From Octopus sinensis (taxonomy: Eukaryota), in contig NC_043024.1 of NCBI RefSeq assembly GCF_006345805.1, forward strand, positions 5,394,001 through 5,458,000: DNA of 64,000 bases. The letters are read 5' to 3'. The notes under the pieces are model-generated. The model was not told the origin of the DNA. It was given only the letters and a program-made list of their open reading frames with translations, and did not search any database. How positions within the stretch are numbered: position 1 is the stretch's first letter; the number at the start of each line of letters is the position of its first letter. Positions 1-64,000 of the stretch are shown here, piece after piece. The position numbers and the translations under genes are program-made.

Positions 1-32
1 ATATATATATATATGTATGTATATATATATAT

Positions 33-199
33 ACGACGGGCTTCTTTTTCAGTTTCCGTCTACCAAATCCACTCACAAGGCTTTGGTCGGCCTGAGGCTA
101 TAATAGAAGACACTTGCCCAAGGTGCCACGCAGTAGGACTGAACCCGGAACCATGTGGTTGGTAAACAAGCTACTTACCACACAGCCACTCCTGCGCCT
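33..199 (-). mobile_element. tRNA-derived SINE, family A (octopus OR/OK-type), 5' half only
   Basis: Reverse complement begins GGCGCAGGAGTGGCTGTGTGGTAAG (A box), has GGTTCAGTCC (B box) and GCACCTTGGGCAAGTGTCTT (CORE-like). Ends at a TA microsatellite. Homologous to copies at 7534, 15693, 17105, 44382 and 62539. Confidence 0.85.
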
Positions 200-475
200 A
201 CATATAGATGAAGATAGAATAAGATATGGGTGGCAGTCATATCTTGTAAAATCTGAAACCTGCAGGTCCCACATTATCCTTTTCCGGGTATTTCATCTTT
301 CAGATGTTCTCCCTGGAGGTAAGACGTTTTTCTCTAGTTTGTTGCACACACGCATATTTACTAATACATACGCGGTGAAGCTATATATTAGCGTCGTATT
401 TTTACGTTCGCTAATTCCAGTAAATATCGGTACTTAGTTGTGCCATTTATTTACTACTTTGTGTATTTACTACTT

Positions 476-477
<2 letters not shown>

Positions 478-530
<53 letters not shown>
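478..530. repeat. (TA)n microsatellite at the 3' end of the Neptune-like PLE
   Basis: Pure TA run directly abutting the pLTR terminus. Confidence 0.95.
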
Positions 531-532
<2 letters not shown>

Positions 533-1417
533 CAAAGTTGAGTTGTGGGGTATCGCACGAGTGGAATTATATACGAAAGAAGGTTTGAAAATGCAATTTA
601 AAAGATGTTTATTTACTTTACCGGTTTCACTCTTTGGAAAAAGATTATCAAAAGTAACATGTGGAAGTTTGGTTGCGTTAATTATTGGTTGTTGCAAATT
701 GCTACATTACATATATATATACAGTCTTTGGTAACAGGGACATGTTAAGGACATAAAAAAGTACAACAGTATGTTGGGAATATAAAGAGGTTTAACAAGC
801 TCATTGAAAACATCGGCAGAAAAGATTAAAATATATATATATTATACATCTCAGGGTAATTTCCAGGAAGAATTATTAAAAAAATTCAGTACAGAATATT
901 ATGAATTCAAAAAGATTTACATTAACGTAGTGGCGAGGTTGTTACTGACCTGTCCGTTTTAGCGAAAATGTGGAATTGAAAAGGATGTACCCGTTTTTTT
1001 CTTTTTTTGGCTTTCCTTCAAGCATCAATGATTTTGGGGTTAGGATGAGGTGAATATGTGTGTCTCTGCGTGTATGTGTGTGTGCATACATATACATGTG
1101 GTGTGAATAGATGTGTCTGTAGTATTTGGTCAGATGGTGTCTGTTTGTCAAATGTGTGTGTGGTTGTCATGGTGTTGTGTGTGCGTGTGTGTGTGCGTGT
1201 GTACGCATGTATGTGTGTGGATGGCATTTGACATGCTGCGTGTGTATATATGTGTGCCTGTATGGAGGTGAGATTGGTGTGTGTGTGTCCCTGTGTGCGT
1301 GCACATACATGTATACAAGTGTCTGTGTGTGGGGGCTGTTTTTGATTGGTTCCAGGGTGGTGTAAATAGATGTGTGTTGTTTAAAGAATTTTTTTGGGTA
1401 GGATGGTGTGTGTATAT
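524..1417 (-). repeat. 3' pLTR of Neptune-like PLE
   Basis: Near-identical to 6328-7228; both begin TATAACAAAGTTGAGTTGTGGGG on the plus strand. Confidence 0.92.
606..661 (-). ncRNA. Candidate type I hammerhead ribozyme (U3-A8 core variant), pLTR copy 1
   Basis: Minus strand reads UUACUU-UUGAUAA-UCUUU UUCC AAAGA GU-GAAA-CCGG-UA/AAGUAA. Stem I is UUACUU:AAGUAA, stem III is the palindrome ACCGGU, and predicted cleavage is GUA between 619 and 618. Stem II has an irregular base. Confidence 0.65.
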
Positions 1418-1638
1418 GCGTGCCCGCATATACATATACACAATGCACATACATATAATGCACATATCATCATCATCATCATCATCATTTAGCGTCCGTG
1501 GTGTAAATAGATGTGTGTTGTTTAAAGAATTTTTTTGGGTAGGATGGTGTGTGTATATGCGTGCCCACATATACATATACACAATGCACATACATATAAT
1601 GCACATATCATCATCATCATCATCATCATTTAGCGTCC
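1357..1638. repeat. 141-bp tandem duplication spanning the pLTR end / RTE tail junction
   Basis: GTGGTGTAAATAGATG...(CAT)n TTAGCGTCC occurs at 1357-1497 and again at 1498-1638. Confidence 0.9.
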
Positions 1639-2385
1639 GTTTTCCATGCTAGTATGGGTTGGACGGTTCTACTGGGGTCTGTGAAGCCAGAAGGCTTCAT
1701 CAGGCCCAGTCAAATCTGGCAGTGTTTCTACGGCTGGATGCCCTTCCTAACGCCAACCACTCCGTGAGTGTAGTGGGTGCTTTTTACGTGCCACCCGCAC
1801 TGGTGCCAGACAGAGCTGGCAAACGGCCACGAACGGATGGTGCTTTTTATGTGCCACCGGCACGAGGGCCAGGCGAGGCTGGCAACGGACACGAAACGGG
1901 GCGGTGCTGGCAACGGTCGCGAAACGGAAAGTTCTCTTACATGCCACCGGCACATCTGCAATTTCCATTGATCGATTTCCATTGATCGATTTCGATTCTG
2001 ATCCTCACTTGCCTCAATGGGTCTTCACAAGCAGAGTTTCGACATGCCACCGGCACTGGTAGCACATCCGCAATTTCCATTGATCGATTTCGATTCTGAC
2101 CTCACTTGCCTCAACACGTCTTCACAAGTAGAGTTTTGTGTCCCAAGAAGGGAAGGTATGCATACGTAGGCTGGCTCCATCCCATGTAGAAGGCCACGGG
2201 TTGTGGACGCACTTGTCCTGCCGGGTCTTCTCGCGCACAGCACACTTCCAGAGGTTTCGGTCTCTAGTCATTTCCTCAGTGAGACCTAAAGTTCGAAGGT
2301 CGTGCTTCACCACCTCGTCCCAGGTTTTCCTGGGTCTGCCTCTTCCACAGGTTCCCTCAACCGCTAGGGTGTGGCACTTTTTCAC
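1606..2385 (-). mobile_element. 5'-truncated RTE-clade LINE (ORF C-terminus, 3' UTR, (GAT)n tail) inserted in the PLE 3' UTR
   Basis: Encodes VEGTCGRGRPRKTWDEVVKHDLRTLGLTEEMTRDRNLWKCAVREKTRQDK, matching the C-terminus of ORF 31729-33885, and has the same 3' terminus. Confidence 0.9.
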
Positions 2386-2736
2386 ATATATATATATATA
2401 TATATTCACATATACACACATATATATATATAATGCACACACACACACACACAAAATACATATATATAACGTACACACACATATATATATACATACCACA
2501 CACACACACAAACAATGCATTCACATATACACACATACAATGCATACACACACACATAAACACATACACACACACAATGCACACGCACATACATATATAT
2601 AATGCATGCGCGTATGTGGTCAATGCCCGCTAGTGCGCCCTATGTGTGCCGATGCGTGCATGTGTCCGCTTGCATGATACGTTGCGAGTGTGCGCGTGTC
2701 TGTGTGTTTGCTCTGGATGTGTGCCTAGGGGGTATG

Positions 2737-5700
2737 TTAGAGTATGTTTAGTTGTGGTCTGTATTTTTGAATAAGATTACTTTCCCTATTTATTCGTCTT
2801 TGGTCTGTGGTGTTGTCCGAGCATTGGTATAGTGGGAAGACTAAGAATTTGGGGGACTTATTGTGTGCACAAAGGTCTAAGTGTCCACTTAGTGGTATCT
2901 GTCTTGTGGAGGGGTCCCTCAGTTGTTGTCAGTGAACTGTCATTCTTTCTCTGAGGGTAAGGCTCGTTTGCCCTATGTAGTCTTCGTGGCACCCTTCACA
3001 CCTTATGACGTAGAGTAAATTTTTTGATGCGCATGTGAAATTATTTTTTATGATGAATGTGTGTCCCGACCGGAACTTGTACGTCGATCCCTCAATGAGG
3101 TGGCTGCAAGTCCTGCAGTTGGGGTGACCACATTTTTTGATGGTGGGCGGTGGGTTTGTGTTGTGTAATTTTGCGTTGGTGAGGAGGTTTTTTAGGGATT
3201 TAGGTTGTCTCTTACTTTTTATTATTTTATGAGCTGCCAGTAATTTTTTCAGGCGTGGGTCTTGATTTAGTTGTGGAATGTTGTTGTATATAATAGTGTA
3301 AGCTTCTGCATTCCTTGGGTTGTGTGTTGAGAGATAGGGGAGGCTATTTACTGTACTGTGGATGTGTTTAGGTTTTCATAGGTCTTGAGTGTTGATTGAT
3401 TTGGCCCGTTCTATTCCGTTGTCTACTAGTGATGCCGGGTAATGTCTTTCGAGAAGAATTGCCCTTAGTTCCCGGAGTCTTCTATTTTGTGTTGTGTCAT
3501 TTGAGACAATTGTGCAGATTCTTCTCGCTAGGTTGAAGGGGATATTTGTCTTTGTGTGTTTGGGTGATTAGAGGTGAATAGAAGGTATTGTTTAGAGTCA
3601 GTGGGTTTGTAATGGATGTCAGTTTCAATGTTGACGCCTTTTTTAATGATTAGAATGTCAAGAAAAGGGAGTTGGTCCTGACTATATTCCATTGTGAATT
3701 GAATGTTGTTATTTACACTGTTGATAAGGTTTTTGAAGTCAGTAAGTTGGTCGAGTGTGTGGGACCATAGGATAAGGCAATCATCTAAGTAGCGTTTCCA
3801 GTTCTCCAACAGGTATTTGTGGAAAGACTGGCCGTACTTATATTTGGATTTTTCATAGATATGTGATTCCAGGTAGGCCATCACCAGGTTTGCATAGGTA
3901 GGTGCAACTTTCGTACCCATTGCAGTTCCTGAAACCTGTCTGTAAGTGTTGTTATTGAAATTCATGAAGTTGTTTTGCAGAATAAATTTGAGGCCCTCAA
4001 TGATGAATTCTTTTTTTATTCTTTCCGGGATCTCATTGGGATATTTATCCAGCCAGAATTTAATGGCTTCCAGTCCATATTCATGTGGGATTGTGGTGTA
4101 AAGATTAATTACATCAAAGGAAACGATTAAAGTGTCTTTCTCGGTATGTTTGGGGAGATGATTTAATAGGTCCAGGTCATCTCTTACAATACTTGGAATG
4201 TGTTTCAGTATTGGTTTTAGGATGATATCTATAAAGTTGCTAAGTCTGTGTGTTTCACAACTTGGGCCTGCCACTATTGGTCTCAGTTTGAGATCAGTGG
4301 GATGTGGTATAGTGATGCAGGTTGAAGTGGACTTTTTGCAAGCTTCTGTGATAATTTGACTCTTGTGTATTTTTGGAAGCCCATAGAGTGTGCTGGTTTT
4401 GCAATTAAAGTTTGTAATGTAGTCGCATTCCTTTGCTGTTAAGTCATTCCAGTGTTGGTAAATGAGTGCCTTCAGTTTGGTCATTGTTTTGGATTGCTGG
4501 TAGTCGACTACTCTTTCATAGTATGTGGTATCCTCTAAAAGGAGAGATACAGAGTTTTTATACTGCTCAGTATTCATAACAACGACCGTACTACCCTTAT
4601 CAGCTTCCTTTATTGTGACGTCATGATTGTCTCGTAGCGTATGGATGATTTCCCATTCCCTTTTACTGGTGTTGGGTTTGGGTTTAGGTTGTGGGAGTTC
4701 ACCATAAGGGAAGTTTGAGATGTAATCGCAAAATTTGTCTAAGGTTTTGTTTTTGCCTTTTATGGGATTATAGCTGCTTTTGTTACGGACCATTGATTCG
4801 TCGTTATTATTAGTTTCCTTGTCAAAAAATTCCTCTGTGAGGCGTAATTTTCTGCAAAAGTGTGAGATGTCATCTTGTATTTCCCTCAGGTTAGGGTATT
4901 GCGGAGTTGGGGTGAATTTTAGTCCCCTTGAAAGGATTTTTATTTGTGGTGTCGACAGGTTTAGGTTAGAAAGATTCACTATTTTTGGTTTCTCGGGGTT
5001 GGTATCTACCATCTGGTGTCGTGGAAACTGATGCCCTTGCCTAAAAAAGGAATCCTGGGGGTTCTTCTATCTGCGGTATTTTGCTGTATGTGATTCTTTC
5101 CCCCGTTGATATGTTGTCTGTTGAAGAGGTTTTGGTTGTTCCATGGTCTGGGTTGTTGGTGTGGCCTCCTGGAAGAGTTTTGGTTATTCCAGGGTCTGGG
5201 TTGTTTGTCCTGGGTGTAATGTTGGTTCCTTAGAGTGGGTTGGAAAACACATTCATGGTTTAGAAGTGAATTCCTATATGTTGGGGGAGAACTCCGAGTT
5301 TGGAACGGTTTGGGTTGGAATCTACAATCATAGTTCAGAGATAGGTTTCTAAGTGATGGGTAGGATCTCCGAATCTGGAACGGTTCTTGTGTGGGTTGGG
5401 GTCTACATTGTCTGGTAAAGTTTTGTCTTGTGTTGATGGGTGTCTCGGTTCTTTTGATGGGATTGTAGTACTGTCTGTAAGTTCTGTTGTTGTTGTTGTT
5501 GTCGATGTTAGGGGTGGTGTGTGTTCGGTGTTTTGTGGTTTGTTTTCTTTGTTTTTAGTGAGGGGTGTGAGTTGAAGTTGATATTTTAAAATATGGGTTG
5601 CTTGAATGGTGTTCATTTTTGAACTCTGTTTCATAATTGGTGAACCAGCTGTTTTTTTCCATTCACTGGAGGGATGTTAGTTCTTCATCCTCGCAGTTTT

Positions 5701-6304
5701 TTCTCCAGAGTTTGGTGGTTTCATCAAGGAGTGCTCCTTCACAGTGTTTTGAGATTTCAATCTGCATTTCATTGTCAAGGGTCTTGAATTTTTCTTCACT
5801 GGCGTTGGCTCTGAGCCGCAAAAGTTCTACTTCCGTTTTGAATTTTTCGAAAGCTAGTTTCTCCCTGAGGTTTTTTTGGTTTTCTGGTTCATTTTGGATG
5901 GGTTTTATTTGTAGTTTTCTGGGTAGGATGATAGGGGTGGAGTTGAGCCACTTTTCATAAATGTCAGCTTTGTTATTATTTTTTATGGAATTCCAGAAGG
6001 CAAACTTGCGCGCTTTGAGATTTTTACTCCAGGTGTTGTTAAGAGAGCTTTTAACTGAGAAGCAGTCTTTAGTTTGCTCCTGCTTTGGGAGCACTGCCGT
6101 CTCTATAGATTTCATTAGGTTTTGCAGTGTTGGGATGATGTCAGGGGTTTGATTAGTTGTTTTGGTCTCCATGAGTCCATTTAGGTATAAGTGCGATTGT
6201 TCGACTTTGTTTATTAGGGTTGAAAGTTTCGAGGAGATTTCTTGTAATTCTTTTAGGATATTTTGGTTCATTAAAGTTTCTGCTTGTTGTGACTTAGGTG
6301 GCAT
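2737..6304 (-). pseudogene. Disrupted PLE polyprotein: N-terminal extension, RT, Cys/His linker, GIY-YIG endonuclease
   Basis: ORF 3528-5012 has LSRGLKFTPTP, LYGLPKIHK, SFDVINLYT, GTAMGTKVAPTYANL and RYLDDC. A shifted frame continues KCGHPNCRTCSHL...LLYVIRCEGCHEDYIGQT...FQKYRPQLNIL*, with an in-frame TGA at 2929-2931. ORF 5663-6304 is the N-terminal part. Confidence 0.9.
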
Positions 6305-6327
6305 TTTCGGGACTCGTGTGATGTTTA

Positions 6328-7228
6328 TATATATAACAAAGTTGAGTTGTGGGGTATCGCACGAGTGGAATTATATACGAAAGAAGGTTTGAAAATGCAA
6401 TTTAAAAGATGTTTATTTACTTTACCGGTTTCACTCTTTGGAAAAAGATTATCAAAAGTAACATGTGGAAGTTTGGTTGCGTTAATTATTGGTTGTTGCA
6501 AATTCCTACATTACATATATATATACAGTCTTTGGTAACAGGGACATGTTAAGGACATAAAAAAGTAAAACAGTATGTTGGGAATATAAAGAGGTTTAAC
6601 AAGCTCATTGAAAAAATGGGCAGAAAAGATTAAAACAAATATATTATACATCTCAGGGTAATTTCCAGGAAGAATTATTAAAAAAATTCAGTACAGAATA
6701 TTATGAATTCAAAAAGATTTACATTAATGTAGTGGCGAGGTTGTTACTGACCTGTCCGTTTTAGCGAAAATGTGGAATTGAAAAGGATGTACCCGTTTTT
6801 TTCTTTTTTTGGCTTTCCTTCAAGCATCAATGATTTTGGGGTTAGGATGAGGTGAATATGTGTGTCTCTGCATGTATGTGTGTGTGCATACATATACATG
6901 TGGTGTGAATAGATGTGTCTGTGTGTCTGTAGTATTTGGTCAGATGGTGTCTGTTTGTCAAACGTGTGTGTGGTTGTCATGGTGTTGTGTGTGCGTGTGT
7001 ACGCATGTATGTGTGTGGATGGCATTTGACATGGTGCTGCGTGTGTATATATGTGTGCCTGTATGGAGGTGAGATTGGTGTGAGTGTGTGTGTCCCTGTG
7101 TGCATGCACATACACGTATACAAGTGTCTGTGTGTGTGTGGGGGCTGTTTTTGATTGGTTCCAGGGTGGTGTAAATAGATGTGTGTTGTTTAAAGAATTT
7201 TTTGGGGCAGGATGGTGTGTGTGTATAT
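6328..7228 (-). repeat. 5' pLTR of Neptune-like PLE
   Basis: Direct repeat of 524-1417, ending 24 nt upstream of the ATG at 6304. Confidence 0.92.
6410..6465 (-). ncRNA. Candidate type I hammerhead ribozyme (U3-A8 core variant), pLTR copy 2
   Basis: Identical in sequence to 606-661. Confidence 0.65.
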
Positions 7229-7533
7229 ATAACACTTTATTGTATTCAAGCTGATTAAGAAGTGCTCTATACTTAGACATACAGTTTTGAATTTTATGGA
7301 TGGACAGACAGGACACAATTGCTATAACTTCATGTATGGGTGAACTAGGTAACAAAACAGGTTTCACTTCTAACATAGAACAAAGCCCTGAGAATTAATT
7401 ATACACGATATGTATGTATGACGTAATAATACATTGGGAGAATTCAAACTAAATAAACATATAAACATTATTATATACAAAATAGAAAATGTCCTGGTTT
7501 ATCTTGTCATTGCCAGTGAGTACTTACAGTGAT

Positions 7534-7920
7534 ACTCTTTTACTTGTTTCAGTCATTTGACTGCGTCCATGCTGGAGCACTGCCTTTAGTCGAGCAAATC
7601 GACCCCGAGACTTATTCTTTGTAAGCCCAGTACTTATTCTATCGGTCTCTTTTTGCCGAACCGCTAAGTGACGGAGACGTAAACACACCAGCATCGGTTG
7701 TCAAGCAATGCTAGGGGGACAAACACAGACACACACATACATATACATATATATACATATATACGACAGGCTTCTTTCAGTTTCCGTCTACCAAATCCAC
7801 TCACAAGGCATTGGTCGCCCCGGGGCTATAGCAGAAGACACTTGCCCAAGATGCCACACAGTAGGACTGAACCCGGAACCATGTGGCTGGTTAGCAAGCT
7901 ACTTACCACACAGCCACACC
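7534..7920 (-). mobile_element. Near full-length family A SINE inserted at an exon 3' boundary
   Basis: tRNA head, CORE-like segment, internal TA/TG tract and GACTGAAACAAGTAAAAGAGT tail. Flanked by TGAT at 7530-7533 and 7921-7924 (possible short TSD). Confidence 0.9.
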
Positions 7921-8097
7921 TGATTGTAAAAATGTTTGTAATTTTTCTTTCAAATGTTGATTTTTTATGTAGTCCAATGGAGTCACTTTCTTCTTCTTAT
8001 TGCGATGGTATAAGCTGGCTCCTTGGCTGGCAAGATAACTCCCAACTACTATTCCAGAGAGCCTCCTATCCATGTCCAGTTGGAGCTCTTTGCAGCA
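7907..8097 (-). CDS. Exon of ankyrin-repeat (Mind-bomb-2-like) gene A
   Basis: Acceptor TTTCGTCATTTGCAG precedes 8097. Reads CCKELQLDMDRRLSGIVVGSYLASQGASLYHRNKKKKVTPLDYIKNQHLKEKLQTFLQS, in phase with the phase-0 donor at 13596. The 3' end assumes the SINE-derived GTAAGT at 7906-7901. Confidence 0.72.
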
Positions 8098-8349
8098 CTG
8101 CAAATGACGAAATATAAAACGATGAGTAGAATATTACAAAAATATATATTATAGATAAACAAATCATGTCAAATGTAGGAAATATAATGGAACAAGTATC
8201 ACAAATAACAGACCACAACAAACCAACAAGAACCTATCTTTACAACTGGTTTGATAAAGCCAACTGGCCATAACAAAAGAAATACTTATGGAAGAGTATT
8301 GTATATATAAATATAACACAACAACACAACAACAAACAATGGCAAGCTA

Positions 8350-8650
8350 CATTTTGTTACACAAAGGCCATTCTAATTACCATGGGGGTCGTCTGATGGT
8401 CTATGGTCACTCAAGATTTTCTGTAATTCCTTATGGAGATTTTAACTGGTCGCGACAAGAAGTATTTTTTTAACAACATATATACTCCTACTTGAATTTG
8501 TTTACCATCTGCAAAACTGCCATCAAAACTCAGATTTTTGACATCTTCAGATCTGCATCTATGAAAGCAATCACTCATATTTTCATACTGGTAATTTCAA
8601 TAATCCAAATATTGATTGGGAAACGTTTCACTGGTCACAAAGTGCAACTC
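8350..8650 (+). mobile_element. Old relic of the CR1-type LINE endonuclease region
   Basis: MVYGHSRFSVIPYGDFNWSRQEVF resembles MVYVHSNFSVIPCADLNESQEVF at about 22980-23045, and nucleotide similarity continues to GATTGGGAAACGTTTCACTGG. Confidence 0.6.
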
Positions 8651-9103
8651 ATTTCCATAACAACAAACAATGAACAGAGAACACCAAGAACATAATAATT
8701 TCTTCAGACACAGCAACAAAACCAGCACCAGACAGACATATCCAAGCATATCAATAATGTTTCCAAAATTTATAAAGAAACATTTTTGGCTGATGAAGTG
8801 AAGTAAAGATTGGTGTGGTGGTTGAGGCAACACACCAACACATTATAGTCAAGAAATTGTTGAAACTGTTAGTCTGATAGACAATTCCTATAATAATGGG
8901 TCGTTGACTTCTCGAGTAGCTTCTTCTCACCAAAGTAGACATTACAACAATACATAGGTGACCATCAACTGTCTGAAATACAGTCACACATCTGTAGTGA
9001 CCGTTACATATTTGGGAATCAAAGAGTTGCTTAAATTCTGCAACAACAGACAATAAACACCATCAGATCTAGCAGTGGATAGATGCTGAGGTCCTTCAAA
9101 CAA

Positions 9104-9139
<36 letters not shown>

Positions 9140-9148
9140 TATATGCAT

Positions 9149-12100
9149 CAGGGGCGTGCACTCTCAGCAATGCAAGGTATGCGCTGCATGCCTTCCTTGT
9201 TTCAAAGAAAATACGTCCAGTTGTTTTAGAAATATTGTCTCCACTTCGTACATCTGCTTTGATAAATGCTTTTAGAAGATTGCATGATACACACTCCCTC
9301 TCTGTCTGTATTAGTTTGTCCTTCCTTCCTCTCTCTCTCTCTCTATCTTAGTGACTCGATAAATTTATCGCTTGTCATGCGTTGGGAAGACAGCATGAGT
9401 CCCTTCTCTCTGTCTTTGATAGTTTGTCCCTTCTCCCTCTTTCTTTGTTTAAAAGATCTACTACGAGGAATGGTCACCCCCTTCTCTCTCAGCGATTCGA
9501 CAAATTCAGTTTGGCGTGTCATGCTGTGCTTAGATCGCATATCACGCCTCTCTGGCTATTTTGACCGGAACAAGAGCCGTCCCATAATTCTTGTTTTAGC
9601 CAGCTGAAATGTTGGAATAGCCTTCGCATGTAAGTTTGAAATTTTTTATCCAAAACATCCGTTTGCACTATCATATTTTTAGAAAGTTTTCAAAGCAAAA
9701 ATATCTACATTATATTTCTTATTTCAGAAATAGCTAATTAATCTTAAATTAATTTAACAAAGGGTATTTTTCCGTTTTGTTGAAATTGACTTAAAATTTA
9801 CGCCGGCGCTTCCACGTGGGTCCTTAAATAAGAGCAGCCTTTTTCAAAATGAGTGAAATGTGTGCTATAAACGATATTTTGAGAACTAGTTTTTCTAAAA
9901 GGGACTTCGATGGGAAAAAATTAATTATAAATTGCGGGAGACCAACACCGAATTTACCTAATTTGCGAAGCTACAACAAGAAATTCACGAGACAATTTCA
10001 GGTTAATTCGTATGAAAAGAAGAAATGGTTAACTGGAAGTGTTGCTCTTAATAAATTATTCTGTTGGCCGTGTTTACTTTTTGGCTTAGAAAAAAATGTT
10101 TGGAATGATAAAGGCTATGATGATTTAAATAATTTACATATGGCTATGCTAAAGCACGAGCGTTCTCAAAGGCATATAAAATGTTTGATAGACCTTAAAA
10201 TATTCGGGAATGTTCGCATAGACTTACAATTAGATGCACGTAAAAATCAAAGCATACAACAGCATAATGAGAAAGTTCGACGAAACAGATCCATTCTGCA
10301 ACGATTGATCGATGTTGTTATTTTTTTAGGCCTCCAGGAATTATCGTTTCGGGGTCATTTTGAATCTGAAGGCTCTAATAATCGGGGAAATTATAAAGAA
10401 CTCGTTTATTTGATCAGTAAGTATGACAAACAAATGGAAAGTCATTTAGATACAGCTTCTATCTTCACTGGTCTGTCGAACAGAATTCAAAATGACTTGA
10501 TCGAAGCAATTCATAAAGTTATGTTGAATGAGATGCAGAAGGAAATTGACCAAGCTAAGTTTGTTTCTATTCTTGTTGATGAGACATCTGATGTCTCAGC
10601 ATCTTCACAACTGTCAACAGTTTTACGTTATGTTACAGAAGACTGTGTGACGAAAGAACGATTTATCGGTTTTAGTGATGTTAGTGCAGATCGATCTGCA
10701 AATGCTTTATCTGAACATGTTTTTAAATGCATTGAGACGTGGGAATGTGGAAACAAATTGATTGCGCAGACATATGATGGTGCCGCTACAATGGCAGGAC
10801 AACTAAATGGGTTACAGGCAAAAGTAAGAAAGAAATATGAATGTGCGATCTTTATTCATTGTTGTGCCCATATCCTAAATTTAGTTCTTTCACAATCATG
10901 CTCTGCTATGAAAGAATGCAAGATATTTTTTTCTACAATAAATGGACTCGGTACATTTTTTACGAAATCACCGAAAAGGACTAATGCATTAGATAATATT
11001 GTTAAAAAAAGATTTCCGAAAGCAACAGCAACTAGATGGAATTACTCCTCACGTCTTATTATTACCACAAAGGAAAATTATAATTTCATAATCAGCCTTT
11101 TTGAACACATCATTGAAAATCCTGAAGCATGGGATGAGACCACCATAAATTCAGCAATTGGATTCTTACACACTTTAAAAGCTCCTGATTTCTTATTTTT
11201 GTTAGAGGTATTCAGTGACATTTTTTCTTTTACTGACGTCTTATTTAACATACTCCAGAGTAAAAGTCATGACATAGTGTATTGTAAACAGCAAATAGAT
11301 AAAACTAGAACTGTACTCGAAAACAAACTTGATAATTTTTCAGTCTTTTATGATAGGTTAGGGGAAAAATATGGAGTCGATGCAGGAATCGGAATTCAGA
11401 GATCCAAGAATATATCTATTGATCCCCAACGACATTATAGAACGCTTTATAACAAAATTATAAGTACAATAGTTGACCAAATAAAAGCACGATATTCATC
11501 CTTAGAAGAGTTTAAATTCATGGAACTTTTGAATTTCAACAAAGTTGATGAGTATTGCAAACAATTTCCTGTGGACTCTTTAGATTCTTTAAGAACAACT
11601 TATGGCAGATTTTTTGATGTAATACGATTACAAAGTGAGCTCAATGTGATGTATTCAATGAAAGATTTTAAAAAACCAAGTGTAAGTCATTTAATGAGTT
11701 ACATTAACAGCACTGATCTTGTTGAAGCTATGCCAGAACTCTTCAATCTGTGCAAGTTGATTTTGACAATTCCGTCTACCACTGCTTCTGTAGAGCGATC
11801 CTTTTCTGCATTAAGTAGAATTAAAACATACCAAAGAAATGCGACAGGAGAAAGAAGACTGTCTGGGTTAGCACTAATGTCAATTGAAAAAGATTTATTA
11901 CAAGAATTGATGAAAAGAGAAGATTTCTATGAAAATGTGATAGATATATTTGCCCAGAAAGATCGAAGAATTGAATTAATTTATAAATGAGCTAAGTAAC
12001 ATTTTAAAACATTAAAAAAAATATATATTAAAGAGCATATATTACAGGTTTTGCTTAGTGTTTGTTATAACGTAAGGTTCAACCTTCTTACATCAGTATT

Positions 12101-12942
12101 GTTTCGCAGGAGAAATGTTTTGATTTCTTCGTGAAACCTACCTACATAGATTTCCCTTTCTGTGCTGCTGGGTGTAGTCTATTTACGGCCGTAAATAAGT
12201 GTTTTGTTTCACTTTCAATAAGTGTCTTGTTTCAATCTCAGAGATGTTGACTTCTGCCACAACAGTTTTGGGAGGCTTTTTACAATGTTGAATTTTCGCT
12301 GTCTTTCATTGTGTGCGTATTCATGTATATGCGTGTATTTTCAATGTTTGTGCGTGAGACGTAGTCCTTTAATGTACGGAATTCAGTAAGTCTCAGAACA
12401 GTCAATAATTTTCCCGGAATTGACAAGTAGCACGATAAAGAACCTGACTTGTCTTCGAGAGCGTAACGATCTAAAACCATGGCCATATAATGTAACTAAA
12501 TGTGTTCTTTTAATTAAATCATTTCATCCAGCTCAACCGATAGGTATAGGGGCTAAAGCAGAATCGCACCCCTTTGAAAAACGAATTTATGTGAAAATTT
12601 TTTTTCGGATTCCTACCTTTAACAGAGATTCTCAATATGCAAAAATATTGACAGAATCCAATTTCATCTTTATTACATTTCACTTATGATTTTTAGACTT
12701 TTCTAAGGGAGAATGAGGATGGGAAAGTACTGACGTTTCGAAGAGCAAAGAATAATACAAACAATACACTTATTTCAGGATCATCTCTGCACAGCCATTT
12801 TTTATTCCCTGTTTATTCTGCATATTCAGAATCTCTTATATGTAAATCGTAGGAATACGAAAATGTTTTACTGAAAAATTGCCGGTGGGGGGGGGATGAA
12901 ATTAATTGCATGCCCAACGCCGGAAGTCACCGCACGCCACTG
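9149..12942 (+). mobile_element. hAT DNA transposon, apparently full length (3794 bp)
   Basis: TIRs CAGGGGCGTGC (9149) and GCACGCCACTG (ending 12942). 8-bp TSD ATATGCAT (9141-9148) / ATATGCAC (12943-12950). Contains an intact transposase ORF. Confidence 0.92.
9849..11990 (+). CDS. hAT transposase, ZMYM1-like/DUF4371 type, 713 aa
   Basis: N-terminal LFCWPCLLF...HERSQRH Zn-binding region, LSFRGH, DETSD, YDGA, CCAHILNL (CxxH), TRWN and VERSFSALSRIK in the hAT C-terminal dimerisation domain. No internal stops. Confidence 0.92.
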   Translation: MSEMCAINDILRTSFSKRDFDGKKLIINCGRPTPNLPNLRSYNKKFTRQFQVNSYEKKKWLTGSVALNKLFCWPCLLFGLEKNVWNDKGYDDLNNLHMAMLKHERSQRHIKCLIDLKIFGNVRIDLQLDARKNQSIQQHNEKVRRNRSILQRLIDVVIFLGLQELSFRGHFESEGSNNRGNYKELVYLISKYDKQMESHLDTASIFTGLSNRIQNDLIEAIHKVMLNEMQKEIDQAKFVSILVDETSDVSASSQLSTVLRYVTEDCVTKERFIGFSDVSADRSANALSEHVFKCIETWECGNKLIAQTYDGAATMAGQLNGLQAKVRKKYECAIFIHCCAHILNLVLSQSCSAMKECKIFFSTINGLGTFFTKSPKRTNALDNIVKKRFPKATATRWNYSSRLIITTKENYNFIISLFEHIIENPEAWDETTINSAIGFLHTLKAPDFLFLLEVFSDIFSFTDVLFNILQSKSHDIVYCKQQIDKTRTVLENKLDNFSVFYDRLGEKYGVDAGIGIQRSKNISIDPQRHYRTLYNKIISTIVDQIKARYSSLEEFKFMELLNFNKVDEYCKQFPVDSLDSLRTTYGRFFDVIRLQSELNVMYSMKDFKKPSVSHLMSYINSTDLVEAMPELFNLCKLILTIPSTTASVERSFSALSRIKTYQRNATGERRLSGLALMSIEKDLLQELMKREDFYENVIDIFAQKDRRIELIYK

Positions 12943-12949
12943 ATATGCA

Positions 12950-13075
12950 CCTAGAAGTAGTTGATAGCTACTGTTATCTAGGTAATCAAGTCAGTAGTGG
13001 AGGTGGATGCGCCAAGAGCATAGCTGCTAGAATAAGATTAAGCAGGGCAAAGTTCAGAGAGCAATTAACAGAGTT
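12950..13075 (+). mobile_element. RTE LINE internal fragment
   Basis: LEVVDSYCYLGNQVSSGGGCAKSIAARIR matches LEVVDGFRYLGDQVSSGGGCAESVTARIR in ORF 31729-33885. Confidence 0.8.
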
Positions 13076-13409
13076 CAACTCGTTTAACTTGAAATTCGAT
13101 ATTTAAAACAGTTTGTGAATTTCTCTTTCTTAAATTTAAAGACTTATCTCTGTCGTTGGTCACCTCTCCTTCATACAGTGATGGCAGTGTTTACATGACA
13201 CATATTTAAGATGGGTTACCTTCTTTACAGTGGAGTGGCCATGCTTTTGAAGGTGAAAGAAGATGGAATATTGTTAGTTACATAATACAACTAGTGCTAT
13301 CAGGAGAAACTGGATTATTTAATACTAAAGGAAGAGAAGTGGATGGGAGTGAAAGAAAATAGCAAACAATGTCTGCCTGTTTCTCTATTTCTCTCACTCA
13401 CACATACAC

Positions 13410-13560
13410 ACATCTTCCTCATCATCATTTTACATTCGTTTTCTATGCTGGCATGGGTTGGATAGTTTGGCAGAAGCTGGGCAGCTGCAGAGCTGCTCAG
13501 GCACCAATTGCCAGTTTTGGCATAGTTTCTACGGTTGCATGCCCTTCCTAATGCCAACCA
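13410..13560 (-). mobile_element. RTE LINE 3'-end fragment
   Basis: CATCATCATTTTACATTCGTTTTCTATGCTGGCATGGG...TGCCCTTCCTAATGCCAACC matches the RTE terminus. Confidence 0.7.
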
Positions 13561-13595
13561 CACACACATATTCACAAACAATTTTATAAACTTAC

Positions 13596-13808
13596 CTCAT
13601 CTAAAATGGGAATGGTTTCCACCTCAGAATGGAACATCTCTTTCTTTATTATGGAGAGGTGCAAACAATTATTGCCATCATTGTCGTCGGCATTCATGTT
13701 TGCACCATGTATAATAAGTTTATGGATTATTCCGAGGTGGGCCCTGGAGACGGCTTCCAGCAATGGTGTCATTTTCTTATGATTCCCAATATCCAGTTTC
13801 ACTGAATC
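13596..13808 (-). CDS. Exon of ankyrin-repeat (Mind-bomb-2-like) gene A
   Basis: 213-nt phase 0/0 exon with acceptor TTTTACTTCCACAAAG and donor GTAAGT. Reads DSVKLDIGNHKKMTPLLEAVSRAHLGIIHKLIIHGANMNADDNDGNNCLHLS, containing ankyrin TPL...GA motifs. Confidence 0.85.
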
Positions 13809-14017
13809 CTTTGTGGAAGTAAAAATAAAAATTGAAAATGTACATGAAAATTTTGAATTTTACATTTTATATATTTTGTATATTATATTAATTAATTTTA
13901 TTTCTATGTATTGGTTTATGTTTTTTACTGTTTGATTTGCCTAATATTGGTTTTATCTCTGCCTCCAATAATACTATATTTGTTCCACGTCCTCGTGTTG
14001 TGTTTTTTTGTTTGGAT

Positions 14018-14065
<48 letters not shown>

Positions 14066-14369
14066 GCTATTCAAAGTAAACACAAGTGAATTGTCGCCTG
14101 TAGTGGTCTACTTAGAAAAAAAAATGTTTTGCATACGCAAGTCGCTATAGGATCGACTACCTACGACTGGCTAGCGTGGATGCGTGCACCGGGTCCAGTC
14201 TACGCGACTACTACCCCACCCGTATTCCTTTTTATTGCGGGTGGCTTATACCATACGATTTTCCTCTCATTTTACAAATAAATTTCCTCTATATCACATC
14301 TAACATCCGATCATAGGTTTTCAGAAACAACAAACCAACATTTAAGTTTGGAAGTTATTAATTAAGACG

Positions 14370-14520
14370 AGGTACGTTCTGAGTTCAAATCCGTCGAGGC
14401 TGACTGTAACCTTTTATTCCTTCTGGGTCGATAAATTAAGTACCAGTTAAATATTGGAGCCGATGTAATTGACTACTGACCTCCCTCAAATTTCAGGTCT
14501 TGTATCTAAAGAAGAAAATA
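14370..14520 (+). mobile_element. Degenerate family B SINE fragment
   Basis: GAGTTCAAATCC...GGGTCGATAAATTAAGTACCAGTT matches the family B body (compare 47365-47591). Confidence 0.6.
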
Positions 14521-14859
14521 TTATTTAAGACGAATTAATATATTTTCCTTATATTTTTATGTTTTCGCTTCGAAATAATTACTGTAACATCGAAAGATTC
14601 ACAGAATTCTATGATTTACAATATTATTATTAGTATTATTATCATCATTAAAGCCTTAAAGTAAATCTTTGTCAACTTACCCTGTTCAGATACAAACTGC
14701 GAGTCAGCGATCGCTAATTAAGCACCTTAATTAATAATTGGAGCTTGGTTGATGTAGTGTAGAAGTTATTTCCCTTTGTATGATTGTATTTCTTGAATTC
14801 TCCAATAGATGTCTCTACTGACTGGTTAGATTCGTTCCAGCATTTTTGTCTGTTCCCTT

Positions 14860-15253
14860 ATATTAACTACCAACAGTGTAACCCGGCGTTGCTCGGGTTC
14901 TTTTCGACCCTTTAGAATTGGAATTTTTGAAAAGTAAAAATGTTGCATTATGTAGCTTGTTATTCTCTTAAAGTGAACATTTTCTTGTTGAAATACACCG
15001 AAAAATGTCGACACAGCAGTCAAAAATATCATAAAAATAGGGATTTTCATAGCAAAAGAAGCACCTTTTTGATGTAAATAATTTTGGTGTTAACATGGTC
15101 CAATTCGAATTTTATCTCCTACGGAAGTAGCCTTCTTCTATCATACTCTCAATTTTGGTCATCTTGCACTGCAGGGTCTCGGAGGAGATAGTGTTAGTTG
15201 AAGGCTACCAAACCTGCCACACACAGACAACTTCAGCTTTATACACATAGAGA
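14860..15253 (+). mobile_element. Non-autonomous Helitron/Helentron-like element
   Basis: 5' subterminal hairpin ACCCGGCGTTGCTCGGGT (14881-14898) and 3' end ACAGACAACTTCAGCTTTATACACATAGAGA resemble Lep1/HINE-type termini. No TIR or TSD seen. Confidence 0.5.
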
Positions 15254-15502
15254 TTTCACTTTCAATTCTGTTTTTTTTTTAATCTTCACCTGGTCATTTT
15301 AAGAATGTTTTCTCATATATTCTGTTACAAAATACTGGTCCCCAGAAACAGGAACCATGCAATTGATTATTGGTGTAATTTATAGAGATTTTCATCTCAA
15401 ATTGCCCACTGCCGGCCTCAATTTCATTATCTTCACTGTAGAATATGTTATTTCCTAAATCTATTTCATCATCGTCAACTTCAATGTCGTCACTGTAAAA
15501 CA

Positions 15503-16260
15503 TACTCTTTTACTTGTTTCAGTCATGTGACTGTGGCCATGCTGGAGGACTGCCTTTAGTCGAGCAAATCGACCCCAGGACTTATTCTTTGTAAGCCTAG
15601 TACTTATTCTATCAGTCTCTTTTGCTGAACCGCTAAGATACAGGGACGTAAACACACCAGCATCAGTTGTCAAGCATTTTTGGGAGGACAAAGACGTGGC
15701 TGTGTGGTAAGTAGCTTGTTTACAAACCACATGGTTTCGGGTTCAGTCCCACTGCGTGGCACCTTGGGCAAGTGTCTTCTACTATAGCCTCGGGCCAACC
15801 AAAGCCTTGTGAGTGGATTTGGTAGACGGAAACTGAAAGAAGCCCGTCGTACATATGTATATATATGTATATGCATGTGTGTGTTTGTGTGTCTGTGTTT
15901 GTCTCCCTAGCATTGCTTGACAACCGATGCTGGTGTGTTTATGTCCCCGTAACTTAGCAGTTCGGCAAAAGAGACCGATAGAATAAGTACTGGGTTTACA
16001 AAAGAATAAGTCCTGGGGTTGAGTTGCTCGTTTAAAGGCAGTGCTCCAGCATGGCCTCAGTCAAATGACTGAAACAAGTAAAAGATACATATATATATAT
16101 GTATATACATATATTTCCGTCTACCAAATCCACTCACAAGGCTTTGGTCGGCCTGAGGCTATAGTAGAAGACATTTGCCCAAGGTGCTACGTAGTGGGAC
16201 TGAACCCGGAACCATGTGGTTGGTAAGCAAGCTACTTACCACACAGCCACTCCGACGCCT
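15503..16260 (-). mobile_element. Family A SINE split by a nested SINE (3' half 15503-15692, 5' half 16114-16260)
   Basis: Both halves are on the minus strand in the correct order around an opposite-strand copy. Confidence 0.85.
15693..16085 (+). mobile_element. Near full-length family A SINE nested in an opposite-strand SINE
   Basis: GTGGCTGTGTGGTAAG head through GACTGAAACAAGTAAAAGA tail. Confidence 0.88.
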
Positions 16261-17104
16261 ATAACAATACTAACTTTTTCTATGAACATGCATTCGTATC
16301 AGGGATTACCTACAACCAAGCAGATTTGGCAGGGTTTCTACTGCTGGATGACCTTATCTAACACCAACCACTCTGCTTTTATGTGACCTCAGATTTTACT
16401 TGGCTTGATGGCCTTCACAAGCAAGATATAATGCAAAAGGTCTGAGTTATTCATCATTGTCTCTGTGAGGCCAAACACTTGAAAGGTCCTTCCAAACACC
16501 ATCGACATTAGCTACTTTGCCGCCGTTCAAGAATTGGACCTGGAGATCTCCATTTCCAATGACTTCAGTGGAATCAGGCGTCAGTGGAATCAGGCGTCAA
16601 CAAAGAGCCCTGGTCTACAAGACGACCAAATTTTTTTGGTTTTTCCAAGGTCTGGGCTCTCCCGCCCCTAAGCCCTAGACCATCACCTAATCATCCTTAC
16701 CCGGAGAAAGAAATACAAAAGGCCTTACCTGTTGACCTAGGTGGGATGAGCAATCACTGTCAAGAAATAAACATGTCCTTGCATGCTGCTGTCTCTCCTT
16801 GAACTTCCTGCCCATGCATGCCCCGTGGCTGTTCCTCCAGCCCCTGCAGTCTTCACTTCTGTCTAACTCATCTGCAATCCTCTCCACCAACACCACATAG
16901 CTCATCACAGCCCATAACACCACACTATACATGCTTTTTTAATCAACATTGAATGTCTGTGTTCCATACAGGCATATGTTGGATAGGTTGACCAGAGCTG
17001 ACAAAGCCATGAGTTGCACCAGTTTCCCTTGTCTGATTTGGCTTTTCTACGGTTGTCAATTAATGTTGGTGGGACAAACACATATATATACATATATACA
17101 ATGG

Positions 17105-17262
17105 GCGTCTTTCAGTTTCCATCTACCAAATCCACTCACAAGGCTTTGGTCGGCCCGAGGCTCTAGTAGAAGACACTTGCCCAAGGTGCCACGCAGTGGG
17201 ACTGAACCCGGAACCATGTAGTTGGTAAACAAGCTACTTACCACACAGCCACTCCTACGCCT
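17105..17262 (-). mobile_element. Family A SINE, 5' half
   Basis: Same head and CORE-like segment as 33-199, ending at a TA tract. Confidence 0.85.
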
Positions 17263-17468
17263 ATGTGTAAGTATGTGTAAGTTTGTGATAAGCCAAATGA
17301 CTCCTTTGAGAGACTGATTTACCAGATAAAACAAAGATATGGCTTCTCTCGTGTATATATACGACTGTGCATAATCAAGTGTTTCTTTTGAGAGAATGAT
17401 TTACCAATGATAGTCAAGTCACTACTTTGAGAGAATGGCTTTCCACAGATATCACAATGATATGGTCT

Positions 17469-18044
17469 CTACCATGTATGTGTAAGTTTGTGATTTGTCA
17501 AGTGATTTCCTTGAGAGAATGATTTACCACAGATATCACAATGATAAGGTTTATCACCAGTATGAATCTTCTTATGGTTAGTTAAAACTTTACGTTCACA
17601 GAATGATTTACCACAGATTTCACAATTAAATGGTCTTTCTCCTGTATGAGTGCGATTGTGACTAACCAATTGACTATTACGAGAGTATGATTTACCACAG
17701 ATATCACACTGATATGGTTTTTCACCAGTATGAATCTTCTTATATTTCGTCAAAACCGTACTTTCACAGAATGATTTACCACAGATATCACAATAATAGG
17801 GTCTCTCTCCCGTGTGAACGCGTTTGTGAGTAACCAAATGACAATTATAAGAGAATGATTTACCACAGATATCACAGTGATATGGCTTCTCTCCTGTATG
17901 TGTACGTTGGTGATAAGTTAAGTAACGATACTGAAGGAAGGATTTACCACGGATATTACAATTATATACCTTATCCTCTGTGTTGGGGATTTCTGGTTTA
18001 CTTAAATTATTCATTAGGAGAGAATTACTTATCATACATATCAC
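17469..18044 (-). CDS. C2H2 zinc-finger protein (tandem HTGE(K/R)PY-linked fingers), probably decaying
   Basis: Six finger units, four with intact C2H2. Finger 1 has CNIR (Cys to Arg) and finger 3 has LTKYKKIH (His to Tyr). TAG replaces the linker ([13 protein letters not shown]), and degenerate fingers continue to about 17265. Confidence 0.8.
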   Translation of the reverse strand: MICMISNSLLMNNLSKPEIPNTEDKVYNCNIRGKSFLQYRYLTYHQRTHTGEKPYHCDICGKSFSYNCHLVTHKRVHTGERPYYCDICGKSFCESTVLTKYKKIHTGEKPYQCDICGKSYSRNSQLVSHNRTHTGERPFNCEICGKSFCERKVLTNHKKIHTGDKPYHCDICGKSFSQGNHLTNHKLTHTW

Positions 18045-19479
18045 AACGATAATGTGTTTTTTATTTCTATGAATATGTTTATGTTCCGTTGTGTCACTTC
18101 ATGCAGAGAATAATTTAATGCAATCTTTCTTCCGTCCACGATCTTACTCGATATCTAAAACAGCAGATGGAAATTGTCAACTCCTTTGTAAATTTATGCA
18201 ACTTTAATTCACCAGGAAAGCAAATTAAGAAAGAAAAATATTCAGCTGTTCTTTGTTATAGACTGTATTTATATACAGAGGTAGACTTATTCATGAATGC
18301 TCCTTATAAATATACTGTCTTCCTTTAGGTGATGAGAATATCAAAGACACTTCTGAATGGAGAGATTTCCTTCACGTCAACATGTTGTGATATTCTGAAA
18401 TAGGAAAAGAAGCAGTAAGATAAAACTGGATTGTTGACCAACATAAGTAATTCAACATTGCATATTTTATATCACTACCATTGTCATGCGTTTACTGTCC
18501 ATGCTTGCATAAGTAGATTGAGTTGGAAGGTGTTAGAAGCTAATGGGAATGGAGCTAGCCAAAACGAAAATATAGTGGGCATAACATGACCAGAGTAGTG
18601 AGTTGATGCCATCCAGAATTTCGCAGAGCAAAGTTGCCACAAGTGAAATGGGCTGTTTATGAAGTGATCAGAGTTAATGATAAAGAAGCATTGTTACTCG
18701 TCTGCCGCCTTTCCGCTAACTAATTAAAACTCCCACTTCTCTTCATGGGCACTGAATTGCCTTCTAGGATCCATACGTGCCCACCCTGATGGGCTGAAGA
18801 ATGACATAGCAGAACAGTGCTATGGTGTGACAACTAAAATAGCTTTCCTGACTTGCTACAATATTAAATACTGGCAGAATCACTAAGATGCCGGATTAAT
18901 TGCTTAACAGCATTTCGTTTGTAAATAGCTTTGTCAAACTAGAGATAAAAGCAATCAGGAATGGGAGTGTGTCTGTGCATTGTTTATTTCTCTTCAATCA
19001 GGTACACACTGTGAGGGCGAGTACGATCGATCATTTGAGCATCCAGATGCATCTCCCACTCAACCAGGAGTCCCTTCTCTGAAGACCAGCTTGCTAGCTA
19101 ACCCACAGTGAAAGTCCCTCTTTATATTTCGACTGTCAGGAGTTGGTGCCCCAAACGTCTTTCCTTTCAAAGCATGACTTCCACTGAGGTCGACTTTCAT
19201 CCTTTCGAGGTAAATAAAATAAGCAGTAGAGCACTCGAGTCCTTGAAATTAACTCGTCACCTTCCTATAAATTTCAGGCTTTGTACTTAAAAATACAATA
19301 AGAATTATTATTATTATTATTATTATCATCAACATTAATATTTCATAAACCCCAGAGTCGGCTAATGGAGCAAAATCCTGACTCCGAATACATCTTACAA
19401 TTTCATGAGTCCTTTATTAAAAAAAGGGACAACGTTAATTATACTCCTTCCTCTCGCAGGTGTTACGACCACTCACGGA

Positions 19480-19700
19480 AATGGCGACACACGTCTTTGT
19501 GAGCAGGGAGGATCTCCTCAGTAGAATCAATAGCTGCAAACCCTCTGAACACCTCACAGGTTGTGTCCGGGTAGAATGGATATAATTCGCCTCTACCCAT
19601 CTATAGACAGAGATTTTCTTGTGGGGTGCTTGTAAAGACAAGAACATTACATACGTTGGTGAGACATCTAGAAGCATTGCAGGGGGATGAAATAAAAATT
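19480..19700 (+). mobile_element. Possible GIY-YIG (PLE-type) relic
   Basis: One frame reads GACKDKNITYVGETSRSI (YVGETSRS motif). The surrounding frame is broken. Confidence 0.35.
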
Positions 19701-19762
19701 AGAGGCAGCATGACCACATAACCAGTCCTCCATACTCTACCAAAGGTACTACTCAAAAAGAA

Positions 19763-20104
19763 TGGTCCCGGTGCGCGCACTCGTGCTAGTCCGTTGTGAC
19801 TGGTCGATCCTTCAACGACTACCTAGCGCGAGTATGCAAATTAACAGATGCGCACATAATAATATATGTATATAATGGCTGAATATATATAAAATAAAAT
19901 GGGTTTTGTCTTAAACAAAGTAAATAAAAGACTCAACCAAAGAATTTACTTACTTTGTGTTTTATTTTCTTTGTTTAAAAAAAATTATTTGTTAAAAAAA
20001 ACCTCAAACATGTCTAGCGCATTCGAAGGTGATTTTTAGTCGCGCACTCGCATTACGTAGTATTTGTAAGATCGACTAGTCACGACTAGCTAGCACCGGG
20101 ACCA
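19763..20104. mobile_element. MITE-like element with imperfect TIRs
   Basis: TGGTCCCGGTGC...GCACCGGGACCA termini with about 55 bp of imperfect inverted similarity and an AT-rich core. A related terminus lies at 14130-14197. No TSD found. Confidence 0.6.
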
Positions 20105-20137
20105 CGCTTGTAGAAAAGTGCCTATATATATTATATA

Positions 20138-20468
20138 GGTAAAATTACAGATTAACACCCGCACGATTTTCACGAAGAAAAAAAAAAAAAACTCAGATTT
20201 TTTGCGTGGAATCAAGTACCCTGACCTCCTAATATGCTGGAAATCCCATATTTTGTTTCGGAATTGGTCCGGAGGGGGGGTGTAACACAAAAAAGAAATG
20301 ATTTTTTGCGTGGAATCAAGTACTGTGGCAGTCCCCCACCCACCCTTCCAAACCCAAATATGGGATTTACAGCATATTACGAGGTCACAGTACTTGATTC
20401 CACGCAAAAAATCCGAGTTTTTTTTTTTCTTCGTGAAAATCGTGCGGGTGTTAATCTGTAATTTTACC
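20138..20468. mobile_element. MITE with about 115-bp TIRs
   Basis: GGTAAAATTACAGATTAACACCCGCACGATTTTCACGAAG... is inverted at ...CTTCGTGAAAATCGTGCGGGTGTTAATCTGTAATTTTACC. A degenerate right-end copy lies at about 20960-21060. Confidence 0.8.
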
Positions 20469-21640
20469 CAGAAAAGGAACCACGATGATGATGATCCTCA
20501 TCATTTAACATTCTCCTATTCATGCTTCTGTGGATCAGATGGAATTCATTGATGGAGATTTTCTACATCTGGTACCTTTGTTGTGACCAATCCTCACCTG
20601 TTTCCAAGCAAGGAAATATTTTCCCTGGTGAGACATATTTTACGCAGAGGACTGGAAGTGAACAACTGCACAAGTATGACGGTTATGATGGCCCTTTACG
20701 AACACCACATAATATCTGGACAACGGTCCACACACACACACACACATGTATGTTCAAAGATTTTCTTAAAGGAAATCTTTTACATGTTTTCTCTACATGT
20801 AAATGTTTGTAATTCCTATTAGGAAATGAAACACATGTAATGCTGAATAAATAATATCAAACTCTTCTCCATTGTCCTTATGTGTTTTTTTCTAAGGTAA
20901 AAAAAAATGGCTTCCACCCCCACCCACCCTGTTTTTTGGACCCGTAAAAGGGTTTTGTAGCATAATATGAGGTCAGGGTAGTTGATTCCACGCAAAAAAT
21001 CTAACATTTTGATTTTTTCTTAGTGAAAATCATGCGGGAGTTAATATAGAAATTTACCCTTTTCTGTATGAATGCATTTACGTTTCAATAATTGATCCAT
21101 TTTCATAGATTGATTTGGCACAAATAGCTTATGTTACAGTTAGACACATTCACAAGTAGACAAACAAATGGTTTGATTAGGGTATAATCAATTTGGCAAA
21201 GAAACTAAAGAGAAAACATTACGACGATAACCACCACAGATCTACAATGGAAGAATTCACCACGTGTAGTTGAGGGTAAAAGAAAACGTTGAACGACAGT
21301 AAGTACATCCAAAATTTATAAAGCAGCAACATACATACATACATAGATACTTGTAGCACACATATATATACGTGCAGAGTGAAAATAAATCACACTATTT
21401 AATGTTGACGGACTGACTACACTGCAAAAAATAAAAAAATCACTGATTTCATTTAATTTCATTTCTGTTTACAAACTGTCTCCGTGTCTACATGGGTCAT
21501 AACTAAACATATCCACAAATCCTTTTGTATATACACACACAATATTTAAGGAAAAAAAGGAATATACACAAAAAAAGAACGAATCAAAAACAAATATTTT
21601 ACTTTTATCGTATTGTTGTTTACATTTTCTGTCTCTACGG

Positions 21641-24600
21641 ATGAGCAGAAGCAACAAAATCGCCATGGTGGAATTCACAGTGGATTGCGATAAGACTGGT
21701 CGCTGCTCCAAAATAGAACACTGCCCAGAAAGTCACACCTGCCACATCTGTACGGAACCCGAAAATACGTTCCATAATCGCTGGGTCGAATGTGGGACAT
21801 GTCTTATCTCTGTCTGCCTCCAATGTGCCACGGACTTTCAGAAGATCCCAGGCCATAAAAAGAGCCATCATAATGCTATGATAGATGGACTCTGGAAGAT
21901 GGTTCAGCTTAAATCTTGGACTTTTCAGTGTCAGGCCTGCGTGCCTCCACAACCGACGATTGTGTCTCCCCCTCCCACTCCCGTGGAGGAGGCTGGACAA
22001 CAACAGCAGCAACAGCAACAACATAGCAGCAACAACAAAATCAACCACAACTAGAGCAGCAACTACAACACCAACAACACCAATTGACCAGTGCGGTTCT
22101 TGCAGAACTGCAACAATCGATCTGTGCTTTAAGAGGGGAAGTAGCAGGAATAAAAGCAAGCATTCAGGTTGGACTCCACAATGAGGAGTCTTATCGGAAT
22201 GCTCTGCTAAAGAACCTCCCTGTACCTCTTGCCGCATCTAAAAACACTGAGAAGACCGCGGTTTCTGCTACCCACGAAGTTATTGCCATTGGGGTGCCAG
22301 AAGACATGGCTGATCTTCAGGCATTTGCTGCCAACTCAGCCAAAAACCTAGGCTGCGTTCCCTCAATGGGTGCTCTCCGCCTTGGATGACCTGGCCCAAA
22401 ACCCAGGCTCATCAAGCTGTCTTTTTCAGACCACGCTGAGGCAACCTCATACCATCTGGCCTCAGTTAAAGCTGGGCGTGAAAATCGGACTACCTTCCGA
22501 ACACGCCCAGGCTTACCATTCGATGTACGTCCGAAGCTACGTGCAGCGGCTTCCCTGAACCGGAACTCAGCTCTGCAAGAAAGTTTCAGTCTTCGTGAGG
22601 ATGGACAAATCTGGAGATTTGTTAAGACTGGTGAAACGTGGAAGAGAGATACCAGCTGATCTGAGTGCTCTCTACCCACAATAACTGAAAATGGAAAAAA
22701 AACTACAGCAACTCTGGGAAACTAAACCAGAACAACCTACCATCCTCTACACACCATCATAAACTGCAAGCAGGGTACAAATTGTTGTCCTTAAATGCTC
22801 GCAGTTTATGCAACAAAATACATCTGTTCAACTCCTACGTCAGAAGTATTGACCCTGACTTCATCACAGTCACAGAAACATGGGCACATTCCTTACTCTG
22901 TGATGGGGTTTTCAACATTACTGGGTACAACCTTTTCCGCAAGGACCGCATTAACCGCCGTGGTGGTGGTGGTGTGATGGTCTACGTTCATTCAAATTTT
23001 TCGGTAATTCCTTGTGCTGATTTGAACGAATCACAAGAAGTTTTTTCTGTGACATACGTATGACCATGTCAACACTCCTGCTTGGCGTTGTTTATCGTCC
23101 CCCAAATTACCATCAAGACACACAGCTTTGCGATATCCTCCGAGCTGCTGCCAGGAAAACAGCCACTTATGTTTTTATTGCAGGCGATTTCAATCATCCT
23201 GAGATCAATTGGGAAACCTTCCATTGGCTACAGAATGCAAACAATTTCGCTGAGCTTGTACTGGACTCAAACTGGTCACAAGTAGTCACTTCTCCAACAA
23301 GAGGCGACAACACCTTGGACCTGTTCTTCACCACAACTCCTGAAGTGGTTATCAATTGTACTACGGAGGAACCTCTAGGCGATTCTGATCATACTATGAT
23401 CATCGCCAATCTGGCTTTTGCGGGCAACAACAAAAACCTGAACCATCTCCAATCTGCTTCCTTCGATAGGAAGAGAGTTGATTGGAACCTGTACCTCACT
23501 GAATTACAGCACCCAAACTGGCGTGAATTCTACAACTCTGGAGATGTGAATACTATACTCCAGAGTATCCTGGACTCAATATGGCAGCATCAGTGCCACA
23601 TAAACAGAAAAATAAGAACCGCCCCAAAAGTGCAATTTGGGAAACTTCAGCGGTCCGACTTACCAGGAAGGAACGTCGGACTGCTGAATGGGAATACAAG
23701 TTGCATAAATCAGACACCAACAGGAAAAAGCGGAATAAATCTTCCAACCATCTCAAGCAAGTGACAAAAAAATCAGTGCTTAAATTTGAACAGTGCATAG
23801 CAGCCAATCCTGACAGCAAGGTTTTCTGGAAATATGTGCATTTGAAGCAGAGACCTCACTCTCCCGTAGGCCCTCTTCGCAACCCTCACACAAGCCAGAT
23901 CACTGACGATCCCAATGAATGCGCAGAACTCATTGCCGAGTGCTATGCAAGCATATTCACTGTTGAAAATCAAAATGTACCATCTTCACCATCTCTAACA
24001 GCAAATTCCATAACAACTATGGAATTTACACCTGCAATGCTGCGACGTCACCTTCAAAATAAGCGCAACTATGCCTCCCCTGGTCTTGATGGCGTTACAT
24101 ACCTGCTTCTCAAACGTGGCAGGTACTTCCTTTTACACCAGCTTTCTATTTTTTCCAGTACTGTCTCAACAATGGTGCTACTCCGGAGCAGTGGAAAACC
24201 GCCAGTGTCATTCCTCTGTTCAAAAAGGGCGACTGCACATCACCTGTCAACTATCGCCCAGTCAGTCTCACTAGCTGTATTGCAAAACTGATGGAATCGT
24301 GTGTCAGAGAAACACTTTGGAACTTCTGGAGCTCTCACAGTCTCATCCGATCCTCACAATATGGATTTGTCCCTAACTCCAGCTGCAGTGATCAGCTTGT
24401 CGAGTTCCTTGAGGACATTACTCAGATCACTGACAGTGGCTCATGGGTGGATGTTGTCTACCTTGACTTTGCTAAGGCTTTTAATTCTGTGCCACACAAA
24501 AGGCTTATGGTGAAACTCTCTGCAATGGGTGTGAGGGATGATCTTTTTAACTGGTTGAAATCCTTCATTCTCAGCCGAAAGGAGGTAGTCACAGTTCTAG

Positions 24601-25697
24601 AACAGCATTCTACACCATATGAGATGTCATCGGGTGTACCACAGGAATCTGTTCTTGGTCCCCTCTTGTTTGTGGCATACATTAATGACATAGATGCCAA
24701 TTTAAAGAATGCCACAGTATTGAAATATGCAGACGACATCAAGCTGTACCTTGAAATCAAGAGGATAGATCCTGATGTCTACAACTCTTTCCTGCAATCA
24801 AACCTGGACACAATGCAGCAATGGATCACAGACTGGCCACTGAAACTGGCTGTGGACAAGTATACCACCATGCATTTTGGGAGAAAAAACCCTGTGTCCA
24901 CATACTCCCTCCACAACACTAATATCAAGAAATCCTCTTGCATGCGTGACCTAGGCATCACTGTCAGCAGTGATTTGCGTTGGACAAAGCATATCTCTAA
25001 AATTGTCAAGAAGGCCGAGGGTGTCTTGGCATCACTCAGCAAGACTTTTGTTAGCCGCTCTCCAGCCATCTATTTAAAGCTGTATACAGCTATGGTACGA
25101 CCACACTTGGAATTCGCATCATCAGTTTGGAACCCCTCTCTTGCTCAGAACATTGACCTCCTGGAATCTGTTCAGAGACGTGCAACCAAATGCATACCCT
25201 CCATCAGACACCTACCATACTCTGAGCGCCTTGTTTCCCTGGGCATGGATTCACTGAAGCTCCGGTGCCTGGCGACGGACTTGGTAGACATCCACAAAGT
25301 TATCAACCACCTCACCAACAACAACACTGAACACCTTTTTGATCTCCATGTGTCCAACACACGTGGACATGTTTACAAAGTCAGAAAACAGCATAGCTCC
25401 CATGACTTTCGGAAACATTTTTTCACGCTCAGAGTTGCTGAAGCATGGAACAAACTGCCTGCGTCAGTTGTTGATAGCCATGACACTGCATCCTTTAAGG
25501 CCCTCATGCTTTCCGTAATCCGCCGAAACTACACCTGATTGTCCCCCTTCCATACTCATACACATATGTGTATGTCATGATTCATGCACTGTTCTTTACC
25601 TGACGCTTGTACATTACCCTATGTACTATACATACACTTTAGATGAGTTGTAGTGCACCTGAGCACTGTACACAATGATTTTATTATTATTATTATT
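21641..25697 (+). mobile_element. CR1-clade LINE, near full length, frameshifted (ORF1 with PHD finger; ORF2 APE-RT; (ATT)n tail)
   Basis: ORF1 has CHIC...ECGTC...C...CQAC. APE motifs: LNARSL, VTETW, GDFNHP, DLFF, SDH. RT 24291-25538: QYGF, YLDFAKAFNSVPH, GVPQESVLGP, YADD, RPHLEFASSVWNP. Ends CACCTGAGCACTGTACACAATGATTTT(ATT)n. ORF2 is split over several frames. Confidence 0.9.
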
Positions 25698-25699
25698 CG

Positions 25700-25859
25700 C
25701 CAACACCACACCTGAGCTTTCTCCCCTCCATACACACAAGCAAGCATCTATCTGACTCATACACTGTTCACTTCCTAGGCAGATGCTTTATACGCAGTTT
25801 TTGACAAGTTGTGGGGCACCTGAGCACTGTATACAATAATTTCATTATTATTATTATTT
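25700..25859 (+). mobile_element. 3' end of a second, related CR1-type LINE
   Basis: Ends GCACCTGAGCACTGTATACAATAATTTC(ATT)n, the same terminus as the adjacent element. Confidence 0.7.
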
Positions 25860-25949
25860 AATAAAGGAATCGACTGACATGGTAAGGTTGGAGGAAGACG
25901 AACTTGTTCTTTTGAAGTTGGCATGCCCATGGTGTGTGTGTCACTGAAG

Positions 25950-25979
25950 CCATACATACACACATAAATACATACATAT

Positions 25980-26010
<31 letters not shown>

Positions 26011-26516
26011 TGCATACACACATGCATACACACATACAAACATACATACACACATACATACATACGTACATACATACACACATACATACTTATATACATA
26101 CATACACACACACATACATACACGCATACACACACATACATACACCCATACATACACACATACATACACACATACATGCATACATATGCACATACATACA
26201 TACATACCTACACACATACATACATACACACATACATACACACACACATACATACACACACATACATACATACACACACATACACACACATACATACATA
26301 TATACATACATACACACATACATACACACATACACACACACATACAAACATACATATACACATACATACATACACACATACATACATACACACATACATA
26401 AACTCTCGTTCTCTCTCCTTCCCTCCCTCTCTCCCTCTCATCTCCCTCCCCCTGTCTCCCCCTCTCCGTCTCTCTCCTTCACCCACTCTCTCTCCCCGTC
26501 CCCCTCTCTTCCCCTG

Positions 26517-26578
<62 letters not shown>
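25950..26578. repeat. Compound (CATA/CA)n then (CT)n microsatellite
   Basis: Directly visible low-complexity tract. Confidence 0.95.
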
Positions 26579-26579
<1 letters not shown>

Positions 26580-26581
<2 letters not shown>

Positions 26582-26700
26582 CTGAATGCTTTCATGGTAT
26601 GTAATAGGCCATCAAGCTCATTCTTGTCTTTGCCTAAGAGTTTTAAGTCATCCATACACAATAGATGGCTTATTTTCTCATTGTCCATTTTATACCCCTA
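26580..26700 (-). mobile_element. RT fragment of an R4/Dong-like non-LTR element
   Basis: DNEKISHLLCMDDLKLLGKDKNELDGLLHTMKAFS resembles the ISHLLYMDDLKL motif of this group. Confidence 0.55.
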
Positions 26701-26907
26701 CCCAGAACTTAATTTCTTTATTGTTTTTAAAACTGGCAGATATTCTATCGGTTTCTATGAGAGGAACAGCTATGTTATGACGATGTAAACACAGCAACAC
26801 TGGTGGTCAAGTGGGGTGGATGGACAAACACACACACACAAATAATATTTATAATAATAGATTTGTTTTATTATATAGGCAGTGCTGTGACAACCTGAGA
26901 CGCTGGG

Positions 26908-26915
26908 TATATATA

Positions 26916-27005
<90 letters not shown>

Positions 27006-27015
27006 TATATATATT
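26908..27015. repeat. (TA)n microsatellite
   Basis: Long, nearly pure TA run. Confidence 0.95.
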
Positions 27016-28119
27016 ATATTTAAATACACATATAATCAACTACAAAACTGACATATGCAAATTTTAAAAATATATTCAATGTATCACTCATTAAGATCTT
27101 AAAAAATATAAAAAATTTACAGATATATAAATATATATAAAAATATGAATATATAAAAATATAATATACATGTATGGGGGAGAAAAACTATATTGAACTA
27201 TAGAAATATATATTAAGGTATACATTGAAAACATTGTCCTACTTAAAAATTAAAGGTGTTGTTAAGAAATATGAAAAAATAAAAGTGAAAATGCTTGCGA
27301 GAAAGTGAATAAATGGATGTTTTAAGCATGGAGGTTGGAGTTTCCAATAATTCGATGGAGGTACTCCAGTTTAAATGCTTAGGTGGGGATACTTCAACGG
27401 CCGTTTCAAGGGTACAGAAATCCTTAGAAATGAAGGATTATTCCTATACATATTTTAGACATTGCAGCTTTCATCTTGGGAAAATATATTTAAATGCAGG
27501 AAAATGTATTTATATGTATATACATACAAACACACCCATACACTTACACACACTCACACACACACATAAATCCCCTCAACTGAGAAGAGTCAACTGTTGC
27601 CTTTTGCGAGTGAAAGGAGTCAAAAGGCTTCGACTTTTTCCACATTTTCTTTTCGCAGTTGTTTCCCTTTGTACCTATTATCATTACGAGTTTCTCAGTT
27701 CTCTCCCTTCATTTATATTTTAATTTTTTTTTTAAACAAAATGTTTATTCCTTAATTTCTTCTGCAAAATTTAATGTCTTATAACTTTAGTTTTTAGAAG
27801 ACAAAATTTCGCTGTAAAAACCATCCTTTCTGCAACTCATTATACTCTTGGAATTTCTCTCTGCTTAAATGTCATTTTCTTAATGTCTTTGTTATTTTAT
27901 GATCCACATTTCATAGTGTAATGATGAATATCTTGGAATCCCGTTCAGCTTATTTCTCCAGTTTTAGAATTTAATGATAAAGTCCCCATGAAAAATTCCT
28001 TTCGTCTATCTCTCGTTATGAATATGGTAAGAATAAATCTCTTTAACCTGTAAAGGGAAGAATTTTATAAAATTGTTCTAGAAATTTGTCTCTGGAAATT
28101 CATTTTCAGCAATGGTAGT

Positions 28120-28566
28120 CATAGCAACGTGGTTAAGAATCTAGCTTTGCAACTCTGTGGTCTTGGTTTCAGTCCCACTGCATGGCACCTTGGACAAATG
28201 TCTTCTGATATAGCCTTGAGCTGAGCAAAATCTTGTGAGTGGAAGAGAGTCAGCCTTGATGAGATGCAGTTTGGTTTTGTGCCAGGGGAGAAACATTCGT
28301 GAAGTTATTTACCTGTTCAGGCCACGATTTCGTGGATGGAAGCAACATTTATTTGTGTGTCTGTGTTTGTCCCCCAAACCGTTTGACAGCCTGTTTTGGT
28401 ATATTTATGTACCTGTAACTGAGAGGTTCATCGAAATAGATGGTTAGCATAAGTCCCAGGATGAACAAGTAATATGAATTATCAATGGTGTCAATTCTAT
28501 CGACGAAAATTCTTCAAGGCGCTGCCCCAGCATAGCCGCAGCGAAATGACAGAGTCAAGAAAAAGA
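28120..28566 (+). mobile_element. Diverged family A-like SINE
   Basis: GGTTTCAGTCCCACTGCATGGCACCTTGGAC head/CORE-like part and GCCCCAGCATAGCCGCAGCGAAATGAC tail. Confidence 0.7.
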
Positions 28567-29035
28567 TTTTTTAAAATGTGTGAGTGCGTGTGTGTATGTG
28601 TGAGTGTGCGTATGTGTTTGGAAGATGTCCATGTTTATACTGTGTAACTTCAAACACGCCTCTACAACCCACAACAGTTCAAAAAAGAGAGAAAAAGGGA
28701 AAGTGTTCTTTGCATTTGAAAACTCTGGAAATATTTCTTTAAAAACCATTTCAGACGGATGGGTACATAGGTTACAAGAACAGACACATATGGAGACATG
28801 GATCCACACATATAAAGATGCACATCCATACATACAAACATGGTACATAGTTACATAAGACACACACACAAAGATATGCACACACAAAGAGACAGAGTCA
28901 AAACTATTGAAAAGGTTGCAAGACGCAATGAAAATTTTAGGAAAATAAAAAGACGAAATAAGTGGAAATTTTACTGGTGACTGTGTTAAATGATAAGGTA
29001 CTAAAAGAGAATGACTCTCCCCAGACACAACAGAT

Positions 29036-31203
29036 TGCGCATGGGATCATAATACCCCCACATTCAGACTGTGACCCACATTGGCACTTGATAGCTTATC
29101 CTGGCTTGTCTCTGGATCATGTCAACAGGGTGCAAAGGATCAGTGAGGGGTCAGCCAAGCCTTATTGGATTTAAAATTCTAGGTTGTACAATCGCTAGAT
29201 AAGAGTCATTTACGATGCTTGGTCAATTAGGAGGGCCCTGCGGCATGCATGAAGGCCACAGCCGCGAATCTGAATAAAGCTGACCATGAACACAATACTA
29301 CTTAGAACTGTCCTTGCAGACATTTCGCATGGTAGATGGTCAGTGATGACCTTTTTACTCATGAGTGGATAGCCATCATCATCATCACCATATATACATA
29401 AATACATATATTCATACACGAAGAATTCATGTTTACATATATACATAACTACAGACAATCATACATACACGTATAAATCCAAACATAGGTATACACACAC
29501 ACACACATGTGTGTGTGCAAACATAAACAACAACATACTTAAATACAAATACAACTGTACACATACACCCACATACATTCATACGCACATATTTATATCC
29601 ATATATATGTACATATACATAGCTATTTCTTACACAATGAAACACTCATTTAAATGCTGACTCACTATTTCTTTTCTTTAACAATTCTAAAGAAATTCTA
29701 AAATATATCAATTTATTGTCATTAAATTTCTTATCGCTATTCAAATCTTAGGTCAACCTTTTTCGTCAATTTAGAAACACGCATGTATGAATGTATGTGG
29801 GTGTATGTATTTAGAAAGAATAGGTAAGACCGAAATATGTATACACTCACACCTATCCATCAATTCATCTATCTGTCTATACATACATGCATATACTCAT
29901 ATATACATATATATATAAATTGAATGTATAAACATATAAGTATATAATTAGGGGATATGTTAACCTTGTGAAGGGATGGTTGTAGTCAAGGAAACACCAG
30001 TTGAATACCTAGTATTTTGGGGCAATGAAATACCTTTAAAACAATAGGTATATATTAAGAATATAATTTATATCTATTTCAAAAAAGAAAAGAAAATGGA
30101 GATAAGGAAGTTGATAATTGTTTATTGCTTACAAAGTGGTCGTCTTCGCTGCTTACAATTGTTTCAATAAATTAATTACAAATTTGTACATTAATATTAC
30201 ATTTATGCGACATGAGTATAATTTCATCAGAGAAAAAAAGGTGCTCCTTCAGATATTATATATGGACCCATCTTCTTTTTTTCTTTTAAATGTATATAAA
30301 CTGTGTGTGTGTATGTGTATATATATATATATACACACTAAACTTCGCTTGCGAGGACCTGTTGAGGCAAGTGAAATCAAATTCGTTGAGATGACCGATG
30401 ATAGCACCGCCTGACTGGCAACCACACCAGTGGAATACTAAAAGCATCATCCGAGCATGAACGTTGCCAGTGTCGCTGTACTGGCTCCTGTTCAGATGGC
30501 ACGTAAAAAACACCATTTGAGTGTGGCTATTGGCAGTACCACGTGACTGGCCTCCGTGCTGGTGGCATGTAAAAGCACCCATTACACTCTCAGAGTGGTA
30601 GGTGTTTGGAGGGCATCCAGCGGTAGAAACCCTACCTGATCAGATAGGAGCCTGGTGCAGCCTTCTGGCCAGGATCTTCCAGATATATATTACTGCATAC
30701 CTCTCCCGTCTTCTCTCCGGGGAATAGAGTCTTAATTCTTTCAAACTTTCCCAGTAGCTGAGGTGTTACAAAGAGACGAACTTCTTTGTGAATCTTCTCT
30801 GGATTGCTTCAAGGTTCGCTGTTAATATCACACTGGTGGGTGACCATAGCTGTGAGCAGTAATCCAGGTGGCTGAGGATGAATGTCCGCTAGTGGACCAT
30901 CATGGTTTCCTTATCTCTGGTTTGGAATGTTCTTAGGATCCATCCAGCCAGTCGTCTGCACTTTGTCGCCATCCTGGTAATGTGCACTTGGAAAGAGGTA
31001 TCATCACTCATGTCTATACCCAGGTCCCTCACTGACTTAGGCTCTGGGGTTGAAATTTCCTGTGGACCGGTGTACCCTGTAAGTTAGGTTTTGATGCTGG
31101 TGGCGCAGGGCTTGGAATTTTTCAGCATTAAACTGCATATTATTATCCTCAGCCAATCCGTAAATGGAGTCCAACTCCTGCTGCATATACATATACCCAT
31201 AGA
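29036..31203 (+). repeat. Dispersed direct duplication, copy A (copy B 44777-47019)
   Basis: About 2.2 kb of colinear, highly similar sequence including unique DNA, an RTE 3' fragment (about 30340-30680) and a CR1-type fragment (about 30690-31185). Confidence 0.9.
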
Positions 31204-31204
31204 C

Positions 31205-34200
31205 TTCATCATCATCATCATCATCGTTTAACGTCCGTTCTCCATGTTAGCATGGGTTGGACGGTTCGACCGGGGATCTGGGAAGCCAGAAGGCTGCACC
31301 AGGCTCCAGTCTTATCTGGCAATGTTTCTACAGCTGGATGCCCTTCCTAACGCCAACCACTCCGTGAGTGTAGTGGGTGCTTTTTACGTGCCACCTGCAC
31401 AGGTGCCAGGTGAGGCTGGCAACGGCCACGGTCGGATTGGTGCAATTTACGTGCCACCGGCACGGAAGCCAGTCGAGGCAGCGCTGGCATCAGCCACGAG
31501 TCGGATAGTGCTTTTTACGTACCACCAGTCCAGGGGTCCTGGCATCTGCCGGGTGCCAGTCATAGGATTGGTTCAATTCGATTTCGATTTCACTTGCCCC
31601 AACATGTCTTCGCAAGCAAAGGGGGTTGCCATGGGTGCCTGTCGTCGGATGAGGTTCTATATCGACTTCGCTTGCCTCAATAGGTCTTTGTGTCCAAGGG
31701 AGGAAAGGCATGCATAAGTGGGCTGGGCTCACTTGTCCTGCCTGGTCTTCTCACATACAGCATATTTCCAAAGGTCTCGGTCGCTGGTCATTTCCTCAGT
31801 GAGGCCTAAATTTCGAAGGTCGTGCTTCACCACCTCGTCCCAGGTTTTCCTGGGTCTACCTCTTCCACGGGTTCCCTCAACTGTTAGGGATTGGCACTTT
31901 CTCACACACCTATCTTCATCCATTCTCGCCACATGACCATACCAGCGCAATCGTCTTTCTTGCACACCACAACTGATGCTTCTTAGGTACAACATTTCTC
32001 TCAAGGTACTAACGCTCTGTCGAGTATGTACACTGACATTACACATCCATCGGAGCATACTGGCTTCATTCCTCGCGAGCTTACGCATGTCCTCAGCAGT
32101 CACGGCCCATGTTTCACTGCCATGTAGCATGGCTGTTCGTACACATGCATCATACAGTCTGCCTTTTACTCTGAGCGAGAGGCCTTTAGTCACCAGCAGA
32201 GGTAAGAGCTCCCTAAACTTTGCCCAGGTTATTCTTATTCTAGCAGTTACACTTTCAGCGCACCCACCCCCACTACTGACTTGGTCACCTAGATAACGGA
32301 ACCCATCAACTACTTCTAGTTTTTCCCCCTGGAAAGTGACGGAAGTTGTTTTCTGCAGATTTTCGGAGGTTAATGCTCCTGAGCATCTGCCACATACAAA
32401 AACTATCTTCCCAGTTAGCCTACCTTTGACATTGCTGCACCTCTTATGTGTCCATAGCTTACACTGGGTACATCTTATAGAGTTTCTACCTACACCTTTT
32501 CTACAGATCGAGCAGGGCCATCTTCCTGAAGACATTTGTGGATTGTCTACCTTCCTACTTATTAGTACTTTGGTTTTAGCTAGGTTGACTCTAAGGCCCC
32601 TCGATTCTAAACCCTCCTTCCACACCTGGAACTTCTCCTCCAGTTCTGATAGTGACTCAGCAATTAGAGCAAGGTCGTCAGCATAGAGGAGCTCCCGGGG
32701 GCAACCTGTCTTGAATTCCTCCGTAATTGCCTGGAGGACTATGATAAATAGGAGGGGGCTGAGTACTGAACCCTGGTGGACCCCAACCTCTACTTTGAAT
32801 TCTTCTGTGTACATGTTGCCAACCCTAACCTTACTTACAGCATCTCTGTGCATGGCTTGCACAGCCCTCACCAGCCATTTATCTATCCCTAGTTTCCTCA
32901 TTGACCACCAGATAAGGGATAAGGGGACCCTATCAAAGGCTTTCTCCATGTCAACGAAAGCCAGGTACAGGGGCTTATCTTTGGCTAGGTATTTCTCCTG
33001 CAGCTGCCTTACCAGGAATATAGCATCAGTGGTACTTTTCCCTGGCACGAACCCAAACTGCATCTCATCTAAACTAACTCTCTCTCTAATTAGTTGGGCT
33101 ATGACCCTCTCCGTAACCTTCATTACCTGATCCAACAGCTTGATACCTCTGTAATTATTTGTATCTAGGGCATCATCTTTACCTTTGTAGCAGTTGACTA
33201 GTATGCTGCTACACCAGTCATTGGGTATGACTCCTTCGTATATCACCTGGTTGACTATACGGGTGACTAGGTTATAGCCGACACTGCCAGATATTTTGAG
33301 CATCTCTGCAGTAATTCCTGATGGGCCTGGGGCTTTCCCTGTCTTCATGCTTCTAATTGCTCTAACTACCAAAGAATTTTCAACTCGGATGGCTGGTCCC
33401 TCTGTTGGGTTGACATTCGGCAGACTCTCTTTATCCCATTCATTTTCTTTATTCAGCAACCTTTCATAGTGGCATTTCCAAACCTCTCTCTTTGCATCCT
33501 CATTTAGCGCAAGTGAACCATCATCCATGCGAACACACTTCTCTCCTACCACATCACGATTCTCTCTCACACACTGTCTTGCAACACGAAATACCTCAAG
33601 TCTTTCAACCTCACGGCTCAGAACATTGGCAAATTTTTTCTTATCCGCTTCCCCTCTGGCTAAATAAATCTGTCTCCTAGCTTCCCTTCTGGCTGTCTGA
33701 TACAATTCCCTGCTACCACCGTTCTTCCAGTCCTTCCAAGCCTGTCTTTTTTGTCTAATAGCCCTGTCAACTACAGTGTTCCACCACCACGTAACTCTGG
33801 GTTGAGATGGTACTTTGCTCCATCCACAGATTTGGTCAGTGTCTGTCAGCAGATTGTCCCGTAGAAATCTCCAGTTGTCTTCCACATTAAGTGAAGCTAT
33901 ATTTCCTTCTATTTCGCCAAAGGCTTCGAGTCGTATGTCTCAAATCTCTGTCCATTTGCAGGATCTTTAAGCTTCCAGACCCTTCTCCTCCAAGCTGGTC
34001 TTCTTCTGGGCAACCATTTAGCTCTGATCCTGAAGTCGCTAACTACTAATCTATGTTGAGGAGTACATTCTTCGCCTGGAAAGGTTTTGGCATTTATAAG
34101 CAGCCCTCTTTCCCTTTTTCTGGCAAGGATGTAGTCAATCTGGCTAGTGTGTCTGCCAGAACGGTAGGTGACTAGGTGCGAGGTGGGTTTCCTGAAGTTG

Positions 34201-34223
34201 GTATTGCAGACCATAAGGTCATT

Positions 34224-34226
<3 letters not shown>
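31205..34226 (-). mobile_element. RTE-clade LINE, 5'-truncated in the endonuclease
   Basis: (GAT)n tail at 31205-31227, about 500-bp 3' UTR, RT ORF, and frameshifted APE C-terminus (SQIDYIL...QHRLVVSDF) at 33909-34226. Confidence 0.92.
31729..33885 (-). CDS. RTE reverse transcriptase with an embedded PHD-like Cys/His finger (718 aa open)
   Basis: NYRGIKLL, QFGF, FVDMEKAFDRVP, GVHQGSVLSP, LYADD, then CSIC...CTQC...HKRC...CGRC, then FRYLG, GSETW, RRLRWYGHV and GRGRPRKTW. Confidence 0.9.
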   Translation of the reverse strand: MEDNWRFLRDNLLTDTDQICGWSKVPSQPRVTWWWNTVVDRAIRQKRQAWKDWKNGGSRELYQTARREARRQIYLARGEADKKKFANVLSREVERLEVFRVARQCVRENRDVVGEKCVRMDDGSLALNEDAKREVWKCHYERLLNKENEWDKESLPNVNPTEGPAIRVENSLVVRAIRSMKTGKAPGPSGITAEMLKISGSVGYNLVTRIVNQVIYEGVIPNDWCSSILVNCYKGKDDALDTNNYRGIKLLDQVMKVTERVIAQLIRERVSLDEMQFGFVPGKSTTDAIFLVRQLQEKYLAKDKPLYLAFVDMEKAFDRVPLSLIWWSMRKLGIDKWLVRAVQAMHRDAVSKVRVGNMYTEEFKVEVGVHQGSVLSPLLFIIVLQAITEEFKTGCPRELLYADDLALIAESLSELEEKFQVWKEGLESRGLRVNLAKTKVLISRKVDNPQMSSGRWPCSICRKGVGRNSIRCTQCKLWTHKRCSNVKGRLTGKIVFVCGRCSGALTSENLQKTTSVTFQGEKLEVVDGFRYLGDQVSSGGGCAESVTARIRITWAKFRELLPLLVTKGLSLRVKGRLYDACVRTAMLHGSETWAVTAEDMRKLARNEASMLRWMCNVSVHTRQSVSTLREMLYLRSISCGVQERRLRWYGHVARMDEDRCVRKCQSLTVEGTRGRGRPRKTWDEVVKHDLRNLGLTEEMTSDRDLWKYAVCEKTRQDK

Positions 34227-34275
<49 letters not shown>

Positions 34276-34973
34276 ATAATATATATATATACGTGCATAG
34301 AATGTATATATATCTATATATATATATAGATATATAAATATACAATATACATACATAATATATATATATACACACAATATATTGAAATAATTGTATATAC
34401 CACACACCACCACATATATAACACACAATATATTGTATGTGGTGCATGTTTATATATATATTATATATATATATTATATTACTATACATGCATATTATGT
34501 TTGTGTAATATATGTTTTATGATCTCAAATGCTCCAGCTAGGGCGTGGTTGAACAAATCTTACGAAATTGAACCATATTCATTATTGAATAATCTAATCT
34601 GTTTCTCCTCTAAATATTTAACTTTCTAAGTAAAGCGGCAACTATGAAAATGAGAGGGAGAGACTAAGAGTGAGAGGGCGGGGAGGGAGAGACTAAGAGT
34701 GAGAGGGCGGGGAGGGAGAGAGAGGCAGACAGACAGGCAGAGGGTGGGTGCAATAAAGCATAGAGAGATATAACAACGCAACAACTAAAAAATATCGGAC
34801 AATGATTTTAACAAATTAAAGAAAAGGCAGACACAGACATACATTTGGATGAATGTATATAATACTTATGGGACATGTATATACATGTATATATACATGT
34901 GTGTGTATATACATATATTTACATGTATATCTATATATATGTGTATGTATGTGTGTATATATATGTGTATATT

Positions 34974-35041
<68 letters not shown>

Positions 35042-35214
35042 TAGATAAATACGTAGATAGACACACAGACAGACAGATATATATACATATATATAGAAGG
35101 TGGGCCGCTCATATACACAGCAAAGTTAACATGGTCAGCAGAATGTGTTCCTGGTTTCTCAGAATTTTCCAGTCGAGAGATATCCTGATATCCTCACCAT
35201 TATCCTTCTCTTCT

Positions 35215-35735
35215 CCACTCTTTCCTGACCCCTCTTTCAATATAGTTGTCCACTGTGGTCTCCCCTCACAGAACAAATTCCCATGAAACTTGAAGCACCT
35301 CAAAGGTCCATTACAAAAATGACAGTCCTTGACCATTGGAGTCGACTAGAAAAGCTCAAGCTTTATTCTCTTCAATGTCGTCACGAGTGCTGTATCATCT
35401 GCATGATGTGTAAAATATTCCAGCAGCAGTTCCCGATTGATGCTGGCATCTCTTTTAAGATACACCCAAGACTTCAGCCCCATGCGATCCACCAACCACA
35501 TAAATCCCACTTGCATCTCAAAACAACAATTTGGCACAATTATTTCACATCAAGTGGCCCCACTCTCTTTAACATGATATCAAAACACATTAAAGCAGAA
35601 ACAGACCCCATAAAGTTCAAGAAGTCTCTGAAAAAATTCCTTCAAAAAATCCCGAACAAACTTCGTTCACCAAGATATGTCTCTGTAAACTATAACTCTC
35701 TACTTGGGTGGGATATGGTGTCCGAATTCTGATTT
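35215..35735 (+). mobile_element. 3' relic of a CR1-type LINE
   Basis: LEAPQRSITK...WSRLEKLKLYSLQCRHE...FKKSLKKFLQKIPNK...NYNSLL. Confidence 0.75.
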
Positions 35736-35879
35736 GACTAAAATCGCCTGGGGTATATATATATATATATATATATATACATACACACACATATACACAT
35801 ATACATACATATATACATGTACATACATATATACATATACACATATACATATATATGTATATATATATATATATACTTT

Positions 35880-35910
<31 letters not shown>

Positions 35911-35992
35911 GTCCCGGGTTGATTCGGGGTTAACCACAGTAAATAAGGTACTCAATACATAGCAGAGTAAAATTAATTTATTATATAGAAGG

Positions 35993-36043
35993 AGCTTCTA
36001 CAGGACTAGAACTGTTTCATTCAAGAGAAATCTTCAGGAAGCT
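35993..36043 (-). ncRNA. Candidate type I hammerhead ribozyme in the left inverted pLTR
   Basis: Minus strand reads AGCUUC-CUGAAGA-U UUC UCUU GAA U-GAAA-CAG UUCUAGUC CUG-UA/GAAGCU. Canonical core, 6-bp stem I, stem III with a CUAG palindromic loop, GUA cleavage between 35999 and 35998. Confidence 0.8.
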
Positions 36044-37091
36044 AGTTAACAAGAATTGTATTGGCATTTATACATTTAGGCAGGTTTAACGGGGTGTTGG
36101 TGGGGGACTTTTTGGGGGGTAGGCATAGCACAAAATATCATACTTGGGGGAGTGGTCAAGGAGTCAGTGTTAAATTAGATAGAAGAATAAATAAAAAAAA
36201 AAAATAAAAAATAAAAAAAAACCTATATAAAAAAAAACCTATATATAAAAAAAAGGGGGGATAGAGTTTTAGGTAAATAAGGAGATTCTCACTTATACCT
36301 ATGCACACATGTATACATACATACACACACATACAAACATATATACATATACATACACACATACATACACACACATATATATACACTTACACATACACAT
36401 GCATATACATATCTACACATACACATATATGTATACACACACACACTCACATGCATACACGTATACACACATGTATATATACACACACGACCTCACATAC
36501 ATATACGCACAGAAAAATATATATACACATACACACATACTCACATACACGCATACACACACATATCCACACACACACATGCACACACAGCACACTAGTC
36601 CCTATATACACATATATCACATACACACACATATATACACACACATACATACATATACATACATGTATACATATACATATGTGTACCTATGCAAACCTAC
36701 ACATACACACATATGTATACCATACTAATACAGACCCATTCCCTAATTTTAATTTTATTATCTTCGTTTATTACTTTGTGTTATCTTTGGCCGCTTGGTC
36801 ACAAACATCTTGGCTATGACAGCCAGTCCATTTATCTGTCTACTGGAAAACAAGCACTCATTCACTCACGCACACTCTTTAGCACGTACTCTCACTCATT
36901 CGTACACTCATACACATACACGCACGCACGCGTTATATTCATACATACATCCATCTACATACATTCACGTATATACACATACGTACGCGTACCTACAGAT
37001 TTATGTCTACACTCTTAGAAGGCTAGTCTATATATATACCACTATAATATAAACACACACATACATATACACCTACATACAAATACATACA

Positions 37092-37173
<82 letters not shown>

Positions 37174-37563
37174 CATATCATATTCACACATATAATACAT
37201 ACCATATACACACACACACATATATACACACACATACGCATACACACACATATACATATATATACACTACACGCACATACACATGTACATGCGTACCCAT
37301 ACACACACACACACACGCGCGCATCCATATATACACATAAGTACACACATGCGTAAAAGTATACATATATCTATGCTTACACATACACACACACTCACGC
37401 GCCTCCTTCTTATATCATACTTACATGCATACTCAAAAATAAGTAAATAGTAAAGTATATATACGCGCAGTTATTCGTACATGCATACTCAAAAATAAAT
37501 AATAAATTTAAGTATATGTACGTGCAGTTACCTATTATATAGACGGATACATACATATAACTT

Positions 37564-37656
<93 letters not shown>

Positions 37657-37911
37657 CTTATATATATACCATACACATACACATACATATATACATACAT
37701 ACATCTACATATATACACACACACACATACACATACGTATATACATATATATACATACTTACACACATGTACATATAAATACACACATAGATAACTCTAC
37801 TATACGTACCTACATATGCATAAACACACGAGCGTACGCGCATATGTACATATACACATACACATACACACGCATATATATACATACATACTTACACATA
37901 CACACATGTAT

Positions 37912-37942
<31 letters not shown>

Positions 37943-37957
37943 CATATACATACACAT

Positions 37958-38012
<55 letters not shown>

Positions 38013-38298
38013 CACATATATATATATATATATACACACACATACATACACATATATATACACACACACACACACATACATACACACATACATACACATA
38101 TACATACATATACACACACATATACACATATACATATACATATACACATACATACACACACATATATATATATACATGTGTGCAACATACATACATTCTC
38201 ATACAAGCAGACACACTTACATTTACATATATACACACACTTACACACATATATATACATACACATATACATACATACATACATACGTATATGCATAC

Positions 38299-38333
<35 letters not shown>

Positions 38334-38425
38334 CATACATACACATACACATACCCATACATATATATACACACATATACATATACACATGCACATACTT
38401 ATATCTCTACATACTCGCATATACA

Positions 38426-38460
<35 letters not shown>

Positions 38461-38686
38461 CTACATATACACACACATACATATACCCATATACATGTAT
38501 ATATACACACACACACATATATACACATCTACAATTTGTATCTACACTCACATACCTGCACATACACATAACTCTACATACCTACATATACATCGACATA
38601 CTCGCGTACACTCATATATATACACATATATACATATACACACACACATACATATACATATACATATACATACATATATATGCATA

Positions 38687-38780
<94 letters not shown>

Positions 38781-39230
38781 ATATACATACATACACATAT
38801 ACAACATACCTACAAGTCCATATACACATACACCCACATATATATACACACACATATACATATATCAACAATTGAGGGTAAAGTTAATTAGTTATTAATC
38901 AATTTCACCAAGTATTCAGTATGTAAAAGGACCATTATTTTTATGAGTAAACAATGTCTGAGGAAAAAATTCTCTAAGTAGTGGAAGAGGCTAAAAAACT
39001 TTTTTGGCTGCTATTTCTAGAAGTTCAGCATGCGGCAAAGCAATCCAATTCACTAAGCCCTAATTATATAATATTTTATACATACATACACATACATACA
39101 CACATACATATACACATACATATGCATACACACATGATACACATATACAAGCGTGCACATACAATATGTGAGAGGTCTTAGGAGAAAAGGTAATCAGGGG
39201 TGCTAGGGGAACGGTGGATTTGGGGGGGGG

Positions 39231-40658
39231 TCTCTGGAATAGGACCTCCGAGGCAATAACCTGGTTCCGGGATTTACCTGATAAAAGCAACACCCGATTC
39301 CTACAACTGGATATCGAGGATTACTACGCCTCCATATCGGAGAGCTTGCTGATCGACGCGATTAACTTCGCCAGGAGGTCTTCCACCATCACACCGAGGC
39401 CGAGCAAGATGTGATCCTCCACGCACGTAAGACTTTTCTTTTCTATGACGGATCCCACTGGATCAACAAAAAATCTGTGACCCCTTCGACGTCAGCATGG
39501 CGCTAACGACTCTGCGAAATAAGTGACCTAGTGGGCCTTTCATCCTCCATAGGCTGAAAACCCTATTCACAGGCCTCTCCGGTGGTCTTTACCGAGATGA
39601 CGGCCTTTTCGCCCTCCACAAAATAAACCCCAGGACCACGGATGGGTTCCGGAAGAATCTTTACACCTTCTTTAAAAACTTAGGCCTTAGGATTACCTTA
39701 GAATCCAACTTAACTAAAGCTAACTTCCTTGATGTCACCCTCGACTTAAAAACCTCACTTTATTACCCGTACCACAAACCGAATGAATCCCTTAAATATA
39801 TAGATATTAATTCCAACCACCCCAAAAATATATTAGATAACCTAGTAAAAAGTGTCTCAATTAGAATTTCTAGCCTGTCCGCCACGGAAGATATTTTTAA
39901 GGCCGCAGCCCCCTATTACAACGAGGCCCTGGCCCGCAGTGGCTTCAAAGATAAGATTACCTATACTAGTATAGCCCCACGCCAACCCAGGAAAAATAGA
40001 CGAAGACACATGAGGTCGCTACACCTGTAGCAAAAATCTTCTTCACTCTCCTACAGAAACACTTCCCCACCCAACATAAGTACTACACTATCCTAAATAA
40101 GAACCATTAGACTCTCCTACTCTACCACGCCCAATCTAGCCAGGACCTAGCCAACAACAATGTAAAAAAAACTTAACATATCTACTTTTTCCGAGGCCCA
40201 TCCAACGTCCGATAGCAATTTCAACTGCCCTGATAAAACCACCTGCCCCTCAACAACAACTGCCTACAGAGGGACCTAGTTATATACATGCGAGGTAAGA
40301 TCAGGCCCTGACGATAAAAGAAAATCCTACATAGGAATGACGTCAAACCTTTAAGACCCGTTGGTACCGCACACACCACTCGTTCCGGCGACAGGATAAT
40401 TCCAACCAAATTACCCTCGCCGCCCACATCTGGTACCTTAAAAGGAACTCCATTCCTTCAAGACCAAGTGGAAACTACTACAGAAGGCGCGCTCGTACAC
40501 AGGAGCCATACCTGCTGTGACCTCTGCATATCGGAGAGCCTAGAGATCTTGTTCGCCAAAGGCCCTCTCCTTAACAAAATCCCAGAACACTCCCCAATTG
40601 TATGCATAAGAAGTATGCGAACTACAAGAACTATAGACCTACCCGGCAACCAGATTAA
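39231..40658 (+). pseudogene. Naiad-type PLE RT + GIY-YIG, multiply frameshifted
   Basis: WNRTSEAITWF, QLDIEDYYASIS, GLYRDDGL (39585-39608), NFLDVTLDL, NCPDKTTCP, SYIGMTS, TLAAHIWYLK, CDLCISESLEI, LLNK...CMHKK, TAA 40656-40658. Confidence 0.85.
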
Positions 40659-41438
40659 TGACACCCCACCCCACCCCCCCCCCCCAACCCACCGTTCCCC
40701 TAGCACCCCCTGATACCTTTTCTCCTAAGACCTCACATATTGTATGTGCACGCTTGTATATGTGTATCATGTGTGTATGCATATGTATGTGTATATGTAT
40801 GTGTGTATGTATGTGTATGTATGTATAAAATATTATATAATTAGGGCTTAGTGAATTGGATTGCTTTGCCGCATGCTGAACTTTCTAGAAATAGCAGCCA
40901 AAAAAGTTTTTTAGCCTCTTCCACTACTTAGAGAATTTTTTCCCTCAGACATTGTTTACTCATAAAAATAATGGTCCTTTTACATACTGAATACTTGGTG
41001 AAATTGATTAATAACTAATTAACTTTACCCTCAATTGTTGGATATATGTATATGTGTGTGTATATATATGTGGTGTATGTGTATATGGACTTGTATGTAT
41101 ATATGTGTGTGTATGTATGTATGTATATATATATATATATATATAATATATATATTATGTGTGTGTGTGTGTGGTGTATATATATATATATATATGTAAT
41201 ATAATATATATATATGCATATATATGTATGTATATGTATATGTATATGTATGTGTGTGTGTATATGTATATATGTGTATATATATGAGTGTACGCGAGTA
41301 TGTCGATGTATATGTAGGTATGTAGAGTTATGTGTATGTGCAGGTATGTGAGTGTAGATACAAATTGTAGATGTGTATATATGTGTGTGTGTATATATAT
41401 ACATGTATATGGGTATATGTATGTGTGTGTATATGTAG

Positions 41439-41473
<35 letters not shown>

Positions 41474-42255
41474 TGTATATGCGAGTATGTAGAGATATAA
41501 GTATGTGCATGTGTATATGTATATGTGTGTATATATGTATGGGTATGTGTATGTGTATGTATGTATATATATATATATATATATGTATGTATTGTGGTAT
41601 GTATGCATATACGTATGTATGTTTGTATGTATATGTGTATGTATATATGTGTGTAAGTGTGTGTATATATGTAAATGTAAGTGTGTCTGCTTGTATGAGA
41701 TGTATGTATGTTTGCACACATGTATATATATATATTGTGTGTGTATGTGTATATGTATATGTATATGTGTATATGTGTGTGTATATGTATGTATATGTGT
41801 ATGTATGTGTGTATGTATGTGTGTGTGTGTGTGTATATATATGTGTATGTATGTGTGTGTATATATATATATATATATGTGTATATGTATATGTATTATA
41901 TATATAATAATATATATATATATATATATATGTGTATGTGTATGTATATTATATATATATATATATAATGTGTGTGGTGTGTATACATGTGTGTATTGTA
42001 AGTATGTATGTATATATATGCGTGTGTATGTGTATGTGTATATGTACATATGCGCGTACGCTCGTGTGTTTATGCATATGTAGGTACGTAGAGTTATCTA
42101 TGTGTGTATTTATATGTACATGTGTGTAAGTATGTATATATATGTATATACGTATGTGTATGTGTGTGTGTGTAATATGTAGATGTATATGTATGTATAT
42201 ATGTATGTGTATGTGTATGTGTATATATATAAGTATGTATATAAGTATATATATA

Positions 42256-42296
<41 letters not shown>

Positions 42297-43817
42297 CAAG
42301 TTTATATGTATGTATCCGTCTATATAATAGGTAACTGCACGTACATATACTTAATATTTATATTTATTTTTTGAGTATGCATGTACGAATAACTGCGCGT
42401 ATATATACTTTACTATTTACTTATTTTTTGAGTATGCATGTAAGTATGAATATAAGGAGGCGCGTGAGTGTGTGTGTATGTGTAAGCATAGATATATGTA
42501 TACTTTTACGCATGTGTGTACTTATGTGTATATATGGATGCGCGCGCGCGTGTGTGTGTGTATGGGTACGCATGTACATGTGTATGTGCGTGTAGTGTAT
42601 ATATATGTATATGTGTGTGTATGCGTATGTGTGTGTATATATGTGTGTGTGTATATATATGTATGTATATATATGTGTGAATATGTATATGTATATATAT
42701 ATATATGTATATAATATTATATATATATAATATATATATATTATATATATATATATATATATGCATGTATGTATTTGTATGTAGGTGTATGTATGTGTGT
42801 GTATTTATATTTATAGGTGTATATATATAGACTAGCCTTCTAAGAGTGTAGACGACATAATCTGTAGGTACGCGTACGTATGTGTATATACGTGAATGTA
42901 TGTAGATGGATGTATGTATGAATATACGCGTGCGTGCGTGTATGGTATGAGTGTACGAATGAGTGAGAGTACGTGCTAAAGAGTGTGCGTGAGTGAATGA
43001 GTGCTTGTTTTCCAGTAGACAGATAAATGGACTGGCTGTCATAGCCAAGATGTTTGTGACCAAGCGGCCAAAGATAACAAAAGTAATAAACGAAGATAAT
43101 AAAATTAAAATTAGGGAATGGGTCTGTATTAGTATGTGTATACATATGTGTGTATGTGTAGGTTTGCATAGGTACACATATGTATATGTATACATGTATG
43201 TATATGTATGTATGTGTGTGTATATATGTGTGTGTATGTGTATATATGTGTATATAGGGACTAGTGTGCTGTGTGTGCATGTGTGTGTGTGGATATGTGT
43301 GTGTATGCGTGTATGTGAGTATGTGTGTGTATGTGTATATATATTTTTCTGTGCGTATATGTATGTGAGGTCGTGTGTGTATATATACATGTGTGTATAC
43401 GTGTATGCATGTGAGTGTGTGTGTGTATACATATATGTGTATGTGTAATATGTATATGCATGTGTATGTGTAAGTGTTATATATATGTGTGTGTATGTAT
43501 GTGTGTATGTATATGTATATATGTTTGTATGTGTGTGTATGTATGTATACATGTGTGCATAGGTATAAGTGAGAATCTCCTTATTTACCTAAACTCTATC
43601 CCCCCCCCTTTTTTTATATATAGGTTTTTTTTTATATAGTTTTTTTTTATTTTTTATTTTTTTTTTTTATTTATTCTTCTATCTAATTTAAACTGACTCC
43701 TTGACCACTCCCCCAAGTATGATATTTTGTGCTATGCCTACCCCCAAAAAAGTCCCCCACCAACACCCCGTTAAACCTGCCTAAATGTATAAATGCCAAT
43801 ACAATTCTTGTTAACTA

Positions 43818-43864
43818 GCTTCCTGAATTTCTCTTGATGAAACAGTTCTAGTCCTGTAGAAGCT
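43818..43864 (+). ncRNA. Hammerhead copy in the right pLTR, core damaged as written
   Basis: Same stems as 35993-36043, but CUGAA[GA] lacks 2 nt and one A is missing in stem II. Confidence 0.5.
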
Positions 43865-43875
43865 CCTTCTATATA

Positions 43876-43921
<46 letters not shown>

Positions 43922-43932
43922 GTGTGTGTGGG

Positions 43933-44230
43933 GGCGCAATGGCCCAGTGGTTAGGGCAGCAGACTCACGGTTGTAGGATCGCGGTTTTGATTCCCAGACC
44001 GGGCGTTGTGAGTGTTTATTGAGTGAAAACACCTAAAGCTCCACGAGGCTCCGGCAGGGGGTGGTGGCGAACCCTGCCGTACTCTTTAGCCACAACTTCC
44101 TCTCACTCTTTCTTCTGTTGGCCTGCTTGCTTAGCCAGCGGGGTGGCGTTATTTGAAGGCTAAAACAATGCGAAGCGCATTGTGACCAGCGATGTGTAGC
44201 AACATCTGGTAGTCTGGTTGGTCACGGTGA
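43933..44230 (+). mobile_element. tRNA-derived SINE, family C
   Basis: GGCGCAATGGCCCAGTGGTTAGG A box, GGTTTTGATTCCC B-box-like, tail GCATTGTGACCAGCGATGTG...GGTCACGGTGA. A 3' fragment of the same family lies at about 56010-56120 (minus). Confidence 0.8.
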
Positions 44231-44326
44231 TATATATATCATATACACACACATACATAATATATATATATATATATACATATTTTATATATACATATAC
44301 ATATACATACATATAAATATATTATC

Positions 44327-44374
<48 letters not shown>

Positions 44375-44381
44375 ATATGTA

Positions 44382-44545
44382 GGCGCGGGCATGGCTGTGA
44401 GGTTAGGGAGCTTGCTTCCTAGCTACATGGTTTCAGGTTCAGTCCCACTGCATGGCACTTTGGGTAGGTATCTTCCACTATAGCCCCGAGCCGACCGGAG
44501 CTTTGTGATTGAATTCGGTAGGTGGAAGTTACAGTCGTGTGTGTA
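44382..44545 (+). mobile_element. Family A SINE, 5' half, diverged
   Basis: GGCGCGGGCATGGCTGTGAGGTTAGG...GGTTCAGTCCCACTGCATGGCACTTTGGG. Confidence 0.75.
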
Positions 44546-44776
44546 GGTGCTTGTGCCTCTCCGAAAGAGAGAGAGAGAGGGAATATATTTATATATACAA
44601 ACTATACTACTCAAAACACCATACCTTACCACTGCTTCCCCCAAAGAAGGTGTCTATATGTGTTTAAAATGATGAAGTATGTATGTATACATCCATAATA
44701 TGTGCATGTATGTGTATATGTGTGCCTCTGTGTGTGTGTGTGAAAGACACCTCAATTTATGGGGGGTGTTTTGCTT

Positions 44777-46048
44777 GCGCATGGGATCATAGTGCCCTCA
44801 CATTGGCACTTGATAGCTTTTCCTGGCTTGTCTCTGGATCATGTCAACAGGGTGCAAAGGATCAGTGAGGGGTCAGCCAAGCCTTATTGGATTTAAAATT
44901 CTAGGTTGTGCAATCGCTAGGTAAGAGTCATTTACGATGCTTGGTCAATTAGGAGGGCCTGCGGCATGCATGAAGGCCACAGCCGCGAATCTGAATAAAG
45001 CTGACCATGAACACAATACTACTTAGAACTGTCCTTGCAGACATTTCGCATGGTAGATGGTCAGTGATGACCTTTTTACTCATGAGTGGATAGCCATCAT
45101 CATCATCACCATATATACATAAATACATATATTCATACACGAAGAATTCATGTTTACATATACATAACTACAAACAATCATACATACACGTATAAATCCA
45201 ACATAGGTATACACACACACACACACACGTGTGTGTGTGCAACATAAACAACAACATACTTAAATACAAATACAACTGTACACATACACCCACATACATT
45301 CATACGCACATATTTATATCCATATATATGTACATATACATAGCTATTTCTTACACAATGAAACATTCATTTAAATGCTGACTCACTATTTCTTTTCTTT
45401 AACAATTCTAAAGAAATTCTAAAATATATCAATTTATTGTCATTAAATTTCTTATCGCTATTCAAATCTTAGGTCAACCTTTTTCGTCAATTTAGAAACA
45501 CGCATGTATGAATGTATGTGGGTGTATGTATTTAGAAAGAATAGGTAAGACCGAAATATGTATACACTCACACCTATCCATCAATTCATCTATCTGTCTA
45601 TACATACATGCATATACTCATATATACATATATATATAAATTGAATGTATAAACATATAAGTATATAATTAGGGGATATGTTAACCTTGTGAAGGGATGG
45701 TTGCATTCAAGGTAACACTGGTTGAATACCTAGTATTTTGGGGCAATGAAATACCCTTAAAACAATAGATATATATCAAGAATATAGTTTATATCTATTT
45801 CAAAAAGGAAAAGAAAATGGAGATAAGGAAGTTGATAATTGTTTATTGCTTACAAAGTGGTCATCTTCGCTGCTTACAATCGTTTCAATAAATTAATTAC
45901 AAATTTGTACATTAATATTACATTTATGCGACATGAGTATAATTTCATCAGAGAAAAAAAGCTGCTCCTTTTGATGTTATATATGGACACGTCTTCTTTT
46001 TTCCTTTTAAATGGATATAAACTGTGTGTGTGTGTGTAATTATATATC

Positions 46049-46084
<36 letters not shown>

Positions 46085-47019
46085 ACATATTATGTATATA
46101 TATGTGCGTGTGTATGTATATGTATATATCCGTACATGTCTCTCATTGGACACTAAACTTCACTTGCGAGGACCTGTTGAGGCAAGTGAAATCAAATTCG
46201 TTGAGATGACCGATGATAGCACCGCCTGACTGGCTACCACGCCAGTGGAATACTAAAAGCACCATCCGAGCATGAACGTTGCCAGTACCGCTGTACTGGC
46301 TCCTGTTCAGGTGGCACGTAAAAAACACCATTTGAGTGTGGTTATTGGCAGTACCACATGACTGGCCTCCGTGCTGGTGGCACATAAAAGCACCCATTAC
46401 TCTCTTGGAGTGGTAGGTGTTAGGAGGGCATCCAGCGGTAGAAACCCTAACTGATCAGATAGGAGCCTGGTGCAGCCTTCTGGCCAGGATCTTCCAGATA
46501 TATATTACTGCATACCTCTCCCGTCTTCTCTCCAGGGAGTAGAGTCTTAACTGTTTCAACCTTTCCCAATAGCTGAGGTGTTACAAAGAGACGAACTTCT
46601 TTGTGAATCTTCTCTGGATTGCTTCAAGGTTCGCTGTTAATATCACACTGGTGGGTGACCATAGCTGTGAGCAGTAATCCAGGTGGCTGAGGATGATTGT
46701 CCGCCAGTGGACCATCATGGTTTCCTTATCTCTGGTTCGGAATGTTCTTAGGATCCATCCAGCCAGTCGTCTGCACTTTGTCGCCATCCTGGTAATTTGC
46801 ACTTGGAAAGAGGTATCATCACTCATGTTTATACCCAGGTCCCTCACTGACTTAGGCTGTGGGACTGAAATTCCCTGTGGACCAGTGTACCCTGTAAGTT
46901 AGGTTTTGATGCTGGTGGCGCAGGGCTTGGAATTTTTTGGCATTAAACTGCATATTATTATGCTCAGCCAATCTGTAAATGGAGTCCAACTCCTGCTGCT
47001 TATACATATACCTATAGAC
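44777..47019 (+). repeat. Dispersed direct duplication, copy B (lacks the RTE insertion)
   Basis: Colinear with 29036-31203. Continues into TGCATAGAATGTATATATATC (about 47037), which in copy A resumes at about 34294 after the LINE. Confidence 0.9.
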
Positions 47020-47080
47020 CTATATATATATATACATGCATAGAATGTATATATATCTATCTATCTATATATTTATATAT

Positions 47081-47121
<41 letters not shown>

Positions 47122-47270
47122 TATATATATATATACATATACATACATAATATAATATATACACACAATATATATATATGTATATATAGAATGTATACAC
47201 AATCTATCTATCTATCTCTCTATCTATCTATCTATCTGTCTGTCTGTGTATCTATCTATCTATCTATATC

Positions 47271-47325
<55 letters not shown>

Positions 47326-47364
47326 TATAATATATATATATAATATATATATATATATAATAAT

Positions 47365-47591
47365 TTATTTCTTTATTGCCCCAGAGGGCTAAACATAGAG
47401 GGGACAAACAAGGACAGACAAATGGATAAAGTCGATCTGTCGACACTCAGTACGTAACTGGTACTTATTTAATCGACCCCGAAAGGATGAAAGGCAAAGT
47501 CGACCTCGGCGGAATTTGAACTCAGAACAGACAGACAGAATACCGCTAGACATTTCACCTGGCGTCCTAGCGTTTCTGCCTGCTCGCCGCC
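47365..47591 (-). mobile_element. tRNA-derived SINE, family B
   Basis: Reverse complement reads GGCGGCGAGC...GAGTTCAAATTCCGCCGAGGTCGACTTTGCCTTTCATCCTTTCGGGGTCGAT...CAATAAAGAAATAAA. Confidence 0.85.
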
Positions 47592-48117
47592 TTCATATAT
47601 ATATATATATAATTACACACACACACATATATATATACGCTGTCTTATACTGGCATTATCCAGGTGTTGTGGCCATACTGGCGAATCAGTGATTTTAGTA
47701 TATTTCAAACACACCTCCGGAACCGTATCTCTGGATTTTTCTCTGGTGAAACAGGCAGTTGGACTAAGCTGCTCTTGTTGGCATCTCTTGCTGTCACGGT
47801 GGCTTCATCTGGTGCTTCAGATGAAAAACTCTCTAAATATTGTTTGAAGTCATCCACCTCTACAACCGACAGATATATGAGACATTGAAATGTCGTGCAA
47901 CCATTGAACCCTAATTTGTTATAGTATTAGGTCCTTATTCTAGATGAAGAAGTTGAGTTCTTTGTTATTATGCACTGGCAATAAGTGTGTTGATTTGGTG
48001 AAGATTTCACTCCCAAACTAGGTGCTAGACCCTTCAGGATCTTTCATATACGCGTCTCTGCCACGATACAGAATCGTTTATAACCCAGTCATATAAATTA
48101 GGGTTTATACATGTTTA

Positions 48118-48156
<39 letters not shown>

Positions 48157-49220
48157 TATATATATTATATATATATATATATATATACTATATATATATA
48201 TATATACAAACACACACACACACACGTGTTTGTGTATGAGTGCATGTGTGTTTAAAGAGTGTTTGAAGTGGTGTACAGGTATTGTATATTGAGAAAATAG
48301 AGGTGGTCAGAATTCTGGATAATATTTTATTAGCGCTTTCGAGTGTTCATTGAAATCGTCAAGACAAAATCAAAATGGTAAAAACAGAACGTTTCGTTGT
48401 TTATTTACATGAATTGAATGTTGTTTTTTTTTGTTTGCTTTTTTTAGAAGAGGAAAAACAGGGAAAGATAGAAAGAAAAGCAAAGAGGTGGGGGAAATAG
48501 ACAGAGAGAGAGAGTTTTCAGGACAATTAAGAAAAAGGTAAAACAAATGATAAAGGATGAGGAAAGGATAGACAGACAGACAGATAAATAGATACATACA
48601 AAGAGAGCGAGAGAGAGAGAGAGAGAGGGGATGTTTCTTTTCAATTTGATGTGGTCAACCCATTGAAATATATGTATATATTATATATATATATATAATA
48701 TATATATAATATATATATATATATACACGCAGATATATACAAAGAATGGAATTCATTCAGTTTGCCTCAAGAAAATCCATTCAGAAGGCTTTAGTTGTCC
48801 TGAGACTAGAGTGGAAGGCACAGGGAGCCGTGCTCAGAATCACTTTATTGGAAAGCAAGTCTCTTAACTGCACAGCCACGCTTGTATCTATTTTATACAG
48901 TCACAAACATATATATATATATATATCTATAAATTACTGTAGTGTTCAGATGATCAGCCATTGCTGTGCCCTGCTGGTCACACTGCAATTCTTCACGTTA
49001 TTCTGAGGACTAAGGTGTATAAGCGACACAAATCATGATATTCTCCCGAAACAGGGCACCAGTCGATCACAGGGTTATTTATTTACAGCTCAGTTGACGG
49101 GAACAATGTGAAATGAGGTATTCATCTGAGGACCTCTAAGCACCACCCTCTGGGATTCGAAATCATGAACACAAGATCGGGAACGCCATAACGTAATCAC
49201 TAGGCCACACATGTTTACAA

Positions 49221-49274
<54 letters not shown>

Positions 49275-49479
49275 TGTATGTGTATGATCATGTTTCCATA
49301 TAGGTGTTGCTCAATAAAACCAATGATAAAAATTTTAACAAGTTGTCAAGCTTTTATTTGTTATGAAATAAAAAAGGTTTAAATGGGCTTCATATAATCT
49401 CCATACGTAGGTGTGTATGTGTGTGCACACGTGTGTATAAGTACATGGTGGTTATGCAGAGTTTGACCACCTCCCGTAC

Positions 49480-50265
49480 CTACACCTTAGCACCATCATG
49501 GCATCTGATGTGGATTTTTAAACCAGACAATCTGCTGAAAAAACACCCACACAGATTGCACATCCGATTTGAACCAGCAAGAGTTGCAGGTAAGTTCTGA
49601 TCTTTGTGGATCTTAAAATGTCTTTTGAGGCCTCCGTTAAATTTGCAAACCTTCTGACATACATTGCATTGAAAGGTGTGCACAGGCATATAGGCAGAAT
49701 AGTTGGTGGAAGTTAATTTTACGATGGGTTTGCAGATGAGATTTGAGACCAGCAAAAGACAGGCATGGTCTGTCACAGACTGTGCACACAAAAAGGTCAT
49801 TGTCATTCACCTTCTCGATTGTTACATTCTTCCTTAGATCTCTTTTGAGTCTTACTTGCGTTATCCTGGCCTCTTCAAATGCTTTCACTCCACTGCACAC
49901 TTCTGCTTGCCATCAAACCCGATCCAAAGCAAGGGTTTCTATGTCTTCTGGATCCATTCCAAGTGACTTCATAGTAGTCCTTATGCTGTCCTTAAACCTT
50001 GTTTTAGTTTTACGCCAATAGCGTTTCCCCTCTGCAAGCTCACCATAAAACAGCTGTTTCAGCATTCGTTCATCTGCCATTCGAATAATATGGCCACCCC
50101 GTCTCATTTGGTTCCTCAAAATCATAGCTTTAATTGAGGTGATGCCTACAGATGCAAGGTTATCTGTGTTTGGAGTAAAAGAACTCCATTTAATTTTTTA
50201 AATGTGACGAAGGCATTTTTGGTGGAATTCTTCTAACAATTTAAAACGCCTTTCATAACAAGTCC
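49480..50265 (-). mobile_element. 3' relic of an RTE (BovB-like) LINE with C-terminal C2H2 fingers; second copy about 51800-52570
   Basis: GHIIRMADERMLKQLFYGELAEGKR...RFKDSIR, followed across frameshifts by CTVCDRPCLSFAGLKSHLQTH, CNVCQKVCKFNGGLKRHFKIH and CNLCGCFFSRLSGLKIHIRCH. Confidence 0.75.
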
Positions 50266-50678
50266 AAATGATAAGACAAATGATTTGGAAAGAGCCAGCT
50301 TTGTATTCTTATTTATATGACACTGGCACCAAAAACATGACTGCAAGCCACCAAATGCTTTTGCTGCCCTTTGAATTCACAGCTGTATTTCTGTATCAAG
50401 ATTTCCATCGTTTTGAACAGAGATTCCAAGGTAGATGAATGGATCGATAACTTACCCTCAACAAAAATTTTAGTAGGGTTAGAAACAGCATCACACACAC
50501 AGGTTGATGCATTACAACCGGTTTTTTTTTTTTCAAGTTAATGGTCGAGCCAAAATCATCACAAGCCAAATCAAAAGAGATTGCAAACCTGTTTCAGAAT
50601 GACTGACAACATCGCAATTGTCAGCGTATAAAAGTTCCCTAATGAGTGAAGTAAAAACCTTGTTTTGAATTTCACTCT

Positions 50679-51195
50679 GGTCAGATTAAAAACATACATA
50701 CATACATGCACTTAGTTTTTCAAAAAATTATGAAAAGCTTACGTCGTACTAAATGAATTGAATTACATTTTGAAAGGATAAATGTAAACAGCATTCAAGG
50801 TTACATAAATTTAGGTCAGTTAAGGAGTGGCTTGATATGATTGAACATAATAAAAGAAGATAGAATGTATAGATAATGGTCAGATCAAAAACATACATAC
50901 ATACATGCACTTAGTTTTTCAAAAAATTATGAAAAGCTTACGTCATACTAAATGAATTGAATTACATTTTGAAAGGATAAATTGTAAACAGCATTCAAGG
51001 TTACATAAATTTAGGTCAGTTAAGGAGTGGCTTGATATTGATTGAACATAATAAAAGAAGATAGAATGTATAGATAAATGGTCAGATCAAAAACATACAT
51101 ACATACATGCACTTAGTTTTTCAAAAAATTATGAAAAGCTTACGTCGTACTAAATTAATTGAATTACATTTTGAAAGGATAAATTGTAAACAGCA
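50679..51195. repeat. About 200-bp tandem repeat, about 2.6 copies (also 52985-53505)
   Basis: GGTCAGAT(T/C)AAAAACATACATACATACATGC starts at about 50679, 50878 and 51080. Confidence 0.9.
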
Positions 51196-51548
51196 TAAGA
51201 AAAAATTTTCTCGTCTTAAATCTTGTCATATATATATATAATATATATATATATCTATAAATTACTGTAGTGTTCAGATGATCAGCCATTGCTGTGCCCT
51301 GCTGGTCACACTGCAATTCTTCACGTTATTCTGAGGACTAAGGTGTATAAGCGACACAAATCATGATATTCTCCCGAAACAGGGCACCAGTCGATCACAG
51401 GGTTATTTATTTACAGCTCAGTTGACGGGAACAATGTGAAATGAGGTATTCATCTGAGGACCTCTAAGCACCACCCTCTGGGATTCGAAATCATGAACAC
51501 AAGATCGGGAACGCCATAACGTAATCACTAGGCCACACATGTTTACAA

Positions 51549-51596
<48 letters not shown>

Positions 51597-53609
51597 TGTG
51601 TATGTGTATGATCATGTTTCCATATAGGTGTTGCTCAATAAAACCAATGATAAAAATTTTAACAAGTTGTCAAGCTTTTATTTGTTATGAAATAAAAAAG
51701 GTTTAAATGGGCTTCATATAATCTCCATACGTAGGTGTGTATGTGTGTGCACACGTGTGTATAAGTACATGGTGGTTATGCAGAGTTTGACCACCTCCGT
51801 ACCTACACCTTAGCACCATCATGGCATCTGATGTGGATTTTTAAACCAGACAATCTGCTGAAAAAACCCCACACAGATTGCACATCCGATTTGAACCAGC
51901 AAGAGTTGCAGGTAAGTTCTGATCTTTGTGGATCTTAAAATGTCTTTTGAGGCCTCCGTTAAATTTGCAAACCTTCTGACATACATTGCATTGAAAGGTG
52001 TGCACAGGCATATAGGCAGAATAGTTGGTGGAAGTTAATTTTACGATGGGTTTGCAGATGAGATTTGAGACCAGCAAAAGACAGGCATGGTTTGTCACAG
52101 ACTGTGCACACAAAATGGTCATTGTCATTCACCTTCTCGATCGTTACATTAGATGTCTTTTGAGTCTTACTTGCGTTATCCTGGCCTCTTCAAATGCTTT
52201 CACTCCACTCCACACTTCTGCTTGCCATCAAACCCGATCCAAAGCAAGGGTTTCTATGTCTTCTGGATCCATTCCAAGTGACTTCATAGTAGTCCTTATG
52301 CTGTCCTTTTTAGGATTACGCCAATAGTGTTTCCCCTCTGCAAGCTCACCATAAAACAGCTGTTTCAGCATGCGTTCATCTGCCATTCGAACAATATGGC
52401 CACACTGTCTCATTTGGTTCCTCAAAATCATAGCTTTAATTGACGTGATGCCTGCAGATGCAAGGTTATCTGTGTTTGAAGTAAAAGAACTCCATTTAAT
52501 TTTTTAAATGTGACGAAGGCATTTTTGGTGGAATTCTTCTAACAATTTAAAATGCCTTTCATAACAAGTCCAAATGATAAGACAAATGATTTGGAAAGAG
52601 CCAGCTTTGTATTCTTATTTATATGACACTGGCACCAAAAACATGACTGCAAGCCACCAAATGCTTTTGCTGCCCTTTGAATTCACAGCTGTATTTCTGT
52701 ATCAAGATTTCCATCGTTTTGAACAGAGATTCCAAGGTAGATGAATGGATCGATAACTTACCCTCAACAAAAATTTTAGTAGGGTTAGAAACAGCATCAC
52801 ACACACAGGTTGATGCATTACAACCGGTTTTTTTTTTTCAAGTTAATGGTCGAGCCAAAATCATCACAAGCCAAATCAAAAGAGATTGCAAACCTGTTTC
52901 AGAATGACTGACAACATCGCAATTGTCAGCGTATAAAAGTTCCCTAATGAGTGAAGTAAAAACCTTTGTTTTGAATTTCACTCTGGTCAGATTAAAAACA
53001 TACATACATACATGCACTTAGTTTTTCAAAAAATTATGAAAAGCTTACGTCGTACTAAATGAATTGAATTACATTTTGAAAGGATAAATTGTAAACAGCA
53101 TTCAAGGTTACATAAATTTAGGTCAGTTAAGGAGTGGCTTGATATTGATTGAACATAATAAAAGAAGATAGAATGTATAGATAAATGGTCAGATCAAAAA
53201 CATACATACATACATGCACTTAGTTTTTCAAAAAATTATGAAAAGCTTACGTCATACTAAATGAATTGAATTACATTTTGAAAGGATAAATTGTAAACAG
53301 CATTCAAGGTTACATAAATTTAGGTCAGTTAAGGAGTGGCTTGATATTGATTGAACATAATAAAAGAAGATAGAATGTATAGATAAATGGTCAGATCAAA
53401 AACATACATACATACATGCACTTAGTTTTTCAAAAAATTATGAAAAGCTTACGTCGTACTAAATGAATTGAATTACATTTTGAAAGGATAAATTGTAAAC
53501 AGCATAAGAAAAAATTTTCTCGTCTTAAATCTTGTCATATATATATATATTATATATATATATTATATAATATTTTATCTTTTACTACTTAAAGCTGTGG
53601 CCATGCTGG

Positions 53610-55065
53610 GGCACACTGTCATTATTGAGAACTTCCTCTGATATGTGGCATTTGGTGAACAAGGGAGTTTGATGTCATTGCCCTTATTTGTGCCTCCTCC
53701 CACAAAGGAGGTTCATCCAGGATTCTCAACAGGGAGAGGTCCAGTTTTCTTTTGAAAACACATCCACTTTGTGTAGGTCCCTCATGCTTTTTGGGAGAAT
53801 ATTAAAAAGCCGTGTGCATTTAAAACCCAGGCTGTTGCAGTAATAACTGGTCCTGAAATGTGACAGAAGTGTTGGGATCTTTGGCTCTGTGCAGTGGTGA
53901 CCCGTTCTGGCATTTGTGTAGCTTTCAAAGCCAAAATTTGGTACAATCCCTTCCAGGATATTCCAGATGTATATTACTGCATATCTTCCCCACCTTCACT
54001 CTAGGGAGTAAAGTCTTACCTGTTTCAGCCTTCCCCTGTAGTTGAGCTGTTGCAATGAGATGATCTTCTTTTAGTAGCTTCGCTGGATTGCTTCAAGGTC
54101 CACTGTTAATTTTACACTGTGGGGTGACCGTTGTTGGGAGCAGTAGTCCAGGCAGCTGAGGATAAATGTCCTCCAGTGGACCATCATGGTTTCTTTGTCC
54201 CTGGCTCTGAAGGTTCTCAGGATCCATCTATCCAGCTATCTGCACTTTGTCATCATCTTGTTAAAGTGCACTTGGAAAGAGGTATCATCACACATGTCGA
54301 TACCCAGATCACACACGTGATTGTAATTCCCCACTAGGCCAGTATACCCTGTATGTTTTCTGTTCAAATTTGGGTGCTGGTAGTGCAGGGATTGAAATTT
54401 TCCAGCATTAAACTGCATATTATTGTCCTCAGATCATCTGTAAATTGCATCCAGCTACTGCTGCAGGCATGTAACATCACTACGGTTTTGCATTTTCTGC
54501 AAAAATTTCGTGTCGTCTCCGTAGCTAGCAAGGGTATCAGGGCAGCGGAGAGCATATCTGAGAGGGCCACTATGAAAATCAGTGGCCCTAAGACAGTGCC
54601 CTGTGGAACACCACTCACTATTTGTGGTTCCGTTGAGGTGGTACCACTGGCTACCACTACCTGACTTCTGTCTTTCAGAAAGTCATGTAATCATTCTCCA
54701 AGTTTTCCAGCTTTGCCAAGATCACGTAGTTTGTGGCATATCATATCATGATTAACTTTATCAAAAGCTTTTGCAAAGTATATTACGTCCACATTTGAGT
54801 TGTTAAGTAACTGTTTCAGCACCCAGTCATTGTGTTATAGGAGCTGTGTCAGGCAACTCCTACTTGGTCGAAAACCATGCTATCACTCAGCAGTCACTTT
54901 CTTCCAGGAATGACTTTGCTTGTGTGTGAAGTCAGAGATATAGGCCTATAAGTTATGGCACCTGCTCTGCTTCCTCCTTCATGGATTGGGCATATTATTC
55001 CCTTCTAAAGTTTGCTTGGCAGCTTGCCATTTGCAAGAAAACTCTGGAGGAAAATTTGTAGTGGT
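53610..55065 (-). mobile_element. Degenerate CR1-type LINE 3' portion
   Basis: SGVPQGTVLGPLIF, DLGIDMCDD and C-terminal motifs, homologous to 30690-31185 and 46500-47000. Confidence 0.8.
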
Positions 55066-55109
55066 TTTTCCTGGGCATATATATGTATATACATTATATA
55101 TATATAAAT

Positions 55110-55895
55110 ATTGATCATAGAACAAATATCATATTCGAGTCAGCGACTTTATATATAACACCGTAACATTTCATCATATATAAATATTACCATGGCTCTT
55201 AAACATAAAAACTATACATATATAAAATACACAGAAGGTAAAAAATATATATGCGAATAAAAACACAGATATATAGTACAGCCTATCAAGAAGGTATATA
55301 CAATTGGCTAAAAATTCTAAAATGTGTCGTGCTGCTAAAAATCCAAATAAACTAAAATAAAATATCAATCGACTAAACAAGGAATTTGTTGAGATTCCTG
55401 TTCCTCATGATGTGGGGGGTCATTGCCAAGATGCGCTTTAACTCGTAATTGAAGTGCGGCAATGAACTCCTGAAATGGCCATAGATGTGTTTCACTTTAT
55501 TTTGTGGAACTCTTTTTGCTCCTGGACTCTAACCTACCATGGGTTTTATGAAACAAACTTTTTTGACGTACTCTTTCATTTTAGGGGAGTAAGAAAATTT
55601 TTTTTTTAGTCGATATTTTATTTTATTTGGATTTTTAGTAGCATGACACGCTTTAGAATTCCTAGTCGATTGTATATATCTTCTTGATAGGCCGTTCTAT
55701 ACACCTGCATTTTTATTCACATATATATTTTTTACCTTTGATGATTTTTATGTTTACTTTGTATGTTTTTTTTTATATATGTATACTCTGTATGTTTAAG
55801 AGCCATGGTAATATTTATATATGATGAAATGTTTGGAGATACGGTGTTATATATAAAGTCATTGACTCGAATTTGATGTTTATTTTATGATCAAT
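55110..55895. repeat. Diverged inverted repeat (arms about 55110-55380 and 55600-55895) around an about 220-bp spacer
   Basis: For example TTTATATATAACACCGT...ATTACCATGGCTCTTAAAC versus GTTTAAGAGCCATGGTAAT...ACGGTGTTATATATAAA. Confidence 0.8.
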
Positions 55896-56129
55896 GTTTC
55901 TTTATCTCTGTCTCAGTTACATTTGAGCTCTTCTTTTTTTGCAGTCCTATAAACCCTTTGTTTCCATAAAAAGGAGACAGAAATTATTTCTTGTCGTATA
56001 TATATATATATCACGTGACCGACCAGACCATCAGATGTTGTTACACATCGCTGGTCACAATGCGTTCGCATTGTTTTAGCCTTCGAATGACGCCACCCCG
56101 CTGGCTAAGCGAGCAGGCCAATATATATA

Positions 56130-56440
56130 TGTAAAAGGGCACCATTCGAGCGTGATCATTACCAGCATCGCCTTACTGGCACCTGTGCCAGTGGCATGTG
56201 TAAAAAGATTTGAGCAAGGTCATTGGCAGTACCGCCTGACTGACCCCTGTGCTGGTGGCACATAAAAAGCACCCACTACACTCTCGGAGTGGTTGGCGTT
56301 AGGAAGGGCATCCAGCTGTAGAAACTCTGCCAGGTCAAGATTGGAGCCTGGTGCGGTCATCTGGTTCGCCAGCCCTCAGCCAAAATCATCCAATGCATGC
56401 TAGCATGGAAAGCGGACGTTAAACGATGATGATGATGATA
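56130..56440 (+). mobile_element. RTE LINE 3' UTR fragment with (GAT)n tail
   Basis: AAAAAGCACCCACTACACTCTCGGAGTGG...GGAAAGCGGACGTTAAACGATGATGATGATG. Confidence 0.85.
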
Positions 56441-56446
56441 TACATA

Positions 56447-56674
56447 CTTCTTTACTACCCACAAGGGGATAAACACAGAGGGGACAAATAAGGACAGACA
56501 AACGGATTAAGTCGATTACATCGACTCCAGTGCGTAACTGGTATTTAATTTATCGACCACAAAAGGATGAAAGGCAAAGTCGACCTCGACAGAATTTGAA
56601 CTCAGAACGTAACGGCAGACGAAGTACGGCTACGCATTTCGCCCTGTGTGCTAACGGTTCCGCCAGCTCGCCGC
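56447..56674 (-). mobile_element. Family B SINE
   Basis: Homologous to 47365-47591. Confidence 0.85.
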
Positions 56675-56764
56675 ATACACACACACATGTGCACAAAAAA
56701 AGGTTCATACACATGTCTATATATGCACATGCACAAGAAAAAACAGGGCTAGAGGCAAAATACA

Positions 56765-57533
56765 GGACCTTTTCCTTTTGAATGGCATATGTCAACACAA
56801 TTTCTAGTTAATTAAACACTTTTAAACTTCGTATACTGGTACAATGTGTTTATAAAACATAATTTTTTCTTGGCTTTATTGAGAAAATTCTATTGTTTGT
56901 AAGATATTTCCCCTTTAAAATCGAGCATTTCGGCAATTTTAACGAATCGCTGGAGTCTATTTGGGGTGAAAACATTCCGTGCTGTATGAATATGTCCCTC
57001 CTTTAAGAAACAGATTGGGTTTATTTACATTTGTGAAGAAAAAAAGATACACTTCCCCCACCCCTAACCCTAACCCTAAAACTGATTGAAATGCAATAGA
57101 TCGATACTAGGGTTATAATTATGGGTGACAATTTCATACGACACCGCTACGGAAAATGGGATTTTTTTCTAGTGGTGTCAAATGAAAATGTCACCCATAA
57201 TTATAACCCTAGTATCGATCTATTGCATTTCAATCTATTTTAGGGTTAGGTTTAGAGTTATGGTTAGGTTTAGGGTTAGTGTTAGGGTTAGGGGTCGAGG
57301 TAGGGTATCTTTTTTTCTTCGCAAATGTAAATGAACCCAATCTGTTTCTTAAAGGAGGGACATATTCATACAGCACGGAATGTTTTTACCCCAAATGGAC
57401 TCCATCAATTGGTTAAAATTGCCGAAATGCTCGATTTTAAAGAGGAAATATCTTACAAACTATAGAATTTTCTCAATAAAGCCAAGAAAAAGTGATATTG
57501 TGTTGACATGTGCCGTTCAAAAGGAAAAGATCC
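56765..57533. mobile_element. Fold-back DNA element (about 370-bp TIRs, 20-bp spacer, 8-bp TSD) with internal telomeric repeats
   Basis: TSD AAAATACA at 56757-56764 and 57534-57541. Termini GGACCTTTTCCTTTTGAA / TTCAAAAGGAAAAGATCC. (CCCTAA)n at 57061-57081 and degenerate (TTAGGG)n at 57241-57294. Confidence 0.85.
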
Positions 57534-58290
57534 AAAATACATATAAAAAAATAAGTAATAAAAGTAAAACACGTCTATATACACGCATACCCATATGCAC
57601 GTACACACACATGTCTCTATACACACATACCTGCATGTCTATATATGCGCACACACACACACACACACACAAAAAGGTTCATATACACATCTATATACGC
57701 ACATGTACAAGAAAAAACGGCTAAAGGCAAAATACAGGAAAATGGGCAAAAAATGTGTAAAAAAGACTAAGACTAAAACACGTCTATATACGCACATACT
57801 CGCATGCACGCATGTCCATGTACAAGCTTTTTATCTCTCTATACTTTTTACTTATATTTCTTTATATTTTTTATATATATCTATATATATTTTTTACATA
57901 TTTATAGAGATATTGTTTTATAGGTTTATTGCTCATATATTTTTTACACATATTTTTTCTCTATTCTACCTTCCACCCTGCATTTTCCCTGTGCGTATAT
58001 AGACGTGTATATGGAACCTTTTGTGCGCACGTGTGGATGTGTGCATGTGTGCGGATACGGGCGTGTATAGACATGTGTGCGTGTGCATGCATGCGAGCAT
58101 GTGCGTATATAGGACGTGTTTTACTCATTGTCTTTTTACATATTTTTTTACACATTTTCCTGTATTTTGCCTTTAGCCGTGTTTTATCTTGTACATGTGC
58201 GTATATAGACGTGTGTATGAACCGTTTATTGTGCGCGCATGTGTGTGTGCGTATATAGACGTGCGGGTATGCGTGTATATAGACATGTGT
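57534..58290. repeat. Subrepeat-rich inverted-repeat element hosting the fold-back element (left part from about 56675)
   Basis: Unit AAAAAGGTTCAT...GTCTATATA...CAAGAAAAAAC...GGCAAAATACAGGA at about 56695-56764 and 57670-57740, with an inverted copy at about 58155-58230. Confidence 0.65.
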
Positions 58291-58294
58291 GTTG

Positions 58295-58550
58295 ACCAGA
58301 CTATCAAATGCTGTTACACATCTCTGGTCACAATGTGCTTTGCATCATTTCATCTTTCAAGCAGGCCAGTGAGTGTTCCCCCTAATCACAACACAAGTCT
58401 ATTGGAGGGTGATCCATTTACAGCTGAGTGGACTGCAGCAAAGTGAAATGAGGTGTTTTGCTCAAGAATACAAGGTACTGCTCAGTATGGGAATTGAACC
58501 CACAATCTAGCCACTGTGAGTGCAACACCCTAACCACTAGGCCATATGCC
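58295..58550 (-). mobile_element. Diverged tRNA-derived SINE
   Basis: Reverse complement head GGCATATGGCCTAGTGGTTAGGG...GGGTTCAATTCCC, with a tail similar to family C. Confidence 0.7.
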
Positions 58551-58852
58551 TTTACACACACATGCGCACACAAACACACACGCACACACACACATACATG
58601 TATACAAATGCATATACATATGTTTGCATATGCATGTATGGTAGTCATTTTTACGTCTGTTTTCCATGCTAGCATGGGTTAGATGAATATGTATTTGTTG
58701 TCTTTTTTTTATTTCTGGATCCCCTTCATGTCCTTAATCCTTACCTGTTGCTCAAGTAGGGGATCTCTTATTCCAATGTTCTATTCGTCAACGGGAGAAA
58801 TGATAACAATCTAATCACCAAAAGCTAAGAAATTGCCAGACACAACAAATGT

Positions 58853-59344
58853 AAACACACACACGCTTGTGTGTGTGTGTGTGTGTGTGTGCTTGTGTGT
58901 ATGTGTGTGTGTGTGTGTGCTTGTGTGTGTGTGTGCTTGTGTGTGTGTGTGTCTGTGTTTGTGTGTGTGTGTGTATGTGTTTGTGTGTGTGTGTGTGTGT
59001 GTATGTGTGTGTGCTTGTGTGTGTGTGTGCTTGTGTGTGTGTGTGTGTGTGTGCTTGTGTGTGTGTGTGTGTCTGTGTGTGTGTGTATGTGTATGTGTTT
59101 GTGTGTGTGTGTGCTTGTGTGTGTGTGTGTGTGTGTGTTGCTTGTGTGTGTGTGTGTGTGTGTGTATGTGTGTGTGCTTGTGTGTGTGTGTGCTTGTATG
59201 TGTGTATGTGTGTGTGTGCTTGTGTGTGTGTGTTTGTGTGTGTGTATGTTTGTGTGTGTGTGTGCTTGTGTGTGTGTGTGTTTGTGTGTGTGTGTGCTTG
59301 TATGTGTGTGTGTGTGTGTGCTTGTATGTGTGTGTGTGTGTGTG
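58853..59344. repeat. Compound (GT)n microsatellite with recurring GCTT interruptions
   Basis: Directly visible. Confidence 0.95.
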
Positions 59345-59588
59345 ACCAATGAAACTGTGATAAGTAGAGCAATGTAGCAAACCAAAAGATGCAACACAAT
59401 GACTGTTGTTAGGTTTATTAGTGTCAAGAAGATCATTCAGCTATAAATAATTGTTGAGATAAGCTGAAGTTTTTAATATTTATGTCACTTCATGGGAGAT
59501 TTGAGAAACACAGTCTTCTTTAAATTGCTCTTTACCTCATTTTATAAGTTCTTAAAAACTATCTTACTTTCTTTTTTATTCAAAAGAC

Positions 59589-59672
59589 ATGGATGTAAAT
59601 AAGATTATAAGCAACATTCTGGATGGGGACTTTGAAGATGTTGAACGACTTATCAAAGAAAATCCTGATAAA
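59589..59672 (+). CDS. First coding exon of ankyrin-repeat (Mind-bomb-2-like) gene B
   Basis: Polypyrimidine/AG 2 nt before the ATG. Reads MDVNKIISNILDGDFEDVERLIKENPDK, then GTAAGT (phase 0), in frame with the exon at 61513. Confidence 0.75.
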
Positions 59673-59829
59673 GTAAGTTTACTTTATATTGCTTCTTCAA
59701 TGTTGAATGTTTGTTTATTATTTTATACACAATATTAAATGTTCCTAAATAACCAGATATATTTGTCCATAATATTTCATTTCTTTCTTTACCTCTTTCC
59801 TCTAATCCTCATCATTGTCACTTTTTATA

Positions 59830-60700
59830 AATATTCAACCAGACAATGAGGCATGCCAGAATTGATGGAATGTGAGTGAGAGAGAAACCCATCCTCACAC
59901 ACTGCAATGGAGTATTCTGGCAGGAAATATTCAGTCCAAGAGATGGGGGACAGATGGACCCAATAGATAAATGATGACTTTGTCAAGAAATTCTCTTGCC
60001 ATACACAGTTAAAGGTTTTACCGACGTCAAGAGCTACAGTATTTCTTTTGCAGAAGTTGTCAAACATAACCAAAACACTGGGGAGTCATGTAGGAATCAG
60101 ACCCCTGCTTGAACCGGCTTTATGGAACTGTACTGGGGCTCATTGAATAGAGAAAGATACCCAAAGGGACAAAGATGATGGTTGTTTATGACTTTTTACT
60201 TCATAATTGAAATATTGGAAGTTAGAATGACTGGCTGGTAGTCAGCAGATAGGACACTATCAGCAAGAATTATAAAACAGGGCTTCTCTAAGAGAGTAGT
60301 GCTACCCTTGGGTAGGGTTTGTGGAAAATTTTATATGGACCAGGGAGCCAAGGCGGCTGTGGTGGTACAAATATATAAAACTCAATGTGTAGTTGAGTTT
60401 GGATCAGAAACTAAAGTGAAGTGGTGATGCATCAAATGTTCACTTATTGTGGGATGGTGCTGTGGTAAGTAGTCATCCATGTCAAGACTAGGACCCAAAG
60501 GTAAATTAATCTGACCTGTGAGAACATTAAAAATCAGAGATATTGAATCATAGCAAGAAAAACTCTTAGTAAATAAAAAAGGGCCATAATTGAAACGTTT
60601 AAGAAGCACTGGCATAGAACCATCATGGTTAGGGAGTGGTGGGTGGAATGATTCTGTAAAATCTATAGAGATACTCTAGGTAAGAGACCAGAAAATGCGG
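59830..60700 (-). mobile_element. Highly degenerate LINE RT relic (CR1/L2-group-like)
   Basis: VALDVGKTFNCVWQENFLTK...SIAVCEDGFLSHSHSINSGMP resembles ALDISKAFDRVWH...INSGVPQG. Confidence 0.6.
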
Positions 60701-61512
60701 CTTTTAATTTGGGAGGGAAGACAGCTGACAAATGGTGAAATGCAGAAAAAACATCCTTTTATTTTTTGATGACCATCATATATTGTATTTCAATGGTGGG
60801 TGAATGTCTGCCAGTTAGTGAGGGTAGGTGTTTTCCTCAAGGAGAAGTCAATAGTGTTGTTTGTACAGCTGTAATACAGTTGTGTATGAACCACTCACAC
60901 CTTTTTAAATATTATATGGCTACAAACTAATGTAAGCCCTGATACTGCTGCCGCATTTAGGCTCAAAATTCTGATCCCTACTTTCATAATATTTCTTATT
61001 TTCTCCATTGTTTCTTTTTATTTGTGTCTACTTTTCCATAGTTGCTCATATTTAGTTGTGATTGGTGTCGTTCCAACGATGTCACAGATGTCTAATTACA
61101 AGTAATTACTTTGTAATAGATTCAGTGACTAACATAAATAGATTTTCAATCTTTTCCTTGAGCTTATGCATGAACTAAACAGTCTTTATTTACCTGTTTA
61201 CCTGTTACACCTTGATTTACCTGTGCTCTACACCTTTCTTGTAGATTTGCTTTCATTCTTTTCCAAGTAGATCCCACGTTGCTGTTTCACCAGACATATG
61301 ACATCTGAAGATCCATGCTTCATTTCAAACATCCTGTTCTTCTCTCACCATTTCTTAAATCTCCTTCATCATTATAGCATTAAATAAAAGTGCTACTATG
61401 CCAGACATCAGTGATAACACAGAGTAGAATTTCATGAGCTTTACCAGGGAATACTGAACTAAAATCTCTCTCCTTTGATATATTTTATATATCTTCTCTT
61501 TCTTTTCTTCAG

Positions 61513-61664
61513 GTTAACCAAATAGATTCTGACAGTAAAACTTTCTTAATGGCAGCTTGTGAACAGGGCAGCACAAGTCTAATAGCCTTCTTGATAGAAT
61601 CTGGAGCCAATATGGACATGAGTGACAAAGAAGGTCTGACAGCATTACATTATGCTGTGTATAG
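61513..61664 (+). CDS. Second coding exon of ankyrin-repeat gene B
   Basis: Acceptor TCTTTTCTTCAG and donor GTAAGG, 152 nt, phase 0/2. Reads VNQIDSDSKTFLMAACEQGSTSLIAFLIESGANMDMSDKEGLTALHYAVY. Confidence 0.88.
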
Positions 61665-62467
61665 GTAAGGCTTGAATTAACTAAAATCTTCAGATCTGCT
61701 TTTGTTTTGAAATAACATCTTTTTCTCATTTTCTCCATGAATCATCTTCATTGAATCACCAAAATCTTTTTCGTTATTTGTTGTCAAAACAGGTTATTTT
61801 TGTTTTGGAGATATTCTTTGAGATCCAAAAGTTTTTAAGATTGACCCAGTGTGATTCAGTGTCTTCTCTTCATATTGATTACGGAGAGATCGATCAATTT
61901 TTCTCCAAAGAAAATGTTATTTGAGATCTAAAGCAACAAGAAAGATTCTCAAGCTTGTTTTGGCAGTAAATAATCTGTAAATTTCTTACAGAAATTATTT
62001 CTCATCTCCATCAGCAACTCAACACATTTTGAGATCTATTATATTTTGAATTGTGCTTCATAAGGTCATCTCTGGACAATAAAACATGTTTTGAAGTTCT
62101 TGTTAGTTTCTATAGGTTCTGCAGTCACAAATTGTTCCAGAATTTTGCACAAACACACAAACACACACACACCATCATCGTCATCGAATGTTCCTTTTCC
62201 ATGCTGGCATGGGTAGGAGGGTTTGATAGGAACAGACAAGTCAGAAGACCACACCAAACACTACTGTCTGCTTTGGTTTGGTTTCTATGGCTGGAGGACC
62301 TTCCTAACACGAGGTCACCAATTAATTGCGAGACAAAGACCTCTCGACTGGTTGAGGTGGTGAGGTGGGGGAGCTAATATTGCTGGAGAGAAAGGTGTCT
62401 TGCATTAGAAGAGGGACATGGCTCCTTCAGATGAAGAAGACAGAGGAGGGAAACACTAGGTTAAAAT

Positions 62468-63385
62468 CTTGTTTGGCCCAAGCAAAGAAAAAAGGAAAAA
62501 ATAGTGCAATAGGTGTGAAACAACATGTAGTAAACGAATACTCTTACTCTTTTACTTGTTTCAGTCATTTGATTGCAGCCATGCTGGAGCACCGCCTTTA
62601 ATCGAGCAACTCGACCCCGGGACTTATTCTTTGTAAGCCCAGTACTTATTCTATCAGTCTCTTTTGCCGAACCGCTAAGTGACGGGGACATAAACACACC
62701 AGCATCGGTTGTCAAGTAATGCAAGGGGGACAAACACAGACACACAAACACACACGCACACACATATATATATATACATATATACGACGAGTTTCTTTCA
62801 GTTTCCGTCTACCAAATCCACTCATAAGGCTTTGGTCGGCCCGAGGCTATAGTAGAAGACACTTGCCCAAGGTGCCACGCAGTGGGACTAAACCCGGAAC
62901 CATGTGGCTGGTAAGCAAGCTACTTACCACACAGCCACTCCTGCGCCTATGGAAAAAAAATATGGCGAACAGGAGGTGGGGAGACGACTCGGAAAATTCA
63001 AATCTCACCACTTCCCCATTCGTCGGCGAATTTTTTGTTCTTTATTTTCATTTTTTACACATTATTTTACACCCGGTACTCTACTTTTGTTCAATTTTTG
63101 TGACGGTGTGGGTGGGTGTGGTGCGGACTCGGATGATTCACACGATCCGGTAACCCCACTCGACAACCGGTCCTAAAAATGAAAACAAGAAGTGTAATAG
63201 GTGTAAAACAACATGTAGTAAACGATGTTAACGTTGAGTTTTTGGACCCTGTGAGATTGATCATGTGAATTTTCCGAGTCGTCTCCACCACCCCTCGTTC
63301 ACCAATGCGTATTTTTTTTTTACATATTCGTTTACTACATTTTATTTTACACCTATTGCACAATTTTTTTTGCTCAAGTCAAACA
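62468..63385. mobile_element. MITE-like inverted-repeat element whose left arm is interrupted by a SINE
   Basis: GTGCAATAGGTGTGAAACAACATGTAGTAAACGAATA[SINE]TATGGCGAAC...GAGACGACTCGGAAAATTCA is inverted at 63265-63385. Confidence 0.6.
62539..62948 (-). mobile_element. Full-length family A SINE
   Basis: Complete head-to-tail match to 7534-7920 and 15693-16085. Confidence 0.9.
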
Positions 63386-64000
63386 CTGAAGTTTAGCTTA
63401 TACACACACACACACACACATAGATATATATATATATATACACACACACATATATATATATATGTACACACACACATATATAATAAATATGGGTGTGTTT
63501 ATAAATTCATTTATGTGTGTTATATGACCGCCATACTTCCTTGTTGGTCACTGTTTCTTTTGGCGGTAAAAATATGCCTCGTTGCCCTTAACAACAAACT
63601 TTCTCTTGCATAGTCTGTTGCTATGACAACATTACATTTGCAGATGTAGTTTTGCCGCCAATTACGACGTGCTGCTGATGTTTTTTTTTTTTTAGATTGA
63701 TGAGAAATCTGCTATCAGTTAGTTTGGCTATAATTTTCAGACATTCCATCTTTCGCAAAAGGATTACAATATATTTTTCAATGTATACCAAATATGTAGA
63801 TACTAACAACGGTACTTAATCCTTGTTTTGTATTGTACACTCGCTGGGATAAAAATATTTATACTTTATACCCTCACCTATTAATATGTGTATACACACA
63901 CATGTACATATTTGTTTACTGTGTATTAACAATTATACGTATTTCAGTGGCTCACATTTCTCTGTCTGTCTGTCTCTCTATATACATACATATATATATA

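What the first reader, a model, noticed from the sequence alone, without database searches (positions are those of the whole stretch)
7522..8097. SINE inserted 2 nt before a splice donor supplies an in-phase replacement donor
Seen (minus strand): the exon ends ...TTA CAA TCA, then the SINE head GGT GTG GCT GTG TG|GTAAGT (donor 7906-7901). On the far side of the SINE tail lies ATCA CT|GTAAGT (7527-7522), with ATCA present on both sides. Inference: the ancestral exon ended TCA CT|GT (phase 2), and the SINE's internal GTAAGT is also phase 2. Using it keeps the frame and adds four residues (GVAV), whereas using the old donor includes the SINE and stops at TAA 7905-7903. Every family A SINE head carries this TG|GTAAGT, so the family is a portable donor cassette.
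Basis: partly seen in the sequence, partly recalled or inferred. Interest (0 to 1): 0.8.

Follow-up and report, generated by a model that had tools for sequence, protein, structure and literature searches.

The report
SINE ends an orphan octopus exon
A short mobile element (SINE) did land two bases before the end of an exon in an octopus gene copy and does carry a good in-frame splice signal. But this copy is only a two-exon leftover with nothing found to splice to, and both species' annotations simply end the protein inside the SINE, so it is an ordinary insertion rather than a rescue.

Summary
The sequence observation is correct. The window is Octopus sinensis chromosome CM016886.1. On the minus strand, exon 8097-7921 is followed by a sense-oriented SINE (7920-7534) flanked by ATCA (7924-7921 and 7533-7530). 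The displaced old donor CT|GTAAGT is at 7529-7522. The SINE's own TG|GTAAGT is at 7908-7901.

Three paralogous empty sites and five paralogue proteins show that the ancestral junction was TCA CT|G, so both donors are phase 2.

The rescue reading is not supported. The locus is a 2.24-kb, two-exon fragment of an octopus MIB2-like (ankyrin-RING-Death) gene family. Homology to two collinear paralogues starts at 13846 and stops at 7418. No RING or Death exon lies within 9.5 kb downstream, and no ankyrin exon lies within 50 kb upstream on that strand. The annotated product in O. sinensis and O. vulgaris (123 aa) ends ...TFLQSGVAVW*, which means read-through to TAA 7905-7903.

GTAAGT is present in all six SINE heads in the window and abuts the A-box-like motif. 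The "portable donor" idea is plausible from sequence but untested. This is a new instance of a known kind and of low interest.

The parts
13596..13808 (-). Upstream exon of the fragment. It encodes an ankyrin repeat (DSVKLDIGNHKKMTPLLEAV...PILDE), runs from acceptor ag 13810-13809 to donor GT 13595-13594, and is phase 0 at both ends. The annotated CDS starts at the internal ATG 13772-13770.
   Evidence: Sequence; tblastn; Pfam Ank hit for P0004. The CDS span 13772-7903 is 5870 nt, which equals the gene span in L003.
7921..8097 (-). Focal exon (ancestral part), CCKELQ...TFLQS, 59 codons, following acceptor cag 8100-8098.
   Evidence: It is 85-95% identical to the homologous exon of the paralogues.
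7921..7924 (-). 5' copy of the 4-nt target-site duplication ATCA.
   Evidence: 4-nt overlap of the two BLAST segments against the empty site.
7534..7920 (-). Sense-oriented SINE copy of about 387 nt. It consists of a tRNA-like head, an internal (TATG/TG)n microsatellite and a 190-nt tail ending ...AAGTAAAAGAGT(A). The head is 93% identical to the consensus and is 5'-truncated or diverged by about 6-8 nt.
   Evidence: It is present in the O. vulgaris orthologue with only 2 substitutions and absent from paralogues L001, L002 and L005.
7901..7906 (-). GTAAGT inside the SINE head, a potential phase-2 5' splice site (TG|GTAAGT). It overlaps the in-frame stop TAA 7905-7903 that ends the annotated protein.
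   Evidence: P0004 ends GVAVW; U1 duplex -10.7 kcal/mol. In the consensus, GTAAGT occupies positions 23-28 and starts at the last base of the A-box-like motif at 13-23.
7530..7533 (-). 3' copy of the target-site duplication ATCA.
7522..7529 (-). The displaced last two exon bases CT (7529-7528) plus the ancestral donor GTAAGT (7527-7522).
   Evidence: Identical to the paralogue junctions TCACT|gtaagtactcactggcaa.
7418..7521 (-). Remnant of the ancestral intron. Homology to the parent gene family ends at 7418.
   Evidence: It is 95.7% identical to L001 and L005, and then diverges from both at the same base.
9149..12942 (+). hAT DNA transposon inserted in the intron between the two exons, with an intact 713-aa transposase ORF at 9849-11990. 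It accounts for the longer intron compared with the paralogues.
   Evidence: Empty site in L005 9344/9345; TSD GTGCATAT/ATGCATAT; TIR CAGTGGCGTGC/CAGGGGCGTGC; Pfam DUF4371 and Dimer_Tnp_hAT.

Best explanation
A tRNA-like SINE retrotransposed in sense orientation into the last codons of an exon. This happened in the common ancestor of Octopus sinensis and O. vulgaris, after a 2.24-kb piece of a MIB2-like (ankyrin-RING-Death) gene had been copied to this chromosome.

The copied piece holds only two exons: one ankyrin exon and the exon that normally precedes the RING exon. The SINE separated that second exon from its own donor by about 390 nt. It placed a GTAAGT at the new exon end, and that GTAAGT contains an in-frame TAA.

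As annotated in both species, the reading frame runs 15 nt into the SINE and stops, giving a 123-aa ankyrin-only product (...TFLQSGVAVW*).

The splice-donor-like motif belongs to the SINE's Pol III promoter region: its first G is the last base of the A-box-like TGGCTGTGTGG. This is why every young copy of the subfamily carries it. That it is in phase with the old donor is a one-in-three coincidence.

Shown: the insertion, the ancestral junction, the phase, the fragment boundaries, and the annotated read-through. Inferred: that the event was neutral and that the fragment is a decaying or non-functional duplicate.
For: - Window identity: the window matches L003 (O. sinensis CM016886.1) at 100%, and the O. 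vulgaris orthologue L004 at 98.7-99.3% with the SINE present.
- Empty sites and junction.
- Paralogue proteins reading TFLQS-L-C..C.
- Fragment boundaries: homology to L001 and to L005 begins at 13846 and ends at 7418 in both comparisons, while L001 and L005 are collinear with each other over more than 19 kb.
- Missing exons: tblastn with full-length paralogues finds no RING or Death exon in window 1-7900 or in the 2.1 kb beyond it. It finds no further ankyrin exon on the minus strand up to 64000.
- Annotated products: XP_036370631.1 and CAI9742032.1 are identical and end GVAVW. The O. vulgaris annotation came from a separate EVM/PASA pipeline that used Iso-Seq and RNA-seq (PMC10700109).
- SINE head: A-box-like at 13-23, B-box-like at 56-66, GTAAGT at 23-28. 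A tRNA-like cloverleaf appears only at relaxed ARAGORN settings.
- Age: the head is about 7% diverged from the consensus, close to the reported SINE expansion at JC 0.065 in O. vulgaris (PMC13282606).
Against: - No transcript data could be examined, so actual use of the 7907 donor, the 7528 donor or read-through is not measured.
- The SINE donor is stronger than the old donor by U1 complementarity, and it makes a compact 191-nt exon. If the region is transcribed, splicing from it is mechanistically plausible.
- A 384-aa gene model starting at the zinc-finger ORF (window 18035) spans this locus on the same strand and continues beyond the window. Downstream acceptors therefore exist somewhere.
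- Both exons of the fragment are still open, although at about 3-6% divergence this has little weight.
- Only 9.5 kb downstream could be read, and octopus introns can be longer than that.
Confidence: 0.65

Rival explanations
1. The SINE's TG|GTAAGT is the functional donor of this exon and splices in frame to the family's RING exon. It preserves an ankyrin-RING-Death protein that gains GVAV and has Leu changed to Trp at the junction.
For: Both donors are phase 2. The paralogue RING exons start with G, so TG|G gives Trp and no stop. The SINE donor has better U1 pairing than the old donor.
Against: No RING or Death exon lies within 9.5 kb downstream in O. sinensis or O. vulgaris. Homology to both paralogues ends 110 nt after the old donor. 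The upstream ankyrin-repeat exons and the gene start are also missing across 50 kb. Both annotations end the CDS at the TAA inside the donor motif.
Confidence: 0.07
2. The SINE donor is used, but not for rescue. The focal exon (acceptor 8098, donor 7907) would be spliced as a cassette or terminal-extension exon into unrelated transcripts that cross the locus, such as the zinc-finger gene model that starts at 18035 and runs past the window start, or a non-coding RNA.
For: A same-strand 384-aa gene model spans L003 5738 to beyond 25870, that is window 18035 to below 1. The exon has a good acceptor (tcatttgcag|) and a strong SINE donor, and it is 191 nt long.
Against: The 384-aa product was not retrieved by searches with the two exons, so that model skips them. 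No transcript evidence is available, and the zinc-finger search did not return the model.
Confidence: 0.15
3. The locus is transcriptionally dead. The 123-aa 'protein' would be an annotation artefact produced by protein-homology projection onto a pseudogene fragment, so neither donor nor the stop codon has any consequence.
For: The model starts at an internal Met of an ankyrin exon and lacks every other family exon. No Logan-assembled contig encodes this product; only the two NCBI genome records do. The sister paralogue L001 is visibly decaying, with three frameshifts in its ankyrin exon and frameshifts in its RING exon.
Against: Two different annotation pipelines call the same ORF, although the second used protein alignments and may not be independent. 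Both exons remain open.
Confidence: 0.13

Closest known systems
TE exonization and TE-derived alternative 5' splice sites (Alu, B1, MIR exonization in mammals; from my own knowledge, not tested here)
   Same: A SINE brings a near-consensus splice signal next to or into a gene, with the potential to extend or create an exon. The signal is inherited from the element's consensus, so many copies share it.
   Different: Here the motif lies in the sense strand of a tRNA-like head and overlaps the Pol III A-box region. Classic Alu exonization mostly uses the antisense strand. The element sits at the very end of an existing exon rather than deep in an intron. No spliced transcript is known, and the current annotation reads through the motif.
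SINE insertions at exon-intron boundaries that truncate or mis-splice genes (for example canine SINEC_Cf in PMEL/merle and HCRTR2/narcolepsy; from my own knowledge)
   Same: A SINE lands within a few bases of a splice site and separates the exon from its signal. The outcome is a truncated or aberrant product.
   Different: Those cases hit functional single-copy genes and give phenotypes. This case hits an orphan two-exon duplicate of a multicopy family and is fixed in two species.
tRNA-derived SINEs of octopus (Ohshima and Okada 1994, cited in PMC9223172; SINEs are 11.6% of the O. vulgaris genome, PMC13282606)
   Same: A short dispersed multicopy element with an A/B-box-like head of about 75 nt that can be drawn as a cloverleaf, followed by a tRNA-unrelated body.
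   Different: I could not compare it with the published OK/OR/OO sequences, so the family name is unknown. ARAGORN at default settings and Rfam do not call the head a tRNA. The tail ends in ...AAAAGAGTA rather than poly(A), and the TSD is only about 4 nt.
Octopus MIB2-like ankyrin-RING-Death gene family (for example XP_029656407.1 = P0015)
   Same: The two exons are 85-97% identical to the corresponding exons of intact members, with the same exon boundaries and phases.
   Different: The window locus lacks the N-terminal ankyrin array, the RING exon, the short repeat exons and the Death-domain exon. It is a fragment, not a member with the family architecture.

Membership tests
tRNA-derived SINE | Internal Pol III promoter: A box (TRGCNNAGTGG) and B box (GGTTCGANNCC) spaced about 30-60 nt apart | tested here: met
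   In the consensus head, TGGCTGTGTGG lies at 13-23 (1 mismatch) and GGTTCAGTCCC at 56-66 (2 mismatches), with starts 43 nt apart. This is a motif match only; promoter activity was not tested.
tRNA-derived SINE | The head folds as, or aligns to, a tRNA cloverleaf | tested here: inconclusive
   ARAGORN at default settings finds no tRNA in the window. Rfam gives no tRNA hit at E<=10. At relaxed settings (-ps60) ARAGORN draws a 74-nt cloverleaf with 6 of 7 acceptor pairs on the consensus head.
tRNA-derived SINE | Dispersed multicopy element with insertion polymorphism between homologous sites and target-site duplication | tested here: met
   The window holds 6 heads and 3 near-full-length copies. 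The focal site is filled while three paralogue sites are empty, with ATCA duplicated. The TSD is short (4 nt) and its limits are ambiguous.
tRNA-derived SINE | 3' tail shared with a partner LINE | not tested
   No partner LINE was sought.
TE-derived functional 5' splice site (exonization) | Consensus GT donor motif contributed by the TE, in the transcript's sense strand | tested here: met
   GUG|GUAAGU at 7909-7901. U1 duplex -10.7 kcal/mol, against -6.8 for the ancestral donor and -10.8 for the upstream exon's donor.
TE-derived functional 5' splice site (exonization) | Spliced transcripts that use the TE donor | not testable with these tools
   No read data are available. Indirect evidence is negative: the only annotated products (P0004, in two species) require read-through of the motif.
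TE-derived functional 5' splice site (exonization) | A downstream acceptor and exon that continues the reading frame | tested here: not met
   No RING or Death exon of the family lies in window 1-7900 or in the next 2.1 kb in O. sinensis or O. vulgaris. Sequence further downstream could not be fetched.
MIB2-like ankyrin-RING-Death E3 ligase gene | Ankyrin repeats | tested here: met
   Pfam Ank E=1.6e-6 on P0004.
MIB2-like ankyrin-RING-Death E3 ligase gene | C3HC4 RING finger and Death domain downstream of the focal exon | tested here: not met
   Present in paralogue P0015 (zf-C3HC4_3 1.2e-10, Death 8.2e-10) and as exons in L005 and L001. Absent from the window locus.

The most novel reading that the evidence does not exclude
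This abundant octopus SINE subfamily carries a perfect U1-complementary GGUAAGU fused to its Pol III A box. Every sense-oriented copy in a transcribed region would then be a strong ready-made 5' splice site that also holds a stop codon in one frame. If such copies are used genome-wide, the subfamily would be a major lineage-specific source of exon extension, cryptic exons and truncated isoforms in Octopus. The focal exon would be one instance, spliced from 7907 to a distant exon.
Probability: 0.15. Interest if true: 0.55.

Novelty: new member of a known kind. Interest (0 to 1): 0.2.

Why it matters
As it stands, this is a clean, datable example of a SINE landing at an exon-intron boundary in a redundant gene fragment. 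It is fixed before the O. sinensis/O. vulgaris split, which PMC10700109 puts at about 2.5 Mya. It is useful mainly as an annotation caveat, because the 123-aa "MIB2-like" protein ends in SINE-derived residues.

The only wider point concerns the Pol III A-box region of one young octopus SINE subfamily, which also reads as a consensus 5' splice site. SINEs make up about 11.6% of the O. vulgaris genome (PMC13282606). A genome-wide junction survey would therefore be cheap and could show whether this motif shapes the cephalopod transcriptome. Nothing found here shows that it does.

Tried and rejected
1. Looked for a predicted protein spliced at the SINE donor. Two protein searches returned only read-through P0004 and paralogues with the ancestral junction.
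2. Tried to obtain the 384-aa same-strand gene model so as to read further downstream. The zinc-finger query was swamped by generic C2H2 proteins, and exact look-ups of the 188-aa zinc-finger products were not in the collection. Sequence more than 9.5 kb downstream therefore stayed out of reach.
3. An exact look-up of the hAT transposase, meant to identify the source genome, failed. The source was later identified through P0004.
4. I first took L001 for an orthologous empty site. I rejected this because the window is itself O. sinensis and L001 is an unplaced O. sinensis scaffold, so L001 is a paralogue.
5. Tests for selection had no power. O. sinensis and O. vulgaris differ by 1 synonymous change across 395 exon nt, against a local rate of 0.48%. 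dN/dS against the paralogues is 0.46-0.62 over 58 codons.
6. ARAGORN at default settings and Rfam did not recognise a tRNA in the SINE.
7. BLAST of the flanks of the 2.24-kb fragment found no shared carrier element that would explain how it was copied.
8. The bacterial, viral and metagenome collections were not scanned, because they cannot contain octopus loci.

Full report
**What is in the sequence**

On the minus strand an exon begins after the acceptor ...tcatttgcag at 8097. It stays open as CCKELQLDMDRRLSGIVVGSYLASQGASLYHRNKKKKVTPLDYIKNQHLKEKLQTFLQS up to 7921. It is followed directly by GGT GTG GCT GTG TGG TAA. GTAAGT occupies 7906-7901 and the in-frame TAA occupies 7905-7903. About 390 nt further on lie ATCA (7533-7530), CT (7529-7528) and GTAAGT (7527-7522). 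ATCA is also present at 7924-7921.

**The inserted block is a SINE**

- The 27-nt head occurs six times in the window with 3 or fewer mismatches, against none expected from shuffles.
- BLAST and MAFFT show three near-full-length copies of about 400 nt, plus several head-only or tail-only copies at 89-90% identity.
- The element has a head of about 165 nt, an internal TATG/TG microsatellite, and a 190-nt tail ending ...AAGTAAAAGAGTA.
- The consensus head starts TAGGCGCAGGAGTGGCTG. The focal copy (...CAGGTGTGGCTG) therefore lacks or has diverged in its first 6-8 nt, which blurs the element/TSD border by a few bases.
- The consensus has an A-box-like TGGCTGTGTGG at 13-23 and a B-box-like GGTTCAGTCCC at 56-66. 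GTAAGT lies at 23-28, so the G of the donor GT is the last base of the A-box-like motif.
- ARAGORN at default settings and Rfam do not call a tRNA. With relaxed settings ARAGORN draws a 74-nt cloverleaf.
- Octopus SINEs are described in the literature as tRNA-derived (PMC9223172). I could not match this copy to a named family.

**Source and gene**

The exon peptide hits Octopus sinensis LOC115231989 (P0001) and a Logan contig (P0002). A composite query returns a set of octopus "E3 ubiquitin-protein ligase MIB2-like" or "ankyrin-3-like" proteins. Among them is P0004, which is 100% identical to the window.

- P0004 is both XP_036370631.1 (O. sinensis) and CAI9742032.1 (O. vulgaris).
- Its O. sinensis locus L003 (CM016886.1) is 100% identical to window 1-23772. 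The window is therefore CM016886.1:5,394,001-5,458,000.
- The O. vulgaris orthologue L004 is about 99% identical and contains the same SINE.
- Intact family members such as P0015 have ankyrin repeats, a C3HC4 RING and a Death domain.

**Ancestral junction**

Three paralogous loci have the empty site:

- L001, an unplaced O. sinensis scaffold.
- L002, a Logan contig.
- L005, which carries the intact gene for P0015.

All three read ...TTTTTAC(A/T)ATCACT|gtaagtactcactggcaa. Against L001 the window aligns up to 7921 and resumes at 7533, with a 4-nt overlap, ATCA. The RING exon in L001 and L005 begins cacag|G TGT CGG TGG TGT. The proteins P0003, P0005, P0010, P0012 and P0015 all read ...TFLQS-L-C(R/W)(W/F)CQEKKATVTLHPCQH.

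The SINE's TG|GTAAGT is in the same phase. Spliced to a paralogue-type RING exon it would give ...QS GVAV W C..., which is four added residues plus a Leu-to-Trp change.

**Why the rescue reading fails**

1. *The annotation reads through the motif.* The only annotated product of this locus, in both species, is 123 aa and ends ...TFLQSGVAVW. This requires G7906 and TAA 7905-7903 to be exonic, so the models read through the SINE motif rather than splicing at it. The O. vulgaris annotation came from an EVM/PASA pipeline with Iso-Seq and RNA-seq (PMC10700109). It also used protein alignments, so it is not fully independent.
2. *The locus is only a fragment of the gene.* Homology to L001 and to L005 starts at window 13846, 35 nt upstream of the ankyrin exon 13808-13596. 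It ends at window 7418, 110 nt past the old donor. The break points are the same in both comparisons, whereas L001 and L005 are collinear with each other over more than 19 kb.
3. *No partner exons are found.* tblastn with full-length paralogues finds only the two exons. There is no RING, short-repeat or Death exon in window 1-7900 or in the 2.1 kb beyond it in either species. There is no further ankyrin exon on the minus strand up to 64000.

Apart from the SINE, the extra length within the fragment is a hAT transposon in the intron.

The simplest history is as follows. A 2.24-kb two-exon piece was copied here at about 3% divergence from L005. The SINE and the hAT were inserted afterwards. The SINE arrived before the O. 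sinensis/O. vulgaris split, which PMC10700109 dates to about 2.5 Mya. The SINE head is about 7% diverged from the local consensus. That is close to the SINE burst at JC 0.065 reported for O. vulgaris (PMC13282606).

**What remains possible**

Judged by sequence alone, the SINE motif is a good donor. It gives 8 paired bases with the U1 5' end at -10.7 kcal/mol. The old donor gives -6.8 and the upstream exon's own donor gives -10.8 (a simple duplex model using the U1 sequence from general knowledge).

A 384-aa gene model starts at the C2H2 zinc-finger ORF at 18035, spans the locus on the same strand and continues beyond the window. The region may therefore be transcribed, and distant acceptors exist. 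Use of 7907 as a cryptic donor cannot be excluded without reads.

Tests for selection have no power.

**The "portable donor" claim**

- All six heads in the window have GTGGTAAGT.
- A copy shared by paralogues L001 and L005 has GTGGTAAAT with a 2-nt deletion.
- Two older related families in the window have GGTTAG or GGTTAA at this position.
- The motif therefore belongs to one young subfamily, and its position next to the A-box-like element explains why it is uniform.
- Whether it is spliced anywhere is untested.

**Verdict**

The functional interpretation is not supported. This is a new instance of a well-known kind of event: a SINE insertion at a splice boundary, with a TE carrying a splice-site-like motif. 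It sits in a redundant gene fragment and is of low interest. A modest genome-wide question is attached.

Noticed in passing
window 9149-12942 (+): Apparently complete hAT DNA transposon. It has an intact 713-aa transposase ORF (9849-11990; Pfam DUF4371 and hAT dimerisation domain), terminal inverted repeats CAGTGGCGTGC/CAGGGGCGTGC, and an 8-bp target duplication GTGCATAT/ATGCATAT. The paralogue L005 (9344/9345) has the empty site. It may be a recently active copy.
   Followed up: partly
window 522-7226 (-): Retroelement of 6.7 kb bounded by about 900-bp direct repeats (522-1417 and 6326-7226, 95% identical). It encloses a reverse-transcriptase ORF (3528-5012, Pfam RVT_1) and a 213-aa ORF with no Pfam hit (5663-6304). 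It could be an LTR-type or Penelope-like element with pseudo-LTRs and was not classified.
   Followed up: partly
window 17469-18035 (-): C2H2 zinc-finger ORF of 188 aa, annotated as a single-exon gene in O. vulgaris. In O. sinensis it is the start of a 384-aa gene model that spans the MIB2-like fragment on the same strand and runs beyond the window start. I could not retrieve that product.
   Followed up: partly
window 61513-61659 (+): An exon 94-96% identical to the N-terminal ankyrin exon of family member P0012 (residues 6-54 and 203-251), on the opposite strand. A second member or fragment of the MIB2-like family therefore starts near the right end of the window.
   Followed up: no
L001 9826-10044 and 13329-13440: The O. 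sinensis paralogue LOC115231989 looks like a decaying copy. Its ankyrin exon has three frameshifting indels relative to the window, one of which creates the TGA that ends the upstream 763-aa model. Its RING exon needs frameshifts to read CRWCQEKKATVTLHPCQH...CPICH. The locus is annotated as two separate genes. Assembly errors in homopolymers cannot be excluded for the 1-nt indels.
   Followed up: partly
window 25900-26600, 36300-38900, 41000-43550, 58800-59400: Very long imperfect (TG/TA/CA)n-type microsatellite tracts produce many spurious long ORFs. The blocks at 36.3-38.9 kb and 41.0-43.5 kb appear to be inverted copies of each other, judging from mirrored ORF translations and BLAST coordinates.
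   Followed up: no
window 166-192, 7894-7920, 16227-16253, 17229-17255, 62915-62941 (-) versus 15693-15719 (+): Five of the six heads of this SINE subfamily lie on the minus strand. Four of the five inside the span of the same-strand zinc-finger gene model are in sense orientation. The numbers are too small to read as orientation bias.
   Followed up: no
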